Assembly: GCA_028718865.1 (NCBI GenBank) | Contig: JAQUKX010000005.1 | Coordinates: 368-64,367, forward strand | Reading direction: 5' to 3' | DNA: 64,000 nucleotides | Source of the DNA: Patescibacteria group bacterium | GTDB taxonomy: Bacteria; Patescibacteriota; Patescibacteriia; UBA1558; GWA2-36-10 | Shown: positions 1 to 64,000 of the stretch, in pieces | Layout of the letters: every line of letters starts with the position of its first letter | How positions within the stretch are numbered: the first letter of the stretch is position 1 | Notes under the pieces: generated by a model | The model's input: the letters and a program-made list of their open reading frames with translations, nothing else | Database searches by the model: none | What the model was told of the DNA's origin: nothing | Translations under genes and position numbers: made by a program

Positions 1-33
1 TTCATAAACTATCAGACCATCAGCGCCAGCCCT

Positions 34-432
34 TTGAATCAAGAATCAGCCCAAACCACCCTCCGGCAAAAAATTACTGCCCATGGCTTGATTTTTGACC
101 AATCGGATTTGGTAAAAGCCAGTCAAGAAAAATTCCAAAACCAGCTGCAAGGCAATGAAGCTCTTTTGGATTTTGACGATAAAAACATCACTTATCGCGT
201 GCTGGAAATGAACAGTGAAAAAGGCGAAGTAATTTTGGAAGTAGCTGTTAGCGGCTTTATCAGCTCCCAGGCCGGCCACATTGCTGTTGACAAAGAAAAA
301 ATCATTGGCCTAAGCCAAGAGGAAATCGCCGCCTATCTCAATTCCGTAGGCATAGATCGCTTCCAAATTTATTTTTTCCCCCGCTGGCTCAAAACCGCTC
401 CCAAATTTACCGATCACATCATCATCAAATAA
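34..432 (+). CDS. hypothetical protein; reading frame is open to the window start, so the gene may be 5'-truncated by the window edge
   Basis: ORF track 34..432 starts at a TTG read as M. Upstream codons in frame from position 1 contain no stop. No recognisable domain. Confidence 0.4.
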   Translation: MNQESAQTTLRQKITAHGLIFDQSDLVKASQEKFQNQLQGNEALLDFDDKNITYRVLEMNSEKGEVILEVAVSGFISSQAGHIAVDKEKIIGLSQEEIAAYLNSVGIDRFQIYFFPRWLKTAPKFTDHIIIK

Positions 433-434
433 TT

Positions 435-462
435 TTGACTTTTTCCTTAAAATATATATAAT
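435..462 (+). promoter_or_regulatory. sigma70-like promoter TTGACT-N16-TATAAT upstream of the thrS leader
   Basis: TTGACT at 435-440 and TATAAT at 457-462, read directly from the sequence. Sits about 210 nt upstream of the thrS ATG. Confidence 0.4.
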
Positions 463-672
463 ATAAATAATCAGACGATTGAAATAGCTACCAACTATTT
501 TTTCTGGCCCAAAAGCCAAGAAACCCTATTTTGGGGCTAAGTCTAAAAAATGAAGTGCTCTCCTTCGCCAAGGCTAGGGAGGGAACTTGGGTGGAACCAT
601 CCCAAAATTTTTGGGATCCCAAGACAAGTATGTCTTGGGTTATTTTATTTTCATCAATAAAACAATAAAAAT
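463..672 (+). promoter_or_regulatory. T-box-like riboswitch leader of thrS, with terminator hairpin 618-639 followed by a T-run to about 651
   Basis: A 210-nt leader contains GGGTGGAACC (T-box core UGGN-ACC) about 25 nt upstream of an intrinsic terminator (cccaagaca-agta-tgtcttggg plus T-run). The T-box segment cttggg can pair with the 5' terminator arm cccaag, which is the classic antiterminator arrangement. An ACC Thr codon sits in a possible specifier region (gctACCaac). Confidence 0.5.
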
Positions 673-2427
673 ATGAACAAAGAAGAGAAATTGCATTGCC
701 AGCGCCATTCTCTATCGCACATCATGGCCACAGCTGTGCTAAAAAAATTCCCCAAAGCTAAATTGGGCATAGGTCCGGTAATAGACAATGGCTTTTATTA
801 TGATTTCCTTTTGCCGGAAAAAATATCCGACAGCGACTTGCCGGCCATAGAAAAAGAAATGCGAAAAATCATCAGCCAAAACATCAAATTTGAAAAAGAA
901 ATAGTCAGCCGCCAGGAAGCCCTCCAGCGGGAAAAAAATAATCTTTTCAAGGTGGAACTGATAAACGACCTGCCCAAAAACGAGGAAATCAGCTTTTACA
1001 AATCCGGTGATTTTGCCGATCTCTGCTCTGGTCCTCATGTCAAAAATAGCAAAGAAATAAACCCCAAAAGTTTCAAGCTCACTCATATTGCCGGCGCTTA
1101 TTGGCGGGGCGATGAAAAAAACCAAATGCTCACCCGCATTTACGGCCTGGCTTTTGACAGCCAAAAAGAACTGGAGACTTATTTGAAAATGCTGGAAGAA
1201 GCCCGAACAAGAGATCATCGTAAGCTGGGCAAAGAATTGGATTTATTTACTTTTTCCGAACTGGTCGGCTCTGGCATGCCACTCTATACTCCCAAAGGAG
1301 CAATAATCCGAAAAGAAATAATCAATTTCTCCAATCAACTGCAAAAAGCCATCGGCTTTCGTGAAGTGCATACTCCTCAGATAAACAAAGCTGAATTATT
1401 TCATGTCTCTGGGCATTATGAAAAATTCAAAGATGACATGATATCAGCTTCCTCTCATTACAGCCAAGATGAATTTTTCCTCAAGCCCATGAATTGCCCC
1501 CAGCATACCCAAATATACGCTTCTCAAAAAAGAAGCTATCGCGATCTGCCTATCAGATATTCTGATTTTGCCAATTTATTTCGAGATGAAAAGCCGGGCG
1601 AATTATCCGGCCTGACCAGATTGAGGTGCTTTTCCCAAGACGACGGCCATAGCTTCTGCCGTGAAGACCAAATTGAATCGGAATTCAAAAATATCTTGAG
1701 CGCAATAAATCAGGCGCTTGAAATATATGACATGAAATACTTCATCCGCTTATCTCTATGGGATCCAGAGCAAAAAGAAAAATATCTAGGCGATGAAAAA
1801 AACTGGGAAAAATCCCAAAAACTTCTGGAAAAGTTACTGAAAGAAAACCGGATAAATTACCAAGTAGCAATCGGCGAAGCGGCTTTTTATGGGCCGAAAA
1901 TGGATATAGTAGTCAAAGACGCTATTGGCCGAGACTGGCAGGTCTCTACCATCCAGCTTGATTTCAACATGCCAAAAAGATTCAAGTTAAGCTATACCGA
2001 CAAAGACAGTCAAGAAAAAACTCCCATAATGATACACCGCGCCATAGTCGGATCACCGGAAAGATTTATGGGCATATTGATAGAACACTACGGCGGTAAT
2101 TTCCCGCTATGGCTGGCTCCAGTCCAAGTCAAAATCCTCACTGTCGGCCAAAATCATATTGATTTTGCCCAAAAACTAGCGGAACAATTTATCAGCCAAG
2201 AAATCCGGGTGGAAATCGATGATAGCGATGAAACTGTCGGCAATAAAATCCGAAAAAGCGCCAAGGAAAAAATCCCCTACACATTGGTAATCGGCGACAA
2301 GGAAATGGGCTCTGATAAATTAGCCGTTCGGGTTCGTGGCCAAAAAGAGCTACTCAGTATTGATAGTCAAGAGTTTATCACCAAATTAAAATCCGCCATA
2401 AAAAACCGAAACTCAGAGCTTTTATAA
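673..2427 (+). CDS. thrS: threonyl-tRNA synthetase (N2 editing domain and class II core present; no N-terminal TGS domain)
   Basis: 584 aa with an N-terminal HxxxH editing motif (HCQRHSLSH) and class II aaRS motifs. The C-terminal anticodon-binding region matches ThrRS (HRAIVGSPERFMGILIEHYGGNFPLWLAP). Confidence 0.93.
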   Translation: MNKEEKLHCQRHSLSHIMATAVLKKFPKAKLGIGPVIDNGFYYDFLLPEKISDSDLPAIEKEMRKIISQNIKFEKEIVSRQEALQREKNNLFKVELINDLPKNEEISFYKSGDFADLCSGPHVKNSKEINPKSFKLTHIAGAYWRGDEKNQMLTRIYGLAFDSQKELETYLKMLEEARTRDHRKLGKELDLFTFSELVGSGMPLYTPKGAIIRKEIINFSNQLQKAIGFREVHTPQINKAELFHVSGHYEKFKDDMISASSHYSQDEFFLKPMNCPQHTQIYASQKRSYRDLPIRYSDFANLFRDEKPGELSGLTRLRCFSQDDGHSFCREDQIESEFKNILSAINQALEIYDMKYFIRLSLWDPEQKEKYLGDEKNWEKSQKLLEKLLKENRINYQVAIGEAAFYGPKMDIVVKDAIGRDWQVSTIQLDFNMPKRFKLSYTDKDSQEKTPIMIHRAIVGSPERFMGILIEHYGGNFPLWLAPVQVKILTVGQNHIDFAQKLAEQFISQEIRVEIDDSDETVGNKIRKSAKEKIPYTLVIGDKEMGSDKLAVRVRGQKELLSIDSQEFITKLKSAIKNRNSELL

Positions 2428-2476
2428 ATAACTGCTTTGATGCTATAATAAAAAAACTAAAAATTAAGGAAGAAAT

Positions 2477-3706
2477 ATGAATAAATTAAAGCTATTTTTA
2501 CCCTTAATGTTTTTTGCTTTGGCAATAATTGTTGCGCCACTTTTCTCTCAAGCCCAGGAAAACAGGGCTCTTGATATCATGCTTTTGGAATTTGAAAATG
2601 ACAAATTAAAAGCCGCCGACTTGGGCATAGAAGAGCCAAGAGTCCTGCCCGGTGATAGGTCTTATTGGTGGCAAATTTTTAAAGAAAATACCAGCTTGTT
2701 TTTCACTTTTAATCAGGAAAAAAAACTGGAAAAACTAGAAGAAATGAGTAGCCGCCGTTTGATAGAAGCGCAAAAGTTAGCGGAAAAAGGCACTTTAAAT
2801 GCCGCCCAAAATGTAGAGCTAGCGCTTAAGCGCTACCAAGAGCAAAGACAAAAAATGTACCAAAAATTCCAGGAGCGAGAAGACCTAAGGGGAAAAATGC
2901 TGGAAAATTTTGATGCTCAAGAATTGCGCCACAAAGAAATACTAAGTGCTGTGATAGAAAGATTAAGAAATCGCTTGCCAGAAAAACAAATAGAAGATTT
3001 TGAAAAAATAAACAAAGAAAATACTCTCAACTGGTATAATACTGATCCTGCTCAGATTCGCCAAAGATTAGAAAAATCCTTGGAACAAAACAGCCAAGGC
3101 AGTCAATTCAGGCAACTAAAAAATCTTCAACTCTTGGAAGAATTGGAAGAGACTTTGCCTGGACAAAATAAAGCTGATTTGGACAGCGCCAAAAGAAAAA
3201 TAGAGCAAAAAATGGCCGACAAACTACGCAATCTTTCTAACGAAGAAGAAATCAAATTGGAAAAATACATTGAAAACATCCCTGCCTCTGAACTAAGAAA
3301 ACAGCAAATGCTGGAAAATATTCAAGCCAGCGAAATAATCCCCGCCGCTGTTCGCCAAAAAATGGCCGAGGTCAGTCAAAATTATGCTCAAAGAATCAGG
3401 CAAGAATTTGCCCAAATGAGCGAAGAAGAAAAAACCAGATTTCTTGAGCAAATAAAAGACAAGGCTCATCCGGTTTATCTGCAATTTTTGGAAAATAGTG
3501 ACATTCCTCCGGCTTTGAGTGAATATGCCCAAGAGCTAAGAGAAAGACAGGAGCTGCAAATCAGGGAAAAAATCCAGCAAACCCAAGACCCCGTCAAACT
3601 ACGAGCTTTAGAAAACAGCCTGGAAAATTATCCGGCTTTAAGAAGGCAAATTCAAGAACAAAGACAACAGCTTGCGCCGACCAGTCCCAGCGTCAGAAAC
3701 CAATAA
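2477..3706 (+). CDS. secreted coiled-coil protein of unknown function
   Basis: N-terminal signal peptide (MNKLKLFLPLMFFALAIIVAPLFSQAQE). The rest is E/K/Q/L-rich with heptad-like low complexity. An RBS AAGGAAG lies upstream. Confidence 0.55.
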   Translation: MNKLKLFLPLMFFALAIIVAPLFSQAQENRALDIMLLEFENDKLKAADLGIEEPRVLPGDRSYWWQIFKENTSLFFTFNQEKKLEKLEEMSSRRLIEAQKLAEKGTLNAAQNVELALKRYQEQRQKMYQKFQEREDLRGKMLENFDAQELRHKEILSAVIERLRNRLPEKQIEDFEKINKENTLNWYNTDPAQIRQRLEKSLEQNSQGSQFRQLKNLQLLEELEETLPGQNKADLDSAKRKIEQKMADKLRNLSNEEEIKLEKYIENIPASELRKQQMLENIQASEIIPAAVRQKMAEVSQNYAQRIRQEFAQMSEEEKTRFLEQIKDKAHPVYLQFLENSDIPPALSEYAQELRERQELQIREKIQQTQDPVKLRALENSLENYPALRRQIQEQRQQLAPTSPSVRNQ

Positions 3707-3725
3707 ATTTATTTAGAAAAATCAA

Positions 3726-3762
3726 ATCAGCCCGGCGTATGCTGGGTTGATTTTTTATACTG
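3726..3762 (+). terminator. intrinsic terminator after the coiled-coil gene
   Basis: Hairpin cagcccggcgtatgctgggttg followed by ATTTTTT. Confidence 0.45.
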
Positions 3763-3784
3763 AAATATATACAATTGATCTGCT

Positions 3785-5815
3785 ATGAAAAATCGTCAAA
3801 AAAAATTCCATTTGATTATATTCGGTTGTCAGATGAATCAATCTGACGCTGAAAGACTGGCTACGGTTTTAAAAAGCCTCGGCTATAGAGAAACCAACAA
3901 AGAAAATGAAGCTGATCTGATAGCAATAGTGGCTTGTTCAGTTCGCCAAGCTTCCGTTGATAGGCTATACGGGCAGTTGCGTAATTGGCAACTAGTCAAA
4001 GAAAAAAGACCATTAATTACCCTCTTGGCTGGCTGTGTTCTGGAGCGCGACCAAAAAAAACTCAAAGACAAATTTGATATTTTTATTGATATTAAAAATC
4101 TCCATAAGCTAGCTGATCAATTAAGTCGCCTAGCTCCCGAACAAAAAATAGCTCTGCCTGATTTTTTTGACATTTCCCCCAGCTATCAATCCAACTACCG
4201 AGCTTATGTGCCAATTATGACTGGTTGCAACAAATTTTGCTCTTATTGCGCTGTGCCCTACACTCGTGGCCGAGAAACTTCCCGTCCGTCTCAGGCAATA
4301 ATTGCCGAAGTCAAAAATCTCCTTGAAAAAGGTTATAAAGAAATAATACTACTAGGCCAAAACGTCAACAGCTACGGCAAAGACTTGGTCAAAAAAGGCA
4401 AAAAAGAGCTGACTTTCCCTGAGTTGCTTTTGCAAATAGACTCATTGACTGATCATTTCTGGCTCAAGTTTTTGACCAGCCATCCCTATGATATGAGCGA
4501 TGAGCTAATTGAGACTATGGCCAAAGGCAAAAACTTGAACCACTATCTTCATTTGCCTGTCCAAAGCGGCTCAAACAAAATCCTCAAAAAAATGAATAGG
4601 CATTACAGTGTTTCTCAATATACAAAACTGATCAAAAAAATCCGCCACCAAATGCCCGAGATTGCCCTTTCCACTGACATTATAGTTGGCTTTTGCTCGG
4701 AAAAAGAAAAAGATTTTCAAGCCACCATCAATCTAGCCAAGAATATAAAATTCAATCTAGCTTATATTGGCCAGTATTCTGCCCGCGCTGGTACAGTAGC
4801 TCAGCGTCTTTATCAAGACGATGTGCCCAAAAAAATCAAAAGCGCTCGCTGGCAAAAACTGAACAAAATAATTGAACAGCAATCTTTGGCTTTTAATAAA
4901 AGCTTAATTGGCCAAACAAAAGAAGTGCTGATAGATAAAAGCCAAAAACAAAACGGCCACTATATCAATTTTGGCCGTTTGGCTAATTATGTTTCTGTAG
5001 CAATCAAAACTCAAAAACCTTTGTCTGTCGGCCAATTTTATCAGGTAAAAATAAAAAGCGCTTTAGCTTGGGGATTAAATGCTGAACTTTATCAAAAACC
5101 CAAAATTGTCGTAGTCTTAGGACCAACGGCCAGTGGCAAATCTGCTCTGGCAGTCAAAATTGCCAAAGATTTTTCTGGGGAAATAATCTCCGCTGATAGC
5201 CGGCAAATTTATAAAGGCCTCAATATTGCCAGCAACAAAATCAGCCAAAGAGAAATGTCTGGCATCCCTCATTATCTCTTAGATATAGTTTATCCTAATC
5301 AAGAATACAATCTCTACAATTGGCAACAAGACACTTTCCAGGTAATAGAAAAAATATTAGCCAAGGGCAAACTACCTATAATTGCCGGTGGTACTGGCCT
5401 CTATATTTCCTCTATTTTACAAAATTATGATTTAGATCCTCAAAATCCGCGTCAACAAACTTGCCCTTATGATTTTGTAGTTTTTGGTATTTCTCCTGAA
5501 AGAAATCAGCTCTATGAAAAAATAAATAAGCGAGTAGAAAAAATGATAGCTGACGGCTCTATAGAAGAAACAAAAAAAATTTATAAAAAATACAAAAATA
5601 AAAAACTGCCGGCTTTAAGTGGTATTGGCTATAAAGAAATTATCCAATATTTAGATGGAAAAATCAGTTTAGAAAACGCTATAGCCAAAATCCAACAAAA
5701 CACTCGCCATTATGCCAAAAGGCAAATGACCTGGTTCCGCAAAATGGAAAAAGAAGGCCTAAAAATATACTGGAATCTCAAATACAGCCAAATTAAAAAA
5801 GAATTAAAAAAATAA
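3785..5815 (+). CDS. miaB-miaA: bifunctional fusion: N-terminal MiaB-like radical-SAM methylthiotransferase joined to C-terminal MiaA tRNA dimethylallyltransferase
   Basis: Residues 1 to about 430 carry an MTTase N-domain (FHLIIFGCQMNQSDAE), a radical-SAM CxxxCxxC (CNKFCSYCAVPYTRG) and a TRAM-like end. Residues from about 437 to 676 carry the MiaA P-loop and signature (VVLGPTASGKSALAV...ISADSRQIYKGLNIASNK...PHYLLDI...IIAGGTGLY) in one uninterrupted ORF. Confidence 0.85.
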   Translation: MKNRQKKFHLIIFGCQMNQSDAERLATVLKSLGYRETNKENEADLIAIVACSVRQASVDRLYGQLRNWQLVKEKRPLITLLAGCVLERDQKKLKDKFDIFIDIKNLHKLADQLSRLAPEQKIALPDFFDISPSYQSNYRAYVPIMTGCNKFCSYCAVPYTRGRETSRPSQAIIAEVKNLLEKGYKEIILLGQNVNSYGKDLVKKGKKELTFPELLLQIDSLTDHFWLKFLTSHPYDMSDELIETMAKGKNLNHYLHLPVQSGSNKILKKMNRHYSVSQYTKLIKKIRHQMPEIALSTDIIVGFCSEKEKDFQATINLAKNIKFNLAYIGQYSARAGTVAQRLYQDDVPKKIKSARWQKLNKIIEQQSLAFNKSLIGQTKEVLIDKSQKQNGHYINFGRLANYVSVAIKTQKPLSVGQFYQVKIKSALAWGLNAELYQKPKIVVVLGPTASGKSALAVKIAKDFSGEIISADSRQIYKGLNIASNKISQREMSGIPHYLLDIVYPNQEYNLYNWQQDTFQVIEKILAKGKLPIIAGGTGLYISSILQNYDLDPQNPRQQTCPYDFVVFGISPERNQLYEKINKRVEKMIADGSIEETKKIYKKYKNKKLPALSGIGYKEIIQYLDGKISLENAIAKIQQNTRHYAKRQMTWFRKMEKEGLKIYWNLKYSQIKKELKK

Positions 5816-5838
5816 GCGTTTATAAACGCTTATTTTAA
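5813..5838. terminator. bidirectional palindromic terminator between miaBA (+) and gatB (-)
   Basis: Perfect palindrome aagcgtttataaacgctt flanked by A and T runs. Confidence 0.5.
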
Positions 5839-7344
5839 CTTTTTCTTTAATATTTCTTCAATTTTCTTCGGATTGGCCTTGCCTTTTGATTCTTTCATTA
5901 CCTGTCCGACCAAAAACTGCAAAACAGCTGTCTTACCCTGACGATATTGCTCAGCCTGATCAGGAAAAAGCACCAATACTCTCATTACAATACCTTCTAA
6001 AGTAGTATCATCCTCAATTTGCGCCAAATCCAAACGCTCGGCAACCCGACTAGGATCATCATCAGTGCCCTGAAACATTTCTTTGAGAATAATTTGTCCA
6101 GCTGAGCTGTTTATTTTTTTCTCATAAACTAAATATACTAGCTCCGCCATATTCTCGGCACTAATTTTTAATTTTTCCATTTTAAAATGGGCTCCCAAAA
6201 GTGAAAAAAGCTCGCTACTAATCCAATTATAAGCCAGTTTAGCTAATTTTTTCTTATGCTCTTGCCACAGCTTGGCGGCCTGATCACTTTCTGGATAAGC
6301 GCCTTTGGCCTTAAAAAGCCAAGCCCGCAAGTCAGACATTACTCCCTCATAATAATTAGCCCAGTCCTTTTGCCTGATAAGCACCCAAGCGTCTTTGGCA
6401 CTTAAGCCGTATTCTCTGATAAACCTTTCTTTTTTGACCAGGGGTAATTCGCCTAGTTGATTTTTGGTTCTTTGCAAAAACTCGTCCGAGATTAACAAGG
6501 GCGGTAAATCCGGCTCGGGAAAATAACGGTAGTCACTTGAACCTTCTTTGCTTCTTTGGGCAACTGTCTGCTTTTTATCTTCATCCCAACCCCGAGTCTC
6601 GGTTTTTTTGGGAGCTTTTTTCTCCTGCCAAAGCTTGGTCTGCCTTTTTTCTTCAAACTCCAAAGCTCTTTGCACTGCCTTAAAAGAATTAAGATTTTTT
6701 ATCTCTGTTTTAGGATAAAGCTTGGTGTCGCTTAGTGGCCGAAGAGAAATATTGGCATCGCATCTTAGCTGGCCTTTTTCCATATCAGCATCTGACACTC
6801 CCAAATATCTAGCTGTTAATCGGAGTTGTTCCAAAAAAAGACGAGCATCCTCAGGACGACGAATGTCAGGCTTAGTAACTATCTCCGCTAAAGGCACTCC
6901 CCCGCGATTGAAATCTACAAAAGTTTCTTCTTTCTCATGAATATTTTTAGCCGCATCTTCTTCCAAATGCAGACGTTCTATACCCAAGCTCCAATTGTCG
7001 CCATTTTCTCTTTCTATCACAAAAAATCCTTCATCAGCCAATGGTTCATCAAATTGAGAAATCTGATAACCTTTAGGCAAATCCGGATAAAAATAATTTT
7101 TGCGGTCAAATTTTGATTTTTTTCTAATCTGACAATTTAAAGCCAAAGCCATCATCAATCCCATTTTGACTGCTTCTTTATTTAGAGCTGGTAAAGTGCC
7201 GGGATGACCTAGGCAAATTGGGCAGACCAAAGTATTGGGCGCTTGATTTTGAGCATCATTGGCGCAAGCACAAAACATCTTGCTTTTGGTTTTGAGTTGC
7301 AAGTGAATTTCTAATCCAATAATTGTCTCAAATTTATTTGGCAT
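5830..7344 (-). CDS. gatB: Asp/Glu-tRNA amidotransferase subunit B
   Basis: 504 aa. The N-terminus MPNKFETIIGLEIHLQL...CPICLGHPGTLP is the GatB signature. Confidence 0.93.
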   Translation of the reverse strand: MPNKFETIIGLEIHLQLKTKSKMFCACANDAQNQAPNTLVCPICLGHPGTLPALNKEAVKMGLMMALALNCQIRKKSKFDRKNYFYPDLPKGYQISQFDEPLADEGFFVIERENGDNWSLGIERLHLEEDAAKNIHEKEETFVDFNRGGVPLAEIVTKPDIRRPEDARLFLEQLRLTARYLGVSDADMEKGQLRCDANISLRPLSDTKLYPKTEIKNLNSFKAVQRALEFEEKRQTKLWQEKKAPKKTETRGWDEDKKQTVAQRSKEGSSDYRYFPEPDLPPLLISDEFLQRTKNQLGELPLVKKERFIREYGLSAKDAWVLIRQKDWANYYEGVMSDLRAWLFKAKGAYPESDQAAKLWQEHKKKLAKLAYNWISSELFSLLGAHFKMEKLKISAENMAELVYLVYEKKINSSAGQIILKEMFQGTDDDPSRVAERLDLAQIEDDTTLEGIVMRVLVLFPDQAEQYRQGKTAVLQFLVGQVMKESKGKANPKKIEEILKKKLK

Positions 7345-7379
7345 ATTATCTTAAAACTATGATTATAAGTCCTAAATTA

Positions 7380-8003
7380 TTAACTACCAGCTATCTTATT
7401 CACTTCTTCTTTTATCTGCTCAAAAATATCCTCAATACTGCCGATAGCTGACATTTTCACCCAATTTTTATTTTCTTCTGCCTGCTCTAAATAACCAGCT
7501 CTCACTGCTTGGTGGAATTCTTTTCTTTCATTATCTAGTCTATCATGTTTTTCACCTCTTAGTCTATCAGCTGCTTCTTCTGGAGAAATGTCCAAATAAA
7601 TCACCAAGTCCGGCTCCAAATCCTGCTTGGCCCAATTATTTATGTTTTTTATTTCTGCCAAATCCAATTGACGGGCTGCTCCCTGGTAAGCAAAAGTAGA
7701 GCCATCAAAACGATCACACAAAACTATCTTACCCTGCTCTAAAGCCGGACTAACTACCTCCGCTACATGCTGAGCTCGGGCAGCCAAAAAAAGCAGCAGT
7801 TCAGTGCGAGCTTCCATTTCCTTGTGGCTTTTATCCAAAATAATTTCCCGGATCTTTTCCGCAATCACTGATCCTGTGCCTCCTGGCTCTCGGGTCAAAA
7901 GCACGCTTTTACCTTGTTTTTGCAAATAATCAGCCAAAAGCTTTATTTGCGTACTTTTACCCGATTTTTCTCCCCCTTCAAAAACTATAAATTTACCTAC
8001 CAT
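7380..8003 (-). CDS. tmk: thymidylate kinase
   Basis: P-loop FEGGEKSGKSTQ plus LTREPGGT and DRF motifs typical of dTMP kinase. Confidence 0.9.
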   Translation of the reverse strand: MVGKFIVFEGGEKSGKSTQIKLLADYLQKQGKSVLLTREPGGTGSVIAEKIREIILDKSHKEMEARTELLLFLAARAQHVAEVVSPALEQGKIVLCDRFDGSTFAYQGAARQLDLAEIKNINNWAKQDLEPDLVIYLDISPEEAADRLRGEKHDRLDNERKEFHQAVRAGYLEQAEENKNWVKMSAIGSIEDIFEQIKEEVNKIAGS

Positions 8004-8132
8004 CTTTTTATTTATTTTATCATTGTTTTATAAGTAAAAATTTTTGACCAATGATCCTGAGCGATCCTGAGCTTGCGAGGGAGAGTCAAGGGGTAAAGAC
8101 TATAAATTTTTCTGGCATATTTTACTTAATTT

Positions 8133-8203
8133 CGCTAATTTACTTACCCTGGACGCGACTTCTGCGCTAGCAGCTTAGAGCGGACAGGGTAAGTAAATTA
8201 GCG
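8133..8203. repeat. long inverted repeat (19-bp perfect arms, about 33-nt loop) in the dut-tmk intergenic region
   Basis: cgctaatttacttaccctg (8133-8151) and its exact reverse complement cagggtaagtaaattagcg (8185-8203). The tandem direct repeat gatcctgagc x2 lies at about 8052-8071. Confidence 0.5.
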
Positions 8204-8211
8204 ATTATATT

Positions 8212-8634
8212 TTAATATCCACTGGAAGCAAAACGATTTTCTCCCCTATTTGTCTCATCTAACTCCTCTGCTTCCTCTATTTCTACATCTTCGTGTCTGG
8301 CAATTATCATCTGGCAAATTCGGTCGCCTTTTTTTATATTATAAATTTCTTTCCCCAAATTAATTATAATTATTTGCACTTCACCACGATAATTGGAATC
8401 AAACACTCCGCCCATAGTATGCAAACTGTGCTTGGCAGCCAAACCGCTACGGTCTCGGACATTGCCCCAATAACCCCTAGGAATTGCAATAGCCATGCCA
8501 GTTTCAACTATAATAGTCTGCCCAGGGGAAAGCTGATAATCTTTGTAACTATAAAAATCCATAGCCGCATCACCCTCTTTGAGCATCTGGGGCAATTGAG
8601 CGTCTGGATATAATTTTTTGGCTTTAATTTTCAT
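8212..8634 (-). CDS. dut: dUTP diphosphatase
   Basis: dUTPase motifs (AAMDFYS, GLAAKHSL, GVFDSNYRGEV, GDRICQMII). Confidence 0.88.
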   Translation of the reverse strand: MKIKAKKLYPDAQLPQMLKEGDAAMDFYSYKDYQLSPGQTIIVETGMAIAIPRGYWGNVRDRSGLAAKHSLHTMGGVFDSNYRGEVQIIIINLGKEIYNIKKGDRICQMIIARHEDVEIEEAEELDETNRGENRFASSGY

Positions 8635-9007
8635 CAGGCAAATCTTCTAAATATTTTATTACTTTATCTAAAATCGCATCGCCGGCTTCTATATCTTCCG
8701 GTCTAGTTCTGGGCAATTCTCCAAATTCCTTTGCACCATAATATTTTATAAAATCTTTTACTTCTTTTTTTAAAGCATCTTCCTTGCCATCGGGTAAATG
8801 ATCTTCCATAAAAAAAGACAAGCCCAATATCAAAGACTGAAACCAACCTCCTTTTCTCACTTTGAACACATTATTCTGATGAGTACTATGGATAATTTCC
8901 TCGGGTATTTCATTGCTATAATCATTTTTCAGAGTAAAAAATAAGCGCCTCATCTCTTCTGAGCTTTGAAATTTATCTTTATTTTCTATACCTGGCATTC
9001 TTTCCAT
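8624..9007 (-). CDS. hypothetical protein inside the thymidylate operon
   Basis: 127-aa ORF with no recognisable motif. Overlaps dut by 11 nt and sits between folA and dut, so it is probably co-transcribed. Confidence 0.45.
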   Translation of the reverse strand: MERMPGIENKDKFQSSEEMRRLFFTLKNDYSNEIPEEIIHSTHQNNVFKVRKGGWFQSLILGLSFFMEDHLPDGKEDALKKEVKDFIKYYGAKEFGELPRTRPEDIEAGDAILDKVIKYLEDLPDEN

Positions 9008-9017
9008 ATTAGTAAAA

Positions 9018-9497
9018 TTATTTGCTTAATTCTAAATATTTAAATTTTATACCCTCATGCTCTTGAACTGGCGACTCTGATATTATGTTTTTAAATTCAC
9101 TATAATCAGGAAAATAAGTATCCGCCGGATAAACTGCATCAATAATAGTCAAATAAAGTTTGTCAGCGTATTTGATGGATTGAGCGTAAATAGAGGCACC
9201 GCCTATAAAAAAAACTTCTTCGTCTCCGCTTTGTTTGGCATATTCAAGCGCCTCTTCTAAAGAATACATTACTTTGGCATCAACTATTTTAAAATCGGGG
9301 TCTTTGGTCAAAACTATATTTTCTCTATTGGGAAGTGCTCTACCCATAGACTGATAAGTGGTTTGACCCATTATCACCATATGGCCACTGGTAATGGCTT
9401 TGAAGTGCTTCAAATCAGGGGGCAAATGCACCAGCAGTTTATTCTGATATCCTATGCCCCTGTCTCGGGCAATAGCAGCTATAAGGCTTACTGTCAT
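9018..9497 (-). CDS. folA: dihydrofolate reductase
   Basis: DHFR N-terminus (SLIAAIARDRGIGYQNKLLVHLPPDLKHFK...IMGQTTYQS). Confidence 0.9.
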   Translation of the reverse strand: MTVSLIAAIARDRGIGYQNKLLVHLPPDLKHFKAITSGHMVIMGQTTYQSMGRALPNRENIVLTKDPDFKIVDAKVMYSLEEALEYAKQSGDEEVFFIGGASIYAQSIKYADKLYLTIIDAVYPADTYFPDYSEFKNIISESPVQEHEGIKFKYLELSK

Positions 9498-9517
9498 AAT
9501 TTATATATTGTTTATTA

Positions 9518-9625
9518 TTTGTCTTACCTGGAATATTTTTTGTCCTCCCAAGTATATTTTTGTCATCCTTGCTATAATTTTTGTCATTCCTGGCATATCT
9601 TTTTGTCATCCTCGGGCTTGACCCG
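9518..9625. repeat. about five imperfect tandem repeats of a TTTTGTCATCC(N)-type unit in the thyA-folA intergenic region
   Basis: tttgtcttacctgg / ttttgtcctcccaag / tttttgtcatccttgc / tttttgtcattcctggc / tttttgtcatcctcgggc on the + strand, each about 20-22 bp. Confidence 0.5.
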
Positions 9626-9681
9626 GGGATCTATCAATATTTAATAGATTCAGAATCAAATCCGAAATGACAAAACTTTAA

Positions 9682-10578
9682 TTACACGGCAATTGGCGCT
9701 TTAATGGCCGGATATGGATCATAATTTTCCAGAGTAAAATCCTCATATTTAAAATCTTCTATATTTTTGACCTCTGGATTTATTTTCATAGTTGGTAATT
9801 TTCTGGGCTGACGTGATAATTGTTCTTTGACCTGCTCAAAATGATTGCTGTAAATATGCAAATCGCCGTAAACGTGGACAAAAGTTCCTGGCTGAAGGCC
9901 CGTCACTTGAGCAACCATCATCAGTAGCAGTGAATAAGAAGCAATATTAAATGGCACGCCCAAAAATGTATCACAACTTCTCTGATACATTTGTAGCGAC
10001 AATTTACCCTCAGCTACATAAAACTGAAAAAGCAAATGACAAGGCGGCAAGGCCATCTGAGGAATCTGAGGCGGATTCCAAGCCGAAACTATCATCCGCC
10101 TATCATTGGGATTATTTTTTATTCTTTCAATTACATCTTTGAGCTGATCTACTCCGCCAAAATCCCGCCACTGCCGGCCATAGACTGGGCCAAGATCTCC
10201 CCACTGCTGGGCAAAATCAGCATCATTTTTTATCTCTTCCACAAACTCCTGCATTTTTTCTTCCCACTCTGGACTGTATTTAGGATATTTGTCTGCCAAG
10301 CCACTGGCCTCCAGATATTTTTGATAAGGCCATTCATTCCAAATCTTGACGCCATTGTCCACTAGATATTTGATATTGGTCTCACCACGAACAAACCAAA
10401 TCAGCTCATGAATAATACCTTTAAGAAATACTTTTTTGGTGGTAAGAAGCGGGAAGCCTTGACTCAAATCAAAATGAGCTTGAGCGCCAAAAACACTACG
10501 CGTGCCCACACCTGTTCTATCGCCTTTGTCTACACCCTCATCCATTATTTTTTGCAGTAGTTCCAAATATTGTTTCAT
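9682..10578 (-). CDS. thyA: thymidylate synthase (ThyA type)
   Basis: ThyA signature ([11 protein letters not shown], ...CHLLFQFYV... with the active-site Cys, ...[10 protein letters not shown]). Confidence 0.93.
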
Positions 10579-10595
10579 AATTTATTATTTATTAT

Positions 10596-10662
10596 TGCGA
10601 GGGGTCTAAAGTAAAAGCGTTTTAGGATTTTAATCCCTTAGCGTTACTTTAGACCGCGAGCA
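10596..10662. repeat. nested inverted repeats (structured element) between the P-loop kinase and thyA
   Basis: ggtctaaagtaa ... ttactttagacc (12-bp arms) encloses a second imperfect hairpin (ttaggatt-tta-atccctta) and is flanked by gcgag/cgagg. Confidence 0.4.
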
Positions 10663-10719
10663 AATAAAATACATTTTTTATTTTTACCTTTTCAAAAAAT
10701 TTTGAATTTATTTAACAGA

Positions 10720-11259
10720 CTAAACTAATTTATCCAATTGTTTATAAAACTCCTCCAAAGAACCGTTATTATCCACCACTACGTCTGCTTTTTCCATCAA
10801 CTCCGGAATACTCAACTCGGTTTCCAACTGATGGTCAGCGACAAACTCTTCCCAAGTTTTGCTCTGATCATCAGGATTTTCTCCTCTTTTTACCAAGCGC
10901 TGATAACGAATCTTCATATCTCCTTCAATGGCTATTAATAAAAATCCCTTGATTTTGCTCAAGTGTTCTACATCAGCCAAACGACGAGCTCCGTCAATCA
11001 CTACAATGTCTGTCTCTGCTTGTTTGGCGTCCTCAGCCATTACTTTGGCAAAAATATCCTCGGCAAAATTCTCTCTAACTATTCTGGAAAGCAAAGACAT
11101 ATTTTCTCTGGATTGAGGCAAATAAAGCCTATCTAAAAGATCACGCATAATAGTAGAAAATCGAAAAGTCTTGGCGTCGTATTTTTCTGCCAAATATTTG
11201 GTAGCTGTGCCTTTGCCACAGGCTGGTAGTCCGGTAAAAACAAGAATTTTTTTGGTCAT
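10720..11259 (-). CDS. P-loop nucleoside/nucleotide kinase of the dNMP-kinase/AAA_18-like family
   Basis: Walker A GLPACGKGT at the N-terminus, about 180 aa. Lies in the pyrimidine deoxynucleotide cluster. Confidence 0.55.
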   Translation of the reverse strand: MTKKILVFTGLPACGKGTATKYLAEKYDAKTFRFSTIMRDLLDRLYLPQSRENMSLLSRIVRENFAEDIFAKVMAEDAKQAETDIVVIDGARRLADVEHLSKIKGFLLIAIEGDMKIRYQRLVKRGENPDDQSKTWEEFVADHQLETELSIPELMEKADVVVDNNGSLEEFYKQLDKLV

Positions 11260-11286
11260 ATTTTGACTTGACTCAATATTTTAAAA

Positions 11287-11793
11287 TTATTCTATTTTTA
11301 ATTTTCTAGTTGGCTTATGTTCTCTCAATTTTACTCCACTGGCTTCAAACAAGCGACGGGAAGCAATAAAAATATCCACATCCCTATATTTATCATCTTG
11401 ATACACTACTTCTTTTATGCCTGCTTGAATAATAGCCTTGGCACAATCATTGCAAGGAAAAAGATGACAATACAAACGACCGCCTGCTACTGATTTATTA
11501 GCATTTAAAATAGCATTTATCTCCGCATGCACCACATAAGGATATTTTGTTTTCAAAAATTCTTCTTTTTCATAACCACCGTCTCTATCCCAAGGAAAAA
11601 CTCCTTCATCCACTCCTCTGGGCCAGCCATTGTAGCCCAAACCAAGAATAACATTATTTTCATCCACCACCACTGCACCAGTATGAGTGGAAGGGTCTTT
11701 GGAGCGCTCAGCTATCAAGTCAACCATAAGCATAAAAGTATCATCCCAGGATAAAACTCCTTTTCTTGGCTCGGTTTTTCCTGCTTTTTTCAT
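11287..11793 (-). CDS. dCMP deaminase (CMP/dCMP deaminase zinc-binding family)
   Basis: HAEINAI ... CHLFPCNDCAKAI zinc-binding deaminase motifs. Confidence 0.85.
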   Translation of the reverse strand: MKKAGKTEPRKGVLSWDDTFMLMVDLIAERSKDPSTHTGAVVVDENNVILGLGYNGWPRGVDEGVFPWDRDGGYEKEEFLKTKYPYVVHAEINAILNANKSVAGGRLYCHLFPCNDCAKAIIQAGIKEVVYQDDKYRDVDIFIASRRLFEASGVKLREHKPTRKLKIE

Positions 11794-11800
11794 AATATTT

Positions 11801-12583
11801 TTATTTTAAAATTTTTAATACTTTGTCAGCTACTATTTTATTATTAGCAGTTATAAACATATCATTACTATCATCGCCTTCTATGTTGCCATCAAAATCT
11901 ACCACCACTGCTCCTGCTTCTTTAGCAATCAACTTACCAGCTACAAAATCATACAAATCACAACCTCGATTAAAAATAGCTTCCATTTTGCCAGATGCCA
12001 AAAGACAAAAATCAATTCCTACCGACCAATTAAAACACATTCTTCTAATATCTGATTCCACCACCTTGGTCATATAAGAAGCATTTAATTTTTTTTCTTC
12101 ATCAGTTTTCATGTATCCCCATACCATGCTTATGCAAACATCTTTGGTATCTTTTTTATCATTTACATTTATTTTATTACCATTTAAAAATGCTCCTTTG
12201 CCTTTCATTGCATAATATACGTTGTCCAATATTGGTTGATAAACCAAACCAAAAATTGTTTCTTTATTTTTTTGCAAAGCAATTATGATAGAAAAATTGG
12301 GAATGCCCATGACAAAATTATTAGAAGCATCCAAAGGATCAATAATAAAAGTATATTCTGAACCGTTTTCTATATTATCAGTTTCCTCAGAATGAATATT
12401 ATAATCTGGAAATTCTTTTTTAAGTATTTTTAAAATAGCCTCTTCAGACTCCAGATCAGCTTTGGTCCTGATATCAGCTGGCATAGACTTTTCTTCTATA
12501 GCCAAAAGCTGGCCTAAATAATGCTTTAAAACTTGACCGCCAGCTTTGGCTGCTTCTATTATTTTTTGGTATTTTTCTTCCAT
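11801..12583 (-). CDS. inositol monophosphatase-family phosphatase (SuhB/IMPase-like)
   Basis: IIDPLDASNNF and WSVGIDFCLLASG motifs of the IMPase/FBPase family. Confidence 0.8.
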   Translation of the reverse strand: MEEKYQKIIEAAKAGGQVLKHYLGQLLAIEEKSMPADIRTKADLESEEAILKILKKEFPDYNIHSEETDNIENGSEYTFIIDPLDASNNFVMGIPNFSIIIALQKNKETIFGLVYQPILDNVYYAMKGKGAFLNGNKINVNDKKDTKDVCISMVWGYMKTDEEKKLNASYMTKVVESDIRRMCFNWSVGIDFCLLASGKMEAIFNRGCDLYDFVAGKLIAKEAGAVVVDFDGNIEGDDSNDMFITANNKIVADKVLKILK

Positions 12584-12647
12584 ACTTGTTTTCTAATTTT
12601 AGCAAAATAAACAACTTTTTTCAAACTAAAAATTTAGCCAATATTAG

Positions 12648-13235
12648 CTAAATTTTTCTAAGATTAGCCTTTCTTATTTTATAATCAGGAATTGTTTTTG
12701 CCACTAGTTGCCAAAAAGCCGGACTATGATTCATTTCGCGCGTGTGGCAAAGCTCATGCACTATAATATAATCGGCAATTTCGGGTGGTAAAAGACAAAG
12801 TCGATAATTAAAATTGAGATTTTTATCAGTTGAGCAAGACCCCCAACGGCTTTTTTGGTTTCTAATAGCTACTCGCCTATAAGAAAAACCATAAAATTGG
12901 TTGAAATACTCCAAGCGACTTTTAACCAAAATTCTAGTTTGTTTTTTATACTGCCTGACTTGAAGTTCTGTATGTCTGAGGCCAAAAATACTGGGGTTGC
13001 TTTTTATTTTTTCCACATTTTTGGCTATCCAGTCAAAGCGAGAAATCAAAAATTTTTTGAGCAAAAAAATCGGATAAAGACTGGGGACGGTCACAGTCAA
13101 TGATCCATCCTGGGCAAGGCTCAAACGCAAAGTTCTAGTATAAGGCCGCCGCCGCAAAGTATAAGGATAATCAAGTCCTTGGATTTTTATTTTTCTTTGT
13201 TCAGTTTTTATCGTCATTTTTATTTTCCCAGCCAC
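12648..13235 (-). CDS. YgjP-like metal-dependent hydrolase (DUF45/SprT-like)
   Basis: HELCHTREMNHSPAFW HExxH-type motif typical of YgjP/DUF45. Confidence 0.75.
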   Translation of the reverse strand: MAGKIKMTIKTEQRKIKIQGLDYPYTLRRRPYTRTLRLSLAQDGSLTVTVPSLYPIFLLKKFLISRFDWIAKNVEKIKSNPSIFGLRHTELQVRQYKKQTRILVKSRLEYFNQFYGFSYRRVAIRNQKSRWGSCSTDKNLNFNYRLCLLPPEIADYIIVHELCHTREMNHSPAFWQLVAKTIPDYKIRKANLRKI

Positions 13236-13605
13236 TTAGCAAAGCTGATTGTCCGGCTTGAGTATAAGCCCGAATCAAGCCTCCTACTCCCAGCTTGATA
13301 CCGCCAAAATAACGGACAACCACCAACAGACAATTTTCCAGTTCTTTTTTCTGCAGAAGATAAAGCAAAGGCGCGCCAGCCGAAGCAGCTGGCTCTTTGT
13401 CGTTGACAAATTTTTCCCTCCAAACACCGCCTGATTTCAAACGATAGGCATAAACCAAGTGGCTGGCGTCAGAATATTCTTTTTTTAGCTCAGCGATTTT
13501 TTCTCTGATTACCTCCTCGCTGTCCAGCCAAAAACAAAAACCCAAAAATTTGGATTTTTTGATTATAATCTCACTAGGTATATTTTGCAGATTTTTGCCG
13601 GCCAA
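13201..13605 (-). CDS. YigZ/IMPACT-family protein (UPF0029)
   Basis: KSKFLGF...HLVYAYRL...GGIKLGVGGLIRAY pattern of the IMPACT N-domain. Overlaps the preceding gene by 35 nt. Confidence 0.7.
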   Translation of the reverse strand: MAGKNLQNIPSEIIIKKSKFLGFCFWLDSEEVIREKIAELKKEYSDASHLVYAYRLKSGGVWREKFVNDKEPAASAGAPLLYLLQKKELENCLLVVVRYFGGIKLGVGGLIRAYTQAGQSALLSGWENKNDDKN

Positions 13606-13620
13606 AGTACTGTTGCTAAT

Positions 13621-13860
13621 TTATTGCTCGTCGACTACTTTATGTCCTTTGTTTTTATTCTTGTCTTTGGAACCACAAAGCCAGCACCAGCAGCCGCCAT
13701 CACCTTTTTTCTTCTTGCTTTTATCAGCAATGGACAGACCTAAGAATATAATCAGCAAAGGCCAAAGATAGCCCCAAAAATCGCCGGCGATAATGCCCAT
13801 ATTTTTGAGCAGGAAAAACACGCCGACTATTACTAGAAATAATCCAAACATAATTTTCAC
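13621..13860 (-). CDS. small membrane protein with a Lys/Cys-rich tail
   Basis: 79 aa with two predicted TM helices and the C-terminal KSKKKKGDGGCWCWLCGSKDKNKNKGHK. Confidence 0.45.
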   Translation of the reverse strand: MKIMFGLFLVIVGVFFLLKNMGIIAGDFWGYLWPLLIIFLGLSIADKSKKKKGDGGCWCWLCGSKDKNKNKGHKVVDEQ

Positions 13861-13882
13861 AATTAATAATTAATTTTCAAAA

Positions 13883-14020
13883 TTACTTCGGTAAAAATGG
13901 CTTGAGATAATCCATCTGGCTCAAAAGGTCAAAACCAATGACAAAAACTACATAAAAAACCGCAATGCTACCAAATATAAAGCCCAAAAAAATCAAAACT
14001 TTTTTCTGTTGGCTGGTCAT
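13883..14020 (-). CDS. small membrane protein (45 aa, below the ORF-track cutoff)
   Basis: Hand translation of the minus strand gives MTSQQKKVLIFLGFIFGSIAVFYVVFVIGFDLLSQMDYLKPFLPK, with a single hydrophobic helix. Confidence 0.3.
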   Translation of the reverse strand: MTSQQKKVLIFLGFIFGSIAVFYVVFVIGFDLLSQMDYLKPFLPK

Positions 14021-14148
14021 AGCTCTTTAATTATAGCAGATTTTTCCATTGTTGACAGCTTATTTTTTAGTAAAAATAAAAGCGGCCGACATGCTGTCAA
14101 CCGCCCGATTTTCATAGGCTTTGCTATGACTGTGGAAAGAACTAATAC

Positions 14149-14476
14149 TCAAATGCCATTGGTGCTTCGACACTGGTTGATAATAGGCGCGATAAGGTGA
14201 TTGACATGCTCGCTCAATCCGCCGTTGGGCATTGCTGCCTCTCCTTTGATGATCAGCTGAGCAAGAACGATCAAATCGCCTTTGCCCAAACTGGCGACTC
14301 GATCGCAATCGCAAATTCTGGGGCACTTGGCCGAACACAACGGCCTATTACCCAAAATACTCAACTTATACTCACTCAAAAAAGCTCTTGCTATCCACAC
14401 CAAACGATCCATGGGAGTGTTTTCATCGATTTGAATACTCGCCTGTTGGCTAGGCCTAGCCGTCAATGCCTTCATC
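14149..14476 (-). CDS. hypothetical Cys-rich protein (start chosen at MKALTARPS behind a strong RBS)
   Basis: RBS AAGGAGGAGG sits 7 nt upstream of the ATG at 14476. CSAKCPRICDCDR cysteine cluster. Local GC is higher than the surroundings. Function unknown. Confidence 0.4.
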
Positions 14477-14584
14477 TGAGAGACCTCCTCCTTGGGCGTC
14501 TTTGAAAACCCTAGAAAATATGCTATCTTTAAGCCGAAGCGGCTCAAAAAAGCGGTGCGAAGATTCTAATCAAAAAAAACAAAA

Positions 14585-15037
14585 ATGTCAACCCTACTGA
14601 TAAATAAAGACGCTGGTTTTAGCTTCAAAATCCTGGAAGAATTTGAAGCTGGCTTGGTTTTGACCGGACAAGAAGTAAAATCCCTCAAAAACAAAAGAGC
14701 CAGCTTCAAAGGCGCCTTTGTCTCTATCAAAAATCAAGAAGCCTGGATAAAAAAAATGCATATTCCCGCCTATGCCAAAGCCTCGCTAATGAGCCTGAAA
14801 AACTACAATCCGGAAAGAGACCGCAAACTGCTTTTAAACAAAAAACAGCTAAGTTATCTGGCCAGCAAAACCGATGAAAAGGGCTTGACAATTATACCTG
14901 TTTCCCTGTATACTAGGCGGAGACTTGTCAAGCTTAAAATCGCTTTGGTCAAAGGAAAAAGGAAGTTTGACAAGCGACAGGACATAAAAAAACGCGATAT
15001 CCAAAGAGATATCCAGCGCAAATTAAAAAGTTATTAG
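14585..15037 (+). CDS. smpB: SsrA-binding protein
   Basis: SmpB signature (GLVLTGQEVKSLK...ASFKGAFVSIKNQEAWI...NYNPERDRKLLL). Confidence 0.9.
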   Translation: MSTLLINKDAGFSFKILEEFEAGLVLTGQEVKSLKNKRASFKGAFVSIKNQEAWIKKMHIPAYAKASLMSLKNYNPERDRKLLLNKKQLSYLASKTDEKGLTIIPVSLYTRRRLVKLKIALVKGKRKFDKRQDIKKRDIQRDIQRKLKSY

Positions 15038-15056
15038 CAGTTGCTTTTTTATTTCA

Positions 15057-15466
15057 GGGGGATGTTTTTATTCGATGCCAAATGAAATAAAGCGCCGCAA
15101 GCGGAGTTCATGATCTCCCCAAAATCATCAAAATAAGTGCAAAAAACACTTTTGCTAAAGTCAAAGAGTTGTTTACAGCTCCTAGACTAGCCCCAGTCTT
15201 GGCATAAATTTGCCTCGACCGTTTCCAGATTGATTGGCCTGAGGTCGGCTGGAAGCGCCATTTATCAGGCTAAGGATACAAGTAGTTAGGACTTGCATCT
15301 CGAAAATCAAACTAACTAGATTGTCGGTTCCGCCCAAAGGGCGGCCGCCCTTTGGGCGGTTTTGCCGGTTTTCAAGCTGATAATTGAAAAAACAAAAGCG
15401 GCTAAGCTTGTAGAAACGCTTTAGGCAATTTGTCAGACAGGGGGGCAGTACCCCTCATCTCCACCA
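15057..15466 (+). ncRNA. ssrA: tmRNA (ssrA) candidate immediately downstream of smpB
   Basis: 5' GGGGGAUG...AUUCGAUG pairs with 3' CAUCUCC-ACCA, a 7-bp acceptor with a G3:U wobble. GCA resume codon at about 15139 opens a tag ORF AKNTFAKVKELFTAPRLAPVLA-stop. Internal GC hairpins are present. The T-loop is non-canonical. Confidence 0.6.
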
Positions 15467-15574
15467 ATTAATCCCCTGCTAATAAGCCCGAGCCTTAAAA
15501 TTTAATTTTATTTATATTCTCAATATCCCTAAAAGATAAAGAGAGCACCCTTAGCTAATAATTAATAAAAAAAT

Positions 15575-16117
15575 ATAATAAACAATAGATTCTATCGTCC
15601 CAAAAACTTCGGCTCCAAATACCGCATCAATGATCAAATCCGCGTACCGGAAGTAATGATTATTGACGAAAACGGCCAATCTTTGGGACTGATGCCGACC
15701 AATCAAGCGCTTGAACTAGCTACTGATAAAGAGCTAGATCTAGTAGAGGTTTCCCCTTTGGCTCAGCCACCGGTCTGCAAAATCATTGATTATGGCAAAT
15801 TCCAATACCAGCAGAGCCGCAATCAGCAAAAAGCCAAAAGAGTAGAAACCAAAGTCATCCGGCTTTCGCTGGGCATAGGCCAGCATGATTTGGAAGTCAA
15901 AAAAAAGCAGGCCATCAAATTCCTAGAGCAAGGCCACAATCTAAAAATAGAGCTGCGGCTCAAGGGTCGGCAAAAAGCTTTTACTTTTAAAGATAAAGCT
16001 AAAGGAGTGATCAGCCAATTTCTGCAAAATCTAGGGCTGGAATATAAAATGGACAAAGCCATAGAAGCTCAAGGCCACACTCTGACCGCTGCTATCAGTA
16101 AAAAATCAAACAACTAA
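15575..16117 (+). CDS. infC: translation initiation factor IF-3, probably with a non-AUG (AUA/AUU) start
   Basis: In-frame upstream codons encode ...NNRFYRPKNFGSKYRINDQIRVPEV, matching the conserved IF-3 N-terminus (RINxxIRxxEVR). There is no ATG before this and an in-frame stop at 15566-68, so initiation must be at an ATA/ATT codon around 15575-15580. Confidence 0.8.
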   Translation: MINNRFYRPKNFGSKYRINDQIRVPEVMIIDENGQSLGLMPTNQALELATDKELDLVEVSPLAQPPVCKIIDYGKFQYQQSRNQQKAKRVETKVIRLSLGIGQHDLEVKKKQAIKFLEQGHNLKIELRLKGRQKAFTFKDKAKGVISQFLQNLGLEYKMDKAIEAQGHTLTAAISKKSNN

Positions 16118-16130
16118 GACAAGTAAATAA

Positions 16131-16334
16131 TTGACAAATATGAAATCCAAGACTAAACAGGCTTTGAAAAAAAGGGTTAAAATAAGTAAAAAGAAAAAAA
16201 TTCTTATACGCACTGGCGGCCAAAATCATTTTAATTCTCGCGAAAGCGGCAAAGTCACTCGCAACAAAAGAAGGGATAAAAAAATCTCTACCGCTAATGT
16301 CAAAATGGTTAAAAAATTACTGCCTTATCTATAA
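16131..16334 (+). CDS. rpmI: ribosomal protein L35
   Basis: 67 aa, basic, MKSKTKQALKKRVKIS... Confidence 0.9.
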   Translation: MTNMKSKTKQALKKRVKISKKKKILIRTGGQNHFNSRESGKVTRNKRRDKKISTANVKMVKKLLPYL

Positions 16335-16374
16335 ATTTTAATAACTTTTATACTTTAAACTTGAAATCAAAAAT

Positions 16375-16725
16375 ATGCCTAGAGTAAAACGCGGCACCAC
16401 TCATGTCAAACGCAGAAAAAATATCCTCAAAGCTACCAAGGGTTATAATTGGGGTAGAAAAAATAAAATAAAGCAAGCCAAGGAAGCTATCTTGCACGCC
16501 GGCGCTCATGCTCTGGCTGACAGGCGCAAAAAAAAGCGGGTCAACCGCCGCCTCTGGCAAATCAAGCTCAATGCTGCCCTGCGCCAGCTTGACTGGAAAT
16601 ACTCTGAGTTTATTGATGCCTTGAAAAAGAATAAATCCGAACTAGACAGAAAAGTGTTGGCCGACATTGCTGAAAAAGATTCTAAGACTTTTGAAAAAAT
16701 CGTCAAAGCTTTGAGAAAAAAATAA
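16375..16725 (+). CDS. rplT: ribosomal protein L20
   Basis: MPRVKRGTTHVKRRKNILKATKGY... is the canonical L20 start. Confidence 0.93.
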   Translation: MPRVKRGTTHVKRRKNILKATKGYNWGRKNKIKQAKEAILHAGAHALADRRKKKRVNRRLWQIKLNAALRQLDWKYSEFIDALKKNKSELDRKVLADIAEKDSKTFEKIVKALRKK

Positions 16726-16730
16726 ATAAA

Positions 16731-16760
16731 AATCCGGCTTTTTAGCCGGATTTTTTATTT
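16731..16760. terminator. bidirectional intrinsic terminator (rplT / VanZ-like gene)
   Basis: aatccggct-tttt-agccggatt hairpin followed by a T-run. Confidence 0.6.
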
Positions 16761-17146
16761 TTCAAAAATTTCGTAGCTGGATAAAACTTATAAGCAACTA
16801 TGCCCAAAAATATGCCTATTGAATCAATCATAATATCCTTGTGGCTGCCGTGGCGACCAGCAACAAAAGATTGATGCAATTCATCTATCAGAGCATAAGT
16901 CACCACAACAATCACCACAAACAAAAGATGGCGACGCTGATGACTGTCAAAAGCATTGGCCAGTAAATAAGCTAAAACTGCGAAAACAAAAACATGAGCA
17001 ATCTTTCTTAAAATAAAATCATAGGCGGGCGGAAAACCACTAGCTAAATCCGGCCGAGAAGAAAGATAAAAAATAAAAGACGCCCATAAAACTGATAGAA
17101 TAAAAAACAATATTTGCCTTTGGCCTTTATTATAAAAAATTGACAT
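16742..17146 (-). CDS. VanZ-like membrane protein
   Basis: Four TM helices and the VanZ family pattern (FIFYLSSRP...RKIAHVFVFAVLAYLL). Confidence 0.7.
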   Translation of the reverse strand: MSIFYNKGQRQILFFILSVLWASFIFYLSSRPDLASGFPPAYDFILRKIAHVFVFAVLAYLLANAFDSHQRRHLLFVVIVVVTYALIDELHQSFVAGRHGSHKDIMIDSIGIFLGIVAYKFYPATKFLKNKKSG

Positions 17147-17159
17147 TTTGATCCTGCAA

Positions 17160-17190
17160 AAAACAAGCCGAAAGCGGCTTGTTTTTTTAT
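17160..17190. terminator. hairpin terminator
   Basis: aaaaacaagccg-aaa-gcggcttgttttttt. Confidence 0.5.
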
Positions 17191-17197
17191 TATTAAA

Positions 17198-17542
17198 TTA
17201 AGATCCAGACTCCTCTATTTTTCTTTGAGCACTATCTAGAGCGCCCTGCAATGCTTCAATTATATTATTTTCTTGTAAAAACTCTGCCCTGCCACCACCC
17301 TTATATTTTGCTTCCAGTTCTTCGTAGCCATCTTGCCAATTGGCAATTACCTTATCATCAGCTCCGGCCATCACTACCGCCCGCATTACTTTCCGGTAAG
17401 CATCAGCGCCGGGGAAATCCTCGGCCGAATTAGCCTGCTCTATAGCCAAAAGAGCTTTTTCTGCCAATTCTAGAGCCTCTTGCGGCTTAATCTCGCCTTC
17501 CTGCTCAAGCTGAGGGCTAAGAAAATCTAATTTTTCTGCCAT
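17198..17542 (-). CDS. hypothetical acidic protein
   Basis: 114-aa ORF with no recognisable domain. Confidence 0.45.
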   Translation of the reverse strand: MAEKLDFLSPQLEQEGEIKPQEALELAEKALLAIEQANSAEDFPGADAYRKVMRAVVMAGADDKVIANWQDGYEELEAKYKGGGRAEFLQENNIIEALQGALDSAQRKIEESGS

Positions 17543-17579
17543 AAGTTAACTTTAATTGTTATGTATTTATTATAGCAAA

Positions 17580-17605
17580 AAATCGCCTTTTAGGCGATAA
17601 AAAAT
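17580..17605 (-). terminator. terminator downstream of tRNA-Asp
   Basis: atcgcct-tttt-aggcgat hairpin with a T-run in minus-strand sense. Confidence 0.5.
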
Positions 17606-17616
17606 CTGCTTTTATC

Positions 17617-17693
17617 TGGCGGGATGGAAGGGACTCGAACCCTCGACCTCCTGCGTGACAGGCAGGCGTTCTAACCAACTGAACTACCACCCC
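17617..17693 (-). tRNA. tRNA-Asp (GTC), CCA encoded
   Basis: The reverse complement GGGGTGGTAGTTCAGTTGGTTAGAACGCCTGCCTGTCACGCAGGAGGTCGAGGGTTCGAGTCCCTTCCATCCCGCCA folds as a cloverleaf with anticodon GUC. Confidence 0.9.
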
Positions 17694-17786
17694 AACAGAT
17701 AAAAACAGATTTATTTTAAATATTTTTCAATCCCGCTAAAATCAGGAGACTATCGTTCCAAGAATAAATAGCCAAAATATAATATA

Positions 17787-18575
17787 CTATTTCTTCAATT
17801 TTGGCAAGAAGTAAAGGCCGGCCAAAAACAAAAGAGGCAAAAGCAAGGCAATCAGCTGAGGCAAGCGCCAGCCAAAAAAATCCGGCGTTTCATCTATCCT
17901 GACTGTTTCCATAAAAAACCTTATCAACCCATAAAAAATCAAATAAACAAAAAATACTCGGCCCGCCGCCAATTTGACTTTAAGCAAACTGTGCAGCAAA
18001 AAAAACAAAACTAAACAAAGAATAGACTCGTAAAAAAAGGCCGGCTGGAAAAAATTATAATTTTCATAGCCGCTAACTCTGTTGATCGGATTGATCGGTA
18101 TGCCCCAGCTGGCTGGCTGTCCGTAGAGCTCCTGATTGAAATAATTGCCCCAGCGGCCTATCACTTGACCCAAGGCTACTGCCGGTACCAGTCTATCGCC
18201 AAGAGCCAAAAAGGAAACTTTGTTTTTCACTGACCAAATCAGTAAAGTCAAGGCAGCAAAAACCAAGGCGCCTTGGATAGACATCCCTCCCTGCCAAACT
18301 TTGACAATGTCAGCCGGATTATCAAAATAATAATCAAAATTGAAAAAAAACACATGCCCGAAACGAGCGCCAAGAAGTCCGAAAATAATCAAATAAAAAA
18401 TAAGGTCTTCGGCTTTTTTGGCGCTTAAGACCTCTGATTTTTTAAAACTGTAAAAAGCATAAACTGCCGCTGCTAGCATGGCCAGTACCATAATCAATCC
18501 GTACCAATGCACATTGAACGGCCCAAAAGAAAAAAGCAGAGGCTGGGGTAAATAATTTTGCCAGAAATAAGACAT
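17787..18575 (-). CDS. lgt: prolipoprotein diacylglyceryl transferase
   Basis: Lgt signature GQVIGRWGNYFNQELYG. Multi-TM protein. Confidence 0.85.
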   Translation of the reverse strand: MSYFWQNYLPQPLLFSFGPFNVHWYGLIMVLAMLAAAVYAFYSFKKSEVLSAKKAEDLIFYLIIFGLLGARFGHVFFFNFDYYFDNPADIVKVWQGGMSIQGALVFAALTLLIWSVKNKVSFLALGDRLVPAVALGQVIGRWGNYFNQELYGQPASWGIPINPINRVSGYENYNFFQPAFFYESILCLVLFFLLHSLLKVKLAAGRVFFVYLIFYGLIRFFMETVRIDETPDFFGWRLPQLIALLLPLLFLAGLYFLPKLKK

Positions 18576-19345
18576 TAGTATTCCCCTTTGACAATAAAGC
18601 CGATTATCTCTTCCCAGAGCTCATAGCTAATAGCCCCGGGAATAAGATTGCCGTTGATTATATAAGTCGGCGTGCCCTCTACGCCGATGCGCGCGCCTTC
18701 GGCCCAAGACTGCTTGATTTCATAAGTATATTTTTCCTCATCCAAGCATTTGTTAAAATCGTTCATATTGATGCCCAAAGGTACGGCAAAGCTCTTGAGA
18801 TTTGTCTTGGTAAATTCAGTCTGGTTTTGATACAAAACATCTCTATACTGCCAATAAGCGCCCTGCTCATTGGCGCAAGCTGCCGCCAAATGAGCTTCAA
18901 ATGATCCCGGATGCAAACTGTCAGTGGGAAAATCTTTGGTGGTAAATCTGACTATTGAGCCAAAATTGGCCAGCATTCTTTTGATATTGGCCTGATCCTC
19001 GCGGCAAAAAGGACAGGTCAAAGACTCATAAGCCACCACATGGATAAAAGGCTCCTCTGATCCCAGCCAAGGGCTATCACCGCTTATTAGCTCAGCAGCT
19101 ATCAGCCGGCTTTGCCTTTCTTCTTCTTCTGTTATCCAAAGGCCAGTGGCTGGATCATAAATTTTACCTTGGCTCATTTGATAAAAAGTATTAGCCAGTA
19201 TATAAGCGAAATAAAGGCTAAAAAGGAAAATCAAGACTGCCAGAACTATCAATATTCTGCCCCAAGTCCGCTTGTACCAAGGCTTAAAATAGCTTTTGAC
19301 TACTGTCTCGTCTATTCTGGCTTTTATTCTTTTTTGCACTCCCAT
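18575..19345 (-). CDS. membrane-anchored DsbA-like thioredoxin-fold oxidoreductase
   Basis: N-terminal TM anchor and a CPFC active site (YESLTCPFCRED). Confidence 0.75.
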   Translation of the reverse strand: MGVQKRIKARIDETVVKSYFKPWYKRTWGRILIVLAVLIFLFSLYFAYILANTFYQMSQGKIYDPATGLWITEEEERQSRLIAAELISGDSPWLGSEEPFIHVVAYESLTCPFCREDQANIKRMLANFGSIVRFTTKDFPTDSLHPGSFEAHLAAACANEQGAYWQYRDVLYQNQTEFTKTNLKSFAVPLGINMNDFNKCLDEEKYTYEIKQSWAEGARIGVEGTPTYIINGNLIPGAISYELWEEIIGFIVKGEY

Positions 19346-19349
19346 ATTT

Positions 19350-20783
19350 TTAAGCGATTAATTGTTCAATATAATTACCCAAATTGAGAATTTTTTCTTC
19401 CTGGAAAGCATCACCCAAAAGCTGCAAGCCTATAGGCAATCCTTTTTTGTCCTGACCTATAGGCAAAGACAAGCCACAAACACCGCCAATGTTGGCCGCC
19501 ACTGTAAAGATATCAGACAAATACATAGTCAGAGGATCCTGTGATTTTTCGCCCAGCTTAAAAGCAGTAGTAGGCGTAGCTGGCGTGAGCAAAACATCTA
19601 CTTCTGAAAATACCTTGGCAAAATCTTCTTTGATCAAAGTGCGGACTTTTTGCGCCTGCTTGTAGTAGGCATCATAGTAGCCAGCGGACAAAATATAAGT
19701 CCCTAGCATAATTCTCCTTTTGACTTCAGCGCCAAAACCGCGACTTCTTATTTCTTTGTACCAATCATCCAAGCCTGATTTTTTATCCGCTGACAAGCCA
19801 TATAGCACCCCGTCGTAGCGCGCCAAATTGGAACTCACTTCCGCCGGCATCAGAAGATAATAAGTAGCCAAAGCATAATCAGTGTAAGGCAAACTCACTT
19901 CTTTTACCGTCATTCCTTCTTTTTCCAAGCTGGCCACCAGTCCTTTCACTGCCTGCTCTACTTCTTTGTCCAAGCCAGCTGCAAAATATTCTTTGGGCAG
20001 TCCCAAGCGCAATTTTTTGGTATTTTTGCCCAGTCCAGACAAATAATCTGGTACTTTGGTCTGAGCGCTAGTTGCATCCAAAGGATCAAAGCCGGCCATA
20101 TATTGCAAAAGCAAAGCCAAATCCCGCACGCTATTGGCCATAGGACCTATTTGGTCCAAAGAAGAAGCCATAGCCATAGAACCATAGCGGGAAACTCGGC
20201 CATAGCTGGGCTTGAGGCCGCAAACGCCGCAAAAAGAAGCTGGCTGGCGTATAGAGCCACCCGTATCAGTGCCCAAAGCAGTTGGCGCCAGAGAAGCAGC
20301 CAAAGCTGCTGCTGAGCCGCCTGAAGATCCGCCCGGCACTCTTTTTTTGTCATAGGGGTTCAAGACCGGCCCAAAAGCTGAATTCTCATTGGAAGACCCC
20401 ATAGCAAACTCATCGCAATTGGTTTTGCCCAAGACTACCATGCCTGCTTTTTGCAGGTGATCAACAGCCGTAGCAGTATAACTGGCAATATAATCTGCCA
20501 AAATATTGGAAGCTCCGGTGGCTCTCAAGCCCTCAACCAAAATAATGTCCTTAACTGCCAAGGGCACGCCACAGAGCTCGCCTCCCTTTTTTGCCGCTAG
20601 CAACTTATCAGCGAACTTGGCCTGTTCCAAGGCCTTGTCATTTACTGAAATAAAAGCATTGCAATCGTCTTTTTTAATTTTTTTCAAATAAGCCGAAGTA
20701 AGCTCATAGCTGGAAAATTTCTTTTGCTTGAGTCCGGCGCTGATTTTCGATATTGTTAATTTTTCCGTTTTTAAATTAGTCAT
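19350..20783 (-). CDS. gatA: Glu-tRNA(Gln) amidotransferase subunit A (start placed at MTNLKTEKL)
   Basis: Amidase signature GGSSGGSAAALAA. The start overlaps the gatC stop in an ATGA-style coupling. Confidence 0.9.
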   Translation of the reverse strand: MTNLKTEKLTISKISAGLKQKKFSSYELTSAYLKKIKKDDCNAFISVNDKALEQAKFADKLLAAKKGGELCGVPLAVKDIILVEGLRATGASNILADYIASYTATAVDHLQKAGMVVLGKTNCDEFAMGSSNENSAFGPVLNPYDKKRVPGGSSGGSAAALAASLAPTALGTDTGGSIRQPASFCGVCGLKPSYGRVSRYGSMAMASSLDQIGPMANSVRDLALLLQYMAGFDPLDATSAQTKVPDYLSGLGKNTKKLRLGLPKEYFAAGLDKEVEQAVKGLVASLEKEGMTVKEVSLPYTDYALATYYLLMPAEVSSNLARYDGVLYGLSADKKSGLDDWYKEIRSRGFGAEVKRRIMLGTYILSAGYYDAYYKQAQKVRTLIKEDFAKVFSEVDVLLTPATPTTAFKLGEKSQDPLTMYLSDIFTVAANIGGVCGLSLPIGQDKKGLPIGLQLLGDAFQEEKILNLGNYIEQLIA

Positions 20784-21072
20784 TTTTTTTGTTAAAAACA
20801 TTGGGCACGGCCACAAAACCAGCTTTAATATTTTTTGCTGGGATAAGCCCTTGGCTTTTGCTAAACTGAGGCGAATCTGCTCGCAAAAACAAAGAATTTT
20901 GCTGAGCGCCGCTTAGACTCTGCTCTACTTGGGACAAATCCAGCTGATTTATTTTATTGACATAACCCAAAACATCAGCCAACTCACGGCCAAAAGCCGC
21001 TGCTTCTTTATCGCTGAGATTGAGCTTGGCCAAATCGGCTATTTTTATTATTTCTTTTTTACTTAAAACCAT
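20776..21072 (-). CDS. gatC: Glu-tRNA(Gln) amidotransferase subunit C (start at MVLSKKEI)
   Basis: GatC pattern (IIKIADLAKLNLSDKEAAAFGRELADVLGYVNKI). The ORF-track N-terminal extension is probably not translated. Confidence 0.8.
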   Translation of the reverse strand: MVLSKKEIIKIADLAKLNLSDKEAAAFGRELADVLGYVNKINQLDLSQVEQSLSGAQQNSLFLRADSPQFSKSQGLIPAKNIKAGFVAVPNVFNKKND

Positions 21073-21109
21073 GAATTTTATTTTAGCTAAAATAAAGGCA
21101 AAGGGCAAA

Positions 21110-21702
21110 TTATTTTTTTGACTGCCAGTTATCAATTTTTAAAACATAGATAGTAAATAAAATAACTAAGATGGTCTGTAAAGCAAATAAAACAACATTT
21201 GTCAGCCACCAGCTGATCAAACTGGCATCATCATAAAACAAAACTGCCGGTAATAAGACGCCAGCGGAGAGTAAAAAAGAAAATAATAATCCCGTGGAGC
21301 GGATAAAAGCCATTGTTTATGCCACCAAATTTTTTCTTTATTAAACTGCTTGAGCGGATAATGAGGATTGTAAACAAACCACAGATAATCCCATAGAACT
21401 ATAAAAATCAGAAACATAGACAAGGTCATTGACCAATTATATAGATTAAAAGGCAGAGTAAAAACATAAGGCAAATGCAAAATCAAAAAAACAAAAGTAA
21501 ACATAGTGATATGATAGCCAGTAGTTTCCCGACCGCTCATAAATTTACTATAAAGGCGATTGAGCTTACTTTTGCTGTTTTTAGGGCGCCAAGTAGGCAA
21601 ATTTTGCGCCCAGCCGTGAGGGCCTTCTATTTGAATTTCCAATATTGCCAAAACAGAGGCTAAGACAAAAATATAAATATTGGCAATGATTATTTCTGAC
21701 AT
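21110..21702 (-). CDS. multi-TM membrane protein, either two overlapping ORFs or one frameshifted gene
   Basis: ORFs 21217..21702 and 21110..21313 overlap by 97 nt in different frames. Both are hydrophobic. T6/A6 runs lie nearby. Confidence 0.35.
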
Positions 21703-21706
21703 AAAA

Positions 21707-23707
21707 TTAATTATTTTTATTTAATAATTTTAAAAACTCTTCTTCGCTGATTATCTTGATACTTTTTATTTTTTTAGCCCCAGCTAGTTTGGATCCAGGA
21801 TTTTCGCCAATAACCAAATAATCCAAATTTTTACTAACTGCCGAAAGAATTTTGGCGCCAGCTAACCTAAGCATATTTTTGGCTTTTTCTCTTTCCATTG
21901 ACAGAGAGCCGCTAAAAAGAAAAGTTTTATCTGCCAAAGCTCCTTTTTGGGAAACAAGATTTTTAATTTTTATTCCTGCTTGCTCAATAGCCGAAAAAAT
22001 GTTTTGATTTTCCCGCCACCAAGAAAATAAAGAGCTGGCCACCTCCGGACCAATATCAGAAAGGGTCATAAACTCCTCTTGGCTGGCTTGGCTGATTTTT
22101 TTCAAACTGCCAAAATGCCTGGCTAGAAGCTGAGAAGTTTCCTCTCCTACATGCCTAATGCCCAGGGCATAGATAAAATTACTCAGATTTATTTCTCTGG
22201 CTTGAGAAATGGCTTTTACCAAATTATCCGCTTTTTTGCGAGCAAAGCCTTCCAAAACTTCCAAATCTCCAGTTTTGAGAGTAAAAAAATCAAAAGGACT
22301 GGAAACCAAGCCCTTATCCGCCAAAAGCCTGACTATGCTTTTGCCCAAACCCTCAATATTAAAAGCTTTTTTGGAAACAAAATGTATCAGCTTTTCTACA
22401 TTCTGGCCATAACATTTTTTGTTCTGGCAATAATAAGCTACCTCGCCTGGTTTTTTGGCTACTGCTTGCTGGCAAATCGGACATTTTTTGGGAAAATAAA
22501 AAGGCTTTTCTTTTCCAGTTCGCAAAGTTTTGATTACTTCCACTATATCGGGAATAATATCACCGGCTTTTTGAATAATAACTGTATCGCCTATTCTGGC
22601 ATCTAATCTTTTTATTTCATCTTGATTGTGCAAAGTAGCTCGAGAAACTGTAGTGCCAGCCACCAAAACTGGTTTTAAGATTGCCACTGGTGTCAGAGCA
22701 CCACTACGACCAACTTGGAGCTCTATATCCAAAATCTGGCTAGTAGCTTGCTCAGCCGAAAATTTATAAGCCAGCATCCAACGCTCGGCCTTACCTATAT
22801 GCCCCAATACTTTTTCTTGACTTACATCATTGACCACTATCACTGCTCCATCGGTCTGATAAGGCAGAGTTTTTCTTTTTTCTTCCCATTTTTTTAAATA
22901 TTTTTCCACTGCTTCTATGTTCTGACACAATTGGTTATATGGGCTGGTTTTAAAACCTAAATCTTGTAAAAATTGATGCACTTGGGCGTGATTTTTTTGA
23001 CCCAAATCACTGATAAGCTCAAAAGCAATAAAGTCTAGCTGGCGAGAAGCGGTCACTTTGGGATCAAGTTGCCTGATAGAGCCGGCGGCCACATTACGCG
23101 GATTGGCAAAAAGAGCCAAGCCTTTGGCAAGCTGTTTTTTATTTAATTTTTCAAAAACATCTTTATTCATCACTACCTCGCCTCTGACTTCTAAAACAGC
23201 CGGCAGTTTTTTATTTTTCAATGCTTGCAAAGACAAAGGAACGCTATTGATAGTTTTGATATTAGTAGTGACATCCTCCCCTATTTTACCGTCGCCCCGA
23301 GTAGCTGCTCTTTGTAAAACTCCATTTTGATAAGTCAAAACTACTGTCAAGCCATCTAGTTTTAATTCCAAATAATAATCCTTGATTTTTTCTCCCAAAA
23401 TTTTTTCATTTCTCTTTTGCCAGTCTTTAATATCTACCAGATCAAAAGCATCGGCCAAAGATAAAATAGGGCTAAGATGACTTACTTTGGAAAACTTGTC
23501 CAGAGGCAATCCCCCTACTCTTTGACTGGGAGAATCAGGAAGAACTAAATCAGGAAATTCTTTTTCCAGTTTTTCCAGCTCATTTTTAAGCGAATCAAGA
23601 GCCCCGTCGGAAATCTCCGGCTTATCCAAAACATGATAAAGATAACGATGATGGTTCACTTCCCTTGTCAGTTTGGCTATTCTTTTTTTGGCTTCAGTTT
23701 TGTTCAT
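21707..23707 (-). CDS. ligA: NAD-dependent DNA ligase (start at MNKTEAKKRI)
   Basis: Adenylation motif KLDG (ELKLDGLTVVL), a zinc-finger Cys4 and a BRCT-like C-terminus. Confidence 0.9.
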   Translation of the reverse strand: MNKTEAKKRIAKLTREVNHHRYLYHVLDKPEISDGALDSLKNELEKLEKEFPDLVLPDSPSQRVGGLPLDKFSKVSHLSPILSLADAFDLVDIKDWQKRNEKILGEKIKDYYLELKLDGLTVVLTYQNGVLQRAATRGDGKIGEDVTTNIKTINSVPLSLQALKNKKLPAVLEVRGEVVMNKDVFEKLNKKQLAKGLALFANPRNVAAGSIRQLDPKVTASRQLDFIAFELISDLGQKNHAQVHQFLQDLGFKTSPYNQLCQNIEAVEKYLKKWEEKRKTLPYQTDGAVIVVNDVSQEKVLGHIGKAERWMLAYKFSAEQATSQILDIELQVGRSGALTPVAILKPVLVAGTTVSRATLHNQDEIKRLDARIGDTVIIQKAGDIIPDIVEVIKTLRTGKEKPFYFPKKCPICQQAVAKKPGEVAYYCQNKKCYGQNVEKLIHFVSKKAFNIEGLGKSIVRLLADKGLVSSPFDFFTLKTGDLEVLEGFARKKADNLVKAISQAREINLSNFIYALGIRHVGEETSQLLARHFGSLKKISQASQEEFMTLSDIGPEVASSLFSWWRENQNIFSAIEQAGIKIKNLVSQKGALADKTFLFSGSLSMEREKAKNMLRLAGAKILSAVSKNLDYLVIGENPGSKLAGAKKIKSIKIISEEEFLKLLNKNN

Positions 23708-23718
23708 TTTGCCAAATC

Positions 23719-24606
23719 TTACTGCCAAATAGGATCTTTTATAAAAGGCTCTTCCGAAAAAATAACATAGCTAAAAACTCCGGAAACCGGTGCTATTGCC
23801 GGCATCACTGCCTTGAGACGATAGCGGGAATTGCGATAAATACCGTCGACTGTCATAGCTGTCCTTGAAAAGATGCCTAGATTATTATCGTCCTGATCCA
23901 TTATTCTCATTTCCAGTCTTTCTACTGGATTATTTAAAGGCTTAAAACTAAAACGATAATAGCGGTTTGGACTGATGTCATACACTACCGCCTGGCACTG
24001 ATCCGAGCCAAAAGCGCAATTGCAAATAGCCAAATCCTTGCGGCTCTCAAAATCTGTAAAACTCTGGGCAAAAGAATTAAAATTTATTTCCAAACGGTCA
24101 GAAGCATGGTAAGGAAAGCAATTTTTCACCTGCCAAATTATATGATATTTTGTTTGAAAAACTTCTGGCTGTTCTTCTACCCAATCAATGCCACTGACAC
24201 TCCCGGCCGGATCAATAATATCCACATAAGCAGCGGTGGTGGTAGTGAGATTGTAAGCGATAAAATTCTCGTGCTTCATCTGGCTCTCAATAATCTCAAA
24301 AGTCTGACCCGCCCCGATGCTAAATGCTTCTGCTTGACTCTCCAAAGCCCTAAATTCATCAAAATAACTGAAACGATAAGCATATTTGAGATGATGGAGA
24401 GCTTTTTCCATACCGCCATTGGCGGCATAAAAAGAACCAACTGAGTTGATGATATTGGCCGACATTCTGACTTCGCTCATGATAATCTTGGCAAAAGCCA
24501 AACTAGAAACCATAATCAAAGACAAAATCAACAAGGCCGTTACCAAGGCCATGCCCGAAGGGTCAGAAATATTTTTTGTTTTTTGGCTGAAATATTTGTT
24601 GAACAT
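23719..24606 (-). CDS. PilX-like minor pilin (PilX N-terminal domain)
   Basis: GMALVTALLILSLIMVSSLAFAKIIMSEVRMSAN matches the PilX_N pattern. Confidence 0.55.
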   Translation of the reverse strand: MFNKYFSQKTKNISDPSGMALVTALLILSLIMVSSLAFAKIIMSEVRMSANIINSVGSFYAANGGMEKALHHLKYAYRFSYFDEFRALESQAEAFSIGAGQTFEIIESQMKHENFIAYNLTTTTAAYVDIIDPAGSVSGIDWVEEQPEVFQTKYHIIWQVKNCFPYHASDRLEINFNSFAQSFTDFESRKDLAICNCAFGSDQCQAVVYDISPNRYYRFSFKPLNNPVERLEMRIMDQDDNNLGIFSRTAMTVDGIYRNSRYRLKAVMPAIAPVSGVFSYVIFSEEPFIKDPIWQ

Positions 24607-24615
24607 TTTTTGATA

Positions 24616-25266
24616 TTAGCGGCGATAAATCCGGGAAGAAACTGTTGTTTGAAAATTCTGACTGACTTGTTCTATCGCCCTGTTACTGGCGTAGTTCACC
24701 TGCAGGCGGATAGTAGCGCGAGGATGGTAATCGCAATCAGGATAATCCTCAATTTGATTACAACCTTTATAAGAATTGATATTTGGCTTGATATAAAAAT
24801 CCAGCTCATCCACTGAGATTTTATTACTAGCCGGTGACAATAAAATAGTAAAAGATGAGGGACTAGCTTCCCAAGGCTGACAACTGGTATAATCAATATT
24901 ACAATTCAAAACAACGTGATAAAGCGATTCATTATTCACGGTAAAAGCTGTCAAAAGTCCGTCTTCTCTAAGCAGAAGAATGCAGTTGGAGTATACCTCC
25001 CCCAAATAACCCGCGCAATCACCAGCGCTGGGATCAAAATCAAAAATCATATTGTTTCTGATTTCTCTGGCCATCATCTCCAAAGCGTACTGGGAATCAT
25101 TGAGCAAGCGCTGAGAAGCTCTGGACTGGGTCTGTAAACGGGAAAAAGCCAAATAAATCCCAGCAATAAGCCCTGTCATCAAAGCAAAAATCCCCACGGC
25201 AATAACCAGCTCCAAAAGAGAAAAGCCTTCTTTTTGTTTTTTTATTATCTTTATCATCGGCGCCAA
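24616..25266 (-). CDS. prepilin-type minor pilin (PilW/GspJ-like)
   Basis: Class III signal KEGFSLLELVIAVGIFAL (G|FSLLE). Confidence 0.65.
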   Translation of the reverse strand: MAPMIKIIKKQKEGFSLLELVIAVGIFALMTGLIAGIYLAFSRLQTQSRASQRLLNDSQYALEMMAREIRNNMIFDFDPSAGDCAGYLGEVYSNCILLLREDGLLTAFTVNNESLYHVVLNCNIDYTSCQPWEASPSSFTILLSPASNKISVDELDFYIKPNINSYKGCNQIEDYPDCDYHPRATIRLQVNYASNRAIEQVSQNFQTTVSSRIYRR

Positions 25267-25955
25267 TTATAAATCCTATCGTTTAATTCCAAATTATACT
25301 CTTTGCCGGCTCTGCTCCAATCAACTACTGCTGTCACTCTAAGACCGATTACAACTTCGTCTGACTGACATTCTTCTCTTTCTATTTCTTCCGGAAACGG
25401 TAAATTACCATCCCAGTCACGCTCCAAACAAATAGGCATCAATCTGACCAGGCGGGAAAAATTCGTTCTGGCATTCAATGATCCTGGCGATCCTAAATCA
25501 TGACTATAAAACCCATTCTGATCAATAAATAAAGGGCATTCATTTTGTCCTTTACACTGATTAAAACAAGCCAAAATATTACCAGGATCGGGGAATCCTT
25601 GGCAAATCTCACTTCCCCGGCTATAAATGTCATAATCAACCACCAAAAACAATTTATTTAAAGCCCCGTAATTCCAAGGAACAATAAAATCTTCACCGCC
25701 TATTTCCACTGTCTGATTGCTATCCGCCGCCAGCCAATTGCTGTCACGGATATTTCTCACTATTTCCAAAGCTTCTCTAGCCAAGTTAGCTGCTATTATC
25801 CTGTCCCGATTGCTTCTGTTTTCATTGAAATTTGCTAGAGCCAAAGTAAAAGCCGCCATAATCCCGATGGTAAAAACCGCAATAGTGATTATCAACTCCA
25901 CCAAAGTAAAAGCTTCTTGCCGGCCAGATGAATTATTTTTTCCGAAAAAAATCAT
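25254..25955 (-). CDS. PilV-like minor pilin
   Basis: QEAFTLVELIITIAVF prepilin motif. RDRIIAANLAREALE is typical of PilV. Confidence 0.7.
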   Translation of the reverse strand: MIFFGKNNSSGRQEAFTLVELIITIAVFTIGIMAAFTLALANFNENRSNRDRIIAANLAREALEIVRNIRDSNWLAADSNQTVEIGGEDFIVPWNYGALNKLFLVVDYDIYSRGSEICQGFPDPGNILACFNQCKGQNECPLFIDQNGFYSHDLGSPGSLNARTNFSRLVRLMPICLERDWDGNLPFPEEIEREECQSDEVVIGLRVTAVVDWSRAGKEYNLELNDRIYNWRR

Positions 25956-26620
25956 AACATTTCAAGTTGTTGCGGATCTTCTGGAGGCAAAGGCGGTCTT
26001 GGCGGGGTAAAATCTTCATAATAAAGTCCAAAATTCGCCCAAGTGTATTCTACTTCTCCCTGAGCATTAAAAGATTTCTCTCCTAAGGTAATAATGGATC
26101 GGTAGCCTTTGTTGGGGTAGCCCGGGCCGTTGTTAACAACCGCCAAAAGATACTTGCCGCTATCGTTGGCTGCCATATTGCTATCAGCTTGATTTTCTGT
26201 CAAAAAATTGACGTAAAAACTCGCTTTATCCTCAACATGATCTTTCAAATAAACATCGGTGTTATTGACGGTTCTTTCTTTGATAAGTATTTGTTGATCG
26301 CCAAAGTCGGCAAAAATCCTGTACCTAGCTTTGTTGTTAACCCTATCAAAAACAATCTTATAACCCGAAGAAGGATATTGAGCACCCTCCTCCTCACTTA
26401 AGGTATAAGTAGTCCGAGAGACTGCCAAATTTCTGACATAGCGAAGATCCGCCACCAAGAGATCGGTTTCTTCAATTATTTCGCTCTGCATACTTTTTTG
26501 GTTGATATTGATGATAAAAAAAGAAGAAATAATAGAAATAATAGCTATCACTATCAAAATCTCTACCAAGGTCAAGCCGCTATTTTCCTTCTGCAATTTT
26601 TTTGCTTTGAAAATTCTCAT
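25952..26620 (-). CDS. GspH/FimT-like pseudopilin
   Basis: NSGLTLVEILIVIAII prepilin motif. DLLVADLRYVRNLAVS is GspH-like. Confidence 0.7.
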   Translation of the reverse strand: MRIFKAKKLQKENSGLTLVEILIVIAIISIISSFFIININQKSMQSEIIEETDLLVADLRYVRNLAVSRTTYTLSEEEGAQYPSSGYKIVFDRVNNKARYRIFADFGDQQILIKERTVNNTDVYLKDHVEDKASFYVNFLTENQADSNMAANDSGKYLLAVVNNGPGYPNKGYRSIITLGEKSFNAQGEVEYTWANFGLYYEDFTPPRPPLPPEDPQQLEML

Positions 26621-26641
26621 AAAAATAAATAAATTATTATT

Positions 26642-27445
26642 TTAAAAAATAAATAAAGACCAATACCAATCAACCAGAATCTGGCCATAAAGCATAGTCA
26701 AAAAAGTAGCTAGCGCCAAAAAAGTGCCAAAAGGCAATTTGTCTTTGAGGCCTTTTTTGCGGCCAGCCAAAAGAAAAATGCTAAATACTGACCCTAGAAT
26801 ATAGGCAATAAATAAGGCTGTCAAAATATGCGGCCAGCCCAAAATCGCGCCCATCAGCGCTCCCAGCCGCACATCGCCGCCGCCTATCCAGCGGCCCTGA
26901 GAAATGACAAACTGCAAAAAGAAAAATCCGCCACCTACCAGCATAGCTGTAAACAAAGACCAGACTAACATGCCCAAAACCAAATTGGCGGTCAAAGCCA
27001 AAATTATTGCCGGCCAAACTACGCTGTCCAAAATCAAATAATACTTGAGGTCATAGACAAAAATAATAACCAAAAAGGCCGCCAACGCCCACCAGTTGAA
27101 CAAGTGCAAAATAACCAGAGGCGTCAAAAACTCCGGACTAAAATCCCCAAACAAGCGGACAAAAATCAAAACAAAAGCCAAGGCAGTAGCTAGCTCTACC
27201 AGCGGATACTGGACAGAAAATCGCTCACGGCAATAGCGGCAACGTCCTCTGAGGTACAAAAAGCTAAAAAAAGGCACTAGGTCCTGCGGATAAAGCTTGT
27301 GGCCGCAAAACAGGCACTTGGAAGAGCCGCGTATAAAGGACTCCTGTCTGTGCAGACGAAAAATAACCACATTGAGAAAACTGCCGACAAATAGCCCGAA
27401 AATAAAAACAAAAGCTACTATCATAGTAGCTTTATTATAACACAA
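26642..27445 (-). CDS. pilD: prepilin peptidase (A24 family)
   Basis: N-terminal zinc knuckle (CLFCGHKL...CRYCRERF) and eight TM helices with conserved Asp residues. Confidence 0.9.
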   Translation of the reverse strand: MCYNKATMIVAFVFIFGLFVGSFLNVVIFRLHRQESFIRGSSKCLFCGHKLYPQDLVPFFSFLYLRGRCRYCRERFSVQYPLVELATALAFVLIFVRLFGDFSPEFLTPLVILHLFNWWALAAFLVIIFVYDLKYYLILDSVVWPAIILALTANLVLGMLVWSLFTAMLVGGGFFFLQFVISQGRWIGGGDVRLGALMGAILGWPHILTALFIAYILGSVFSIFLLAGRKKGLKDKLPFGTFLALATFLTMLYGQILVDWYWSLFIF

Positions 27446-27466
27446 TAGAGCCGTGTTTGGTAGCGT

Positions 27467-27901
27467 TTAATTGGCGCGACAAACCATATTCATAGCGGCT
27501 GTTATCCGACACTGGCCGCCTTTATTTTTGTCTATATTCCACAAAGGCCACTTGCGCTTGAGTTCAAACTCTATCAGATAATTGTCTGCCCGGCTGATAA
27601 TAGTAGCCGAACCGACCCAAGCAAAATCTCGGACAAAATAATACTTTTGCTCACCAGCGACATTCACGCCCTTATCGCTAATAGAGCCAATGGACACCGC
27701 CGAACTTCTGGTCAAATCCGGATAAACATTGAACTTATCATAATATCTCTCCAAACCAAAGGCCAGTTGTTTGGCTTGAGCTACTAGTAGCAGATCATCA
27801 GCTCGGCGCTTTTCTTCAGTAGTAATAATAAGTAAAAAAACCAGCAAAAAAACAAAAGCCATGATTAGAAATATTTTTGTTTTAAGACTGTAGTTAAACA
27901 T
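27467..27901 (-). CDS. pilin-like protein lacking a canonical prepilin cleavage motif
   Basis: N-terminal TM helix followed by RRADDLLLVAQAKQLAFGLERYYDKFNVYP, which resembles the conserved mature-pilin helix of GspG/PilA. No G-F-T-L-x-E leader. Confidence 0.4.
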   Translation of the reverse strand: MFNYSLKTKIFLIMAFVFLLVFLLIITTEEKRRADDLLLVAQAKQLAFGLERYYDKFNVYPDLTRSSAVSIGSISDKGVNVAGEQKYYFVRDFAWVGSATIISRADNYLIEFELKRKWPLWNIDKNKGGQCRITAAMNMVCRAN

Positions 27902-27936
27902 AAATCAATTTGCTTTTATTTTGCCAATATTTACAC

Positions 27937-28097
27937 TCGGCTGTTTTGTTTCCCAGGAGCACGGCGTCGGCTCAAGAAGGCAGGCCATCTTTGTCCATAG
28001 CCGCGCCTATTGCTTGCCCCGCCTAAAATAAGTAAAAAATAAAAATCATTTTGCTGGGCGGGTCGGCGCAAATACTCCCTGTCAACAAAACAGCCTC
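27937..28097. ncRNA. candidate structured ncRNA (GC-rich island in AT-rich spacer downstream of the pilin gene)
   Basis: The 5' ggctgttttgtt (27939-50) and 3' aacaaaacagcc (about 28083-94) ends are perfectly complementary. Inside are GC-rich stems (cccgcc/ggcggg) plus an AT-rich loop. Strand and identity are undetermined. Confidence 0.25.
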
Positions 28098-28159
28098 GTT
28101 GATAATAAACTAAAAGATATAAACAATACTATTATTCATATTATACCACAAAAATCCCC

Positions 28160-28200
28160 AAACAAAAAACTCTCCTTTAGGAGAGTTTTTTGTTTTTAAA
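28160..28200 (-). terminator. intrinsic terminator of the major pilin gene
   Basis: aactctcct-tta-ggagagtt hairpin with flanking T/A runs. Confidence 0.55.
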
Positions 28201-28219
28201 TAAATTTTTGAAAATTTTA

Positions 28220-28636
28220 TTATGTTTCTATACAGCCGCTCGCTGTACATGTAATAGTGATAGTGCCATTAGTAGCTGCATAATTAAATGTGCCAGCGGA
28301 AGCAGAGCTATTACAAGTAGCACTATAACTCCAACCTGTTTGCTGAGCAACATTAGGCCAATTAATACTCGATCCTGTGCATATAGTACCTCCGGCTGTT
28401 GGGGTTTGGGCGCCTGCGCATGTAGCAGGAGTGGCCGCTCCATCATGTAAGTTTGCTCCCGCATCATGACAAAGAATTACACCTGGAATAATAGCTGCCA
28501 AAGATCCTTTGACCGCTGCTGTTCTTGCCTTGTCTCTAGCGCTATTTAAGTTTACCACCGCCACAGTGGACAAAATTCCGATGATGGCAATAACCACCAA
28601 AAGCTCAACTAAAGTAAAACCTTTTTTATTTCTCAT
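28220..28636 (-). CDS. pilA: type IV major pilin (start at [13 protein letters not shown] behind RBS GAGGAGGTGA)
   Basis: Class III signal [20 protein letters not shown]. Gly/Thr/Ala/Cys-rich C-terminal domain with six Cys. Confidence 0.85.
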
Positions 28637-28801
28637 TTTGTCACCTCCTCTCATACTAACTTTTGTTTTAGTTAAAACCCGAGATCTCCGAGGTTCTAGC
28701 CAAAAAACAAAAGCTAAAGGTGTTAATTTTTAAATATTTATAAAAATACGACTTTCTAATTATAGCATTTTTTCAAAAAACCAACAAGAAAAATAAAAAA
28801 A

Positions 28802-30010
28802 TTAGGAAATGCCCTGAGCAATTTTAAACATCGGCAACATTATGGCTGCTACCATACCACCCACGCCCACTCCCATGATGATAAGAATCATCGGCTCTAT
28901 CAAAGACGTCAGGCCAGCCACCAAATTATCTATTTCTCGGCTATAAAAAGAGCTTAATTTTTCTAGCACTGCATCCAGCTTGCCGGTACGCTCGCCTATC
29001 ACCATCATCTGGGAAAGCATCTTGGGCATCAGCGGTGATTTGACAAACAAACTGGCAATGGAATTGCCGCCTTCCACCTCATCCACTGTGTCCAAAATCA
29101 ACTTTTCATAAGCGTGATTATCTACTACTTCAGCGCTGATGGTCAGAGCCGAAGCAATAGGCACGCCGCCTCTGATGAGAGTGGACAAGCTTCTGGTAAA
29201 ACGTACTATATATATTTTTTTGAACAAAGAGCCAAAAATCGGCATTTCTATTTTAAAAGCATCCCAAGTAATTTTACCGGCTTTAGAGCTTACTAAAAAG
29301 CGGAAAATCACGATAAAAGCCGCTAGTCCAAAAAGAATAAAATACCAATAATCAGCCATAAAGCCGGAAATATTTATCAACAGACGAGTCAAAAAAGGCA
29401 GCTCGGCGCCGGTTTCTTCCAGCATCTGAGTCATCTGAGGCACCACAAAAACCATCATCAAAAATCCCACTGCTATCATGCCAAAGATAATAAAAGCCGG
29501 ATAAATCATGGCGCTTTTTACCCGCGAAACCAGATCATAATCTTTTTCCATCTGGTCAGCCAAATACTGCAAAATCTCGTCCAATTTACCCGAGGTTTCG
29601 CCGGATTTCAACATGGCTACATAAAAATTGCTAAACACTTTTTTATGCTTAGCCATGGAATCGGACAAGCGCATACCGCCTTCCACGTCATCGGCCATTT
29701 CTACTATCTTGGCGACAAAAATAGGATTAGTAGTTTGCTGAGATAATATTCTCAGCGACTGCACTATCGGCACTGTAGCAGAAATCATCACCGACAGCTG
29801 GCGGGAAAAAATCACCAGATCTTTAGCCGTCACGCTGCCAATATTTATATTGAATCCCTGCCGGCTTTTTTTTCTGGTTTCAGTCAAAGACACTATGCGC
29901 AAACCCCGCTCAGCCAAAAGCTCCGCCGCCTCATTTTCGCCGACTGCTTCTACTACTCCGGAGCTTATCTTGCCCTCACTGGTTCTGGCTCTGTATTTGT
30001 ATATAGCCAT
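28802..30010 (-). CDS. pilC: type IV pilus platform protein (GspF family)
   Basis: 402 aa. MAIYKYRARTSEGK start and two GspF repeats. Confidence 0.9.
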   Translation of the reverse strand: MAIYKYRARTSEGKISSGVVEAVGENEAAELLAERGLRIVSLTETRKKSRQGFNINIGSVTAKDLVIFSRQLSVMISATVPIVQSLRILSQQTTNPIFVAKIVEMADDVEGGMRLSDSMAKHKKVFSNFYVAMLKSGETSGKLDEILQYLADQMEKDYDLVSRVKSAMIYPAFIIFGMIAVGFLMMVFVVPQMTQMLEETGAELPFLTRLLINISGFMADYWYFILFGLAAFIVIFRFLVSSKAGKITWDAFKIEMPIFGSLFKKIYIVRFTRSLSTLIRGGVPIASALTISAEVVDNHAYEKLILDTVDEVEGGNSIASLFVKSPLMPKMLSQMMVIGERTGKLDAVLEKLSSFYSREIDNLVAGLTSLIEPMILIIMGVGVGGMVAAIMLPMFKIAQGIS

Positions 30011-30022
30011 AGCGCAAATAAA

Positions 30023-31075
30023 TTATCTAAGAGAAGAAAAATCTGTTGATTCTTTTTTGGCTTCTTCCATGTTGACTTGGCCGCTTTTGACCAGCTCCAG
30101 CAGCGATTTATCCAAAACCTGCATGCCCTCGTCTCGGGAAGTCTGCATAATGCTCCTGAGCTGCTGAAAATTGCCGTCTCTGATACTGGCTTTTACCGCA
30201 TTGGTAGAAGTGAGCACTTCGCTGGCCACGATCTGTCCCCCGCCTATTTTTGGCAGCAACCTCTGTGATAAGACTCCCAACAAAACTTCCGGCAATACTT
30301 CCCGACCCCAAGTGCGTTTTTCTAGGCTCAAAAGACTCAAAAACCTCTCAATAGCTGAAATAGCTGAATTGGCGACTATCACCAAAATCAGCAACTTACC
30401 GCTTTCTACCAATTCCAGAGCTAAATCCGCCAAACCCGACTCATAAAACTGATCCAAAAAAGCCACATCTATGTCTTCATTGAACATGTCTTTGAGCCCC
30501 TGGCTGAAGCTCTCTACATCACGACCCACTTCTCTCTGTTCAATAATAGACTGATTATTGACAAACAAATATTCTATCGGCCTTTCCAAAGTCTGGATAT
30601 GGCGGCCTTTGTTTTGATTCAAAGTTTCTATCAAAGAAGCAGCTGTGGTGCTGCGCCCTGAGCCAAAAGGCCCGGAAATAATAATCAATCCTTTGTCTTT
30701 ATTGAGTAACTGCAAAATAGCCGTAGGAATTTTCAGTTCTTTTGGCGAAAGAATAAAAGCTGGAATAAGACGCAAAGAAATAGCTAAATAGCCTTTTTGA
30801 TAAAAAAACTTGACTCTGAATCTAGCCCGATTAGCCCAGACATAAGAAATAGATAATTCTTTTTTCTGACTAAGCTCAGCCAACTGCTCTCTGCTCAAAA
30901 AAGATTCGGCAATGGACTGGATAGTATCGGGATTGAGTATATCCTGATCCGTCAAAGTAATGATTTTGCCTTCAGCCCTGATAACCGGATTGTTGCCAGC
31001 TAAAAGATACAAGTCGCTGGCCTTGCTTTCCAAAAAAGTATTTAAAATATTGTTGATAAGTAGGGTCTCTGACAT
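30023..31075 (-). CDS. pilT: twitching-motility retraction ATPase
   Basis: 350 aa. Walker A GPFGSGRSTT and a PilT-type N-terminus. Confidence 0.88.
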   Translation of the reverse strand: MSETLLINNILNTFLESKASDLYLLAGNNPVIRAEGKIITLTDQDILNPDTIQSIAESFLSREQLAELSQKKELSISYVWANRARFRVKFFYQKGYLAISLRLIPAFILSPKELKIPTAILQLLNKDKGLIIISGPFGSGRSTTAASLIETLNQNKGRHIQTLERPIEYLFVNNQSIIEQREVGRDVESFSQGLKDMFNEDIDVAFLDQFYESGLADLALELVESGKLLILVIVANSAISAIERFLSLLSLEKRTWGREVLPEVLLGVLSQRLLPKIGGGQIVASEVLTSTNAVKASIRDGNFQQLRSIMQTSRDEGMQVLDKSLLELVKSGQVNMEEAKKESTDFSSLR

Positions 31076-31081
31076 TTTAGG

Positions 31082-31450
31082 CTATAAGATATCTTTTATT
31101 TTTTTGATTACCTCTGAAGGAACAAAATGAGCTTTGATAAGATAATCACTAGCTCCCAATTCCAAGCAACGGTCTATATGCTCTTTTTGCGAATAGTTGG
31201 TCAAAACTATCACTTTGACTTCTTTGGTTTCCTCATCTTGACGTAACTGCTTGAGCACCTCAAAACCGTCTATCTCCGGCAAATTGAGATCCAAAAGGAT
31301 CAAATCAGGTTTTTCTTTTTTGGCTACTTTGATGGCTTCTCGCCCATTGGTAGCCTCTACTACGCCAAAGCCCTCCAGTTCCAGCTTGGTAGTATACATT
31401 TGTAGTAAAAACTCATCGTCTTCCACAATAAGAATTTTTTTGTCTTCCAT
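31082..31450 (-). CDS. stand-alone CheY-like receiver (REC) domain protein (PilG/PilH-like)
   Basis: ILIVEDDEFL...D (phospho-acceptor in LILLDLNLP)...K. 122 aa with no output domain. Confidence 0.85.
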   Translation of the reverse strand: MEDKKILIVEDDEFLLQMYTTKLELEGFGVVEATNGREAIKVAKKEKPDLILLDLNLPEIDGFEVLKQLRQDEETKEVKVIVLTNYSQKEHIDRCLELGASDYLIKAHFVPSEVIKKIKDIL

Positions 31451-31451
31451 A

Positions 31452-33194
31452 TTATTCTTCTATTTTACTTACTCTTAAAACTTCCTCCAGGGTGGTCAGG
31501 CCCAGCAAAACTTTGATAATACCATCTTGCTCCATATCAATAAAATGCTGTTTCTCTAGCTCTTCATTGACAGCTGAGCGGGAAAATCCCTTGGCAACCA
31601 CCTCCTGCAAATTGGTACTGATGTTTATTGCTTCCACTATAGCTAATCGGCCTTTGTAGCCAGTATGCCCGCAATGTGAGCAGCCTTTGCCATGATAAAA
31701 TTTTAGATTTTTAGGATCAATATCGCCAAAAATCGCTTCCTGAGGTATAGTTGCCAATTTCTGCCTAACATCTTCCACTAGGTTGTCTGGTAATTTTACT
31801 TCTTCTTTACATTTTTCGCAATTTTTCCTGACTAGACGCTGAGCAACAATAGCATTGAGAGTAGAGGCAAGTAAAAATGGCTCTACATGCATATCAAATA
31901 ATCGCGGTATGGCGCCAATAGCGCTATTGGTATGCAAGGTAGTCAAAACCGAGTGGCCAGTCAAGCCAGCATGGATAGCTAGTTCAGCTGTTTCATTGTC
32001 ACGAATTTCTCCTACCATGATAATATCGGGATCCTGACGCAAAAGAGCTCGTAGTCCAGTAGCAAAAGTAAAATTTACTTCTGGCCTTATCTGTGACTGG
32101 TTGACTCCTGGGATATAATACTCTACCGGATCTTCCAAGGTAGCGATATTGACATCTTCTTTATTGAGATAGCTCAAAGCGGCAAACAAAGTGGTTGATT
32201 TTCCACTGCCAGTCGGACCAGTGAGTAAAAACAAGCCATTGGGTTTGTGGATATTTTTTTCCACGATTTTCAGCTGCAGCCCCATAAAGCCTAGATCGGA
32301 AAAAGTCGGTGCCCGCTCTGGCGTATCCAGTATACGCATCACTACTTTTTCCTGACCCAGCAAAGGTATGGTAGAAATACGAAAGTCGATTTCTTTGTTG
32401 TGCACCTTGATGCGAATACGGCCGTCCTGCGGTATCCTGGTTTCATCTATTTTCAAGTTGGCCATTACTTTTATTCTGGAAACCAAAGCTGCATGGACAT
32501 AAATAGGCAAAACTATGGTAGTATGAAGGACGCCGTCTATTCTGTATCTGACCTTGCTCTGTTTGCCTACCGGCTCAATATGAATATCAGAAGCCCGCCC
32601 CTCTATGGCATGGCGCAATACTACCGAAACTATCTTGGAAACCGGAGCGCTTTTTATCACTTCGCCCAAATCAGCCGAAGCCTCCAAAAAATCATCCTTG
32701 GGAGCAAAAATCGCTTCCGCTGTATCTAAGGCTTCACCCACTTCTTCACCCAAAGTTTCATATTGCTTGGCGGCCGAACGATAGCTATCTTCAGAAATTA
32801 TATAATACTTGAAAGTAAAATTCTTCTTGCGAGCCAAAAAATTCAGCGCTTCAATTGCCTTGAAATTGGTCGGATCTACCAAGCCCACTTCAATATTTTT
32901 GCCTTGGCGGTCAAAAACCACCATTTGATAGTTTTCCGACAAATTAAGCGGCAAAATATTCAAAATCGCCGAGTCAATCTTGCGGCCGACCAAGTTGACA
33001 TAATCCATTTCATAAAAAGCCGCCTTGACGCTGATCCAATCTTCCTCAGAAATCAAAGACAAACGGCGAACCGATTTTTCCAAATCCTCAAAAGAATCAA
33101 AATCACTGGCGGCCAATTCTTGATATTGGTCGTCGTTTATAAATTCTCGTTTTCGTAAAAGATATAAAAGCTTTTTGCTTTCTGGTCTAGTCAT
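31452..33194 (-). CDS. pilB: type IV pilus assembly ATPase (GspE family)
   Basis: Walker A GPTGSGKSTT, a GSPII_E N-domain and a C-terminal zinc motif CSHCGHTGYKGR. Confidence 0.9.
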   Translation of the reverse strand: MTRPESKKLLYLLRKREFINDDQYQELAASDFDSFEDLEKSVRRLSLISEEDWISVKAAFYEMDYVNLVGRKIDSAILNILPLNLSENYQMVVFDRQGKNIEVGLVDPTNFKAIEALNFLARKKNFTFKYYIISEDSYRSAAKQYETLGEEVGEALDTAEAIFAPKDDFLEASADLGEVIKSAPVSKIVSVVLRHAIEGRASDIHIEPVGKQSKVRYRIDGVLHTTIVLPIYVHAALVSRIKVMANLKIDETRIPQDGRIRIKVHNKEIDFRISTIPLLGQEKVVMRILDTPERAPTFSDLGFMGLQLKIVEKNIHKPNGLFLLTGPTGSGKSTTLFAALSYLNKEDVNIATLEDPVEYYIPGVNQSQIRPEVNFTFATGLRALLRQDPDIIMVGEIRDNETAELAIHAGLTGHSVLTTLHTNSAIGAIPRLFDMHVEPFLLASTLNAIVAQRLVRKNCEKCKEEVKLPDNLVEDVRQKLATIPQEAIFGDIDPKNLKFYHGKGCSHCGHTGYKGRLAIVEAINISTNLQEVVAKGFSRSAVNEELEKQHFIDMEQDGIIKVLLGLTTLEEVLRVSKIEE

Positions 33195-33201
33195 AAAAGG
33201 C

Positions 33202-33597
33202 TTAAAATCCGAAAAATCCGCCTTGCCTGATTAACTCTTCATCGGAAGTAGTAGCGGTAGAAACAAAAGGGTTAGGATTGCCGATATCTTCACTGATGTT
33301 TATCACTACTTCCAACTCTTCCAGCTGGCGATATTGTTCGTCGTTATAAAAATTTTCCCAAATTGACTCTGGTCCCAAGCTTTCCAATTTGAGAAAATCA
33401 CTGATATTATCCAAAGCAATAGCCTTTAATCTCATTACTCTGGCTAGCTCTACATTTTGTTGCACTTCTAAATCAAGAGAGGTTTCCTCTGGTTTGAAGC
33501 TGTCATAAAGCCAAAAAGCAGACACTATCAAAACCAAGCCAAAAATCGCCAAAAGTACCAGTAAAGTTTTTTTATCGTTTTCTTTTGTCTCAGGCAT
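33202..33597 (-). CDS. membrane-anchored hypothetical protein (possible PilP analogue)
   Basis: 131 aa with a single N-terminal TM helix. Lies between pilO-like and pilB. Confidence 0.4.
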   Translation of the reverse strand: MPETKENDKKTLLVLLAIFGLVLIVSAFWLYDSFKPEETSLDLEVQQNVELARVMRLKAIALDNISDFLKLESLGPESIWENFYNDEQYRQLEELEVVINISEDIGNPNPFVSTATTSDEELIRQGGFFGF

Positions 33598-33602
33598 TTT
33601 AA

Positions 33603-34274
33603 TTAACGATAATAAGTAATCAAATCCAAATTAAAGCTGGCTATTGAGCTGCCGCTGGTGAGCTCACCGAAAGAAATAGTCTGAATATCCATCAAACGCA
33701 AATTACTCTGTAAATCTTCTACATAATCCTTAAAATCCTGATAAATATCCGGTGACTCCTGCTCGGGCAATCCGGTTATATCCAAAGGCCGAGCTAAAGA
33801 TAAATGAACTACCAAAGATTTAAGCGGAGCATCTTGCCCAACCTCTGCTCTATCCGGCTCAGTACTAGCTGCTGACCCACGATCGCTAATATTGATAGAT
33901 GTAAGAGTAAACAAATGCCGAGCTGCCAAGCGATCAGCTATTACGAACAACTCAGCAATTTGCGGCTCCTCGGGCAATATTTTTTTGATTTTTTCCAAAT
34001 CCTGGGCTCGAGACGACCTTATGCTCAGATATTCTTCTTCCAATTCCCGAATTCTAGTCAGCAATTTTTCATTTTGGACCCTTCTTTCTTCTGTTTCTAT
34101 ATCCTGTTCCCTGACTTGAGAGATATCATCTAGCTTGGGATTGAGCAAAAAGAAATAAGACAAAGCAAAGACCCCGGCCAGCAAAACAAACAGAATCAAA
34201 ACAAAATAACGATTGGCCAGCAAAAGCAGTTCCGAGGGCTGTTCAAATTTTATTTCTTTTTTTCTGATGGGCAT
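33603..34274 (-). CDS. PilO-like protein
   Basis: N-terminal TM helix followed by a coiled coil. Position follows pilN. Confidence 0.5.
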   Translation of the reverse strand: MPIRKKEIKFEQPSELLLLANRYFVLILFVLLAGVFALSYFFLLNPKLDDISQVREQDIETEERRVQNEKLLTRIRELEEEYLSIRSSRAQDLEKIKKILPEEPQIAELFVIADRLAARHLFTLTSINISDRGSAASTEPDRAEVGQDAPLKSLVVHLSLARPLDITGLPEQESPDIYQDFKDYVEDLQSNLRLMDIQTISFGELTSGSSIASFNLDLITYYR

Positions 34275-34293
34275 AAAAATACTTGACTAAGGA

Positions 34294-35700
34294 TTATTGA
34301 GACCGCGGTCCATAGCCGTAATAAAATAAATTCTCATTGAGCACCAAAGTAACACTGAAAGCCACGCCGTTGGCTTGCAGTGAAGCTGCCGAAATGCTGG
34401 CCATAGAAACAAACTCTCTAGCCTCAGGCTGCTGCAGGAGCTTCAACAGCCGTGCCGGCGAATCATAATCACGACCAATAGCATTGAGAGTGAGCGCTCC
34501 CTTATTGCCAGCATTTATCCCCTGATAATAAACTTCTGTAGGAGTATATTTTTCCAGCATAGCAAAAAAATTGGTCCAATAGATATGCTTATTCAAAAGA
34601 TTGTGCACTGTTTTTATTTCCTGACCCAAAGCGCTGATTTCCTTATTGATAAGCTCATATTCCAAAATCTTTTTTTCCAAATCCGATATCTGACTACTGC
34701 GCCTTTCCTGCTGTTTGCGGATATTGTGCTCCTGGAAGGACAAATAAGCATAAAATGACCCAGCGACCAAGATTGATCCCAAAAAAGCCGCCAAAGCCAA
34801 AATTCCTATCTGGCGCCAGCTCTTGGTTCTGACTGACTTAGGTATCAAATCCAGGCCGCCACCGCCGTCAACAAATCTATCCGACTGCTTGTCTGTAGGA
34901 CGATGAAACCTATCAGTTGAAGCCTTGCTCTTATTGCCATTATCTTGAAGCGGCGGACTGACTATCTCTGGTATGGAAAAATCTCTTTTTTTTGTCTCCA
35001 GCTGATCAAAAGATGTCTTCAACGCCGGGATAAATGCTTCTGGCGCCGGCGCTCTTGCCAGCGGCTCTTTTATAGGCTCTTCTTCTAGGACTGGTTTCTG
35101 TGTTTCGACTTTTGGCGCCGGCGCCGAGTTTTTGGCGTCATCATGCAGGCTCTTAAGCAATATGGAGTCAGCACCGTTTTTCAAAGGCTGAGCTTGATAT
35201 TGGTTTTTTTCCTGCGGCTCTTTCCCTTTTTTGTCTTGCTTGGGACGGCCGGCAAATTTGCTCTTTAGCTTGACCCAAAAAGAAATTTTCTTTTGCGAGG
35301 GAACCGAGCTGTCTGGCAGAGAAAAATCAAAACCGGATTTTTTGACATAGTGGATCTTTCTTTCTTCTGGCCTGGCTTCTTTTTTGGGAATATGAACTGA
35401 AGAAAATTCTCGTTTTTGTTTCTTGGGTGATTGCAGGCGGTCAAAATCAATATCGCCTGTATCTTTTTCTGTTTTTTTGACTTGACCCGGCTTAGGCGCT
35501 TGAGGAATTTGAAAACGGGTCTTTTTAGAAAAAACATTTTTGAATTTCTGGCCAAACAAACCGGCTGACTTCAAAGGCCGAGACTGCTCTACTGAATCAG
35601 GCACTACTAAATCAATATGAAAATCGCGCGGCTGTTGACTCTTGTCTTCTTTAGCTCGCAAGTCTTCCGGTAATAAATTGATGTTTCTGTCGCTAGACAT
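34294..35700 (-). CDS. PilN-like protein with a long disordered cytoplasmic insertion
   Basis: N-terminal INLLPEDLR PilM-binding motif. A second DLIPKSVR copy sits immediately before the single TM helix. C-terminal PilN-like periplasmic domain. Confidence 0.55.
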   Translation of the reverse strand: MSSDRNINLLPEDLRAKEDKSQQPRDFHIDLVVPDSVEQSRPLKSAGLFGQKFKNVFSKKTRFQIPQAPKPGQVKKTEKDTGDIDFDRLQSPKKQKREFSSVHIPKKEARPEERKIHYVKKSGFDFSLPDSSVPSQKKISFWVKLKSKFAGRPKQDKKGKEPQEKNQYQAQPLKNGADSILLKSLHDDAKNSAPAPKVETQKPVLEEEPIKEPLARAPAPEAFIPALKTSFDQLETKKRDFSIPEIVSPPLQDNGNKSKASTDRFHRPTDKQSDRFVDGGGGLDLIPKSVRTKSWRQIGILALAAFLGSILVAGSFYAYLSFQEHNIRKQQERRSSQISDLEKKILEYELINKEISALGQEIKTVHNLLNKHIYWTNFFAMLEKYTPTEVYYQGINAGNKGALTLNAIGRDYDSPARLLKLLQQPEAREFVSMASISAASLQANGVAFSVTLVLNENLFYYGYGPRSQ

Positions 35701-35706
35701 AAAAAC

Positions 35707-36834
35707 TTAAAAAATATCTCTCATTGCCAGCCCCAGGCAAACTGACATGCGCGGCCCCATCTCGTCCAGTATCGGCTTGAGATCCAAAGGATAAATTATC
35801 CTGTCCCAAGGATCGCCGATAATTACCGAGATATTGAGCAGTTCTGACAAATACTGGGGAAAATTGGGCAAAAAAGAGCTGCCGCCGGTAAGAATTATTT
35901 TTTCTATACTGCCGGTATCCTGCTTGTGATAGCGGTCAAAGACATAGCGAATTTCATTGATAATGGCATCAAGCGATTTTTTTATAACATCAGGTATTTT
36001 CTGATCACCACCAGCTAAAGACAAGCCAAAATCACGCTTAAATTGCTCAGCCCTGTCTTTACTGACATTAAGGCTGTTCATAATAGTAGTAGTGATAGAC
36101 TCGCCTCCCATATCCAGCCCCTGGTTAATAATAGGCACACCTTCTTCAATAATACAGATATCCGTTGTAGTCGAGCCCACATCCACTATCATCACCGTTG
36201 ACCTGTCGTTGCCCAAAAGCGAACGAGCTAAGGCAAAAGACTCTGTTTCTAGACTAAGCAAATTGAGCTTGGCTCGCTTGAAGATATCAATATAGCGAGC
36301 TACTAGATTTTTGGGAGCGGCTGTGAGCAAAATACGGTAATTCTGCTCATCCTGTTTGACATTAGCCTTGCCGGCGCTATCTGACTGAATGTCTCCATTT
36401 TTTTTATCAGCTTCTTTTTTATCTTTTTTCAGTCCTTGACTTTTACGTTTAGCACCAATTATCTTCCAATCCAAAATAGTTTCCTCCAAAGGCACGGGGA
36501 TGAATTTTTTGGCCTCCCATTTGATAGCCGAAGCCAAATCCTTTTTGGGCATGGGAGGCAAGTTGATAATAAAATTAAAAACCGAAAAAGTCGGCAAAGC
36601 CGCTACTGCCGATCTGGTCTGAGTATTGGCTTTTTTGGTTATTTCATTAATATAACGGGCTATTTTTTCATTATTTTGTTCTATATCGCCACCCAAGACA
36701 TTGACTGCCGCATCGGCATAGCCGTAGGTCTTAAGACGAGCCTGATTTTTGAAGTTTTCAAGCTCAACAATCTTGATACTGGAGGTACCAATATCCACTC
36801 CCAAATAACTAGTAGAACTGGAAAATAATCCCAT
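35707..36834 (-). CDS. pilM: actin-like ATPase
   Basis: YLGVDIGTSSIKIVEL ... DVGSTTTDICII ... ILTGGSS are the actin/PilM motifs. Confidence 0.85.
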   Translation of the reverse strand: MGLFSSSTSYLGVDIGTSSIKIVELENFKNQARLKTYGYADAAVNVLGGDIEQNNEKIARYINEITKKANTQTRSAVAALPTFSVFNFIINLPPMPKKDLASAIKWEAKKFIPVPLEETILDWKIIGAKRKSQGLKKDKKEADKKNGDIQSDSAGKANVKQDEQNYRILLTAAPKNLVARYIDIFKRAKLNLLSLETESFALARSLLGNDRSTVMIVDVGSTTTDICIIEEGVPIINQGLDMGGESITTTIMNSLNVSKDRAEQFKRDFGLSLAGGDQKIPDVIKKSLDAIINEIRYVFDRYHKQDTGSIEKIILTGGSSFLPNFPQYLSELLNISVIIGDPWDRIIYPLDLKPILDEMGPRMSVCLGLAMRDIF

Positions 36835-36904
36835 ATTTATTATTTTGCTAAAAACTTAAATAACACTTGATATTATAACACATTTGACAATCTTAGCCAA
36901 AGAA

Positions 36905-39037
36905 CTACTGCAAGGTCTCACTGAACCTCGGTATCATGCGGCTGAAATCAACAAAACCAAAAGGCGGATTGGCTTGCAAGCGGCCGTCATTGATGAAAAG
37001 CTCTGACGGCTGAAGATTAGCCGGGTCATAAAAACCACGGCAAAGTTCAAAACGACGCGCTAAAACATTACCGTTCACTGTCAAAGAATTATTAGCACAC
37101 TGGCCGGGATTATTTGAATTACAGGAAACAAAACGACCGCAAGAAGCATCGTCGGCATCATAAGGATCAAGACTGCATTGAGGCAGTCCGCCCGAACAGG
37201 TTGTACTATCTTCTGCTCCTAGAATAATAAAAGTTCCGGCTATCGTGCTAACCTCAGGGTGCACATAGACATCGCCTCTGACTACCCAAACTATAGAGGG
37301 AATCATTTTTAAATTACTTACCGCGGTTGAAGGATCGTATATAATATTTGAAGTAATGGTTAAATCCCCTTCTACTACCACTACTACCGAAGCGTTTTGC
37401 GGTAAAATAATTCCCGTTTCCCCCAATTTGATAGAAAAACCACCAGTAGTCAGGTTGCCCTGAAAATGAATGGTTTTGCCATTTGTTACTTGATTAAACT
37501 GGTCGGAAAAAGTATTAGGGTTATTATGCCTGACCACTTGAGAGCCATATTTATTGTAAGCATTTCCGCCGGATTGATAAGCTGGTGTAATCAATCCCCG
37601 ATAATCAACTGTGCCCAAAACATTCTGATATTTTCCCGACTGACTTAAATAAGAAAAAAAATCAATGGCCGGACGGCTGGGCATCTCGCCTTGATAACGG
37701 CCTTCCAAAGTACTAGAGCTGATAAAATTTCTGATGGTGCCGCCTGACTCAATCAAAAATGAAGCATTAGCACGGTTATAAGGTGGGTAATAACGAGCAA
37801 AAATATCGCCTCGGGAATAAACACTGCCATCACTTACTTCTATAAAAGGCCTGGTAGTGGTTGATATTCTTGAAGAAAATTGGAGCCAACCTAAGCTATA
37901 GTCATCATCCTGCCATTGATTATAAGCCCAGCCACACATATAAGCCCTGTCTCTGAAGCTAATCTCTCTGTTGTCAGTATCATATATCTTATAATCCACC
38001 ATCACCCCGGGTCGGCTAAAATAACTATCGCAAGACTGGCAATGGTTGAGGTTGCCCTGATAGGCGCTCGTGCCGCAAATATTGTCGTAATTTTCTATAG
38101 TACATCCGATACAGTCATATCCACCTATCACGCCACGCATATCACCAGCTTGGTATTGCAAACAAATATTGTTTTCGCCTTCACAAGCAGTGACCGAACA
38201 ATCCGCTCCGGTCTGACTACAAACAGCTGTATCAGCATTATAATAATCATACTCCAGACAATTATCACAATTATAATTGATATTAACTGCCTGACAAATG
38301 CCAAAGGCCTCTTTTTCCGCTGGCGGACAAAGCAAGTTAACACAAGAATCAACATTACCGGGACAGAAACAATTAGCTCCTCCGGTTCGACAGGCATACT
38401 GATATTGCTCATAGCAATTGAAACAGCCGTTTATTTCCGCTGGCGGACTCGCCACCGCCTCTTCTATTGGAAAACGCAAACGCCAAGCCAGTAAATCCCC
38501 AAGCGATTCTAATCCTACAATACTGGCATATTGATCAGTAGATAAAGCGTTCAAATAAGTACTGGACAAAGCAATGCCATTTGCCGGCGCATTGGTACTT
38601 CCTGGATCAGAAAAACAAATCCAGCCCAAAGTGACTGTCTGACAAGGACCAGCTATTCCACAATTGGCATCAATAGTACAAGCTGCTCCGTTGCCTTGGC
38701 AAAAACCACCGATATTTAAAGGCGTGCCAGCCCAAGCACAGCCTTGGATATGATTAGTACCGCTAACATTGACGATATTCAATCCATAATCAATATCATC
38801 ACAAGTATTGTCCAATTGACCATCGCCGTCAAAATCGTTGAAGCAATTGAGACTTATCCAGCCCAAAATATCAGACCAGACCCAGTCGCCAATCGCTATA
38901 GGAGAGTCTTCTGGCACCGGATCAGCCTGAGTGAGAACCGGATTTTTGATGGACTGATGGACAAAAAACAAAAGCAGAAGAAAAATCGCCATTATACCCA
39001 AGCGGCTATAAAAATGAAAATGAAAGTCTGATTTCAT
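36905..39037 (-). CDS. large cysteine-rich secreted protein (candidate pilus-associated adhesin)
   Basis: Signal peptide ending LTQA. More than 45 Cys, many in CxxC/CxC spacing. C-terminal region has beta-rich repeats. Confidence 0.55.
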   Translation of the reverse strand: MKSDFHFHFYSRLGIMAIFLLLLFFVHQSIKNPVLTQADPVPEDSPIAIGDWVWSDILGWISLNCFNDFDGDGQLDNTCDDIDYGLNIVNVSGTNHIQGCAWAGTPLNIGGFCQGNGAACTIDANCGIAGPCQTVTLGWICFSDPGSTNAPANGIALSSTYLNALSTDQYASIVGLESLGDLLAWRLRFPIEEAVASPPAEINGCFNCYEQYQYACRTGGANCFCPGNVDSCVNLLCPPAEKEAFGICQAVNINYNCDNCLEYDYYNADTAVCSQTGADCSVTACEGENNICLQYQAGDMRGVIGGYDCIGCTIENYDNICGTSAYQGNLNHCQSCDSYFSRPGVMVDYKIYDTDNREISFRDRAYMCGWAYNQWQDDDYSLGWLQFSSRISTTTRPFIEVSDGSVYSRGDIFARYYPPYNRANASFLIESGGTIRNFISSSTLEGRYQGEMPSRPAIDFFSYLSQSGKYQNVLGTVDYRGLITPAYQSGGNAYNKYGSQVVRHNNPNTFSDQFNQVTNGKTIHFQGNLTTGGFSIKLGETGIILPQNASVVVVVEGDLTITSNIIYDPSTAVSNLKMIPSIVWVVRGDVYVHPEVSTIAGTFIILGAEDSTTCSGGLPQCSLDPYDADDASCGRFVSCNSNNPGQCANNSLTVNGNVLARRFELCRGFYDPANLQPSELFINDGRLQANPPFGFVDFSRMIPRFSETLQ

Positions 39038-39071
39038 CAGTCTATTTAAGAGCTATAAGCTTACTTTTAAA

Positions 39072-40064
39072 TTATTGCAAATCAACGTATTTCCAAGTTG
39101 TATTACAAATATATAACCTACTATTAGCATGATCAAAAAGCATCTTGCCTTTTGAGTTGATATCACAATGCCCGGCATCAGGCGGCCCATTTTTATGATG
39201 AATAGTCAAATAATTAACCTGCCCGCTAACATGTGCTAGCTCTACATTGCCAACAAAATAACCAGCCTTTCCAGTAGCAGCCACTTGCTGACCATAGACA
39301 CCAATAGCGCCAGAAGTTTCGCCAACACCCAAAACTCCGATACCTACGCCAGAAGCATAGCCATTATCTCTTACACCCAGAAAACCAGTGGCTGATACTG
39401 AACCTCCAGAGGTTCTAAAATTACCTGCTACTCCTCTGCCAAAGTTGGCCTGAGTCTGTCCATAAATAGCATAGCTATTGGCCGTATTATTAAATACATC
39501 AAGATAATAATTGGGGTTTGATTTATTGATACCTACTTTTCCATCAGTAGAAAAATAAACCCTATCGGTATTATTCCAAAAAATTAACTGATTATTCTCA
39601 CTCCTATGCTGATAAATCCCCCAGCTATTGCCAGCGTCACTTTGCAATTTTATTTCTGCGTTCTGACCAGAAAGCCTATAAATATGCAGAGGGTTAGCCG
39701 GGTCGCTAATTCCTATGCCGACATTATCCGTAGAATAATGAATTTTATTACCCGCGCCAGCCTGCCAAAATCCAGTTGGCCAAGTTGCTCTGCAGTCAAC
39801 GCCAATGCAAACCTGACTACCTTCAACATTGCCGCTGGCTGTAATTTTAGCAGCACTTATATCTCCGCCATTGAATAAATTTTTTCCACTTAAATCCAAA
39901 TTTGTAGTCATTGGGTTGACCACAATCACTCCCGGACCCGTCTGACCAGGCAGTTGACCTGGATTTTGCCACTGGGCTTGAGCGTATTGATAAATCAAGC
40001 CAAAGCTCAAAACCGAAACAATCACCGCCAAAATGGGCAATTGCCAATTTTTTATTTTGCTCAT
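39072..40064 (-). CDS. secreted tail-fibre/collar-like repeat protein
   Basis: Signal/TM at the N-terminus. TDNVGIGISDPANPLHIY and KVGINKSNPNYYLDV motifs resemble phage tail-fibre collar repeats. Confidence 0.5.
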   Translation of the reverse strand: MSKIKNWQLPILAVIVSVLSFGLIYQYAQAQWQNPGQLPGQTGPGVIVVNPMTTNLDLSGKNLFNGGDISAAKITASGNVEGSQVCIGVDCRATWPTGFWQAGAGNKIHYSTDNVGIGISDPANPLHIYRLSGQNAEIKLQSDAGNSWGIYQHRSENNQLIFWNNTDRVYFSTDGKVGINKSNPNYYLDVFNNTANSYAIYGQTQANFGRGVAGNFRTSGGSVSATGFLGVRDNGYASGVGIGVLGVGETSGAIGVYGQQVAATGKAGYFVGNVELAHVSGQVNYLTIHHKNGPPDAGHCDINSKGKMLFDHANSRLYICNTTWKYVDLQ

Positions 40065-40188
40065 ATTTTTTTAATTAAAAATTCTAAATTATTTAATTTT
40101 TATTTGATAATTATACCATATTTGCTAAAAATATGACAATAAGGTAAAATTAAAAACACTTAGCTAAAAAATTAATAAATAAAAATCT

Positions 40189-40746
40189 ATGCAAACAACC
40201 TATTATATTATTCTGGCCGTGATCGTGGTGCTGATTTTGTGGCTTATCGGTGTCTACAACGGCCTTGTCCGATTAAGAAACCGCGTTAAAGAAGCTTGGT
40301 CTGACATTGATGTCCAGCTCAAAAGACGCTATGACCTTATCCCCAACTTGATGGAAACAGTCAAAGGCTACATGAAACACGAAGAAGGGGTACTAACCAA
40401 AGTCACCCAAGCCCGCGCTCAAGCCATGCAAGCCAAGGGTCTCAAAGAAAAAGGCCAAGCTGAGAATATGCTCTCTGACACTCTCAAAAGCTTGTTTGCC
40501 GTAGCCGAAGGCTATCCCGATCTCAAGGCTTCGCAAAATTTCCTCCAACTGCAAGAAGAAATCGCTGATACAGAAAACAAAATCCAGGCTGCCCGGCGCT
40601 TTTACAACGGCCAAGTCCGCGACTTTAATACCAAAATTGAAGTTTTCCCAAATAATGTAGTAGCCGGCATGCTCAAATTCCAAGCTCAAGATTTCTTTGC
40701 TATTGAAGATGAAAAGCAAAGAGAAAATGTGCAGGTAAAATTTTAA
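40189..40746 (+). CDS. lemA: LemA family protein
   Basis: N-terminal TM helix and the LemA pattern (NGLVRLRNRVKEAWSDIDVQLKRRYDLIPNL). Confidence 0.85.
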   Translation: MQTTYYIILAVIVVLILWLIGVYNGLVRLRNRVKEAWSDIDVQLKRRYDLIPNLMETVKGYMKHEEGVLTKVTQARAQAMQAKGLKEKGQAENMLSDTLKSLFAVAEGYPDLKASQNFLQLQEEIADTENKIQAARRFYNGQVRDFNTKIEVFPNNVVAGMLKFQAQDFFAIEDEKQRENVQVKF

Positions 40747-40761
40747 GAAAAATTATTTTAT

Positions 40762-40808
40762 CCGCCCGCCCGCCGAAGCTCGTAGAGCGTAGGCGGGCGG
40801 ATTTTTTT
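40762..40808 (+). terminator. intrinsic terminator after lemA
   Basis: ccgcccgcc ... ggcgggcgg stem followed by T7. Confidence 0.6.
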
Positions 40809-40921
40809 ATTCTCTTGTCCTTGACAAGCAAAGACCTATATTGTTATATTAACTTGACTAATTTCTAAAAAATCTACCCAAAAAACGCTTCTTAACAGCT
40901 TTATTTAGAGCTAGAAAAAAT

Positions 40922-41803
40922 ATGTATAAACAAATAGACAGCAACAAAAGAAAAAGTTTTTTACTAATGCTGATTTTCTTTTTGGTCATAGTGGCTCTGG
41001 CCTGGGTCTGGCAAGCTTACTATGAAGGTGGCTACTATATCGTGGCACTGGCGGCTATATTTGCTCTGGTGATGAGTTTGACCAGCTTTTATTCTGGCGA
41101 CAAAATCGCTTTAGCCAGCGCCGGCGCCAAGGAAATCAAAAAGCAAGACAATCCCCAAATCTACCGCTTGGTGGAAAATCTGGCTATTACTGCCGGCGTC
41201 CCCACGCCCAAGGTCTATATCATCAATGATCCTTCGCTCAATGCCTTTGCTACTGGCCGCGATCCCAAGCACTCCTCTATTGCCCTGACCACTGGATTGA
41301 TAAACGCTCTAGAAAAAGACGAGCTGGAAGGAGTAATTGCCCATGAGCTGGCTCATGTCAAAAACTATGACATCCGGCTAATGATGGTAGTAATAATTTG
41401 CGTCGGCATTATTACTCTTTTGGCTGACTGGCTACTGCGCAGCTTTATCTGGGGCGGAGCTGGCCGCAATCGCGACAGCAAAGGCAATCCCATTATCATG
41501 ATAGTCGGCCTAGCGCTGATGATCTTATCTCCGATTTTTGCCAAGCTAATACAGCTGGCAATATCGCGCAAGCGCGAATATCTGGCTGATGCTTCCGGCG
41601 CTCTGCTTACCCGCTATCCCCAAGGCCTGGCCAAGGCTCTGGAAAAAATATCCCGCCAAAGCCAGCCACTTAAAAGAGCCAACAAAGCCACTGCCCATCT
41701 ATATATTGCCAACCCTTTTGCCGCCAGCGGCAAAAAAATCAGCCAAGCTTTTTCTACTCACCCGCCTATTGAAGAAAGAATTCGCCTATTGCGGCAGATG
41801 TAA
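40922..41803 (+). CDS. htpX: HtpX-like M48 zinc metalloprotease
   Basis: HELAHVKNYD HExxH motif plus four TM helices. Confidence 0.85.
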   Translation: MYKQIDSNKRKSFLLMLIFFLVIVALAWVWQAYYEGGYYIVALAAIFALVMSLTSFYSGDKIALASAGAKEIKKQDNPQIYRLVENLAITAGVPTPKVYIINDPSLNAFATGRDPKHSSIALTTGLINALEKDELEGVIAHELAHVKNYDIRLMMVVIICVGIITLLADWLLRSFIWGGAGRNRDSKGNPIIMIVGLALMILSPIFAKLIQLAISRKREYLADASGALLTRYPQGLAKALEKISRQSQPLKRANKATAHLYIANPFAASGKKISQAFSTHPPIEERIRLLRQM

Positions 41804-41833
41804 AGCAAAGCCGCGGTCAAAATAAATAAAAAT

Positions 41834-44305
41834 ATGTCAAAAGATAATCCGCAAAATATACTAAATAAATTCACTTATCACTTCAAAAAAGTGCTAATTC
41901 GCGCCCAGAATTTGGCTTTGGTCAAAAAACGGCCCATGATAGAAACCAGCGACCTTTTGCTCTCGCTGATAAAAACTCGCGGCTCGCTGGGCTCAGATAT
42001 CTTAATCAAGCAAAAAATAGAAATCAGCCTGCTCTCGGAAATCAGCTTGGATGAAAACTACCAGATGCTGGACTTAGACCAAGCCAAATTGCCCCAGCCT
42101 TCTCAAGATGCACAGAAAATAATTGAGCGAGCTGTAGCTACTGCCTACAAGCACCAGCACAAATACATCGGTACCGAGCACCTGCTTTGGAGCATCAGCC
42201 ACAGCGATGATCCGGCGGTCAAGGAAATGTTTGAAAAAACCAAGATCAACACTTTGCACCTTAGGCAGCAATTGAGCTTGATTTTGAAAAGCACTTCCAA
42301 ATTCAGCGACCTTACCGCTGAAGAAGAAATCAAAGAACTGGAAAACATCTTTGACGAAGAAGAGCCGGAAGGCAATTTCCTGGACGGCTTTACTGTCAAT
42401 CTCACCAGTTTGGAAGTGCAAAAAGACATAGATCCAGTGATTGGCCGCGGCAAAGAAATAGATCGGCTGATAGAAATCCTTTCTCGGCGCACCAAAAACA
42501 ATCCCCTGCTGCTGGGAGACGCTGGCGTGGGCAAAACCGCTATTATTGAAGGACTGGCCAAACGCATTACCCAAAACCGCGTACCCGATGTTCTTCTAAA
42601 TAAAAAAATCCTCAACTTGGATATTTCCAGCCTGATTGCCGGTACCATGTATCGCGGTGAATTTGAAAGTCGGCTCAAGCAGGTAATCAAAGAAATAAAA
42701 AACGACCCCAATGTCATCCTCTTTATTGACGAATTCCACACTATAGTTGGTGCCGGTGCTACCGCCGGCTCACTTGATGCCGCCAATATCCTCAAGCCGG
42801 CCTTATCGCGCGGCCAATTGCGCTGTATCGGTGCCACTACTTTTGAGGAATACAAAAAAAATATAGAAAGCGACAAAGCTCTGGAGCGAAGATTCCAGCC
42901 TATTATCATTGAAGAAAACAGCGAAGCGGAAACATTGGAAATACTAGCTGGCCTAAGGGAAAACTACGAAAAATTCCACAATGTCAAAATCAGCCCGGCT
43001 GCTCTGCAAGCTGCTGTCTCTTTGAGCAAAAGATTTTTACCGGACAAAAAACTACCTGATAAAGCCATTGACCTAATAGATGAAGCCGCTGCTCGCTTCC
43101 GCGTCAAAAACAGCAAAACCAGCCTAGTCAAAAAAATAAAAGAGCTAAAAGATCAGATAGAAACAATGGCTAGCAACAAAAAACAAGCTATTATCAGTGA
43201 AGATTATCTCACTGCCCTCAAATACAAAGACCAGGAAGAAAAACTGCTGGAAGAACTCCTCCAGCTCCAGGCTGAAGCTGACAAAAAGCAGCGAAAAAAC
43301 CTAGGAGAAATAAATGAGATCCATATCAAAGAAATTATATCCGATATCGCCAAAGTTCCTGTCAGCGACCTTGATGCCAAGGCCAGCCGCCAACTTCTGA
43401 ATCTGGAAAAACATCTAAGTAGCAATATTTTTGGCCAGGACAAAGCCATTGCCGCTATTTGCCAGCAAATCAGAAAATCAAAAGCCGGCCTGAGCAACCA
43501 AAACCGACCGCTAGCTTCTTTTATGTTTTTGGGTCCAAGCGGCGTAGGCAAGACCGAAATGTCCAAACAGCTGGCTCGCTATGTCTTTGGCGGCCAGCAG
43601 AATATGATCCGAGTGGATATGTCAGAATTCTCCGAAAAATTCAATATCTCCAAACTGATCGGCTCGCCGGCCGGATATATCGGCTACAAAGACAGCAACA
43701 AACTGACCGATCTGGTCAAAAACAAGCCTTATAGCCTGATACTTTTTGATGAAATAGAAAAAGCCCACCCCGATGTCTTCAATCTCCTTTTGCCTATTTT
43801 GGAAGAAGGTGAGCTGACCGACGCCACCGGCCGGACAGTCAATTTCCGCAATTGTATCATCACCATGACCTCCAATATCGGCCTCAAAGAATTCAATCAA
43901 GAAGCGGCTTTGGGCTTTACCAGCGAGGAAGACAAAAATAATTTTGAAAATTTAAGCCAAAAAATAATTTCTTCTCTGAACCAATATTTTCCCGTGGAAT
44001 TCAGCAACCGCCTAGACTCAATTATTGTCTTTGAACCGCTAAATCAGTCAGCTATTGCCAAAATCATCAAAAAGGAAATAGAAACTCTTGGTAGTCTACT
44101 TAGTAACAAAGGAATCAATTTGAAAGTCAGCCCGGCTCTGGTAAGCTACCTGGCGGAAAAATCCTCTCTAGGCAAAGAAGGTGCCCGAGGCCTAAAAAGG
44201 CTGGTCAATGAAGAGCTGGCCGAGCCTTTGGCCGCCAAACTGCTAGCGAACAAGCCAGCCAAAATAAGTATACAAATAAAAAAATCCCGCGTGCTAATCC
44301 AATAA
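41834..44305 (+). CDS. clpC: Clp/Hsp100 AAA+ chaperone, ClpC type (Clp_N repeats and two AAA modules)
   Basis: GDAGVGKTAI (AAA-1) and GPSGVGKTEM (AAA-2) Walker A boxes. Short middle domain. Confidence 0.85.
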   Translation: MSKDNPQNILNKFTYHFKKVLIRAQNLALVKKRPMIETSDLLLSLIKTRGSLGSDILIKQKIEISLLSEISLDENYQMLDLDQAKLPQPSQDAQKIIERAVATAYKHQHKYIGTEHLLWSISHSDDPAVKEMFEKTKINTLHLRQQLSLILKSTSKFSDLTAEEEIKELENIFDEEEPEGNFLDGFTVNLTSLEVQKDIDPVIGRGKEIDRLIEILSRRTKNNPLLLGDAGVGKTAIIEGLAKRITQNRVPDVLLNKKILNLDISSLIAGTMYRGEFESRLKQVIKEIKNDPNVILFIDEFHTIVGAGATAGSLDAANILKPALSRGQLRCIGATTFEEYKKNIESDKALERRFQPIIIEENSEAETLEILAGLRENYEKFHNVKISPAALQAAVSLSKRFLPDKKLPDKAIDLIDEAAARFRVKNSKTSLVKKIKELKDQIETMASNKKQAIISEDYLTALKYKDQEEKLLEELLQLQAEADKKQRKNLGEINEIHIKEIISDIAKVPVSDLDAKASRQLLNLEKHLSSNIFGQDKAIAAICQQIRKSKAGLSNQNRPLASFMFLGPSGVGKTEMSKQLARYVFGGQQNMIRVDMSEFSEKFNISKLIGSPAGYIGYKDSNKLTDLVKNKPYSLILFDEIEKAHPDVFNLLLPILEEGELTDATGRTVNFRNCIITMTSNIGLKEFNQEAALGFTSEEDKNNFENLSQKIISSLNQYFPVEFSNRLDSIIVFEPLNQSAIAKIIKKEIETLGSLLSNKGINLKVSPALVSYLAEKSSLGKEGARGLKRLVNEELAEPLAAKLLANKPAKISIQIKKSRVLIQ

Positions 44306-44311
44306 AAAATT

Positions 44312-45019
44312 ATGAAGAAGAAAAGCGAAACAGGCTTTTTCCCCCGACTGGGGGAAAAAGCCTTAAAATTTTTCCTAGACTGCGTCTTTCCCCAATTTTG
44401 CCTAGGCTGCAAAAAAGAAGGAGAAATCTGCTGCCAAGATTGTCTGGCCAAGCTGGACTTTTTGCCGCTTGACCCTTGGCCTTGGCCAGAAGAAAAATAT
44501 TGTTTTGATGCTTGCTATATTTGTCTGGCTTATGAAAACAAGTTGGTAGAAAAGCTAATCAAAAACTACAAATATAAATATCTGGAAAATCTGGCTGATA
44601 CACTTGCCGATATACTTTATCAGCAGGTACAAAAAATCCCTCTTGACCAAGGAGTCATAATCAGCAATGTGCCGCTCCATAGCCGTAAAAAGAAAAAGCG
44701 AGGCTTTGACCAGACTGAACTCTTGGCCAAAAAACTAGCGCAAAAAATGTCTTTAAAATACCAATCTCTACTTGTCCGCCAAAAAAATACTCAAACTCAA
44801 GCTGAGTTAAGCAAAGATAAACGCCAAAAAAATATGGCCAATGCTTTTGGCTTGCTAAATAGCAAAAAAATCAAAATCTATTTAGAAAAAGAAAAAATCA
44901 AGACTATTATTCTAATAGATGATATTGCCACTACTGGCTCCACTTTCAACGAAGCCAGTAAAACTATTAGTCAAAAATTTGATCAAAAAATCATCTGTTT
45001 AGCGCTAGCCAAAAATTGA
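44312..45019 (+). CDS. comFC: ComF family protein (competence; phosphoribosyltransferase domain)
   Basis: N-terminal CxxC...CxxC zinc finger and the C-terminal PRTase motif ILIDDIATTGSTF. Confidence 0.85.
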   Translation: MKKKSETGFFPRLGEKALKFFLDCVFPQFCLGCKKEGEICCQDCLAKLDFLPLDPWPWPEEKYCFDACYICLAYENKLVEKLIKNYKYKYLENLADTLADILYQQVQKIPLDQGVIISNVPLHSRKKKKRGFDQTELLAKKLAQKMSLKYQSLLVRQKNTQTQAELSKDKRQKNMANAFGLLNSKKIKIYLEKEKIKTIILIDDIATTGSTFNEASKTISQKFDQKIICLALAKN

Positions 45020-45098
45020 TTTTTTTCGTCTATTTTTTTATTGGCCAAAATAAGGTATAATAGTAGGGAAATTTTAAAAAATAAGCTAAAAAGAAAAC

Positions 45099-46046
45099 AT
45101 GGACACTATTACTGGACTAATATCTATCCTTACTTTATTCTACCTTTTGGGCAAATCAGCTGACTTGGCTATAAACAGCCTGCGAGAAATCGGCAAAAAA
45201 ATGGGTCTGGGTATTTTTTTCCTGGGCATTATCATGGGCTTTTTTACTTCTTTGCCGGAACTAGGCGTGGGCGTCAACTCCCTGCTAAACGATGTAGCCG
45301 ATATTTCACTTGGCAACCTGTTGGGCGGGACCATAGTGCTTTTTGGCCTGGTCTTAGGCATCAATCTTATTCTGCAAAAAAAAGTTGATTCTGAACAAAA
45401 AATAAAACACTTTGCCTTGATTTTGGCCTATTTATTTTTACCTTCTATTTTTGGATTAAACGGCCGTATAGAAATAATTGAAGGCATAATAATCGTAATA
45501 GCTTATTTTTGCCTGCTATTTATGCTATACTCCAAGCAAAAATATCATTTATCTGTTATCAGTCCTTTGGAAAGACGCCAATTTGTCCGACGCATTTTCC
45601 TTTTTTTAGCCGGTGTAGTTTTAGTACTTTTAATCTCTCATTTTATCGTGGAAATCACCGTCGACTTACTGGAAAAATTCGCTTTGAGCAATTTCATTAT
45701 CGGCCTTTTGATATTTTCCATTGGCACCAATTTTCCGGAAATTATCATTGCTGTGCGTTCTTGGAAAAACAAAATAAAAGAACTGTCCATCAGCAATCTT
45801 ATCGGCTCGGTCATGGCCAATATTCTGATAGTGGGCATCTTTGCCATAATCAAGCCCTACAAGATGGTCATTGACAACTCTTATTATGTCTATGTAGGCG
45901 GTTTATTTATTTTACTATCCTCTTTGCTGATATTTTATAAAACTGACAAAGCCCTTACCCGAAACGAGGGCTTTGCTTTGCTTTCTATCTATCTGGCTTT
46001 TATTATCGTCCAAATTCTTGTCGGTAATAAAAGCTTTATTTCCTAA
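45099..46046 (+). CDS. Na+/Ca2+ exchanger family membrane protein (YrbG-like)
   Basis: Two alpha-repeats (GNLLGGTIVL / GTNFPEIIIAV) and about 10 TM helices. Confidence 0.8.
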   Translation: MDTITGLISILTLFYLLGKSADLAINSLREIGKKMGLGIFFLGIIMGFFTSLPELGVGVNSLLNDVADISLGNLLGGTIVLFGLVLGINLILQKKVDSEQKIKHFALILAYLFLPSIFGLNGRIEIIEGIIIVIAYFCLLFMLYSKQKYHLSVISPLERRQFVRRIFLFLAGVVLVLLISHFIVEITVDLLEKFALSNFIIGLLIFSIGTNFPEIIIAVRSWKNKIKELSISNLIGSVMANILIVGIFAIIKPYKMVIDNSYYVYVGGLFILLSSLLIFYKTDKALTRNEGFALLSIYLAFIIVQILVGNKSFIS

Positions 46047-46126
46047 ATTTCGCCTGAAAAATAAAAAAACGCACCCTTTACAAAATGAGTAAAATATATT
46101 ATTATTGAGCGGCCTTATTTAATACT

Positions 46127-46218
46127 GGAGAGGTGGCTGAGTGGTTGAAAGCGGCACCCTGCTAAGGTGTTACTCCGATTTTTTGGGGTCGAGGGTTCGA
46201 ATCCCTCCCTCTCCGCCA
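46127..46218 (+). tRNA. tRNA-Ser (GCT) with long variable arm, CCA encoded
   Basis: GGAGAGG acceptor pairs with CCTCTCC-G-CCA. Anticodon loop CTGCTAA. T-arm GGGTTCGAATCCC. Confidence 0.9.
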
Positions 46219-46263
46219 TAAGCCATTGCGGTTTATGGCTCCGCCAGTAAAAATTCTTGACAC

Positions 46264-46339
46264 GGTCCCGTAGCTCAACGGATAGAGCGTTTGGTTGCGG
46301 TCCAAAAGGTTGCAGGTTCGATTCCTGCCGGGATCACCA
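46264..46339 (+). tRNA. tRNA-Arg (GCG), CCA encoded
   Basis: 76-nt cloverleaf. Acceptor GGTCCCG/CGGGATC with a G:U. Anticodon loop TTGCGGT. T-loop TTCGATT. Confidence 0.75.
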
Positions 46340-46388
46340 CACTGCGCCCCTCATTTCATTCGGAGCTTCGTGTGGTTTTATAACCACA
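46336..46388. repeat. left copy of a roughly 50-bp direct repeat (its partner is at 50063-50113)
   Basis: accacactgcgcccctcatttcattcggagcttcgtgtggttttataaccaca is about 78% identical to gccacactacgctactcattatattcgtagcttcgtatggcttgtagccaca, by hand alignment. Confidence 0.55.
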
Positions 46389-46462
46389 ATGAAATCCAAT
46401 ATCAACAATGAAGTGTGTCACCCGAGGTCTTGACGAAGGGTGACAAATTAGAAGAAAATGCG

Positions 46463-46747
46463 ATGTATTACGTCTATATTTTACATTTAAACAATAGCTC
46501 TTTTTATACTGGGTACACTATAAATATTATCAAAAGATTGAAAGAGCATAAAAACGGAAGAGTTAAATCAACAAAAAATTTTAGACCAATCAAATTAGTT
46601 TGGTATTGTATTTTTCCATCTCGTTTACAAGCAAGAAGGTTTGAGAATTATCTAAAAACTGGCTCTGGTCAAGCATTTAGAAATAAAAGGTTAATAAAAA
46701 TTAATTTCATGGAGAGTTGGCAGAGCGGTCGAATGCGGCGGTCTTGA
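46463..46747 (+). CDS. GIY-YIG nuclease family protein (start at MYYVYILH); its 3' end overlaps tRNA-Ser(TGA)
   Basis: [18 protein letters not shown]...RLKEHKNG...WYCIF...[14 protein letters not shown] motifs. The ORF reads through into the tRNA gene at 46711. Confidence 0.65.
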
Positions 46748-46798
46748 AAACCGTTAGACCGAAAGGTCTCGGGGGTTCGAATCCCTCACTCTCCGCCA
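46711..46798 (+). tRNA. tRNA-Ser (TGA) with long variable arm, CCA encoded
   Basis: GGAGAGT acceptor pairs with ACTCTCC-G-CCA. Anticodon loop CTTGAAA. Variable arm TAGACCGAAAGGTCTC. Confidence 0.9.
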
Positions 46799-46828
46799 CA
46801 TCGTGCTAGCCCGAGGACCTTGAGACAC

Positions 46829-46906
46829 TCGAGCGCTCGAGCATGTTAAAAAACAACCCCTTCGACAAGCTCAGGGCTGTTTTTTTGTATGTATAATTTT
46901 TATTAA
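46829..46906 (+). terminator. 14-bp palindrome plus intrinsic terminator downstream of tRNA-Ser(TGA)
   Basis: ctcgagcgctcgag palindrome, then aacaacccc...gggctgtt hairpin followed by T7. Confidence 0.4.
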
Positions 46907-46920
46907 CTCCTTGCTATTTT

Positions 46921-47970
46921 TTAGGGGGGGGTAGTATAATAGTCTTGTATGAAAGAATTTCTTAGATCATTACTAAAGTCATAAGCATTAGCGTGACTCA
47001 AAACACCCAAGTAAGATTGTAATGATTGTTCGTAAGTATATTTAGTTATTTTATCATCTTCATATTCATTTCTACGCAATTCTAATTTCCTTATCATCCT
47101 TTTCTTAGTATTAGCTCTAATGAGTTTGTGGTAAGGGAAAATAATATGACCCAGAAAATCAATACCTTGGCTATATTTACGAATAGATACTTTCTTAGGA
47201 TGTAATTGTAATAATAATTCATTAGATAAAAATTTAGATATTGGCTTCAAAATATTTTTTAAATACTCTTTGTCATCAGAAACAATTATAAAATCATCAG
47301 TATATCTGACATAATGCTTAACTTTCAATTCTTGTTTTATATACTGATCTAGCTTGTTCATGTAAATATTAGCGAAAATTTGTGAAGTGAGATTACCAAT
47401 CGGTAAGCCTTTCTTTTGAAATATATTAGAAGAATAACTATTAATTATATCTTCCATTAACCACATGGTATCTTTATCTTTTATACGTTTACAAAGAACA
47501 ACTAAAAGAACATAATGATCCACTGAATCAAAGAATTTCTTTATATCACATTTTAAAGCATAACAATTCCTTGTATTATTTTGACTTACTTTTCTTAATA
47601 TTTTAGCTAGAGTGTCCACTCCTTTGTGGCTACCTTTACCTTTACGGCAAGAAAATGAATTAGGAATAAAAGTCGGTTCAAATATTGGCAGCAATATTTT
47701 ATAAACAGCGTGGTGTAAAATTCTATCTCTAACCTTTGCCTTATGAATATGTCTAAGCTTAGGATCAGTAATATAGAAACCAGTATATGAACCATGACTA
47801 TAACTTTTATTGTCTAATTCCCTATGTAATTTAAAAACGTTTTCCTCTAAATTAAACTCAAACTTTTGGACATCAATTTTATGCCTTTTGTCTTTTTTAA
47901 ACTCATCCCAAGCTAAAAATAAATTTTTCAGTGAAATAATATCTTTAAATATATCATTATAAACTTTCAT
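46921..47970 (-). CDS. diversity-generating retroelement (DGR) reverse transcriptase
   Basis: 349-aa RT with no maturase or endonuclease domain. Conserved N-terminus (LFLAWDEFKKDKRHK...FEFNLEENVFKLHRELDNKSY). Motif 4 LPIGNLTSQIFANIYMNKLD carries the DGR-specific [ILV]GxxxSQ. Catalytic YTDDFII. A cognate TR/VR pair is adjacent. Confidence 0.9.
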   Translation of the reverse strand: MKVYNDIFKDIISLKNLFLAWDEFKKDKRHKIDVQKFEFNLEENVFKLHRELDNKSYSHGSYTGFYITDPKLRHIHKAKVRDRILHHAVYKILLPIFEPTFIPNSFSCRKGKGSHKGVDTLAKILRKVSQNNTRNCYALKCDIKKFFDSVDHYVLLVVLCKRIKDKDTMWLMEDIINSYSSNIFQKKGLPIGNLTSQIFANIYMNKLDQYIKQELKVKHYVRYTDDFIIVSDDKEYLKNILKPISKFLSNELLLQLHPKKVSIRKYSQGIDFLGHIIFPYHKLIRANTKKRMIRKLELRRNEYEDDKITKYTYEQSLQSYLGVLSHANAYDFSNDLRNSFIQDYYTTPP

Positions 47971-48321
47971 ATGGACAATTTTGACATTCCAATTTTTAAG
48001 AAAAGCTACGATTTATACAAAACACTACATGAGTATAGAAACTCAATTCCCAAAAAAGATAGATTTACTATTTTTGAGCGGTGTGAGAATATCTTACTTG
48101 ATATCATAGCCAACATACTTTTGGCTTCCAGTCAAAAACCTAAAGATAAATTACCAACTCTAAACAATATAAGTTTAAAATTAAACCTATTAAGAGTATT
48201 TATTCGTCTGCTCAAGGACATCAAAGCCATAGACAATAAGAAATATGTTAGTCTGGAAAGCATGGTTGATGAAATTGGTAAAATGCTTGGTGGCTGGATA
48301 AGATCTACTAAGATCAGATAA
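47971..48321 (+). CDS. avd: Avd (accessory variability determinant; four-helix-bundle family), encoded divergently from the RT
   Basis: 116-aa basic protein. C-terminal EIGKMLGGWIRS resembles the BPP-1 Avd ...EVGRILGSWIAR as I recall it. YDLYKTLHEY...IPKKDRFTIFERCENILLDIIANILLA fits the four-helix-bundle family pattern. Its ATG directly abuts the RT ATG in the palindrome CATATG at 47968-47973. Confidence 0.8.
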   Translation: MDNFDIPIFKKSYDLYKTLHEYRNSIPKKDRFTIFERCENILLDIIANILLASSQKPKDKLPTLNNISLKLNLLRVFIRLLKDIKAIDNKKYVSLESMVDEIGKMLGGWIRSTKIR

Positions 48322-48357
48322 ACGAAAAGGTGCTAAAAAGCACCCTTTCGTAACAAT
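48322..48357. other. hairpin immediately 3' of the TR (in TR sense); also usable as a terminator for avd
   Basis: acgaaaaggtgc-taaaaa-gcaccctttcgt, a 12-bp stem with one mismatch. Confidence 0.5.
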
Positions 48358-48366
48358 GAGAAGATA

Positions 48367-48495
48367 CTTCGGGACGAAGGCCGACACCGAGCCATAGTTG
48401 TCGTTGGCATTGTTGACCCAGTTGGTGTTGAACTTGACCTTGCCGTCGTTGAAGTTGAAGATTGGCGCGTTGTTGAACTGACCATCGGCATCCGG
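48367..48495 (-). repeat. DGR template repeat (TR); the adenine-bearing sense strand is the minus strand, the same orientation as the RT
   Basis: 129 bp aligning to 48905-49033. In the TR frame it encodes PDADGQFNNAPIFNFNDGKVKFNTNWVNNANDNYGSVSAFVP. It is AAC/AAT (Asn)-rich, the classic TR signature. Confidence 0.85.
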
Positions 48496-48833
48496 ATTAT
48501 TACTTCTGTCCATCTTTTATCACCAAGTATTGGGCTTTACTTCTTATTGGCTATAAGACTATATTCTCTTTACTTTGAATTTTATTTGGCAGCAACTAAT
48601 AAAGTATCTGCACCAGACAAAAGCAAGCAGTATCTCCTCAAAATAACACTCTCTTAAAAATCTTGATTTTTAAGACTCTGGTTATATATCTTTAAAGAGA
48701 AAGTCAGGCGATGGCAATTCTTAAAATGCCATTCACTAGCCCAACTCAAAAATATTATAACAAATTATTTAAACAAAATGAAAAGAGGGTTACCCACGGT
48801 ACGTGGTACCTATGGATAACCCCCCTGTGGCGA

Positions 48834-48852
48834 GTCACCGCTACGCGGTGAC
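48834..48852. other. GC-rich hairpin about 50 bp downstream of the VR
   Basis: gtcaccgc-tac-gcggtgac, a perfect 8-bp stem. Confidence 0.5.
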
Positions 48853-48898
48853 AAGGTCTCAAAGGCTCAAAAGAACTCAAGCCTTCAAGAGTTCAAGG

Positions 48899-49780
48899 CT
48901 AGGACTGCGGGACGAAGGCCGACACCGAGCCACAGCGGTCGCCGGCACCGTTGACCCAGCGGGTGCTGACCTCGACCTCGCCGCCGCTGAAGTGGAAGAA
49001 CGGCGCGCTGCGGAACTGACCATCGGCATCCGGAGCGAACTCGTCGCCCGCACAGTCGATCCAGAGATCGTCGTAGTGCTTGAGACGCTCGGGGTGGGTG
49101 AGCAGCATGATGGCGATCTCGTAGGCACCGAGACCGAACTCGTCGGAGGTGAAGACCTCGCGGGCTCGGCGGACGGAACTTCCACGGTGACGGAGACCGA
49201 ACTGGACCGGAACGAGCAGGATGTCGTGCTCCGATTGCTGGTCGCCGATGAGATCCAGCGCGTGGTTGGTGCGAGCCGATCGCTGCAGGTACTCGGGGCC
49301 GAGCTGGCCCTCGCGGTAGTTGTGGAACTTGCCGCCACGGGTCTGCTTGATCAGATCGAGGACGATCTGGACAGCCTCGCCGTAGGTCAGCGCGATCTTC
49401 TCCCACCTCGGGATGGCGAACCAGCCCTCGGCACCATCCGGCAGAACCTGACCAGCAACGTCCTCGTCCACCCGCATCGGGATGCCCGAGAAGAACTGGC
49501 GCAGGATCTTGCACTGCTCGGTGATCGGCTTGACCACGTAGCCCGACAGGTAGCCGTACTTGGAGGAGACCTCCTCGTCGGCGTACTGGTTGGAAACCGA
49601 GAGTTCCCTGATGGCCGCGATGATGCTGGCCTGGAACTCGCCGCCTCTCGAGATGAGCTTTTGGATGCGATCCTTGTCCAGGTTCGCTTCCTGAAGTGCC
49701 CGCTGAGCTGCGTCTTCGACGAAACGCTTGTATTGCTTGAGTTGACCGGACGTGATCGACGTGTTGGTCGTCATCGTCAT
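48899..49780 (-). CDS. DGR target protein (VR at the C-terminus; no signal peptide) with anomalously high GC
   Basis: RBS AGGAGG upstream of ATGACGATGACG. 293 aa ending ...PDADGQFRSAPFFHFSGGEVEVSTRWVNGAGDRCGSVSAFVPQS, collinear with the TR translation. Codon third positions are overwhelmingly G/C, unlike all neighbouring genes. Confidence 0.8.
   Translation of the reverse strand: MTMTTNTSITSGQLKQYKRFVEDAAQRALQEANLDKDRIQKLISRGGEFQASIIAAIRELSVSNQYADEEVSSKYGYLSGYVVKPITEQCKILRQFFSGIPMRVDEDVAGQVLPDGAEGWFAIPRWEKIALTYGEAVQIVLDLIKQTRGGKFHNYREGQLGPEYLQRSARTNHALDLIGDQQSEHDILLVPVQFGLRHRGSSVRRAREVFTSDEFGLGAYEIAIMLLTHPERLKHYDDLWIDCAGDEFAPDADGQFRSAPFFHFSGGEVEVSTRWVNGAGDRCGSVSAFVPQS
48905..49033 (-). repeat. 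DGR variable repeat (VR)
   Basis: By hand alignment to the TR there are 21 mismatches over 129 bp, 20 of them where the TR sense strand has A (T on the + strand). The 3' end carries an identical GC-rich IMH-like segment ggctcggtgtcggccttcgtccc, then cag in the VR versus aag in the TR. Confidence 0.85.
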
Positions 49781-50035
49781 ACCTCCTATTAAATCGCTGG
49801 AATGCTGTCCAGTGCAGTCTCATACTCCCTATGAGATGAGCTTTTTATGTGCTATTTAAAATTAACGCACAAAAAGCACACCTCATAGAGATTGCCTTGA
49901 ATTTATTGATATAAAGGACTATTTAAGATTATATTAGTATATCATATTTTAATTAAAATGTCAATATTCAGGATTTTGAATTTTAGCTTGAAGTGCGAAA
50001 TTAAGGCCAGTTTTATAAGGGTCTTAGAGCTAGCA

Positions 50036-50066
50036 CGAGGATGTTCGAATCCCTCCCTCTCCGCCA
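50036..50066 (+). pseudogene. 3' fragment of tRNA-Ser (duplicate of the last about 24 nt of tRNA-Ser(GCT) including CCA); candidate att-site remnant
   Basis: cgaggatgttcgaatccctccctctccgcca. The last 24 nt are identical to 46195-46218, and no 5' half is present. Confidence 0.6.
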
Positions 50067-50113
50067 CACTACGCTACTCATTATATTCGTAGCTTCGTAT
50101 GGCTTGTAGCCAC
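50063..50113. repeat. right copy of the roughly 50-bp direct repeat (partner at 46336-46388)
   Basis: See the left copy. Both contain a small hairpin (tgtggtt..aaccaca / tggcttgtagcca). Confidence 0.55.
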
Positions 50114-50273
50114 AAAAAAACACTAAACGAAAAAAATATCAAAAATCTTCATTGTTACAGATATTAGTAGGAAAAAGTAGCTTGAAGATTTTTTATTATA
50201 AAAATTATAAAATGTGTGTTAAGATAGCTTATTTACAGTAACGTAAAATTTAAACAAAAGATATAACATTACG

Positions 50274-51484
50274 ATGAGAATTGGCTTTTTTACTGAAACC
50301 TACCTACCAGACCTTAATGGAGTGACCGTTAGTCTATCTTTTGTTAAAAAAGAATTAGAAAAAAAGGCCATCAAGTGTATATTTTTGCCCCAAAAATAAA
50401 AAATTATAAAGACGAAGAAAAAAATATTATCCGCCTACGCTCTCTAACAATCCTTAATTCAGAACCAAAGCAAAAACTTCCTGTATCAACCATTGATTTT
50501 CATAAAATTCTTAACCTAAAACTAGACCTTGTTCATGGTCATGGTGGTGGACTTGTCAGTATTATTGGTTATGAGCTAGCCTTAATAAAAGGCTATCCTT
50601 ATATTTTCACATATCATACTTATATAGAAAAATACGCCCATTACTTTTTCTTGAAAAATAAAAACATAAGCTCGCCAATCATTAAAAAAAGTAGCCGTCT
50701 TATGTGCAATTTGAGCGATGCTATTCTAGTTCCAAGTAAAAAAATGAAGACTATCTTACAAAATTATGGTGTTAAAAAAGAAATTTCTGTACTCCCCAAC
50801 CCAATAAACTTAGATCGTTTCAAAAAAGGGAAAAGGGGTTTTCTTAGAAAAAAACTAAACATTACTGATGAAACTTTTATTTTATTAACTGTCTCTCGAC
50901 TAGGTCAAGAAAAAAATATTGATTTTTTAATAAGAAGCTTTTTTGAAGTTTCTAAAGAAAATAAAAAAACAGTTTTAGTAATTGTTGGCGCTGGGCCAGA
51001 AGAAGAAAAACTAAAAAAATTAACAGAAAAATTAGGCTTGGCAGAAAAAATATTTTTTACTGGTTATATTAGCGCCGAAAAAATGCCTGAAGTTTATTCT
51101 GACTCTGATATTTTTGTTTTTGCTTCTACCACTGAAACCCAGGGCTTGGTAGTATTAGAAGCGGCCGCTTGCGAATTAGCAATTATTATTGTTAAAGACG
51201 AGGCCTTTGCTGGAGTAGTAAAAAATGATTTTAATGCTTATATAGTTGCAGAAAACGAGAACTTATTTGCCAAAAAAACATTGGCTTTATTAAATGATAA
51301 TAAAAAAAGAAAACAATTTGGAATTAATTCTAATCAATGTATAAAAGAAAACTTTAATCAAAGCAAAATTATTAAACAACTTGAAGAAATTTATAGCACT
51401 GCTATTGAAATCAGAAAAAATAAACCCAGGCGAACACTTAGATTACGAAATCAAATCAAAAAATTTATTCCCTGGTTTAGCTAG
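50274..51484 (+). pseudogene. GT4-family glycosyltransferase interrupted by a frameshift in an A7 tract (50359-50365); candidate phase-variable gene, or a homopolymer sequencing error
   Basis: Frame 1 (50274-50399) gives MRIGFFTETYLPDLNGVTVSLSFVKKELEKKA-IKCIFLPQK*. The -1 frame gives ...KGHQVYIFAPK... and continues through 51484 with GT4 motifs (VGAGPEEEKL, ETQGLVVLEAAACELAII). One extra A in the A7 run would restore a single ORF of about 400 aa. Confidence 0.7.
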
Positions 51485-51511
51485 ACTAAATACAAAATTA
51501 TTAGACAAATT

Positions 51512-51546
51512 AAGCCCAGCAAAGACCAATTATCGGGTCTTTTTTG
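51512..51546 (+). terminator. intrinsic terminator after the glycosyltransferase gene
   Basis: aagacc-aattatc-gggtctt followed by TTTTTTG. Confidence 0.5.
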
Positions 51547-51603
51547 TTTTATTCTTTTTCTCACCAAAATATGCTATAATAAAAACACTTAAATAAAGGA
51601 TTT

Positions 51604-52149
51604 ATGGCTACAAAAAAATCAAAAAAAGAAGAAAAAGAATTGGAAAAAATAGAAGAAACTCAGCCTGCTGAAGGCGAATTTGGCCAAATACTGGCTGCTT
51701 GGGATTTCCCCGAATTTGTCAAAGAAAAAAAAGGCAAGTGGTGGTATATTTCCTTTGCAGTTATCTTTTTACTGATGCTAGTTTACTCCTATTTTGAAGA
51801 AAATTTCCTGTTTATGATCATCATCACTCTGTTTATTTTTGCTTATTTTTCCTTGGACAAAAAAGATCCTCAGCGCATCCCCATTGCCTTGGCCGAAGAC
51901 GGCTTGCTCCTAGGCGACAAATTCATAGACTACAAAGATTTGGAAAACTTCTATATCATCTACTACCCCCCGCAGATAAAAAACCTCTATTTTCAGCCCA
52001 AAAATCAGCTTAAAAACCGACTAATTATCTCTCTGGAAAAACAAAATCCCGTGGAAGTAAGAAAAATCCTCTTAAACCACCTGCCTGAGGACTTGGAAAA
52101 AGAAGAAATACCGGCCAGCGAAACAGTTTCCCGATTTTTCAAACTATAA
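51604..52149 (+). CDS. hypothetical membrane protein
   Basis: 181 aa with two TM helices after a charged N-terminus. An extended -10 (TGcTATAAT) lies upstream. Confidence 0.5.
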   Translation: MATKKSKKEEKELEKIEETQPAEGEFGQILAAWDFPEFVKEKKGKWWYISFAVIFLLMLVYSYFEENFLFMIIITLFIFAYFSLDKKDPQRIPIALAEDGLLLGDKFIDYKDLENFYIIYYPPQIKNLYFQPKNQLKNRLIISLEKQNPVEVRKILLNHLPEDLEKEEIPASETVSRFFKL

Positions 52150-52219
52150 AAATTATTGCCCCCCCAATAACAAAAGCGACTGCAAGCTGAACTCCGGTTC
52201 AGCTTTAATCGGCCAAAAA

Positions 52220-54292
52220 ATGCCAAAATTTAGCCGACAAGACCATCTGACACGTCTCCACTCCATTGCTCTGAAGCTGGAGCCGGATTTTAAAAAGCTG
52301 AAAATAAAAAATATCGGCGATCTGCTCTGGCATTTTCCCAATCGCTACGAGGACTTGAGCCAAATAAAAAAAATAAGCGAGCTCAAAGAAAATGAACTGA
52401 TTTCCCTCAAAGTAAAAATAGACAGCCTCAAAAGCTACCGTTCTTGGCGCAAAAAAATATTTATCACTCAGCTAAGCGCCAGCGACTCCAGCGGCAAAAT
52501 TCAAGCTAGCTGGTTTGGTCAAAAATTCATCAGCCAAACTTTAAAGATAGGCGACGAAATTTATCTAAGCGGTAAAGCTCAAAAAAAAGGAAATATCTGG
52601 ACTTTCACCAGTCCAAATTATGAAAAAGTAAAATATAACCCTCTCCACAGCGCCCGACTAGTGCCGATTTATCCTCTCAGTGGCCAAATCAGCCAAAAGC
52701 AACTGCGGTTTTTGATGGATAGAGCCCTGCAGCTGACGCCGCCGCTGGCTGACCGCCTGCCGGCAGAAATAATCAAGGCTGAAAATTTTCCCGATATCAA
52801 TTCTTCTTTGCAGGAAATTCATTTTCCTCAAAATGAAGAAAAATTAGCCTCCGCCACTGCTCGGCTAAAATTCCAAGAACTTTTTTACCTGCAATGCAAA
52901 TACCAGCTGGCCAAAAAACAATACCAGAGCCTGCCCAGTTACTCGCTGTCTCTCAATCAAGAACTGCTCAACAAAATTCTCCAACAACTGCCTTTTGTCC
53001 TTACTCTTGACCAGCAAAAAGCCCTGTATGATATTTTGGCTGATATCAGACAAAATAAGCCAATGAATAGACTACTGGAAGGCGATGTTGGGTCAGGCAA
53101 AACAATCGTGGCTTTTCTAGCTGCATTCAACACGGTTTCTTTGGGACACCAAGCAACGCTGATGGCGCCCACTGAAATACTGGCCCGCCAGCATTTTGAC
53201 AATACTCTCAAAATTTTGCCGGCAAAATTCCGCCGAGAAATCGCCCTTTATACTCGCAGTCAGATTTTATCCGGCCAAAACAAAAAGCTGAGCAAAAAAG
53301 AAATAAACGAAAAAATAAAAAACAGGAAGATAAATTTTGTTATTGGCACCCACTCTCTTATCCAAGAAGCAGTGGCTTTTGATAAATTGGCACTGGTAAT
53401 AATTGACGAGCAGCACCGCTTCGGCGTCAGGCAAAGAAAAGCCCTCAAAGAAAAAAATCTAAATAAAAAAGTCCCTCACCTGCTGTCTATGACTGCTACG
53501 CCCATTCCTCGCACTCTGGCGCTCACGCTATACGGCGATTTGGACATTTCCCTGATAAAAACCAAGCCCGCCGGCCGGCAAAAAATAAAAACTTTTCTGG
53601 TGCCGGAAGAAAAAAGAGTCGCTGCCTATGATTTTTTACGGCAAAAAATCCAGACGGGCGGTCAAGCTTTTGTCATTTGCCCTTTGATAGAAGACAGCGA
53701 CAAGCTGGGACTAAAGTCCGTCAAAAAAGAATACAAAAAATTAAATCAAACTGTTTTTCCTGACTTAGAAATAAGAATGCTCCACGGCAAGCTCAAAGCT
53801 CAAGAAAAAGAAAAAATAATGACTGACTTTAAGGCCGGCAAATTTCCCATTCTAGTTGCCAGTTCCGTAGTGGAAGTAGGAGTAGATATTCCTCAAGCTT
53901 CTTTGATGCTGATAGAAAGTGCCGAAAGATTTGGCTTGTCTCAGCTTCATCAATTTCGTGGTCGCATAGGTCGCAATAATCAAGAAAGTTTTTGTCTGCT
54001 CTTTACCAGCGACAATTCCCAGCTGAATAAGGAAAGGCTCAAGGCCTTGGTTAAAAATGATGATGGTTTTGAGCTAGCGCAAATTGATCTGGAACTAAGA
54101 GGATCAGGAGAAATCTTTGGCCATAAGCAAAGTGGCTTGATAAAATTAAAAATCGCCCGCCTAACTGATCTTGAGCTAATCAAAAAAGCCCAAAACTGGG
54201 CCAAAAAAGTTCTAGCTAATAAAAAATATCTGGAACAGGATAATTTTCAAAAAATTATCCGCCAGTTAAAACAGGAAATGCATTTGGAATAG
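52220..54292 (+). CDS. recG: ATP-dependent DNA helicase RecG
   Basis: Wedge and OB domains, helicase motifs (GDVGSGKT, DEQHRFG) and a RecG C-terminus. Confidence 0.9.
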   Translation: MPKFSRQDHLTRLHSIALKLEPDFKKLKIKNIGDLLWHFPNRYEDLSQIKKISELKENELISLKVKIDSLKSYRSWRKKIFITQLSASDSSGKIQASWFGQKFISQTLKIGDEIYLSGKAQKKGNIWTFTSPNYEKVKYNPLHSARLVPIYPLSGQISQKQLRFLMDRALQLTPPLADRLPAEIIKAENFPDINSSLQEIHFPQNEEKLASATARLKFQELFYLQCKYQLAKKQYQSLPSYSLSLNQELLNKILQQLPFVLTLDQQKALYDILADIRQNKPMNRLLEGDVGSGKTIVAFLAAFNTVSLGHQATLMAPTEILARQHFDNTLKILPAKFRREIALYTRSQILSGQNKKLSKKEINEKIKNRKINFVIGTHSLIQEAVAFDKLALVIIDEQHRFGVRQRKALKEKNLNKKVPHLLSMTATPIPRTLALTLYGDLDISLIKTKPAGRQKIKTFLVPEEKRVAAYDFLRQKIQTGGQAFVICPLIEDSDKLGLKSVKKEYKKLNQTVFPDLEIRMLHGKLKAQEKEKIMTDFKAGKFPILVASSVVEVGVDIPQASLMLIESAERFGLSQLHQFRGRIGRNNQESFCLLFTSDNSQLNKERLKALVKNDDGFELAQIDLELRGSGEIFGHKQSGLIKLKIARLTDLELIKKAQNWAKKVLANKKYLEQDNFQKIIRQLKQEMHLE

Positions 54293-54321
54293 AGACAACT
54301 CTGTCTTTGGAAACTAAAAAA

Positions 54322-55050
54322 TTATCGAAATCTACTACCATATCTTAATTCATTTGAAACACAAGTACAATCAATTGACTCGCCTTGATCTGATCTAGAA
54401 ATCATATATTCCATAGTACATCTCTCATAAGTAGTTCCGCCTTTGGGTATAACACAAGATGCATCAGAACGACTACATCTAAGTCCCCCCGGACAAGTCC
54501 TATCGGTTCCCTCATAAACTACTGTGAAAGCGCCCGATGATCCGCAATCATGATTTTGAGCCTCTTGCATACACGAACCTAGTAAATCTAAAGGAATATT
54601 TACTCTGGGAACATTAACAACTTCCAATCCAGTAAATGTAACCAAACGGTTACTTATCTGGGCCAAAAGCAAATAACTACCAAAAAGCAAAATCAATCCT
54701 ACGACTGCTCCTTGGATAGTGTCTTTGGCTGCAGAGATTTTCTCCGGGTTACCGGCGGCCATCAGCCATTTCCAGCCAGCCAAGACCAGCATAAACATGG
54801 CTACCAATCCGGCTACAGTTGCTCCATACTGATAAATAGCAATAATATAATTGGCCAAAGTACTGCCGTCTCCCATCACTCTATCAACCGAAAAACCCGG
54901 AATAGGAATTTGGGGAGTGAAAGGTATGCCTACTCGTTCTCCAGATTCATTAAGAATAACATCTTGAGCCAAAACATTACTTATAGAAAAAGTAAAAAAC
55001 GAAAAAAAACCTAGAAACAAAACTGGCAAAAAATATCTTTTTTTCTTCAT
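54322..55050 (-). CDS. VirB2/TrbC-like T4SS pilin-type protein with a cysteine-rich C-terminal extension
   Basis: Signal peptide, then two hydrophobic helices separated by a short loop (ANYIIAIYQYGATVAGLVAMFMLVLAGWKWLMAAGNPEKISAAKDTIQGAVVGLILLFGSYLLLAQI), then an eight-Cys domain. Confidence 0.45.
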   Translation of the reverse strand: MKKKRYFLPVLFLGFFSFFTFSISNVLAQDVILNESGERVGIPFTPQIPIPGFSVDRVMGDGSTLANYIIAIYQYGATVAGLVAMFMLVLAGWKWLMAAGNPEKISAAKDTIQGAVVGLILLFGSYLLLAQISNRLVTFTGLEVVNVPRVNIPLDLLGSCMQEAQNHDCGSSGAFTVVYEGTDRTCPGGLRCSRSDASCVIPKGGTTYERCTMEYMISRSDQGESIDCTCVSNELRYGSRFR

Positions 55051-55059
55051 AAAATATAT

Positions 55060-56283
55060 TTATCTTAATCTAATACTCTGCAAAGTGCCTGTTTTGGCGT
55101 CAGTGAAATAAAGTAGTGAACCGTCAGCTGAAAGAAATAAATTATAAGCGCTATAACCGCCTCTGGCTCCTACTGGTGAAGCCAGCATAGTTCTTTGTCC
55201 ACTGGTTAAGTTGACACTATAAAAATTATCCGGATAATCATGCGCAATTTCCGGGAAAAGCCCGGCTCCTCGCGGCAGTCCTTGAGGTACAGCGCAATAA
55301 AGATTATTTTCTCCGGCAAAAGTGCATTTTTCCGGCCAAGTAGCCAGATTCAGGGAAACTTTGAGATCGCCTAGTTGGCTGGTATTGCCCTTGGTAATCC
55401 ATAAATTAGGGTTGTAGTTATTTTGCTCATTATAAACGCTATAAAGCAAAGAATTGCCCTGCGGCGACCAGCTAGAAGTAAAGCCCGCGCCGCTAACAGC
55501 AAAAGACTTGAAATTTTCTCCCCTCATGCCTAGAGGGTATACTTCCTGCGCATCCAGGCCTGTCGCCTTGCTGTGCAAAGCCACTACTTGATTGTCCGGT
55601 GAAAAACCCACTTGGACAGTATGGGCATTTTCCCCCAAGGGCTCCACCAACCGCATACCCGAGCCGTCTTCATTGGCAACTATCAGCCAATTGTAATCGG
55701 CTGATTGCCCTTGCCATTTAGCGGCGATTTGAGTGCCACTAGAATTAAAAGAAAAATTTTCCAGCTCTCTGGGCAGAGTCACTTGCTTTTGCGTGCGAAA
55801 ATCATACAAAATTTTCATTCCATCAGGGTATTCCAAAATCGCTTTATCGCCATAATTATCCCAAGTTACTTTTTCCACCTGAAAAAACTTCCTGTCCGAT
55901 AAAGAAACCAAATTGCCATTTTCATCCAGCCGGAAAAACTGCTGCTTATCAGCATCATAATATTGCAAGCCGGCAGAAGTAGGCAGTAGTCCTTTGACCG
56001 TATTATTGACAACTTCCTTGACTTCCGTCAAACCGCCGCTGGCTACTGGCGATACCTGGTCTCGGATAAGCGCCTGCCAAGGCAAACCTTGATCGCTTGT
56101 GCCAGTATCCTGACCAATGATAGCCACATCCCCCGATCCGATAATAGGTATATCGCCAGCACTGAAATCACCAGGAGCATCTGTTTCCGTAACGCTGCGA
56201 AAAAACACCCAATAAAGAGAAAAACCTACAAAAACAACAAAAACGAGAAAGAGTACGGTCAAAATAATTTTTTTTAAATTCAT
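55060..56283 (-). CDS. membrane-anchored beta-propeller (TolB/PD40-like repeat) protein
   Basis: N-terminal TM helix. Repeated FSPDNQ/WSPQGN-type PD40-like motifs. Confidence 0.5.
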   Translation of the reverse strand: MNLKKIILTVLFLVFVVFVGFSLYWVFFRSVTETDAPGDFSAGDIPIIGSGDVAIIGQDTGTSDQGLPWQALIRDQVSPVASGGLTEVKEVVNNTVKGLLPTSAGLQYYDADKQQFFRLDENGNLVSLSDRKFFQVEKVTWDNYGDKAILEYPDGMKILYDFRTQKQVTLPRELENFSFNSSGTQIAAKWQGQSADYNWLIVANEDGSGMRLVEPLGENAHTVQVGFSPDNQVVALHSKATGLDAQEVYPLGMRGENFKSFAVSGAGFTSSWSPQGNSLLYSVYNEQNNYNPNLWITKGNTSQLGDLKVSLNLATWPEKCTFAGENNLYCAVPQGLPRGAGLFPEIAHDYPDNFYSVNLTSGQRTMLASPVGARGGYSAYNLFLSADGSLLYFTDAKTGTLQSIRLR

Positions 56284-56312
56284 GATATTTTATAAAATAT
56301 TTTTATTTGAAA

Positions 56313-56837
56313 TTAAGTGCCGATAATATTACCGATAATATTGCCAAACCAGTCTTGCAACAATTGGCCAAAAATTGCCAAAAAATCAGCTGGGCTTAAA
56401 GCCATGCGCAAAATTATCATCAATAAACCAAAAAACAGAATAAAAGTAAGTAAAATTATCAAAGAAACCACCCCCCAAACTATCTGCTCCCAAAGCTCCA
56501 AAGGAGGCACACCTGATACTTTGAGCCAATTTCCCAAAATCATCTGAGCGGTCATAATCAAATACGCTACTATCAACCCAACCAGACTAGCGGCAAAGGC
56601 CCAAGATACCCGACGCAACATCATCTGCCTAGCTCTCTGCTTAGCCAGCTCGGCTGCCTGTCTAAAAGCTTCCTGCTTGATATCTTCTGCACTGGCAATG
56701 GCTTTTTTCCTAGCCAAATTTTGAGCTATGTTAAGAGCTCGAGAATTAGCGGCTTCATTTTGACCGCTTTCTTCCTCTTCTTCCGGCTCATAGCCACCAT
56801 AATATTCTCTTTCAGCTGTACTAGCAACTGCTGACAT
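56313..56837 (-). CDS. hypothetical two-TM membrane protein with an acidic N-terminus
   Basis: 174 aa, hydrophobic C-terminal half. Confidence 0.4.
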   Translation of the reverse strand: MSAVASTAEREYYGGYEPEEEEESGQNEAANSRALNIAQNLARKKAIASAEDIKQEAFRQAAELAKQRARQMMLRRVSWAFAASLVGLIVAYLIMTAQMILGNWLKVSGVPPLELWEQIVWGVVSLIILLTFILFFGLLMIILRMALSPADFLAIFGQLLQDWFGNIIGNIIGT

Positions 56838-56868
56838 AAAAAATCAATAATTAACTATTATAAATTAT

Positions 56869-57438
56869 TTATTTCCAATTAGCGGCGCTCACCAGCCAAC
56901 TATCACCGCTATTTACCAGCGATATTTCAATATCCTGATAAAATACTTCTTCAGGCTGGGCGCCTTGTTTTTTTATTCTCTGAGTCTTGACCAAAACCCT
57001 AGCTTGAGAAGGCCCTAGGCTAGCAATACTTGACGACAAGCTCTTGGTGCTGATGCCAAAAAACTCTTCCGACTGATAATTTATTTCTAAATTGTTCAAA
57101 TAATTAACCATGACCGATGAACTAAGAGGCAAAAGCTCTCGCAAATTGGCGCCGGGATTATCACTTGACCAAGAGCCAAAACGCTCGGCAAAATTCTTGG
57201 CCAGCTCGCTGACGGCAAACTCGGTGTTGGTCTGAGCCGGCGGCAAGCTAGGATCAAACTCAAATGGCACGCTAGGCGCTTCAAATATTGGCTGTTCTTC
57301 TTCAACTGGCGCCATGGGCTGGCTCCTATCCGACAAGCGCCAAATAAGAAATAAAACTCCCAAGATTACCAAAATAGCTATGGCGATAATAATTATTTTT
57401 TTTCTTCGGTCAATTTGCATACTATTATTCTTAAACAA
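56869..57438 (-). CDS. membrane-anchored hypothetical protein
   Basis: 189 aa with a single N-terminal TM helix. Confidence 0.4.
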   Translation of the reverse strand: MFKNNSMQIDRRKKIIIIAIAILVILGVLFLIWRLSDRSQPMAPVEEEQPIFEAPSVPFEFDPSLPPAQTNTEFAVSELAKNFAERFGSWSSDNPGANLRELLPLSSSVMVNYLNNLEINYQSEEFFGISTKSLSSSIASLGPSQARVLVKTQRIKKQGAQPEEVFYQDIEISLVNSGDSWLVSAANWK

Positions 57439-57452
57439 ATTTTTTAAAAATA

Positions 57453-59348
57453 TTAAAGCTTCTCTGCTTCAGCCATTTGCTGCTCTTCAAACTCTTTTTT
57501 GGCTTCTTCAATTTCCAAAAGCTGGCGAGGATCAGAAGTAATTACTTGATGCTCGGTATAAGAAGCCTGGACTTTGATAGCCGCGTGCTTGGCGCCGGCA
57601 AAAAATATGCCTTCGCCCTGGCCGGCTTCCAAAAGTAAATACTTTTCCCCTTCCGTGAGCATAAAAGTCTTCTGCACCAGATTAATAGCCGCCGGCGTTT
57701 GCTTAAGCAGAAGCTGCAAAGAACAATTATTGACAATGGCATTGCCGTAAGCGGAAGTCAAAAAGTCATTGACATCCTGGGTAATGGTGGTGACCCCCAA
57801 ATAATATTTGCGGCAGCGCTTGACCAAAGCATACATAAACTTGGCACTATCTTCATGGCGCATCATAATCCAAGCTTCATCTACCACCAGCAAACGGCGC
57901 TTCAACTCACTGCGGATTATATTCCAAATGTAATTCATAATCACATACATGGCAATAGGCCGGAGCTCGTCCTCCAAGTCTCTGATACTGAAAACAATCA
58001 GTTGATTGTCCACTTTGATATTGGTCGGATTATTAAACAAGCCGGCAAAAGTACCTTCGGTATATTTCTTGATTCTTAGAGCCATATCCTCGCCGCCCTC
58101 CATGCCCAAGAGCACTTCTTCCAAATCCGACATCAGAGGCGGCTCAACATTGGTCAAATCACTGGCGGCAGTGATATCCTTTTTAGCATAAGTTTCTATC
58201 AAAGCTCTATCCAAAAGAGAGTCTTCGGCATTGGTAATATCGCCTATCATCAACCGAATCAATCCTTTGAGAGTAATAACCGCGCTACGCAATATATCCT
58301 CGGGCTTGGATTCTCCGCCCACTCCCCGAGGCAAATCAAAAGGATTAAGCTTACTCTCGGAATTAAGGGAAAGATTGATGTAAGCGCCATTGACGGCTTC
58401 CGACAAATGCCGATATTCATTTTCTGGGTCTATGACTATCACATCAGTACCCAGCATCATGGTGCGCAAAATTTCCAGCTTGATAGCATAGCTTTTGCCG
58501 GCTCCTGAGGTAGCAAACACCACCATATTGGCGTTTTGCAAACTAAAACGGTCAAAAAGGATCAAGCTGTTGTTGTGACGATTGATGCCGTAGAGTATGC
58601 CCTGGTCAGAAGTCAGCTCAGAAGAAACAAAAGGAAAAGAAGAAGCAATCGGCGAACTATTCATGTTGGTGGAAATGCCCAGCTCATCATTGCCCATCGG
58701 TAAAGTAGAGTTGAATCCTTGCTCAGCCTGAAACAAAGCGCGGCGGGAATAAATCAATTGCATACCAAGAAGATTTTCCACCCTATCGCTGGCCAAATCC
58801 AGCTCCTCTTTGGTTTTGGCGTAGATAGTGACATAAAGAGAAAATTGAAAAAATTTTTCCGTGCCTTGGGTCAAATCATCTCTCAATCTTTCTATATCAC
58901 GCAAAGCGGTTTCGGCAATAGGATCGCGCGGCGCGCCTTTTTCATGGTCAGCCATAATTTGCGCTTCCATATTACCGACCTTGTTTCTCAATTGTTTCAA
59001 AACCGTGGTGACATCCATTGGATAAAAAAACATGGTAATATCCAAAGTCATGCTTTCGTTGATAATCGGAGCAAACCAGCCGATAGTCAGATAACGAGGA
59101 TAAGTCATCACGAACAAGGTCCGGACATAGAGATCATTGAGGCGCAAAAAATTATTTTCTATTTTCAGAGATGAGGGGGCGATAACGTCTCGTACCGATA
59201 CTACTCCTTCTCGAAAAACTTTTTCCGCTTCCAAAATCTCCTTTTGGCGACCAATATCCTGAGCCAAGTTTTGAAGCTCGGCTTTTTGAGCTGCCTCCTT
59301 AGCTGAAGGCTGTTTTTCTACTTGTTTTATTTTTTTAAATCCAAACAT
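57453..59348 (-). CDS. VirB4/TrbE-family T4SS ATPase, C-terminal ATPase part
   Basis: Walker A TSGAGKSY and Walker B LLVVDEAW. VirB4/CagE-like. Confidence 0.85.
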   Translation of the reverse strand: MFGFKKIKQVEKQPSAKEAAQKAELQNLAQDIGRQKEILEAEKVFREGVVSVRDVIAPSSLKIENNFLRLNDLYVRTLFVMTYPRYLTIGWFAPIINESMTLDITMFFYPMDVTTVLKQLRNKVGNMEAQIMADHEKGAPRDPIAETALRDIERLRDDLTQGTEKFFQFSLYVTIYAKTKEELDLASDRVENLLGMQLIYSRRALFQAEQGFNSTLPMGNDELGISTNMNSSPIASSFPFVSSELTSDQGILYGINRHNNSLILFDRFSLQNANMVVFATSGAGKSYAIKLEILRTMMLGTDVIVIDPENEYRHLSEAVNGAYINLSLNSESKLNPFDLPRGVGGESKPEDILRSAVITLKGLIRLMIGDITNAEDSLLDRALIETYAKKDITAASDLTNVEPPLMSDLEEVLLGMEGGEDMALRIKKYTEGTFAGLFNNPTNIKVDNQLIVFSIRDLEDELRPIAMYVIMNYIWNIIRSELKRRLLVVDEAWIMMRHEDSAKFMYALVKRCRKYYLGVTTITQDVNDFLTSAYGNAIVNNCSLQLLLKQTPAAINLVQKTFMLTEGEKYLLLEAGQGEGIFFAGAKHAAIKVQASYTEHQVITSDPRQLLEIEEAKKEFEEQQMAEAEKL

Positions 59349-60022
59349 TATGTTTCCACATTTAATTTATTGACCGCTTCTAGCCCCTGACGCTGGTAAA
59401 GGTCGGGATTATAACTGTTGTAATAAAGCTCTATCAAAGCCTGCGTCTCCAGACGCTCATTGCGTAGCCCTAAGCTGTTGAGACCAGCCGAGACAAAACT
59501 GCAGCGTTTGTCCAGCTGCTGGCCGAACTCCTCAAAGCGCTTACGGCTCAAGGTCACTACCTTGGCAGCGGAAAAAACCGAAGAAAACCTGGCAACAAAA
59601 CTGCGATTTTTATCACTGACAGCATTATAGGGCACAATAACATAAAATCGTTTGCTCATAATTTTCTCCAAAGTCAAAAGCTCTTTGACAAATTCCCGAT
59701 AATCAGCGGTCTGCATTCGCAATAATTCATTAGTCTGCTCTCTTTCCACTTTTTTCAAACGATCCAAATACTCATCAATATCCAAAGGCCGAGACTGGAT
59801 AACTATCTGCAAAGGATAATCCACGGAATTAAGAAAATTGACATAATTGGCAATAATCGCCTGCTGCTCATCCCCTGATTTGAGATCAAAATTAATAGAA
59901 GAAACCAAAAGCACGCCGCGGACACTGCCATCATTTAAAAGCACTAGATCATCTCTGATTTCAGCGATGTTGAGAAATTTTTGGGTTGAATTACTTGGTC
60001 CTTTCTTTTTTTTATTTTTCAT
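59348..60022 (-). CDS. VirB4 N-terminal domain protein (split VirB4; TAATG stop/start overlap with the ATPase part)
   Basis: LNIAEIRDDLVLLNDGSVRGVLLVSSINFDLKSGDEQQAI matches the conserved VirB4 N-terminal segment. Its stop codon overlaps the downstream ATG by 1 nt. Confidence 0.6.
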   Translation of the reverse strand: MKNKKKKGPSNSTQKFLNIAEIRDDLVLLNDGSVRGVLLVSSINFDLKSGDEQQAIIANYVNFLNSVDYPLQIVIQSRPLDIDEYLDRLKKVEREQTNELLRMQTADYREFVKELLTLEKIMSKRFYVIVPYNAVSDKNRSFVARFSSVFSAAKVVTLSRKRFEEFGQQLDKRCSFVSAGLNSLGLRNERLETQALIELYYNSYNPDLYQRQGLEAVNKLNVET

Positions 60023-60035
60023 AAAAATATCTCTG

Positions 60036-60494
60036 CTAAATTCTCAAATTATTTTCCTTGTTGGCATCACCTTCTCCTTTGTAAGCTCCGCCCGTGTCAA
60101 TAATCAAGGATAATTCCGATAATTTCTTGCTGGAAACCATTTTTTTTCTAGGCAAGACTTCTTCAGCGGCTGCTCCTTCGTCCTTGCTCTTGAAAACTTC
60201 TATTTTTATATACTCTTTGCGCCAGACTCGGACATTGGGCTTTTTCAAAGTTTCTATAAAATTAAGGGCAAAAAGATGAAAAGGAGCGCCATTGACTTTG
60301 TAAAAAGCAAAAACTATAGTCAGCACTACTGTTAAAAAAGCTTGCAAAAGAAAAAGCGAAAAGTCCGATAATTTGTAGGCCAAAAATATAAATAAGCCGC
60401 CGACCATGACAATAATAAACTGCCGGATGGTTATCGGTCCCCAGATTTTATTTTCTGCATCAATAAACTGTGGCACTATAAATCTATTTTCCAT
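60036..60494 (-). CDS. PrgI/VirB3-like small membrane protein
   Basis: FIVPQFIDAENKIWGPITIRQFIIVMVGGLFIF resembles the PrgI family. Two TM helices. Confidence 0.5.
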   Translation of the reverse strand: MENRFIVPQFIDAENKIWGPITIRQFIIVMVGGLFIFLAYKLSDFSLFLLQAFLTVVLTIVFAFYKVNGAPFHLFALNFIETLKKPNVRVWRKEYIKIEVFKSKDEGAAAEEVLPRKKMVSSKKLSELSLIIDTGGAYKGEGDANKENNLRI

Positions 60495-60500
60495 GCTATT

Positions 60501-61895
60501 TTAAAATCTCAATTTTTTATTTAAATCGGCAATAGCGGAAAATTCTTCTATGGCCAAATGACTGGCATCGGCCTGCTGACGCTGAGCCAAAAATTCCTCA
60601 ATTGCCTGCCCTTGACCCATGCTTTTGGCGCCTAAGGACAAATAAAGCTGGTGCAAAGGACTGTTTCTCCACGCAGCAATGCCTTGGGCTTTTTTGGTAA
60701 AAGAATCTTTTTCCAATAAATTTATCTTGGCCAAAATCTTTTCTACTCTTTCCTGAGGACTCTGACCCAAGCGACGAAAAGCAGTCAAATCCAAAGAGCC
60801 TATTTCCATCACTGGCCCGGTCAAAACCGCCTTGGGCGCCGGCCGACTGACAGAACTTGCCTTGGCCAAAACATCAGCCAGCTGTTTTTTAGCCGGCATT
60901 GCTTGCGGCCGCAATACTTTTGGCAAATTTTCTTTATCATTATCGCTGACTGTTTTTTCTTGAGGTAGGGAAAAATCTTCTTTGGCGGACGCTTGGCTTT
61001 TTAAAGGCTGAAGCGGCTGCTCAAGCGCTGGGCTTGGCTCGTCTTTTTTTGTTTCTTCTTTACCAGCTTGATCTTTTTTATCAAGTTTTTCCGCTAATGC
61101 CTCTGTCTTTTTTTCCGGCCCTAAAGAATCTTGCTTTGACTCATTTGCGTCTTGAGTTTTGGCAATATCATCCGGCAAAGAAAAATTCGGCTTTTGAGTA
61201 AGGGCCAATCCGGCCAGAGCATTGTCTATTTCCGCTTGAGGAGGCTGGCTCAAATCCTCGTTTTCTTCCAAAACAATGGTTTTTAATTTCAGCTTGTCGT
61301 CTTTTATCTCAGGCGCCGTGACCGGTGCTGGCTGCCAAACTACCAAACCGCCGGTTGCCGATATTTTTTCCTTGATGCCCTTGGCCACTGACATAATAGC
61401 GTCAATGGTTTTTTCCGGCAGCAGTCGGCCATCTGACTTGACCTTTTCACTGATAAAAATTCTGGTGCTAATGGAATTTTTCCGGTTGCGCAAAAAGTTA
61501 AAAATAGCCTCAATAAATTTTTTTCTATCCTCGCCGGCTAAATTCAAATTCTGTTTTTCTATTATCTTGGCCGAAATTTTTTCCACTGAATATTTTTTGC
61601 TCTCATCTTGAGGAAGGTGTCCAGCCAAAACCTCCAAATCCTTTTTGTCTTCCGGATGAAAGTGAAAATCAGCTTTATCGCTTGATTTACCCCTAAATTT
61701 CGCGTAATTATCCTCCCGAAAGTGCTCCTCAGTTGCTGTTTTTGGCAAATCAACCCTATCTGAAGCTGCGCTTGAGGCCGGCGTTTGCTTCTTTTGATAG
61801 TATGACAAAAGGCCTTGCTCATCTTTTAGAAGCAAATTTTCTTTCCAATTGACAGCAACCGGCGCACTGATTGTCTGATTGTCTATATCTGGCAT
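60501..61895 (-). CDS. hypothetical low-complexity protein encoded with the T4SS-like genes
   Basis: 464 aa, K/E/P-rich with a more ordered C-terminal region. No TM helix. Confidence 0.4.
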   Translation of the reverse strand: MPDIDNQTISAPVAVNWKENLLLKDEQGLLSYYQKKQTPASSAASDRVDLPKTATEEHFREDNYAKFRGKSSDKADFHFHPEDKKDLEVLAGHLPQDESKKYSVEKISAKIIEKQNLNLAGEDRKKFIEAIFNFLRNRKNSISTRIFISEKVKSDGRLLPEKTIDAIMSVAKGIKEKISATGGLVVWQPAPVTAPEIKDDKLKLKTIVLEENEDLSQPPQAEIDNALAGLALTQKPNFSLPDDIAKTQDANESKQDSLGPEKKTEALAEKLDKKDQAGKEETKKDEPSPALEQPLQPLKSQASAKEDFSLPQEKTVSDNDKENLPKVLRPQAMPAKKQLADVLAKASSVSRPAPKAVLTGPVMEIGSLDLTAFRRLGQSPQERVEKILAKINLLEKDSFTKKAQGIAAWRNSPLHQLYLSLGAKSMGQGQAIEEFLAQRQQADASHLAIEEFSAIADLNKKLRF

Positions 61896-61950
61896 TTTTA
61901 CGATTTTATCTTGCTATATTATAACATATTTAATCCAATTGAGCCAATAA

Positions 61951-61980
61951 TAAAACCCGGCTTTTGGGCCGGGCTTTTTC
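61951..61980. terminator. bidirectional intrinsic terminator downstream of efp
   Basis: cccggc-ttttgg-gccggg hairpin with flanking A and T runs. Confidence 0.6.
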
Positions 61981-61991
61981 AATATAATTAT

Positions 61992-62549
61992 TTAAGCTCT
62001 AGCTACATATTCTCCGGTTTCAGTATTGACTATTATTTGGTCTCCGTCTTTGATAAACATCGGCGTCCTTATTTCCAAACCGTTTTCCAAAACAACTGTT
62101 TTAGTGGCCGCACCAGCGCTATTGCCTTTTACTCCTTCGGGAGCCGACGCTACTTTCAAAATCACTTTGGGAGGCAGGGCAATTGCTACTGGCTGCTGAT
62201 TAAACACCAAAACATTGACTATCTGTCCTTCTTTGAGATATTTGACTGCCTCTCCTATTAGTTCTTGAGAAAACTGAAACTGCTCAAAATCCTGATTATC
62301 CATAAAAAAATAAAGATCATTTTCCCGATAGAGAAAATTTGCCTGACGATAGCTCAAATCGGCCATCACTATATCATCAGAGCCGGAAAAAGTCTTTTCC
62401 AAAGTATTGCCGCTGACCAAATTCTTAAGCTTGGTCTTGATGACCGCTCCTCCTCTGGCCACCTTGATATGCTGAGCAAAAACTACCTGATAGGGTTCAT
62501 CTTCTATATTGATTACCCTGCCCAATTTCAAATCATTCAGCCCAGACAT
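61992..62549 (-). CDS. efp: elongation factor P
   Basis: 185 aa; KLGRVINIEDEPYQVV...VKTKLKNLVSGN pattern. Confidence 0.93.
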   Translation of the reverse strand: MSGLNDLKLGRVINIEDEPYQVVFAQHIKVARGGAVIKTKLKNLVSGNTLEKTFSGSDDIVMADLSYRQANFLYRENDLYFFMDNQDFEQFQFSQELIGEAVKYLKEGQIVNVLVFNQQPVAIALPPKVILKVASAPEGVKGNSAGAATKTVVLENGLEIRTPMFIKDGDQIIVNTETGEYVARA

Positions 62550-62551
62550 AA

Positions 62552-62770
62552 TTATTTACTCAAATAAGGCAAAAAGGCCATAAATCTAGCGCGCTTAATG
62601 GCTTGCGTCAATTCACGCTGGTGACTGGAGCAAGCACCGCTTCTCCTTTTGGGCACAATTTTGCCATAGGAAGAAGTAAATTTCTTCAGTTGCTGCCAAT
62701 TTTTGTAGTCAATATAATCTATGTTATTGACGCAAAAATAACAATATTTACTAGTTTGCTTTTTATGCAT
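62552..62770 (-). CDS. rpsR: ribosomal protein S18
   Basis: YIDYKN...[34 protein letters not shown]. Confidence 0.9.
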
Positions 62771-62818
62771 ATGTTTGTTAATAGCTTATAGCTTATGGCC
62801 TATAGAACGTTGCTTTGG

Positions 62819-63166
62819 CTATAAACTCTTTTTAAAAGCTGTTATTTTTTTAATAAGAATTTCTGCTTCTCTATAAAGAAATACAAATTCTTTCGGCGAT
62901 ATAAATCCTCTATCTCTCGCTATGTACAACTCCGAAACTAATTCCGCATTGGATCTAATAGCATAATTAAGGAAAACTCTAAAATCATTTTTACTGCTAC
63001 TACCTGATCCCTCTGCTATATTGGCTGAGATAGAAACTACTGCCCTTTTTATTTGGCTCGACAAGCCAAATAATTAATTTTTAGGAAATTTATCAGTAAT
63101 ATCATATATTTTCCCTGCATAATTAACTGACAATTTCCAAATTTCTAAATGTTCAAATCTAAACAT
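62819..63166 (-). pseudogene. four-helix-bundle protein (Avd/'23S rRNA IVS protein' family) interrupted by an in-frame TAA at 63074-63076
   Basis: Hand translation of the minus strand from the ATG at 63166 gives MFRFEHLEIWKLSVNYAGKIYDITDKFPKN-stop-LFGLSSQIKRAVVSISANIAEGSGSSSKNDFRVFLNYAIRSNAELV..., which matches the family consensus on both sides of the stop. The ORF track only sees the TTG-initiated C-terminal 81 aa. Confidence 0.6.
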
Positions 63167-63228
63167 ATAAAATCACTTTCTTCTTCAAACTATTTACTTA
63201 TTTACTATTAGCCATAAGCTATACGCTC

Positions 63229-63717
63229 CTAAAAAGGAATGTCTTCAATGCTGATTTCTTCTTCATTACTACTCTTTTTGGCCGGAGCTTGGCTGGAAGC
63301 GCCAAAGTCAACTACCGGCTCACTCTCGGCCGGTTCAGGCTGGGATCCTTCAGACGGCATAGTGGCGGCAGCGCCCAAACGATCAAGCATAATCATATTA
63401 TCAGCGATAATTTCCGTTTTGTAGCGCTTGATGCCATTGGGATCATCCCAAGATCTGGTCTGTAGACGGCCTTCAATATAAACTTTACTGCCTTTTTTCA
63501 AATACTGGTTGCTGATTTCGGCCAAGCGTCGCCAAGCAACCACATTGTGAAATTCCGCTCTCTCCTGCTTTTGACCGCTTTGATCTTTCCAAACAAGATT
63601 GGTAGCAATGGAGAAAGAAGTGACATTTTGACCGCCAGCCGTGGAACGCATCTCTGGATCGCGCACCACATTGCCGATGATCATTACTTTGTTTAAATCC
63701 ATATGATTTTTTATCAA
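63229..63717 (-). CDS. ssb: single-stranded DNA-binding protein
   Basis: OB-fold N-terminus ([13 protein letters not shown]...), an acidic tail and a terminal IEDIPF. Confidence 0.9.
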
Positions 63718-63724
63718 TTGATAA

Positions 63725-64000
63725 TTAATCTATTTTCGGTCCTTTTTCCAAGATTTCATCCAGCTTTTGCGGCATTTCTCCCAACTCTATTTTATCTTCT
63801 TTTTTATCAGCTACTGGACTTGGAGCCAACCGACGAGGCCTTGGGACTGCATCGCTCCTTCTTTTTCTAGGAGCCGCTTTGGTTTTGGCTTCTGGCGCAT
63901 CGGCAAAACGACTAGGATCAACCTTGCTTCTGACTGCTTCTTTTTCTTTTTTGATAATCAAATGACGCAAAATATTCTTGTCATGCTTGAGTTTGACCTC
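63725..64000 (-). CDS. rpsF: ribosomal protein S6 C-terminal part (gene continues beyond the window end)
   Basis: The reading frame is open to the window edge. ...[14 protein letters not shown] then a basic/acidic tail, consistent with the S6 C-terminus and the rpsF-ssb-rpsR order. Confidence 0.55.

Follow-up and report, generated by a model that had tools for sequence, protein, structure and literature searches.

A chromosomal diversity-generating retroelement of the Patescibacteria type with a covarying RNA leader upstream of its template repeat

The sole structural model of priming in diversity-generating retroelements (DGRs) derives from one phage element, that of Bordetella phage BPP-1 (mtd-avd-TR-brt). 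Its cryo-EM description (bRT-Avd-RNA; 8ub7-8ube) comprises a template:primer duplex, a cPRT-stop duplex, an adenosine stem-loop, and stem-loops which bind the reverse transcriptase (RT) and the accessory variability determinant (Avd); elsewhere, checks of conservation have covered only 40 nt on the 5′ side and 100 nt on the 3′ side of the template repeat (TR). Among 278 DGRs with avd, 207 have an Avd-binding stem-loop just 3′ of the TR (Handa et al.). In the Candidate Phyla Radiation (CPR, Patescibacteria) 90% of DGRs possess architecture B3, “TR-(avd)-RT” (Wu et al. 2018, NAR 46:11); the DGRs of this host group, also described as DGR clade 2 (Roux et al. 2021, Nat Commun 12:3076), have a single adjacent target without transmembrane or recognisable domains and with the variable repeat (VR) at its C-terminus. 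CPR targets without membrane or signal features have already been reported (Roux et al. 2021, PMC8144416). Other cellular DGR targets, Treponema denticola TvpA and Legionella LdtA, have C-type lectin or FGE-type folds and are lipoproteins or surface-exposed. Retron ncRNAs (msr-msd) are characterized by a1/a2 stems and a branching G (cf. Paul & Eren 2022).

The window analysed here is a stretch of 64,000 nt, the relevant features of which are collected in Table 1. Its cassette is, with high confidence, best explained as a chromosomal DGR of the Patescibacteria (CPR) type with architecture B3. A complete DGR had been claimed in the preliminary description, and this was supported on every test run: RT, Avd, TR, and a target with a VR were all found, and every feature listed there is present and no more than 1 nt off. 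Judged from its sequence, the DGR is complete, with every part in place; it is probably active, as its relatives suggest, and probably hypermutates the tip of a cytoplasmic lectin-fold target protein. No further targets or VRs were found within the window.

Table 1. Coordinates of the features discussed, numbered from the first letter of the window.
Feature	Position	Strand	Remarks
tRNA-Ser genes	46127-46218, 46711-46798		
DGR reverse transcriptase	46921..47970	-	ORF, 349 aa; GLPIGNLTSQ and YTDDF
avd accessory gene	47971..48321	+	ORF, 116 aa; head-to-head with RT
Stem-loop H7	48323..48352	-	Between TR and avd stop; 13-bp stem, 4-nt loop
TR 3′ flank GAAGUAUCUUCUC	48358..48370	-	Pairs with leader box (helix H3)
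Template repeat (TR)	48366..48496	-	A-free IMH*-like block 48370-48394
Structured leader of TR RNA	48497..48746	-	About 250 nt, upstream of TR; covariation
Leader H6	48525-48575	-	
Leader H5	48589-48611	-	
Leader H4	48615-48626 paired with 48500-48511	-	
Leader box	48627-48639	-	Pairs with TR 3′ flank (H3)
Leader H1/H2	48644-48684	-	
Leader P1	48707-48741	-	
Extended -10 promoter element of TR RNA	48754..48762	-	TGnTATAAT, conserved
Terminator-like hairpin after target	48787..48825	-	5′ arm with DnaA-box-like TTATCCAtA
CTTGAR direct repeats, about 8 nt	48853..48898	-	Array immediately 3′ of VR and stop codon
Target gene	48899..49780	-	293 aa, cytoplasmic; N-terminal helical domain, C-terminal C-type-lectin-like domain with VR
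Variable repeat (VR)	48904..49034	-	Last 43 target codons; A-free IMH-like block 48908-48932
Target promoter-like site	49936..49964	-	TTGACA-17-TATACT, with TG; 11/12 positions match

The RT carries the DGR motif claimed for it ([I/L]GxxxSQ, together with the catalytic YxDD), and alignment scores likewise place it with the DGR-clade enzymes. It matches Pfam RVT_1 at 99.8 bits and PHROG 1423 at 394 bits, and its closest solved structure is the Bordetella phage DGR RT (bRT; 8ub7_A, E=5.6e-47), with IGNLTSQ aligned to IGSLTSQ and YTDD to YMDD. Retron-type and group II intron RTs come next among the PDB matches, each at around 1e-19. Profile searches bore out the Avd-like gene, the product of which passes the cutoffs of NCBIfam NF033474 DivGenRetAVD (88 bits against 80) and PF22296 bAvd (68.8 bits against 40), and also matches PHROG 3206 “Avd protein of DGR.” The RT start abuts, or lies no more than 23 nt from, the avd start; the back-to-back arrangement proposed earlier is seen here as start codons abutting in CATATG.

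TR and VR form an ungapped 131-nt repeat with an offset of 538 nt. Alignment by hand had given 21 differences over 129 nt, 20 of them at adenines; the full repeat contains 22 mismatches, 21 of which fall at TR adenines on the minus strand (hypergeometric P=4e-14) as 15 A>G, 5 A>C, and 1 A>T changes, the sole exception being a T>G at 48432. The 35 TR adenines are distributed 15, 19, and 1 over codon positions 1, 2, and 3, and include those of ten AAY codons; some 10^19 peptides are possible. A plain recent duplication with random substitutions, situated beside an RT of an unrelated type (retron, group II intron or defence), would account for the existence of a repeat and for nothing more. It is refuted by the adenine bias of the mismatches, a pattern repeated in 36 other loci; with the Avd above its curated cutoff and the RT much nearer to bRT than to retron-type or group II intron enzymes, this explanation is hardly conceivable.

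The 3′ ends of TR and VR share an identical 25-nt A-free block followed by a TR-A/VR-C difference. The IMH-like shared block of the preliminary description thus stands, but its terminal aag (TR) and cag (VR) are not a product of mutagenesis; this difference is fixed in 36 of 37 related loci and therefore marks IMH* versus IMH, the VR ending in a putative GC-rich IMH and the TR in a non-identical IMH*. The distance from the avd stop to the TR, given as 45 bp, was measured as 44 nt.

Comparison with close relatives bears on activity. In six near-identical loci (the L020 group) the TRs differ at no more than five sites, while the many differing sites of the VRs are all located at TR-adenine positions. 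Between the window and another relative, L006, there are 6 differences in the TR and 31 in the VR, 22 of the latter at TR adenines, and the rest of the target gene is 92.7% identical. Since the TRs of close relatives are constant and their VRs vary at TR adenines, this clade appears from its sequences to be actively diversifying. The cassette might nevertheless be an inactive relic, with its parts intact and its VR no longer diversified in this organism, and the one non-adenine mismatch could be taken as a sign of this. Such a reading is improbable given the intact RT, avd, and target ORFs, the catalytic YTDD, the 35 adenines retained in the TR, at codon positions 1 and 2, and the adenine-restricted VR turnover of the relatives.

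The architecture had been regarded as unusual, a view which does not survive comparison: TR-(avd)-RT, avd being encoded on the other strand, is the published B3 order, characteristic of nine in ten CPR DGRs, and a TR-hairpin-(avd)-RT module is present in all 37 related loci with a locatable TR. In 28 of these, the window included, the order is target>TR>(avd)>RT; in the remaining nine the same module precedes the target in inverted orientation. The exact target protein is listed in NCBI as “MAG: ... PHO91_02660 [Patescibacteria group bacterium],” which is congruent with a CPR host, and the informative organism labels among 80 related loci are mostly Patescibacteria-type lineages, many labels being from automated bins and carrying generic or other names. 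[quoted passage not shown] As a DGR it adds nothing new, its layout and export-less target being textbook for Patescibacteria. Three of its features, namely the structured leader, the codon-usage bias of the target, and the DnaA-box-like hairpin, find no mention in the searchable CPR DGR literature.

The TR is preceded by a conserved extended -10 element. Across 29 loci, drawn from both arrangements, its aligned TAnnnT hexamer is conserved and keeps a constant spacing to the leader that follows it; a simple sigma-70 scan missed the element because there is no good -35. The leader itself is 68-84% identical between loci by blastn, where the proteins are only about 55-65% identical. Support from covariation is strong: RNAalifold predicts 52 leader pairs, 43 of them with compensatory changes. 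When 63 RNA pairs are scored, pairing holds in 91.2% of cells, and the covariation score of 0.576 compares with 0.26 for shuffled controls (0/500 reach 0.576) and 0.13-0.18 for slid ones. The leader contains no ORF of at least 50 aa and has no Rfam match at E<=1. An nhmmer profile of it matched 43 of the 80 target-family genome loci, comprising each of the 36 related loci whose TR is clean and a further seven, and none of 36 IMG/VR contigs that matched the leader-box 16-mer only. This RNA family was not found in the searchable literature, and earlier CPR DGR work may describe the leader.

Two helices connect the leader with the flanks of the TR. H3, between the leader box and the TR 3′ flank, is predicted unaided by RNAalifold and also by a single-sequence MFE fold (z = -3.2); 83% of its cells are paired versus 40-61% with the partner slid, and in 25 of 29 sequences a single internal position lacks a partner. 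Covariation in H3 is modest, as its two strands hardly vary, and the proposed helix is supported chiefly by conserved complementarity. Pairing in H4 reaches 98.6%, and compensatory changes occur in 9 of its 12 pairs. Downstream, a hairpin (H7) begins about 12 nt past the TR in 37/37 loci, its sequence varying and its structure kept, with compensatory changes in 10 of 11 pairs. This matches the position of the BPP-1-type stem-loop directly 3′ of the TR, and by analogy H7 is a candidate Avd-binding stem-loop, a weak terminator, or both. As its sole role, that of a plain bidirectional intrinsic terminator was rejected: five or more T follow the stem on the TR strand in only 4/37 loci, and on the avd strand in none.

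These data lead us to propose, tentatively and with slightly less than even confidence, that CPR-type (B3) DGRs employ a circularly permuted DGR RNA. Transcription of the TR from its own promoter would yield a structured RNA some 430 nt long, in which one leader strand pairs with the TR 3′ flank (H3) and then, unbroken, with the 12 nt 5′ of the TR (H4); this strand would be followed by a stem-loop, an A-rich single strand, and a long stem-loop, and the TR by H7. RT-Avd would bind this RNA, cDNA synthesis would be cis-primed from a leader nucleotide near 48627-48629, and the TR would be copied with adenine-specific errors until copying stops at H4. Replacement of the VR by this cDNA would follow, with the A-free GC-rich IMH block as its guide. 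The approximately 250-nt leader would thus contain the primer strand, stop-duplex strand, adenosine stem-loop, and RT-binding stem-loop, with the Avd-type stem-loop alone remaining 3′ of the TR.

Compared with BPP-1, the RT and Avd are homologous, and the adenine-specific transfer from TR to VR, the GC-rich IMH block, and the CLec-fold VR are shared, as is the predicted topology of the RNA helices. The connectivity differs. The primer and stop-duplex strands and the RT-binding stem-loop, 3′ of the TR in BPP-1, are not found there, only H7 occupying that position; strands which pair with the TR 3′ and 5′ flanks are located upstream, in the leader, so that the spacer-like elements lie 5′ of the TR, a circular permutation. 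In addition, avd is inverted between TR and RT, the TR has its own predicted promoter, and the target is a cytoplasmic cellular protein rather than a phage tail fibre. A cDNA joined by a branch to a nucleotide 5′ of the template it copies would be retron-like, and the model recalls retrons both in placing the priming nucleotide in structured RNA 5′ of the template and in closing the template loop by a 5′/3′-flank helix (cf. the a1/a2 stems and branching G). Beyond the RT fold there is no homology to retron RTs, and the DGR product serves adenine-mutagenic homing into a gene and is not kept as msDNA.

According to the preliminary description, any transcript from TR to RT would have to cross antisense avd. 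The necessity falls away with a TR promoter and spacer-like elements upstream; read-through into the RT may still occur, as H7 lacks a U-tract in 33/37 loci. A rival reading, which we consider rather unlikely, makes this one long leader-TR-antisense avd-RT transcript the functional RNA, with H7 and antisense avd as the spacer and the leader as a 5′ UTR or regulatory region. Besides the missing canonical U-tract, it is consistent with the collinearity of TR and RT in 37/37 loci, with the RT start, for which neither a convincing promoter of its own nor a Shine-Dalgarno sequence could be recognized upstream, and with the prototype-like elements reported for CPR DGRs in the 40 nt before and the 100 nt after the TR (Handa et al.). 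Against it, the 12 nt 5′ of the TR pair with the leader and not downstream, and the TR 3′ flank has the invariant leader box as its partner. Furthermore, the gap between TR and avd stop is only about 45-75 nt, the remainder being bound by avd coding, and nucleotide conservation of the leader is far above the need of a plain UTR. The permuted RNA, if real, would reveal what in the RNP has to be kept (topology) and what can vary (connectivity), and the compact, self-contained 3-kb cassette, with its separate promoters, would be suited to reconstitution.

With regard to mobility, the 3.0-kb cassette (46958-49964) is 88% nucleotide-identical to L006 and the flanks are unrelated, identity beginning exactly at 49964, the left edge of the conserved cassette. 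A 24-nt copy of the tRNA-Ser 3′ end is found at 50043-50066, in direct orientation with both tRNA-Ser genes. Location in a prophage or other mobile element, where the DGR would diversify a receptor-binding protein for tropism switching, could explain the unrelated flanks, the position of the cassette between a tRNA-Ser gene and this copy, and two IMG/VR contigs with the same kind of cassette. It is nonetheless very improbable: no phage structural, integrase or PHROG-annotated genes occur nearby, the flanks are of a housekeeping nature (a Clp ATPase-like ORF, a RecG-like ORF, and, by Pfam, a glycosyltransferase), the target has neither a PHROG match nor tail-fibre or export features, and real cassettes are present in only 2 of 38 IMG/VR pattern matches. 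A viral origin was likewise rejected, the other 36 matches to the leader-box 16-mer being due to chance. The directly oriented tRNA-Ser copy might also point to a tRNA-borne integrative island, although there is no integrase and the relatives have no tRNAs nearby.

The target was correctly described as lacking a signal peptide or TM helix. Its N-terminus is hydrophilic, no hydrophobic stretch was detected (maximum 19-residue Kyte-Doolittle mean, 1.14), and neither a signal peptide nor a lipobox is present in the sequence. That an intracellular target is uncommon holds for DGRs in general but not for the CPR clade, in which it is reported as typical (Roux et al. 2021, PMC8144416). In comparison with TvpA and LdtA, the protein differs in having no signal peptide or lipobox and in its unannotated N-terminal helical domain. 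The VR is predicted to sit in a divergent C-type-lectin-like domain of a soluble protein without export signals, and was recorded as lying on a C-type-lectin (or Ig) fold. Foldseek against PDB returned no significant match, and PADLOC nothing for the target.

Within this one 3-kb cassette, GC3 is 0.84 for the target and 0.21 for the RT. High target GC3 is family-wide (78/80 loci, with proteins only 51-68% identical) and tracks host GC3, and TR and target form two separate GC-rich islands in AT-rich DNA; on these observations recent HGT or a chimeric assembly was rejected as the source. GC3 is flat along the target gene and falls within 100 nt on both sides, so that no VR-centred gradient of repair or gene conversion is seen. 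A purely adenine-specific depletion is unsupported, T3 being depleted too. Opposite extremes of codon usage in one mobile 3-kb unit constitute an unexplained pattern, which may reveal a constraint from adenine mutagenesis; the GC-rich, A/T-poor usage of the target, like the DnaA-box-like hairpin, may be part of the same biology as the permuted RNA, and may, for example, reflect avoidance of off-target adenine mutagenesis.

The region following the target gene is also distinctive. TTGA occurs 3.6 times per 110 nt after the target stop versus a background of 0.76 (78 loci), and the direct-repeat array sets the first hairpin after the VR off from the IMH, a difference from BPP-1. The sequence TTATCCACA, with at most one mismatch, is found within 170 nt past the target stop in 39/78 loci, compared with a background of 0.045 per 170 nt. 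The median position of these boxes is 75 nt, and 37 of 46 are in the same orientation; the DnaA-box-like hairpin may have a role in, for example, replication-coupled cDNA integration.

The 349-residue protein encoded by the reverse transcriptase (RT) ORF possesses GLPIGNLTSQ and YTDDF, as the preliminary description had reported, and profile searches match it to Pfam RVT_1. Among solved structures the Bordetella phage DGR reverse transcriptase (8ub7_A, E=5.6e-47) is by far the closest, and the DGR-typical IGxxxSQ and YxDD motifs of the two align; similarity of the protein to retron-type and group II intron RTs is far weaker (~1e-19). The divergent ORF, earlier taken to be Avd-like, scores above the curated cutoff of the NCBIfam DGR Avd model (88 bits vs 80) and is also matched by Pfam bAvd. 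Antisense to RT codons 3-5 there is a conserved TATAAA whose end, in the window, precedes the avd ATG by 7 nt; this suggests that the avd mRNA is leaderless or near-leaderless; no counterpart for RT was seen at the RT-avd junction.

A database entry identical to the target protein (locus tag PHO91_02660) is annotated as hypothetical and comes from a Patescibacteria MAG; homologues of the target number more than 2251, nearly all from Patescibacteria. The comparison set consisted of 80 genomic loci encoding target homologues, in 37 of which, the window included, a clean adenine-biased TR was found. All 37 share the RT-strand order TR, hairpin, inverted avd, RT; 28 loci have this module downstream of the target and nine have it inverted and upstream. 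The architecture had been regarded as unusual and an intracellular target as uncommon. Both are in fact typical of the clade, since Wu et al. (2018) had already defined architecture B3, "TR-(avd)-RT," which accounts for 90% of their CPR set, and in CPR-clade targets transmembrane and other recognisable domains are typically absent (Roux et al. 2021). The locus is a further instance of this established CPR B3 type, and the earlier claim of novelty finds no support; its moderate interest rests on an apparently permuted, conserved template-RNA leader and on a codon-usage anomaly.

TR and VR constitute an ungapped 131-nt repeat with 22 mismatches, 21 of which fall on TR adenines of the minus strand (P=4e-14), which bears out the adenine bias first noticed by hand alignment. 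The TR adenines are distributed 15/19/1 over codon positions 1/2/3, ten codons are AAY, and the set permits some 10^19 peptides. There is one VR and one target only within the 64 kb. The terminal triplet (AAG in TR, CAG in VR), preceded by a 25-nt A-free GC-rich block, is a fixed difference in 36 of the 37 loci, and we read it as a presumptive IMH*/IMH distinction between the TR and VR 3′ ends, not as an outcome of mutagenesis. In six near-identical loci, which come from different MAGs, the TRs differ at no more than five positions and the VRs at many, every one a TR adenine. L006, the closest relative, differs from the window at six TR and 31 VR positions (22 of the latter at TR adenines), the target outside VR being 92.7% identical. 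The DGR is genuine and, judging from these relatives, probably active.

Approximately 250 nt upstream of TR are conserved at the nucleotide level across loci of both arrangements, with 68-84% identity between loci whose proteins share only about 55-65%. In an alignment of 29 non-redundant loci a TGnTATAAT-like -10 element is conserved, downstream of which structured RNA extends to TR. RNAalifold predicts 52 pairs, 43 with compensatory double changes; the full-length alignment gives 63 pairs in seven helices (91.2% paired), with a covariation score of 0.576 vs 0.26 when shuffled (0/500 reach it) and 0.13-0.18 with slid partners. Folding of the single 427-nt sequence from the window (48320-48746) gives these helices too (z = -3.2). 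The leader region contains no ORF of at least 50 aa and no Rfam match at E≤1. Among the 80 target-family genome loci the leader profile matches 43, and these take in all related loci that possess a clean TR; the chance IMG/VR contigs give no match. No description of this leader was found in the literature searchable here, in which coverage of CPR DGR work is incomplete; the survey by Handa et al. would miss it because it took in no more than the 40 nt before TR and the 100 nt after it.

Helix H3 is supported mainly by conserved complementarity, with modest covariation. The leader strands of H4 and H3 are contiguous, and beyond them lie stem-loop H5, a conserved A-rich single strand and the long stem-loop H6. 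In the Bordetella phage RNA the template:primer duplex is formed by Sp53-56 (Sp being the spacer 3′ of TR) and TR118-121, and the cPRT stop by Sp59-70 and the segment just upstream of TR; a short stem-loop, A-minor adenosines, a single-stranded thumb ring and an RT-binding stem-loop come next, and an 11-bp Avd-binding stem-loop directly follows TR. The helix topology of the CPR RNA is alike, but its spacer-like part is joined 5′ of the template, from which we infer that it would be a circular permutation of the prototype, with its break point separating the Avd-type stem-loop from the primer strand.

The preliminary description had supposed a read-through transcript also serving as RT mRNA. 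The RNA elements around TR can be accounted for without such read-through, and we consider it rather unlikely. It stays a live rival because H7 is without a U-tract in 33 of the 37 loci, TR and RT are collinear in every one, and the RT start has no evident promoter or Shine-Dalgarno sequence upstream at the inspected junction, where it abuts the avd start in CATATG (in 35 related loci the two abut, lie at most 23 nt apart or slightly overlap).

Coordinates of the cassette and its surroundings in the window
Feature	Position	Strand	Remark
Type IV pilus- or competence-like ORF run	~23700-36900	-	prepilin-like N-termini, e.g. 28220-28654
tRNA-Ser genes	46127-46218, 46711-46798		beside cassette
GIY-YIG ORF	46415-46747	+	110 aa
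RT	46921-47970	-
Stretch shared with L006	46958-49964		L006 4785-7792
TATAAA, RT-avd junction	47960-47985
avd	47971-48321	+
H7 stem-loop	48323-48352	-	after TR
H3	48627-48639 x 48358-48370	-	nearly invariant leader box GAGGAGAUACUGC x TR 3′ flank; conserved complementarity
TR	48366-48496	-
H4	48615-48626 x 48500-48511	-	leader x 12 nt just 5′ of TR; very well supported
-10 element	48754-48762	-
Terminator-like hairpin	48787-48825	-	arm GGGGYTATCCACA
Shadow ORF	48803-49792	+	329 aa
GC hairpin	48834-48852
CTTGAR repeats	48853-48898	-
Shadow ORF	48877-49338	-	153 aa
Shadow ORF	48885-49823	-	312 aa
Target	48899-49780	-
VR	48904-49034
5′ UTR hairpin	49822-49895	-	imperfect, ~24 bp
Promoter-like site	49936-49964	-	TTGACA-17-TATACT with TG
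Copy of tRNA-Ser 3′ end	50043-50066		24 nt

The target has no sequence match in Pfam, NCBIfam, PHROG, PADLOC or PDB. Its AlphaFold model, built from 120 homologues, is confident (pLDDT 90.8), with the N-terminal ~110 residues predicted to be largely helical. The assignment of a C-type-lectin-like fold has moderate support, since Foldseek against PDB returned nothing significant. A hydropathy scan reveals no transmembrane helix or signal peptide, in agreement with the earlier reading.

The target is the sole GC-rich island of the window (GC 0.63, GC3 0.84, A3 0.05), its fourfold-degenerate sites being C.51, G.28, T.17 and A.04. By comparison, the RT of the same cassette has a GC3 of 0.21 and fourfold-degenerate sites of T.64, A.18, C.10 and G.08; GC3 is 0.32 for avd and 0.21-0.56 for the other window ORFs examined, leaving aside the plus-strand shadow ORF inside the target. 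Family-wide, target GC3 averages 0.72 vs 0.43 for neighbouring genes, exceeding theirs in 78 of 80 loci; it correlates with host GC3 (r=0.55) and sits about 0.3 above it. The occurrence of the bias across the family and its tracking of the host, together with the lack of a 5′-3′ gradient and sharp boundaries at the gene, speak for a force that is maintained and confined to the gene, and against recent transfer; none of the explanations tried accounts for the bias. Three shadow ORFs overlap the target owing to its GC-richness; as genes they are without support, and longest-ORF gene callers could mis-annotate the locus.

Directly 3′ of VR and the stop codon are four to seven imperfect CTTGAR direct repeats, ~8 nt apart, with TTGA enriched 4.8x; the array has the same position in most related loci, a position which in the prototype is occupied by the GC-rich inverted repeat. 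A small GC hairpin follows, and then a terminator-like hairpin whose conserved arm is DnaA-box-like (TTATCCACA, ≤1 mismatch). In 39/78 loci this arm is found some 75 nt past the target stop, at fixed distance and orientation; it is ~11x denser than background and is also present at target loci without a nearby RT. Upstream of the target are a strong promoter-like site and, in the presumed 150-nt 5′ UTR, a long hairpin that gave no more than weak miRNA-like noise in Rfam. Many genomes, about 40 of the 80 (among L004-L080), have a target homologue but neither RT nor avd within 5 kb; these loci share the GC bias and the 3′ hairpin. Tandem paralogous VR-bearing copies occur in L051, L068 and L069. 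Both may represent remote or orphan targets.

The window and L006, a second Parcubacteria MAG, share 88% nucleotide identity over exactly the stretch from target promoter to RT 3′ end, with unrelated flanks; by this comparison the 3-kb cassette is a discrete and transferable unit. Its neighbours in the window are tRNA-Ser(tga) on one side and, on the other, the tRNA-Ser 3′-end copy, which is exact for tRNA-Ser(gct) and has an att-site-like look. No integrase was found near the cassette, no phage-like genes adjacent to it, and no tRNAs near it in the relatives. Only two IMG/VR contigs carry such a cassette, L112 and L118 (UViGs 3300024999_000712 and 3300025012_001675); classed as viral, they contain the leader-TR-(avd)-RT module together with a target homologue (276 aa aligned at 47.8% identity). 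The stretch between tRNA-Arg and tRNA-Ser, immediately beyond the conserved cassette, contains an ORF with a GIY-YIG nuclease domain (Pfam, 58 bits). Elsewhere in the window, a run of ORFs with prepilin-like N-termini and ATPase- and platform-like neighbours resembles a type IV pilus or competence cluster.

Follow-up and report, generated by a model that had tools for sequence, protein, structure and literature searches.

Two hairpins, and a predicted structured domain upstream of the template repeat, in a Patescibacteria DGR

Much of the known diversity of DGRs is found in Patescibacteria and related nano-sized microbes. To our knowledge, no DGR of these organisms has been reconstituted, and the requirements for a DGR RNA are known only for the element of a Bordetella phage. 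The RNA of this BPP-1 DGR consists of the 3' end of avd, the template repeat (TR), and a 140-nt spacer. cDNA synthesis is primed from the spacer RNA adjoining the TR, and the first element of the spacer is an Avd-binding stem-loop, Sp 3-33 (Handa et al., bioRxiv 10.1101/2023.10.23.563531). Stem-loops have been predicted just downstream of the TR in 207 of 278 Avd-containing DGRs, those of CPR included (bioRxiv 10.1101/2023.10.23.563531). Homing of BPP-1 is promoted by a GC hairpin 3' of the variable repeat (VR). What matters in its stem is the structure and not the sequence; the loop requires a particular sequence, on the sense strand (Guo et al. 2011, PMC3240598). The original prediction for the locus analyzed here, made from the DNA sequence, had cited spacer-RNA priming beside the TR and a hairpin 3' of the VR that aids homing, and the published work agrees with it on both points.

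The window, which is the whole 64-kb stretch of DNA that was analyzed, contains a TR and a VR of 131 nt each, and 21 of the 22 mismatches in their alignment fall on TR adenines (Table 1). The adjacent reverse transcriptase (RT) matches RVT_1 at 2e-28 and Avd matches bAvd at 7e-19. Their genes diverge with abutting start codons, and avd converges on the TR. The IGNLTSQ motif of the RT fits [I/L]GxxxSQ, which we take to be typical of DGR RTs. Because of the adenine-specific TR/VR differences and the RVT_1 and bAvd matches, which reveal a DGR-type RT with Avd, the locus can be classed as a DGR. Homologues number more than 5,000 and come mostly from Patescibacteria. Searches against Rfam returned no match between positions 48300 and 48900 at E-values up to 1; elsewhere in the window they returned tRNAs and chance matches only.

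Two hairpins were analyzed in this locus, one beside the TR (hairpin 1) and one downstream of the VR (hairpin 2). Neither of them is rare in the genome by itself. Hairpins of at least 12 bp occur at approximately 25 sites of the window (52 scan records vs 8.7 in shuffles), and 8-bp Watson-Crick hairpins at 24 sites (48 records vs 12.6 in shuffles). What makes both hairpins significant is that related loci carry them at corresponding positions, and not that they are rare. Taken jointly, the best explanation of the data, to which we give fairly good odds, is that hairpin 1 forms the end of the TR RNA and that hairpin 2 is a counterpart of the BPP-1 homing hairpin.

Table 1 Coordinates of the genes, repeats, and predicted RNA and DNA elements of the DGR locus. 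Positions are those of the window.
Feature	Position	Strand	Remarks
DGR reverse transcriptase (RT)	46921..47970	-	contains IGNLTSQ
avd, bAvd family	47971..48321	+	stop codon 48319-48321
U-rich tract CUUUUCGU UUAUCUGAUCUU	48310..48327	-	overlaps the base of the hairpin 1 3' arm and extends beyond it
Hairpin 1	48322..48351	- (TR sense)	13-bp stem including one G.U pair, UUUU loop
Template strand of the long-range duplex	48357..48368	-	last 3 nt of the TR (AGU) and 9 nt of the linker, AUCUUCUCA
TR (template repeat)	48366..48496	-	
H3 3' strand GGACAGAAGUA	48501..48511	-	its end is 4 nt upstream of the TR
Predicted 5' domain of the TR RNA, conserved, structured, and non-coding	48497..48752	-	256 nt, helices H1-H5, conserved single-stranded AAUAAAAUUCA
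H3 5' strand UUGCUUUUGUCU	48615..48626	-	candidate counterpart of the spacer strand in the BPP-1 cPRT Stop duplex
Candidate primer strand UGAGGAGAUACU	48629..48640	-	complementary to 48368..48357; followed by G-C (48628-48627)
Extended -10-like box TGTTATAAT	48754..48762	-	directly upstream of the 5' domain
Target-gene terminator-type hairpin	48785..48825	-	followed by UUUUCAUUUUG; 5' arm has TTATCCATA
Hairpin 2	48834..48852	- (sense)	8-bp GC-rich stem, GUA triloop, C-G closing pair
CTTGA-type motifs	48853..48897	-	six copies, period of ~8 nt
VR (variable repeat)	48904..49034	-	3' end of the target gene 49780..48899

The hairpin downstream of the variable repeat

Hairpin 2 (gtcaccgc-tac-gcggtgac) combines a perfect 8-bp stem, six pairs of which are G-C, with a 3-nt loop, and folds with -12.6 kcal/mol (z about -5). 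A perfect GC hairpin of this size had been predicted about 50 bp past the VR and the stop codon, and it is present there as described (48834-48852), starting 51 nt past the end of the VR homology, at a distance of 46 nt from the stop codon. Hairpins of its class are recurrent and, in a subset of these DGRs, lie between an array of CTTGA-type motifs and the terminator of the target gene. Triloop hairpins of the type C-GNA-G were detected in 18 of 108 related VR flanks (~17%, absent in 83%), where they most commonly start at +47 to +52. Their density was 1.35 per kb 3' of VRs vs 0.039 per kb in the background (35-fold), and all 19 were located on the sense strand, with none in the mirror orientation (p = 4e-6). 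Across these hairpins the stem sequence is free to vary and the loop type is kept. Conservation of hairpin 2 with compensatory changes was found in the closest relatives: within conserved flanks, our locus (WIN) and L081 carry GTCACCGC-GTA, and L083 carries GTCCTTGC-GCA and retains the hairpin through three compensatory pairs.

The gap between the VR and hairpin 2 is filled by the CTTGA array, which the original prediction had overlooked. On the - strand, but not on the + strand, the array can also form a hairpin of 15 bp that includes G.U pairs (48857-48890). More speculatively, this array, which is present 3' of the VR and absent after the TR, may mark the VR as the recipient.

The resemblance to the homing hairpin of BPP-1 (Guo et al. 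2011, PMC3240598) is partial. [quoted passage not shown] As in BPP-1, the loop has G as its first and A as its last base, specifically on the sense strand, but it comprises 3 nt (GNA) instead of 4 nt (GRNA). Hairpin 2 was expected to occupy the position of the BPP-1 cruciform, and this holds for the side, 3' of the VR, but not for the distance, as 51 nt is outside the published 4–34 bp. Further differences are the repeat array that separates hairpin 2 from the VR, and the restriction of the hairpin class to only ~17% of the related loci.

The location of hairpin 2, 46 nt from the stop codon and with the canonical terminator hairpin at 48825..48785 following immediately, would also suit a compound 3' end of the target mRNA, in which hairpin 2 would contribute to stability or termination, would have been inherited with one flank subfamily, and would be unrelated to homing. 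We regard this alternative as a real possibility, although not a probable one. It agrees with the occurrence of the class in only 18 of the 108 flanks, many of which share TCGNC followed by a GGGTTATCCAC-type terminator, and with the report that GC inverted repeats follow only 34% of DGR VRs (Wu et al.). A compound 3' end is less easily reconciled with the strict G-N-A loop and C-G closure in sense orientation (19 to 0), which parallels the GRNA requirement of BPP-1, and with a 35-fold enrichment 3' of VRs of hairpins whose stem varies and whose loop type is constant. By analogy, the G..A-loop hairpin that serves BPP-1 homing most likely has its local counterpart in hairpin 2. The GNA-triloop hairpin and the CTTGA array are candidates for the recognition of the target site, which is the least understood step of DGR homing.

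The hairpin adjoining the template repeat

Hairpin 1 had been predicted at 48322-48357 as a 12-bp stem-loop that follows the TR immediately. The inverted repeat (acgaaaaggtgc/gcaccctttcgt) is real in sequence and fold and spans 48322-48351; the remaining 6 nt of the predicted interval are unpaired. The stem itself stood and is even longer on the - strand, where an additional U-A pair closes the UUUU loop and brings it to 13 bp. The seventh pair is G.U on this strand and an A.C mismatch on the + strand. The adjacency turned out to be approximate, as the TR/VR homology ends at 48366 and 14 nt (48365..48352) separate the TR from the stem, which on its other side adjoins the avd stop codon (48319-48321). 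RNA folding yielded -19.6 kcal/mol (z = -8.0) for the - strand and -15.8 kcal/mol (z = -7.6) for the + strand, and none of 200 shuffles folded as well on either strand. Both hairpins thus outperformed the shuffled controls that had been proposed as a check (z of -8 for hairpin 1 and of about -5 for hairpin 2).

In its form, hairpin 1 corresponds to an intrinsic terminator, since its stem-loop is GC-rich and a U-tract follows in TR sense. The best window of the tract contains 6/8 T (CUUUUCGUUUAU); the tract is interrupted (UUUUCGUUUAU) and lies partly within the stem. A consensus terminator scan of the window, in which the T-run rule begins only past the full stem, lists neither hairpin 1 nor hairpin 2.

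The occurrence of hairpin 1 in related Patescibacteria DGRs was assessed in 93 distinct TR-downstream segments, using TR-anchored windows of 75 nt on both strands and a hairpin threshold of ≤-10 kcal/mol. Two earlier searches were replaced by this approach: one that was anchored on the avd stop and used long windows had picked structures within the TR, and one that was bounded by the avd stop had missed hairpins inside the avd ORF. A hairpin at the position of hairpin 1 was present in 85 of the 93 loci, compared to 11.8% of the control windows (p = 2e-35), and eight relatives lacked it. The stem usually starts 10–20 nt past the TR and, in most loci, 0–8 nt past the template strand of a long-range duplex described below. 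Stems are mostly perfect, and loops comprise 3–9 nt and are not conserved. The RNAalifold consensus contains 13 pairs, all 13 of which show compensatory changes. The conserved position and the covarying stem sequences are in line with what the original prediction had put forward as a check.

The contact with the avd stop codon raises the alternative that hairpin 1 is merely the terminator of avd, or a bidirectional terminator between the convergent avd and TR, and plays no role in the DGR RNA. Approximately 25 similar intergenic hairpins exist in the window, and the A-U pairs in the stems of the related loci (360 with A on the 5' arm vs 157 in reverse) reflect a flanking 5' A-run and 3' U-run that has the look of a bidirectional terminator. 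However, the + strand has the A.C mismatch and only a weak T-run (CTTTCGTAAC), and the family data favor the TR sense. T-tracts with at least 6/8 T were found in TR sense in 65 of the 85 loci and in avd sense in 21 of 85 (p = 2e-10), and the fold was more stable in TR sense in 49 loci and in avd sense in 29 (p = 0.003). In 21 of the 85 loci (L073 was inspected by hand) the hairpin extends at least 13 nt into the avd ORF, where termination of avd is impossible. Moreover, the spacing of the hairpin tracks the TR end and the duplex and not the avd stop alone. We consider a role solely as an avd or bidirectional terminator unlikely.

Hairpin 1 is most likely the 3'-terminal stem-loop, of the intrinsic-terminator type, of a TR RNA of ~430 nt. 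On the - strand, this RNA would follow a -10 box near 48758 and would consist of the 256-nt 5' domain, the TR, a pyrimidine-rich linker of 14 nt, and hairpin 1 with its U-tract. Judged from sequence, its start would lie near 48747 and its 3' end at hairpin 1, which most likely ends and stabilizes the template RNA. Hairpin 1 probably doubles as a docking stem-loop for Avd because of its position, as the Avd stem-loop of BPP-1 starts 7 nt and hairpin 1 starts 5 nt past the matching strand. Alternatively, proteins could bind to two hairpins in the 5' domain, H1 and H2, both of which have a conserved UACGG loop. An argument against an RNA that ends at hairpin 1 is that the RT would then need its own promoter inside avd.

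The 5' domain and a predicted site of priming

The consensus structure of the 5' domain contains 50 predicted pairs, 44 of them with compensatory changes, and 94.3% of the cells were paired, compared to 67.7% in shuffles and 37–48% with slid partners. Helix H3 (helix 6 of the consensus) comprises 11 pairs, nine of which have changes on both sides, with 96.5% of the cells paired. A TATAAT-like hexamer was found in 45 of 52 related loci, mostly 8–15 nt before GCTAATG.

Within this domain, approximately 135 nt upstream of the TR, lies the candidate primer strand (48640..48629), which can form a long-range duplex with the TR end and the linker. The duplex score of the native loci was 9.24 vs 6.95 in permuted loci (sd 0.18), and none of 500 permutations reached the native value. 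In a fixed register, 75.2% of the cells were paired, compared to 62.6% in shuffles (0/500) and 33–53% with slid partners. The template strand of this duplex (48368..48357) is separated by 5 nt from the start of hairpin 1.

These results bear on the proposal that hairpin 1 is a priming or RT-recognition structure. The priming part was not sustained: hairpin 1 has no complementarity to the TR and is not the primer, and the complementary, covarying strand that would correspond to the priming element of BPP-1 (Sp A56 type) is 48640..48629. Hairpin 1, located 14 nt past the TR and 5 nt past the duplex strand, has the position of a BPP-1-type Avd stem-loop. In the permuted RNA considered below, cDNA synthesis would be cis-primed from near 48629 and would start at A48369.

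A different route would be snap-back priming, in which the terminated RNA 3' end at the base of hairpin 1 is extended by the RT across the linker into the TR. The U-tract can indeed pair with the A-run, which would place a base-paired 3' end 5–14 nt from the TR, and spacer-like elements further 3' were not detected. For 160 nt of downstream sequence, antisense to avd, complementarity to the TR 3' end and to the upstream flank of the TR (RNAduplex and ungapped complementarity) did not exceed in native pairs what was seen in cross-locus pairs. Yet covariation links the TR end and the linker to the strand 135 nt upstream of the TR, which already provides a primer-template duplex. As in BPP-1, G-C and a second duplex come after this strand. 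Snap-back priming would also copy the linker, to which the VR has no homology. We consider this route very improbable.

In the same antisense region, a candidate pairing of the antisense of the avd GGW motif with the GSV codons of the TR was dropped. Synonymous sites of avd were unconstrained, with a third-codon-position entropy that was flat at about 0.9 along the gene. Although hairpins of such sizes are common in the 64-kb window, chance inverted repeats are refuted as an explanation of the two hairpins, because no shuffle folds as well and both recur in position among related loci with compensatory changes.

Comparison with BPP-1, terminators, and retrons

The elements for priming and protein positioning appear to be located upstream of the TR at this locus, and not downstream as in BPP-1. 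We lean, by a little, toward the view that Patescibacteria DGRs of this architecture, with an inverted avd separating TR and RT, have an RNA that is circularly permuted relative to the BPP-1 DGR RNA. In such a permuted RNA, primer and template would be positioned on RT-Avd by elements that all precede the TR: the primer strand with its G-C connector, the strand of the stop duplex, a stem-loop, a single strand that is A-rich and conserved, and finally a long stem-loop. The sole 3' element would be hairpin 1, which would serve as both the Avd-side stem-loop and the terminator. Neither a structured domain 5' of the TR nor a permutation of the DGR RNA was found described in the literature, where an earlier description may still exist.

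By themselves, the two hairpins are ordinary and of kinds already known: one is a stem-loop or terminator near the TR, the other a GC hairpin that flanks the VR. Correctly placed, hairpin 1 marks the predicted 3' end of a compact, ~430-nt RNA, whose remaining functional parts can be read from covariation. From the analysis, 48762..48310 emerges as a minimal construct, together with a predicted site of priming. If the permutation is true, the RT-Avd-RNA architecture known from cryo-EM would be conserved in three dimensions with a differently connected RNA chain. Surveys limited to the 100 nt downstream of the TR would miss the functional RNA in this large group.

Compared to the Avd stem-loop of BPP-1, hairpin 1 is likewise the first stem-loop 3' of the TR, a few nt past the template strand of the template:primer duplex (7 nt in BPP-1, 5 nt here), and a tetraloop caps the stem, which has 11 bp in BPP-1 and 13 bp here. 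Unlike the BPP-1 stem-loop, which has a UNCG loop and a stem of about 9–11 bp with flipped-out bases, hairpin 1 has a UUUU loop and a perfect stem without bulges or obvious flipped-out bases. It is also the predicted last element of the RNA and has a terminator-like U-tract, and its binding of Avd is a prediction.

With intrinsic terminators, hairpin 1 shares the GC-rich core stem followed by a U-rich tract in TR sense, the upstream A-run, the location at the close of a non-coding transcription unit, and the resemblance to ~25 other intergenic hairpins of the window. It differs from them in its interrupted and partly paired U-tract and in its fixed spacing to a retroelement RNA duplex, and as a terminator it is known here from sequence alone.

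The order of elements in the predicted TR RNA resembles that of the BPP-1 RNA. In both, a primer strand is followed by a 2-nt G-C connector, a strand that pairs with the segment just 5' of the TR, a stem-loop, an A-rich single strand, and a long stem-loop, and the opposite side of the TR carries the template strand and a stem-loop. In contrast to BPP-1, the primer strand, the stop strand, and the later elements are located 5' and not 3' of the TR, which corresponds to a circular permutation. Two additional UACGG-loop hairpins are present at the 5' end, avd is on the opposite strand and 3' of the RNA, and the two RNAs have no sequence similarity.

A more distant parallel are the msr-msd RNAs of retrons, in which long-range pairings also enclose the template and priming is thought to occur from an internal nucleotide beside a duplex. 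The RT of the DGR belongs to another clade and needs Avd, and the DGR combines adenine mutagenesis with homing to the VR and implies no msDNA-type product.

The DGR locus and its relatives

Both hairpins of the original prediction, hairpin 1 located 3' of the template repeat (TR) and hairpin 2 located 3' of the variable repeat (VR), are present in the diversity-generating retroelement (DGR) of the window, with small corrections. Hairpins of at least 12 bp occur at ~25 sites of the 64-kb window and those with 8 Watson-Crick base pairs at 24, in both cases several-fold over shuffles. As hairpins of this size are common in this genome, the decisive test is their conservation.

TR and VR differ at 22 positions, of which 21/22 are at TR adenines. 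The start codons of the genes for the reverse transcriptase (RT) and the accessory protein (avd) abut and diverge without any intergenic space (CAT/ATG, window positions 47968-47973), an arrangement common to the closest relatives (82% identical). Because the two genes start back to back, each promoter must sit within the other gene. RT homologues number in the thousands and are mostly annotated as Patescibacteria/CPR. We compared 167 loci encoding RT relatives (80 genomic, 80 metagenomic, and 7 around the two closest proteins), and a BLAST-based script called adenine-specific TR/VR pairs in 108 of 168 loci (window included). Almost all loci with such pairs share the order target gene with VR, TR on the RT strand, inverted avd, and RT. 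We presume that this layout is the B3 architecture, reported by Wu et al. to represent 90% of CPR DGRs.

The G+C content of the target gene (48899-49780) is ~62% in a surrounding region of ~28-33%. Family-wide, the mean G+C content is 0.53 in the 700 nt upstream of the VR vs 0.37 in the adjacent RT gene, and the excess reaches well past the VR. The target gene's 5' leader contains a long hairpin (49822-49895) with weak matches to miRNA precursor models. The DGR cassette is flanked by the 3' end of a tRNA-Ser(TGA) and a partially copied tRNA-Ser 3' end (46769-46798 and 50037-50066), and a 19-nt inverted repeat (84% complementary) lies just inside these flanks (46801-46819 and 50020-50038). Close relatives reside in different gene neighbourhoods. 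The tRNA-derived flanks, the inverted repeat, and the shifting neighbourhoods suggest that the cassette may be mobile, but it contains no integrase. Just upstream, between tRNA genes, is a GIY-YIG domain ORF (46415-46747), whose 3' end overlaps the tRNA-Ser as listed.

Features of the DGR locus and of the predicted TR transcript
Feature	Position	Strand	Remarks
DGR RT	47970..46921	-	RVT_1 match 2e-28
avd (Avd-family gene)	47971..48321	+	bAvd match 7e-19
Hairpin 1	48322-48351	- (TR sense)	13-bp stem, UUUU loop
Template strand	48368..48357	-	AGUAUCUUCUCA; last three TR nt and linker; complements UGAGGAGAUACU
TR	48496..48366	-	TR/VR repeat pair
Putative structured 5' domain of TR transcript	48752..48497	-	Block conservation, covariation
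5'-domain strand	48640..48629	-	UGAGGAGAUACU; just 5' of conserved ACUGCUUG block
-10-like box	48762..48754	-	TGTTATAAT; TATAAT-like, precedes 5' domain
Target gene	49780..48899	-	Ends with VR
VR	49034..48904	-	3' end of target gene
CTTGA-type array	48853-48897	-	Six motifs, ~8-nt period; between VR and hairpin 2
Hairpin 2	48834-48852	- (sense)	Perfect 8-bp stem, 3-nt loop
Target-gene terminator hairpin	48825..48785	-	Followed by UUUUCAUUUUG

Hairpin 2 and the 3' flank of the VR

In most loci the VR is followed first by an array of CTTGA motifs and last by a terminator hairpin with a T-run, and a subset only has a small GC hairpin in between. The motifs of the window are located at +7, +15, +23, +33, +41, and +49 from the VR end. 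Across the family, CTTG is 9.4-fold enriched within the first 55 nt past the VR, successive TTGD motifs are spaced by 7-9 nt in 263/345 cases, and CTTGA-type copies average 4.2 after the VR vs 1.2 for control windows and 1.3 past the TR. The array is found family-wide on the sense strand only, and is absent after the TR. The repeats of the window also fold as a 15-bp, G.U-containing hairpin (48857-48890, - strand only). Arrays of the family frequently have about five copies, which, as a speculation, might relate to the Avd pentamer. In the terminator hairpin of the target gene, the 5' arm reads TTATCCATA. Exact TTATCCACA, the DnaA-box consensus, occurs at +72 to +84 in 7/108 VR flanks, always in sense orientation and ~29-fold over background.

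The small GC hairpin of this module corresponds, in the window, to hairpin 2. The perfect 8-bp stem noted ~50 bp past the VR was confirmed, with its start at 51 nt from the VR end (dG -12.6 kcal/mol; z about -5). Triloop hairpins of its class (C-GNA-G; perfect stem of at least 5 bp, C-G closing pair, G-N-A loop) were searched for within 130 nt past each of 108 distinct VRs. We found 19 in sense and 0 in mirror orientation (p = 4e-6), at a density of 1.35 per kb vs 0.039 per kb over all loci; they occupied 18/108 flanks and most commonly started at +47 to +52. Such triloops are unusually stable, above all in single-stranded DNA. The window and the related locus L081 have GTCACCGC-GTA-GCGGTGAC, and a second relative, L083, has GTCCTTGC-GCA-GCAAGGAC, which amounts to three compensatory pairs within otherwise conserved flanks.

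The homing hairpin of the reference DGR from Bordetella phage BPP-1 has a GC-rich stem of 7-10 bp and free sequence, lies 4-34 bp from the VR, and bears a 4-nt GRNA loop that is sequence-specific on the sense strand (PMC3240598). Hairpin 2, originally noted at the position expected for a homing-type cruciform, agrees with it in the stem properties and the G..A loop on the sense strand, but differs in loop length and distance from the VR, and most relatives lack it. A role of hairpin 2 in homing is plausible but unproven. The main rival, in which hairpin 2 is part of the 3' end of the target-gene mRNA, is a tentative yet possible explanation.

Hairpin 1 as the putative 3' end of the TR transcript

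In TR sense, hairpin 1 reads ACGAAAGGGUGCU-UUUU-AGCACCUUUUCGU, with one G.U pair among its 13 bp; the + strand has an A.C mismatch there. The inverted repeat, noted previously as a 12-bp stem directly after the TR, is there, but TR/VR homology stops at 48366 and a linker of 14 nt precedes the stem, which adjoins the avd stop codon. The folding energy was -19.6 kcal/mol vs -4.1 kcal/mol in shuffles (z -8). In 75-nt windows from the TR end, a clean hairpin (-10 kcal/mol or better) was detected in 85/93 distinct loci with a median of -17.5 kcal/mol, and in only 11.8% of random windows of the same loci (p = 2e-35). Stems were mostly 12-15 bp long and started 10-20 nt past the TR; loops had mostly 3-6 nt without conserved sequence. 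An alignment of 34 sequences yielded a 13-pair consensus with compensatory changes at all pairs. Hairpin 1 is also kept in the closest relatives, where the sequences of the window, L081, and L083 vary at the stem base. The predicted stem-loop is thus conserved in homologous DGR loci and far more stable than its shuffled controls.

When the strands were searched separately, hairpin stability favoured TR sense in 49 loci and avd sense in 29 (p = 0.003). T-runs (at least 6/8) overlapping or following the 3' arm were present in 65/85 loci in TR sense and in only 21/85 in avd sense (p = 2e-10). Furthermore, in 21/85 loci the hairpin extends at least 13 nt into the avd ORF at its 3' end (frame verified by hand in L073), and is therefore not the terminator of avd there. 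These four lines of evidence (G.U/A.C pair, stability, T-run, and avd-ORF overlap) point to the TR-sense RNA as the user of hairpin 1. In 360 pairs the stems place A on the 5' arm with U opposite, and in 157 the reverse, a pattern seen in intrinsic (Rho-independent) terminators. Hairpin 1 therefore looks like a predicted terminator of this type for the TR transcript; in some loci such stems are possibly bidirectional. Most likely, hairpin 1 would end the DGR RNA, providing termination and 3'-end protection, and by its position it is probably also the stem-loop seated on Avd. Avd-binding stem-loops have been predicted just 3' of the TR in 207/278 DGRs, CPR included (Handa et al.), so that hairpin 1 as such belongs to a described kind.

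The RNA 5' of the TR and its comparison with BPP-1

When VR-TR intergenic regions were compared side by side, ~260 nt preceding the TR were conserved in blocks in nearly all loci. The consensus fold of 44 aligned sequences has 50 pairs, of which 44 show compensatory changes; 94.3% of the cells were paired vs 67.7% in column shuffles and 37-48% with slid partners, and the covariation score was 0.815 vs 0.29. A TATAAT-like hexamer precedes the first conserved block, mostly by 8-15 nt, in 45/52 loci. The region, which has no match in Rfam, looks like a structured domain at the 5' end of the TR transcript.

One strand of this domain, UGAGGAGAUACU, complements the TR end and linker. Over 74 loci, the native duplex score averaged 9.24 vs 6.95 (sd 0.18) for permuted partners (0/500 reached the native value), and fully compensated variants include AGAAAAAGAA/TTCTTTTTCT, AGATTTTAGA/TCTAAAATCT, and GCTGGGAAGGTACT/AGTTTCTTCCCAGC. 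With 49 loci placed in one register by their ACU/AGU anchor, 75.2% of the cells were paired vs 62.6% in shuffles (0/500) and 33-53% when slid, with a covariation score of 0.331 vs 0.161. Covariation thus shows both the 5'-domain helices and the long-range duplex. The original prediction was right about the kind of both hairpins and wrong in regarding hairpin 1 as the priming structure, as the covarying complement of the TR end and linker is the upstream strand 48640..48629, from which we infer priming. The TR nucleotide adjoining the duplex on its 5' side, A48369, is changed to C in the VR and A48368, within the duplex, is unchanged, which would fit a cDNA start at the duplex edge.

The BPP-1 RNA has a 140-nt spacer (Sp) 3' of the TR with functional elements in the order Avd-binding stem-loop (Sp3-33), primer strand (Sp47-56, priming nucleotide A56), G57 and C58, Sp59-70 (the partner of the segment directly 5' of the TR in the cPRT Stop duplex), a small stem-loop, A80/A81, the single-stranded Thumb Ring, and a bRT-binding stem-loop. 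In the window, the sequence 3' of hairpin 1 is avd antisense. It complemented the TR 3' end or upstream flank no better in native than in cross-locus pairs, and no constraint on synonymous sites was found over the whole avd gene; these tests gave no indication of BPP-1-like spacer elements at this location.

Counterparts may instead reside in the 5' domain. The BPP-1 spacer (AY029185) reads ...UAGGUGGUCA56-G57-C58-CGGUUCUGUCCU..., and the window ...UGAGGAGAUACU-G-C-UUGCUUUUGUCU.... Directly 3' of the G-C connector is the 5' strand of helix H3; its partner is GGACAGAAGUA (48511..48501), which stops 4 nt short of the TR. As in BPP-1, a primer-side strand and a G-C connector are thus followed by a strand that pairs just 5' of the TR. 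The H3 5' strand is succeeded by stem-loop H4, the nearly invariant, single-stranded AAUAAAAUUCA, the long interrupted stem-loop H5, the H3 3' strand, TR, template strand, and hairpin 1. Hairpin 1 starts 5 nt past the template strand, most loci having a distance of 0-8 nt, and the Avd-binding stem-loop of BPP-1 starts 7 nt past its own.

Based on these correspondences, we infer equivalence to the BPP-1 elements. Both hairpins are in themselves new representatives of known kinds, and the novelty appears to rest in the RNA ended by hairpin 1, seemingly a new, permuted variant of DGR RNA, of which we found no description in the accessible literature. Its order equals the BPP-1 chain cut between the Avd-binding stem-loop and the primer strand, with the ends joined (a circular permutation). 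Compared to BPP-1, it has two additional hairpins with UACGG loops at the 5' end of the domain, and in contrast to the described Avd-binding stem-loops, hairpin 1 is terminator-like and no further element was detected 3' of the TR.

Follow-up and report, generated by a model that had tools for sequence, protein, structure and literature searches.

Organization of the locus

Eight minus-strand ORFs are tightly packed between positions 61895 and 54322 of the 64-kb window, the latter being the whole stretch of DNA analyzed here (Table 1). The cluster had been proposed in a preliminary description of this DNA. An ORF check recovered all eight genes, and HMM searches supported the families that had been assigned: a PrgI/VirB3-like protein, the VirB4 N-terminal part and ATPase, a TolB-like propeller and a VirB2-like pilin. 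The cluster spans 7.6 kb, with gaps of −1 to 31 nt between genes. The only promoter-like site lies upstream of g1, in the 96-bp gap that separates this gene from efp, and comes after a hairpin (61954–61970, minus strand) resembling an efp terminator. The eight genes are predicted to form one operon.

Table 1. Genes and promoter-like site of the predicted operon, in order of transcription.
Feature	Assignment	Position	Strand	Basis
Promoter-like site	TTGGCT, 18 nt, TG-extended TATAAT	61918..61947	-	Consensus scan only; function not implied
g1	Unknown, cytoplasmic, 464 aa, no TM segment, no Cys	60501..61895	-	Sequence analysis
g2	PrgI/VirB3-like membrane protein, 152 aa, two TM segments	60036..60494	-	PF12666
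g3	TrsD-like, 224 aa, soluble, homologous to VirB4 N-terminal region	59348..60022	-	NCBIfam
g4	VirB4-family ATPase, 631 aa	57453..59348	-	CD1110 family match
g5	PrgL/VirB8-like bitopic protein, 189 aa	56869..57438	-	Profile match
g6	Membrane protein, 174 aa, 2–3 TM segments	56313..56837	-	TM windows
g7	Membrane-anchored TolB-like (PD40) beta-propeller, 407 aa	55060..56283	-	Profile match
g8	VirB2-like T4SS pilin, 242 aa	54322..55050	-	PF18895

Three relatives (L001, L003 and L005) and about 20 other genome loci share the eight-gene order. Every complete relative (21 of 21) carries the operon between efp and recG, with SSB-S18-EF-P upstream and convergent RecG-DUF5673 downstream. In the window, ssb lies 1.3 kb upstream; recG is the convergent neighbor here and in 47 related loci. 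Conservation of the flanks in every complete locus indicates a fixed chromosomal position and argues against a mobile element. The closest loci carry labels of Komeilibacteria or Patescibacteria-group MAGs, which we take to belong to GTDB class ABY1. Across the 21 clade members, conservation falls steeply: median identities were 82% for VirB4, 73% for TrsD, 63% for PrgI, 58% for the propeller, 46% for the pilin core, 44% for g5, 37% for g1 and a poor 30% for g6, and the pilin tail was alignable only among the closest relatives.

Components of the predicted apparatus

The ATPase g4 scored 358 bits against conju_CD1110 (cutoff 325) over model positions 177–729 and matched P-loop_TraG (E = 1e-28). 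Its Walker A (SGAGKS) and Walker B (VVDEAW) motifs are intact and are invariant in the first three syntenic relatives (L001, L003 and L005), to which it is 80–86% identical; identity across the 21 clade members was 75–85%. By contrast, g3 matched VirB4 models in their N-terminal parts only, at positions 93–237 of VirB4_plasma (E = 7e-13) and 20–124 of CD1110. It also matched TrsD (E = 9e-9), and its orthologues carry PF26593 TraC-like.

The PrgI-like protein scored 38.4 bits against PF12666 (gathering cutoff 27), and a PrgI gene was found in 76 of 86 loci. In g5, an N-terminal TM segment precedes a C-terminal domain of approximately 130 residues, predicted to face outward; a 37-sequence profile matched PDB 7aed (PrgL) with an E value of 1e-4 over profile positions 53–180. 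The membrane protein g6 has a charged N-terminal region of approximately 75 residues ahead of its TM segments and is syntenic in 33 loci. It had no meaningful match to families or PDB entries, and is the sole candidate in the operon for a VirB6-like channel role. The preliminary description had listed g5 and g6 as two small membrane proteins, missing the PrgL/VirB8-like identity of g5.

The first gene, g1, ends 6 nt upstream of prgI. Its product had been called low-complexity; more precisely, a disordered linker of approximately 170 residues connects two folded domains (residues about 80–190 and 360–464), both modeled by AF2 with pLDDT >90. No match was found in Pfam or NCBIfam, by profile search of the PDB, or in the PDB using Foldseek. 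Orthologues occupy the matching position in 33 loci; the source names shown for its 42 homologues are all 'hypothetical protein', from Patescibacteria-group MAGs.

As a lone sequence, g7 matched PD40/TolB families only weakly. A 50-sequence profile matched TolB structures with E values of 4e-10 to 1e-5 and designed propellers with an E value of 1e-11. An N-terminal TM segment precedes the propeller, which is predicted to be extracellular. Of the 86 loci, 70 encode a propeller homologue on the strand of virB4 and downstream of it, and clades with only 56–60% VirB4 identity are among them. The propeller is thus a widely conserved partner.

The pilin and its cysteine-rich tail

The pilin g8 scored 30.1 bits against T4SS_pilin PF18895 (cutoff 26.6) and matched the Mbov_0395 pilin-like family with an E value of 8e-6, under the family cutoff. 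Its sequence comprises a signal peptide (residues about 1–28), a conserved FxPxIxIPG motif, a two-helix hairpin (about 62–132) and a 102-residue tail. In the AF2 model, pLDDT is approximately 80 in the hairpin, whereas confidence is low throughout the tail. The tail contains eight cysteines, at residues 160, 169, 186, 192, 199, 211, 228 and 230; the chance of at least eight in 71 residues is P ~4e-7, given a mean of 0.93% Cys in the window's proteins. The reported eight-cysteine region is real but, contrary to the earlier suggestion, not atypical within this lineage. Specifically, the closest 144 pilin cluster representatives include 131 with eight or more cysteines, and the cysteine spacing recurs in other pilins. 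Pilin tails contained 686 Cys in 7,826 residues, heads 88 in 6,884, and the count was even in 36 of 42 tails. A cysteine-rich extension is thus the rule in this pilin subfamily. The window also encodes a membrane-anchored CPFC thioredoxin-fold protein (18575–19345), which matches an MdbA-like family reported to be enriched in CPR (bioRxiv 10.1101/335083).

The pilin cores of g8 and its two closest relatives are 84–86% identical, as compared to 48–52% for the tails. In other relatives, VanY/M15, SLT, NlpC/P60, 3D or C39-like domains are fused at the same C-terminal position. Overall, the sequences suggest that the extensions are modular and fast-evolving, being either cysteine-rich or, in relatives, peptidoglycan hydrolases.

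Canonical diderm conjugative pilins are small, have no extra domain, and are in some cases cyclised head-to-tail. The g8 protein resembles diderm VirB2/TrbC/TraA pilins in its signal peptide, two hydrophobic helices and short lysine-containing loop between them, and a few members of its subfamily match TrbC (PF04956). It differs in its extension, which reaches approximately 350 residues in relatives.

These exchangeable domains raise the possibility, which we consider the lesser one, that the PF18895 protein is an anchor rather than a filament subunit. The hairpin would hold extracellular domains at the T4SS site, where cysteine-rich binders or hydrolases would bind the host or remodel the cell's own wall in place of VirB1. 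Consistent with such a role, hydrolase-type domains share the tail's position, a stand-alone VirB1-like hydrolase is missing from the operon, and two-pilin relatives often have the hydrolase fusion first and the cysteine-rich pilin second. Moreover, an extension of 100–350 residues on every subunit would be expected to crowd a VirB2-type filament. Nevertheless, the hairpin forms a conserved core whose score exceeds the cutoff of the pilin family. Structures of conjugative pili have both ends of the pilin pointing outward, so display of the tail at the surface is geometrically possible. Further, Saccharibacteria pilin arrays are essential (PMC10633639), and for another member of the phylum, tubular structures that may be T4SS pili were seen where parasite and host meet (bioRxiv 10.64898/2026.06.21.733656). 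This alternative concerns the pilin's role only and is compatible with the identity of the system as a whole.

Conjugation components

A Pfam scan covering the 30 larger ORFs in the rest of the window, which could miss divergent proteins and smaller ORFs, detected no VirD4, relaxase, VirB6 or T4SS-linked VirB11, in agreement with the absences noted previously. The two T2SSE-family ATPases (30023–33194) are part of a type IV pilus cluster. Within the operon, no VirB6 channel subunit or VirB1 hydrolase was recognizable. The earlier term 'minimal' is thus a relative one. The rest of the genome, outside the visible 64 kb, could still contain a gene for a relaxase or coupling protein. Patescibacteria genomes commonly have VirD4 homologues, usually far from virB4 (PMC12102498).

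Comparison with known systems

Quinonero-Coronel et al. (2025, PMC12102498) described Patescibacteria T4SS as comprising a VirB4 clade, TrsD, PrgI and VirB2-like pilins, with relaxases rare and, in class ABY1, loci adjoining recG. The operon shares all defining features of the ABY1 arrangement: TrsD and PrgI ahead of VirB4, a PF18895 VirB2-like pilin nearby, no relaxase or coupling protein nearby, a chromosomal location, recG as neighbor, and a PrgL/VirB8-like homologue, reported there almost solely in ABY1. Systems of this kind and their non-conjugative interpretation have thus already been published. The searchable text and supplements of that study contain no TolB-like propeller, pilin C-terminal extension (cysteine-rich or hydrolase) or 464-residue first gene. 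The literature searched likewise held no mention of modular, fast-evolving pilin extensions, wide propeller conservation or the 189-residue protein's match to PrgL.

Experimental functional evidence for such T4SS comes from Saccharibacteria only, in which epibiotic growth requires the T4SS and its pilin array (Wang et al. 2023, PMC10633639); a review (PMC12857230) restates points of both studies. The cluster of Southlakia epibionticum ML1 (SEML1_0006–0019, PMC10633639) likewise has adjacent PrgI, TrsD-like and VirB4 genes, PF18895 pilins and no relaxase or coupling protein. Unlike the window's operon, with its one tailed pilin, propeller and PrgL-like protein, it has six short pilins (103–185 aa) without long tails, giant VirB6-like proteins of about 1,000 aa, a lysozyme and a longer PrgI (300 aa). 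The closest structure match of SEML1_0011 is 'Type IV secretion system protein', and the published annotation table contains no propeller term.

Among MPF-FATA systems (pGO1/pSK41 trs, pCF10 prg, the Clostridioides CTn CD1110 family and Mycoplasma ICE), similarities include VirB4 above the CD1110 cutoff, TrsD as its own gene as in pGO1, PrgI (VirB3-like), PrgL (VirB8-like) and the absence of outer-membrane core components. In contrast to these systems, the operon lacks PrgH/VirB6, a coupling protein, a relaxase, a VirB1-type hydrolase and a surface adhesin, does not lie on a mobile element, and has a VirB2-like pilin, generally missing in MPF-FATA.

Proposed function

We assign a probability of roughly 0.8 to the cluster being a non-conjugative, Patescibacteria-type T4SS operon that most likely supports epibiotic or parasitic interaction with a host bacterium, the role being proposed by analogy with S. 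epibionticum. A role in conjugation is unlikely. The non-conjugative character, already suggested in the preliminary description, is upheld by the lack of a detected relaxase or coupling protein in the 64 kb, the efp-recG position in 21 of 21 relatives and the agreement of both published studies (PMC12102498, PMC10633639).

The operon probably derives from monoderm (MPF-FATA) conjugation machinery, having been inherited vertically on the chromosome after loss of the DNA-processing parts. VirB4 and TrsD would dock on a membrane platform of the PrgI- and VirB8-like proteins. ATP use by VirB4 would pull the two-helix pilin from the membrane into a surface filament or a conduit through the monoderm wall, with the anchored propeller as a putative wall-side scaffold. 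Outside the cell, disulfide bonds would form in the pilin tail, plausibly through the MdbA/DsbA-like CPFC oxidoreductase, and the tail may serve as a rapidly diversifying contact surface toward the host, the position being one that carries peptidoglycan hydrolases in relatives. Possible modes are attachment together with protein transfer or uptake of host material.

An unlikely alternative is a DNA-uptake or DNA-exchange machine like ComB or archaeal Ced, functionally coupled to the neighboring recombination genes. The proximity of recG and ssb would fit, as does the weak match of VirB4 to CedB (57 bits), but this score is far under the cutoff of 700 and far under the VirB4 matches. Further, rpsF-ssb-rpsR is a standard housekeeping gene arrangement, and CPR usually become competent by way of type IV pili, for which the window already has a complete gene cluster. 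Functional coordination has been suggested from comF, recG and radA near ABY1 T4SS loci (PMC12102498); yet, according to PMC12857230, citing Wang 2023, deletion of comEC in S. epibionticum ended competence and not viability, while the T4SS was still essential.

A plasmid remnant, or a transfer module belonging to an integrative conjugative element, is a very improbable reading of the operon. The top VirB4 models are ICE and conjugation families (CD1110 and Mycoplasma Mbov_0397) and the pilin weakly matches a Mycoplasma ICE pilin-like family, but neither the cluster nor the DNA next to it showed an integrase, relaxase or coupling protein, and the GC content of the cluster is unremarkable (0.41–0.43 versus 0.32–0.48 across the window). 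Moreover, the housekeeping flanks are identical in all complete relatives even though core proteins are 60–85% identical, and this conserved synteny argues strongly against such an element.

The TrsD/VirB4 boundary

As g3 matches the N-terminal part of the VirB4 model and g4 positions 177–729, the two ORFs jointly tile one model. The TAA stop of g3 overlaps the ATG of virB4, and this TAATG coupling, noted previously, is read straight from the sequence. Such tiling and a one-base overlap could suggest a frameshift or assembly error within a single gene, but TrsD and VirB4 are distinct ORFs in all 82 related loci in which both were detected, in independent assemblies and with varied stop contexts and reading frames, which makes an error exceedingly improbable. 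The boundary is thus a genuine gene boundary, normal for the Patescibacteria lineage rather than atypical as first described, and the TAATG overlap is common to 21 loci. Both pGO1-type systems and Patescibacteria have TrsD as a recognized gene of its own; in the latter it is the most abundant component, with 2,272 homologues counted (PMC12102498). A likely true artefact occurs in L006, in which the ATPase is broken into 514 and 123 residues; it is intact in the near-identical L005.

Organization and chromosomal setting of the operon

The T4SS-like module comprises eight minus-strand ORFs, g1 to g8, that together span 7.6 kb between efp and a convergent recG. From g1 to g8, the intergenic gaps are 6, 13, −1, 14, 31, 29 and 9 nt. 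The sole promoter-like and terminator-like pair outside coding sequence, recognized by consensus match only, lies in the efp–g1 gap, where the promoter-like site directly follows a terminator-like hairpin behind efp. The window is chromosomal, as its content of aminoacyl-tRNA synthetase, GatA/B, LigA, ClpB, tmRNA and tRNA genes indicates.

Features of the operon and associated elements, with window positions and the matches on which assignments are based
Feature	Position	Strand	Description and evidence
efp	61992-62549	−	upstream flank
Promoter-like site	61947-61918	−	TG-extended −10; consensus match only
Operon g1–g8	61895-54322	−	eight ORFs
g1		−	464 aa, no TM segment; no Pfam or PDB relative
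g2, PrgI/VirB3-like		−	152 aa, adjoins the TrsD/virB4 pair; PF12666 38.4 bits (cutoff 27)
g3, TrsD-like		−	224 aa; matches only N-terminal parts of VirB4 models
g4, VirB4 ATPase		−	631 aa; CD1110-family model 358 bits (cutoff 325), model positions 177-729
g5, PrgL/VirB8-like		−	189 aa, bitopic, one N-terminal TM segment; 37-member profile matches PDB 7aed (PrgL)
g6		−	174 aa, 2-3 TM segments; no recognizable relative
g7, TolB-like		−	407 aa, N-terminal TM anchor and PD40 beta-propeller; profile match to TolB structures
g8, VirB2-like pilin		−	242 aa, four genes downstream of virB4; PF18895 30.1 bits (cutoff 26.6)
recG	52220-54292	+	downstream flank, convergent
DsbA/thioredoxin-fold protein	18575-19345	−	membrane-anchored, CPFC motif; adjoins lgt

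Distribution and inheritance

Contigs bearing pilin homologues, from independent metagenomes, repeated this eight-gene order, with S6-SSB-S18-EF-P upstream and RecG downstream. Scanning a genome collection with VirB4 yielded 80 closest loci of 55–89% identity, many of them labelled Patescibacteria-group MAGs and with Komeilibacteria among the closest. On these matches, the closest relatives of g4 are patescibacterial. Some TPA_asm MAG records of the same gene order are titled 'uncultured Gammaproteobacteria' or 'Bdellovibrionales' (related loci L013, L015, L019, L020, L028, L049, L070, L072 and others). As their gene order is that of the patescibacterial operon, these records were taken as probably mislabelled.

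The presence of each gene across 86 loci was evaluated using an iterative HMM search. VirB4 was detected in 85, TrsD in 82, PrgI in 76 and the propeller in 70; detection was lower for g5 (41), the pilin (37), g6 (33) and g1 (33). The full set was confined to a clade whose VirB4 is at least 74% identical to that of the window, save for locus L037 (VirB4 59%), which has all eight genes in another order. Within the clade, all 21 complete loci had the efp and recG/DUF5673 flanks, indicating vertical inheritance of the operon at a fixed chromosomal site. Conservation was graded, from 82% identity in the motor down to the surface tail of the pilin. The propeller and the PrgL-like protein accompany the ATPase across distant clades. 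Using the pilin-core HMM, no pilin was found within 10 kb of virB4 in such clades (e.g., loci labelled Doudnabacteria or Saccharibacteria), and the pilin linkage is therefore not extendable to them.

The VirB4 motor and its membrane platform

The preliminary description had called g2 and g8 VirB3- and VirB2-like, respectively, and both calls were borne out by HMM scores above the Pfam cutoffs. It had also read g3 and g4 as the N-terminal and ATPase parts of a split VirB4. Indeed, g3 matched positions 93–237 of VirB4_plasma (E = 7e-13) and 20–124 of the CD1110 model, upstream of the part matched by g4; the two proteins thus tile one VirB4 model. g3 further matched the TrsD family (E = 9e-9), with NCBIfam scores for TrsD and for the VirB4 N-terminal part both under the curated cutoffs, and its orthologues carry PF26593. 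A TrsD profile had no match among PDB sequences, so the evidence for kinship of TrsD and the VirB4 N-domain comes from NCBIfam and Pfam matches and from published work rather than from a solved structure. At the TAATG junction (...ACATAATGTTT...), the g3 stop and the g4 start have one base in common.

Far from being atypical, as first thought, the split is typical of the lineage: TrsD adjoined VirB4 as a separate ORF in all 82 loci in which both were detected. The stop contexts varied among loci, TAATG being common to 21. Judged from this comparison, the split is real and ancestral. A different case is locus L006, whose ATPase is broken into 514 and 123 aa while that of its near-identical twin, L005, is intact; unlike the TrsD/VirB4 split, this break is likely a genuine assembly artefact.

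The 37-member g5 profile matched 7aed, the VirB8-like PrgL of pCF10, with an E value of 1e-4 across 128 profile positions, which provides the operon with the PrgL/TraM-type VirB8-like bitopic protein expected of MPF-FATA systems. The g6 profile had no PDB relative, and a Pfam scan of all family members gave only generic membrane-protein noise. For g1, AF2 predicted two domains with confidence and, between them, a disordered linker of ~170 aa. Foldseek comparison of this model with the PDB returned nothing with E below 1, the g1 profile matched no PDB sequence, and a Pfam scan of all g1 family members added nothing.

The preliminary description had seen no VirD4, relaxase or VirB6, and a Pfam scan covering 30 larger window ORFs outside the operon, together with HMM searches of the eight operon proteins, agreed: neither a VirD4/TcpA coupling protein nor a relaxase was found. 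The only VirD4-family matches were marginal P-loop matches inside VirB4 itself. Among the eight operon proteins, there was likewise no match to a VirB6-like (PrgH) channel or a VirB1-like wall hydrolase.

The TolB-like propeller

As a single sequence, g7 gave weak family matches; as a 50-member profile, it matched TolB structures with E values of 4e-10 to 1e-5. TolB proper is a periplasmic partner of Pal and carries an N-terminal TolA-binding domain. The N-terminus of g7 is a TM anchor in place of the TolB N-domain, and the protein scored 13 bits against the TolB equivalog model TIGR02800 (cutoff 343). The organism is, moreover, a monoderm according to the literature. Thus, g7 has the TolB fold, yet is not TolB.

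In more distant patescibacterial clades, the propeller keeps its place after virB4 and the two small genes between them are swapped out. One such group (L038, L042, L047, L053 and L059, at ~11.8-14.3 kb) has instead one protein of 350-435 aa whose TM segments are C-terminal. The other (L073, L082 and L085) has a 215-aa six-TM protein and an 840-940-aa cysteine-containing protein.

The pilin and its cysteine-rich tail

The g8 protein consists of a signal peptide, two hydrophobic helices joined by a short charged loop, and a 102-aa tail, the first two being the hallmarks of VirB2/TrbC pilins. Hydropathy windows at residues 6–28, 69–100 and 111–134 agree with the AF2 helices at 62–97 and 102–132 (pLDDT ~80). 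Based on a 13-sequence alignment, the AF2 model was confident for the hairpin and of low confidence for the tail. In a Foldseek search of the PDB, the model matched only generic helical hairpins (best E ~1).

All eight cysteines of g8 fall within residues 160–230, a density with P ~4e-7 given 0.93% cysteine in the window's proteins. Across 44 pilin-family proteins from the loci, the tails contained 686 cysteines in 7,826 residues and the heads 88 in 6,884. The cysteine count was even in 36 of 42 tails. The commonest form had 20 cysteines in ~200 residues, and the g8 tail is a short form. Its spacing, C-x8-CG...C-x5-C-x6-C...C-x-C, and a conserved CT[M/I]EYM recur in unrelated pilins (e.g., metagenomic proteins P0109 and P0081, and loci L026/L032). 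A pilin profile search over 1.84 billion cluster representatives gave 26,251 matches at E up to 1e-3, 446 of them strong (E up to 1e-30). At least eight cysteines were present in 131 of the 144 closest representatives (median length 319 aa). The extension, first described as atypical, is therefore common in this pilin subfamily and typical of the lineage.

In the two closest relatives, the pilin core was 84–86% identical and the tail 48–52%; beyond these two, the tail was not alignable by BLAST. The surface-exposed tail evolves much faster than the motor. In some relatives, it is replaced by peptidoglycan hydrolase domains (VanY/M15, SLT, NlpC/P60, 3D or a C39-like peptidase), and only as such pilin fusions were hydrolase domains found. 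In related operons, the hairpin is fused C-terminally to VanY/Peptidase_M15, lysozyme-like SLT_3 or C39-like domains (L013:4715-5947, L015:14356-15396, L016:14441-15487, L017:5503-6609, L019:14322-15542, L023:14325-15395, L049:3665-4741 and L037:18832-19989; also L067, L070 and L072). Such a fusion commonly comes first in a tandem pair of pilin genes, the second bearing a cysteine-rich tail. Four metagenomic proteins, P0155 (618 aa), P0093 (891 aa), P0089 (609 aa) and P0123 (461 aa), had 3-4 separate pilin-profile matches each and appear to hold several hairpins in one polypeptide.

Based on VirB2 topology, with a signal peptide and two TM helices, the pilin C-terminus would be outside the cell. 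The CPFC protein adjoining lgt resembles the MdbA-like oxidoreductase family enriched in CPR (bioRxiv 10.1101/335083) and could plausibly oxidize secreted cysteine-rich proteins, the pilin tail among them. Together, the predicted topology and this protein make extracellular disulfide bonding of the tail plausible.

Comparison with known systems

An analysis of 2,474 patescibacterial virB4 genes (Quinonero-Coronel et al. 2025, PMC12102498) placed these proteins in a VirB4 clade of their own, akin to the monoderm MPF-FATA class. Among associated components, TrsD was the most abundant, with 2,272 homologues; PrgI and VirB2-like pilins, PF18895 included, were widespread, relaxases were very few, and coupling proteins were mostly far from virB4. 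PrgL/VirB8 homologues occurred almost only in class ABY1, whose loci adjoin recG. Each of these features matches the window locus, which has VirB4, TrsD, PrgI next to virB4, a PF18895 pilin and no relaxase or coupling protein nearby. The preliminary reading, a non-conjugative T4SS, is consistent with this and with the fixed chromosomal site. It matches the published interpretation in essence; the observation holds and was correctly interpreted, but re-discovers a published system.

Other systems differ. Compared with MPF-FATA T4SSs and ICEs, the operon has the VirB8-like protein and no recognizable relaxase, coupling protein, VirB6 or VirB1. VirB2/TrbC pilins are small, single-domain proteins that polymerize into a T4SS pilus, whereas g8 has its extra tail. 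The Saccharibacteria T4SS cluster has short pilins, ~1,000-aa proteins (one matched to a T4SS protein) and a lysozyme, with no propeller annotated. In Saccharibacteria, Tn-seq revealed that neither the T4SS nor its pilin array is dispensable for growth on the host (Wang et al. 2023, PMC10633639), a requirement for epibiotic growth shown only for S. epibionticum. This made the patescibacterial T4SS the first shown to be essential for its carrier bacterium. A 2025 review (PMC12857230) speculated that the T4SS forms a pilus serving as a conduit, and a 2026 preprint (bioRxiv 10.64898/2026.06.21.733656) described tubular structures at the parasite–host interface that may be T4SS pili.

In the searchable text and supplements of these papers, there was no mention of the propeller or the first gene, nor of pilins with extensions or hydrolase fusions. 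Similarly, the literature searched, whose coverage was incomplete, contained no description of T4SS-linked propellers or of cysteine-rich or hydrolase-fused VirB2-like pilins in CPR. The details not described there include the modular, fast-evolving pilin extensions, the propeller conserved alongside VirB4 (70/86 loci) and the PrgL-like subunit.

Proposed function and alternatives

The locus unites T4SS components in a vertically inherited operon with a conservation gradient and no DNA-processing genes found in 64 kb. VirB4 with TrsD would dock on PrgI and the PrgL-like protein and drive pilin extraction and assembly. The propeller may scaffold the structure in the wall zone, and the pilin tail would act as an exposed, diversifying host-contact module. 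We tentatively propose, with a probability of about 0.3, that the VirB2-like pilins of this patescibacterial lineage are modular display scaffolds. The T4SS would assemble the conserved hairpin, and the C-terminus would carry swappable, fast-diversifying extracellular modules, either disulfide-rich binding domains (8 to 36 cysteines) or peptidoglycan hydrolases. The resulting 'armed' filament or patch would recognize the host cell wall and cut through it, with the membrane-anchored propeller as a previously unnoticed core partner. If true, this would be a mode of T4SS–host engagement with no counterpart in characterized diderm or monoderm systems.

Alternatively, the hairpin may do no more than anchor wall-active or adhesive domains in the membrane, a reading that fits most of the data and that we regard as possible, if somewhat doubtful. 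A DNA-uptake role for the operon, in conjunction with recG and ssb, is unlikely: g4 scored 57 bits against CedB of the Ced/ComB import systems (cutoff 700) and 19 bits against CedD. An ICE remnant is very improbable, given the fixed efp–recG position across the clade and the lack of a relaxase or coupling protein in the window. A mobile-element location (integrase, att sites, variable presence) was not evident, and ICE or plasmid origin was rejected based on ordinary GC relative to the rest of the window and the conserved housekeeping flanks in 21/21 complete loci. A frameshift or sequencing error as the origin of the VirB4 split can be dismissed, as the ORFs are separate in all 82 loci with varied stop contexts.

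Patescibacteria account for much of bacterial diversity and live on the surface of other microbes. The window locus leaves the overall picture unchanged and is a clean, compact example of the system, with eight genes in 7.6 kb at a fixed site, from a class without an experimental model. The fast-evolving tail, its replacement by wall-degrading enzymes in relatives, and the propeller and PrgL-like protein that accompany the ATPase could guide host-engagement experiments.

Other elements in the window

An 81-aa ORF (62819-63064, −) lies between ssb and rpsR, which are directly adjacent, without it, in loci L001, L003 and L005. Judged by eye, it may belong with the four-helix-bundle '23S rRNA intervening sequence protein' family, which it resembles.

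A diversity-generating retroelement occupies 46921-49780. It includes an RVT_1 reverse transcriptase (46921-47970, −) and a bAvd-like accessory gene (47971-48321, +), a divergent orientation that is unusual. Its template/variable repeat pair, 131 nt long (48366-48496 and 48904-49034), has 22 mismatches, and at 21 of these the first copy has T on the plus strand (A on the minus strand). A 293-aa protein (48899-49780, −) with no Pfam match has its C-terminus in the variable copy. The retroelement block and a high-GC stretch at 48-50 kb are bracketed by a 63-nt imperfect direct repeat of 73% identity (46316-46378 and 50043-50105), comprising the 3' end of tRNA-Arg and downstream sequence. This repeat could be an integration scar.

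The minus strand also bears a type IV pilus cluster (23719-39037), with genes for PilM, a PilN-like protein, PilB (580 aa), a PilT-like ATPase (350 aa), PilC, a prepilin peptidase, three N-methyl-motif pilins and a PilX-like protein. The gene immediately upstream (36905-39037) specifies 710 aa, including 34 cysteines, and its product has no Pfam match. Finally, a 676-aa ORF (3785-5815, +) has MiaB-like domains (UPF0004, Radical_SAM, TRAM) and a MiaA-like IPP transferase domain, and appears to unite two tRNA-A37 modification enzymes that act consecutively.
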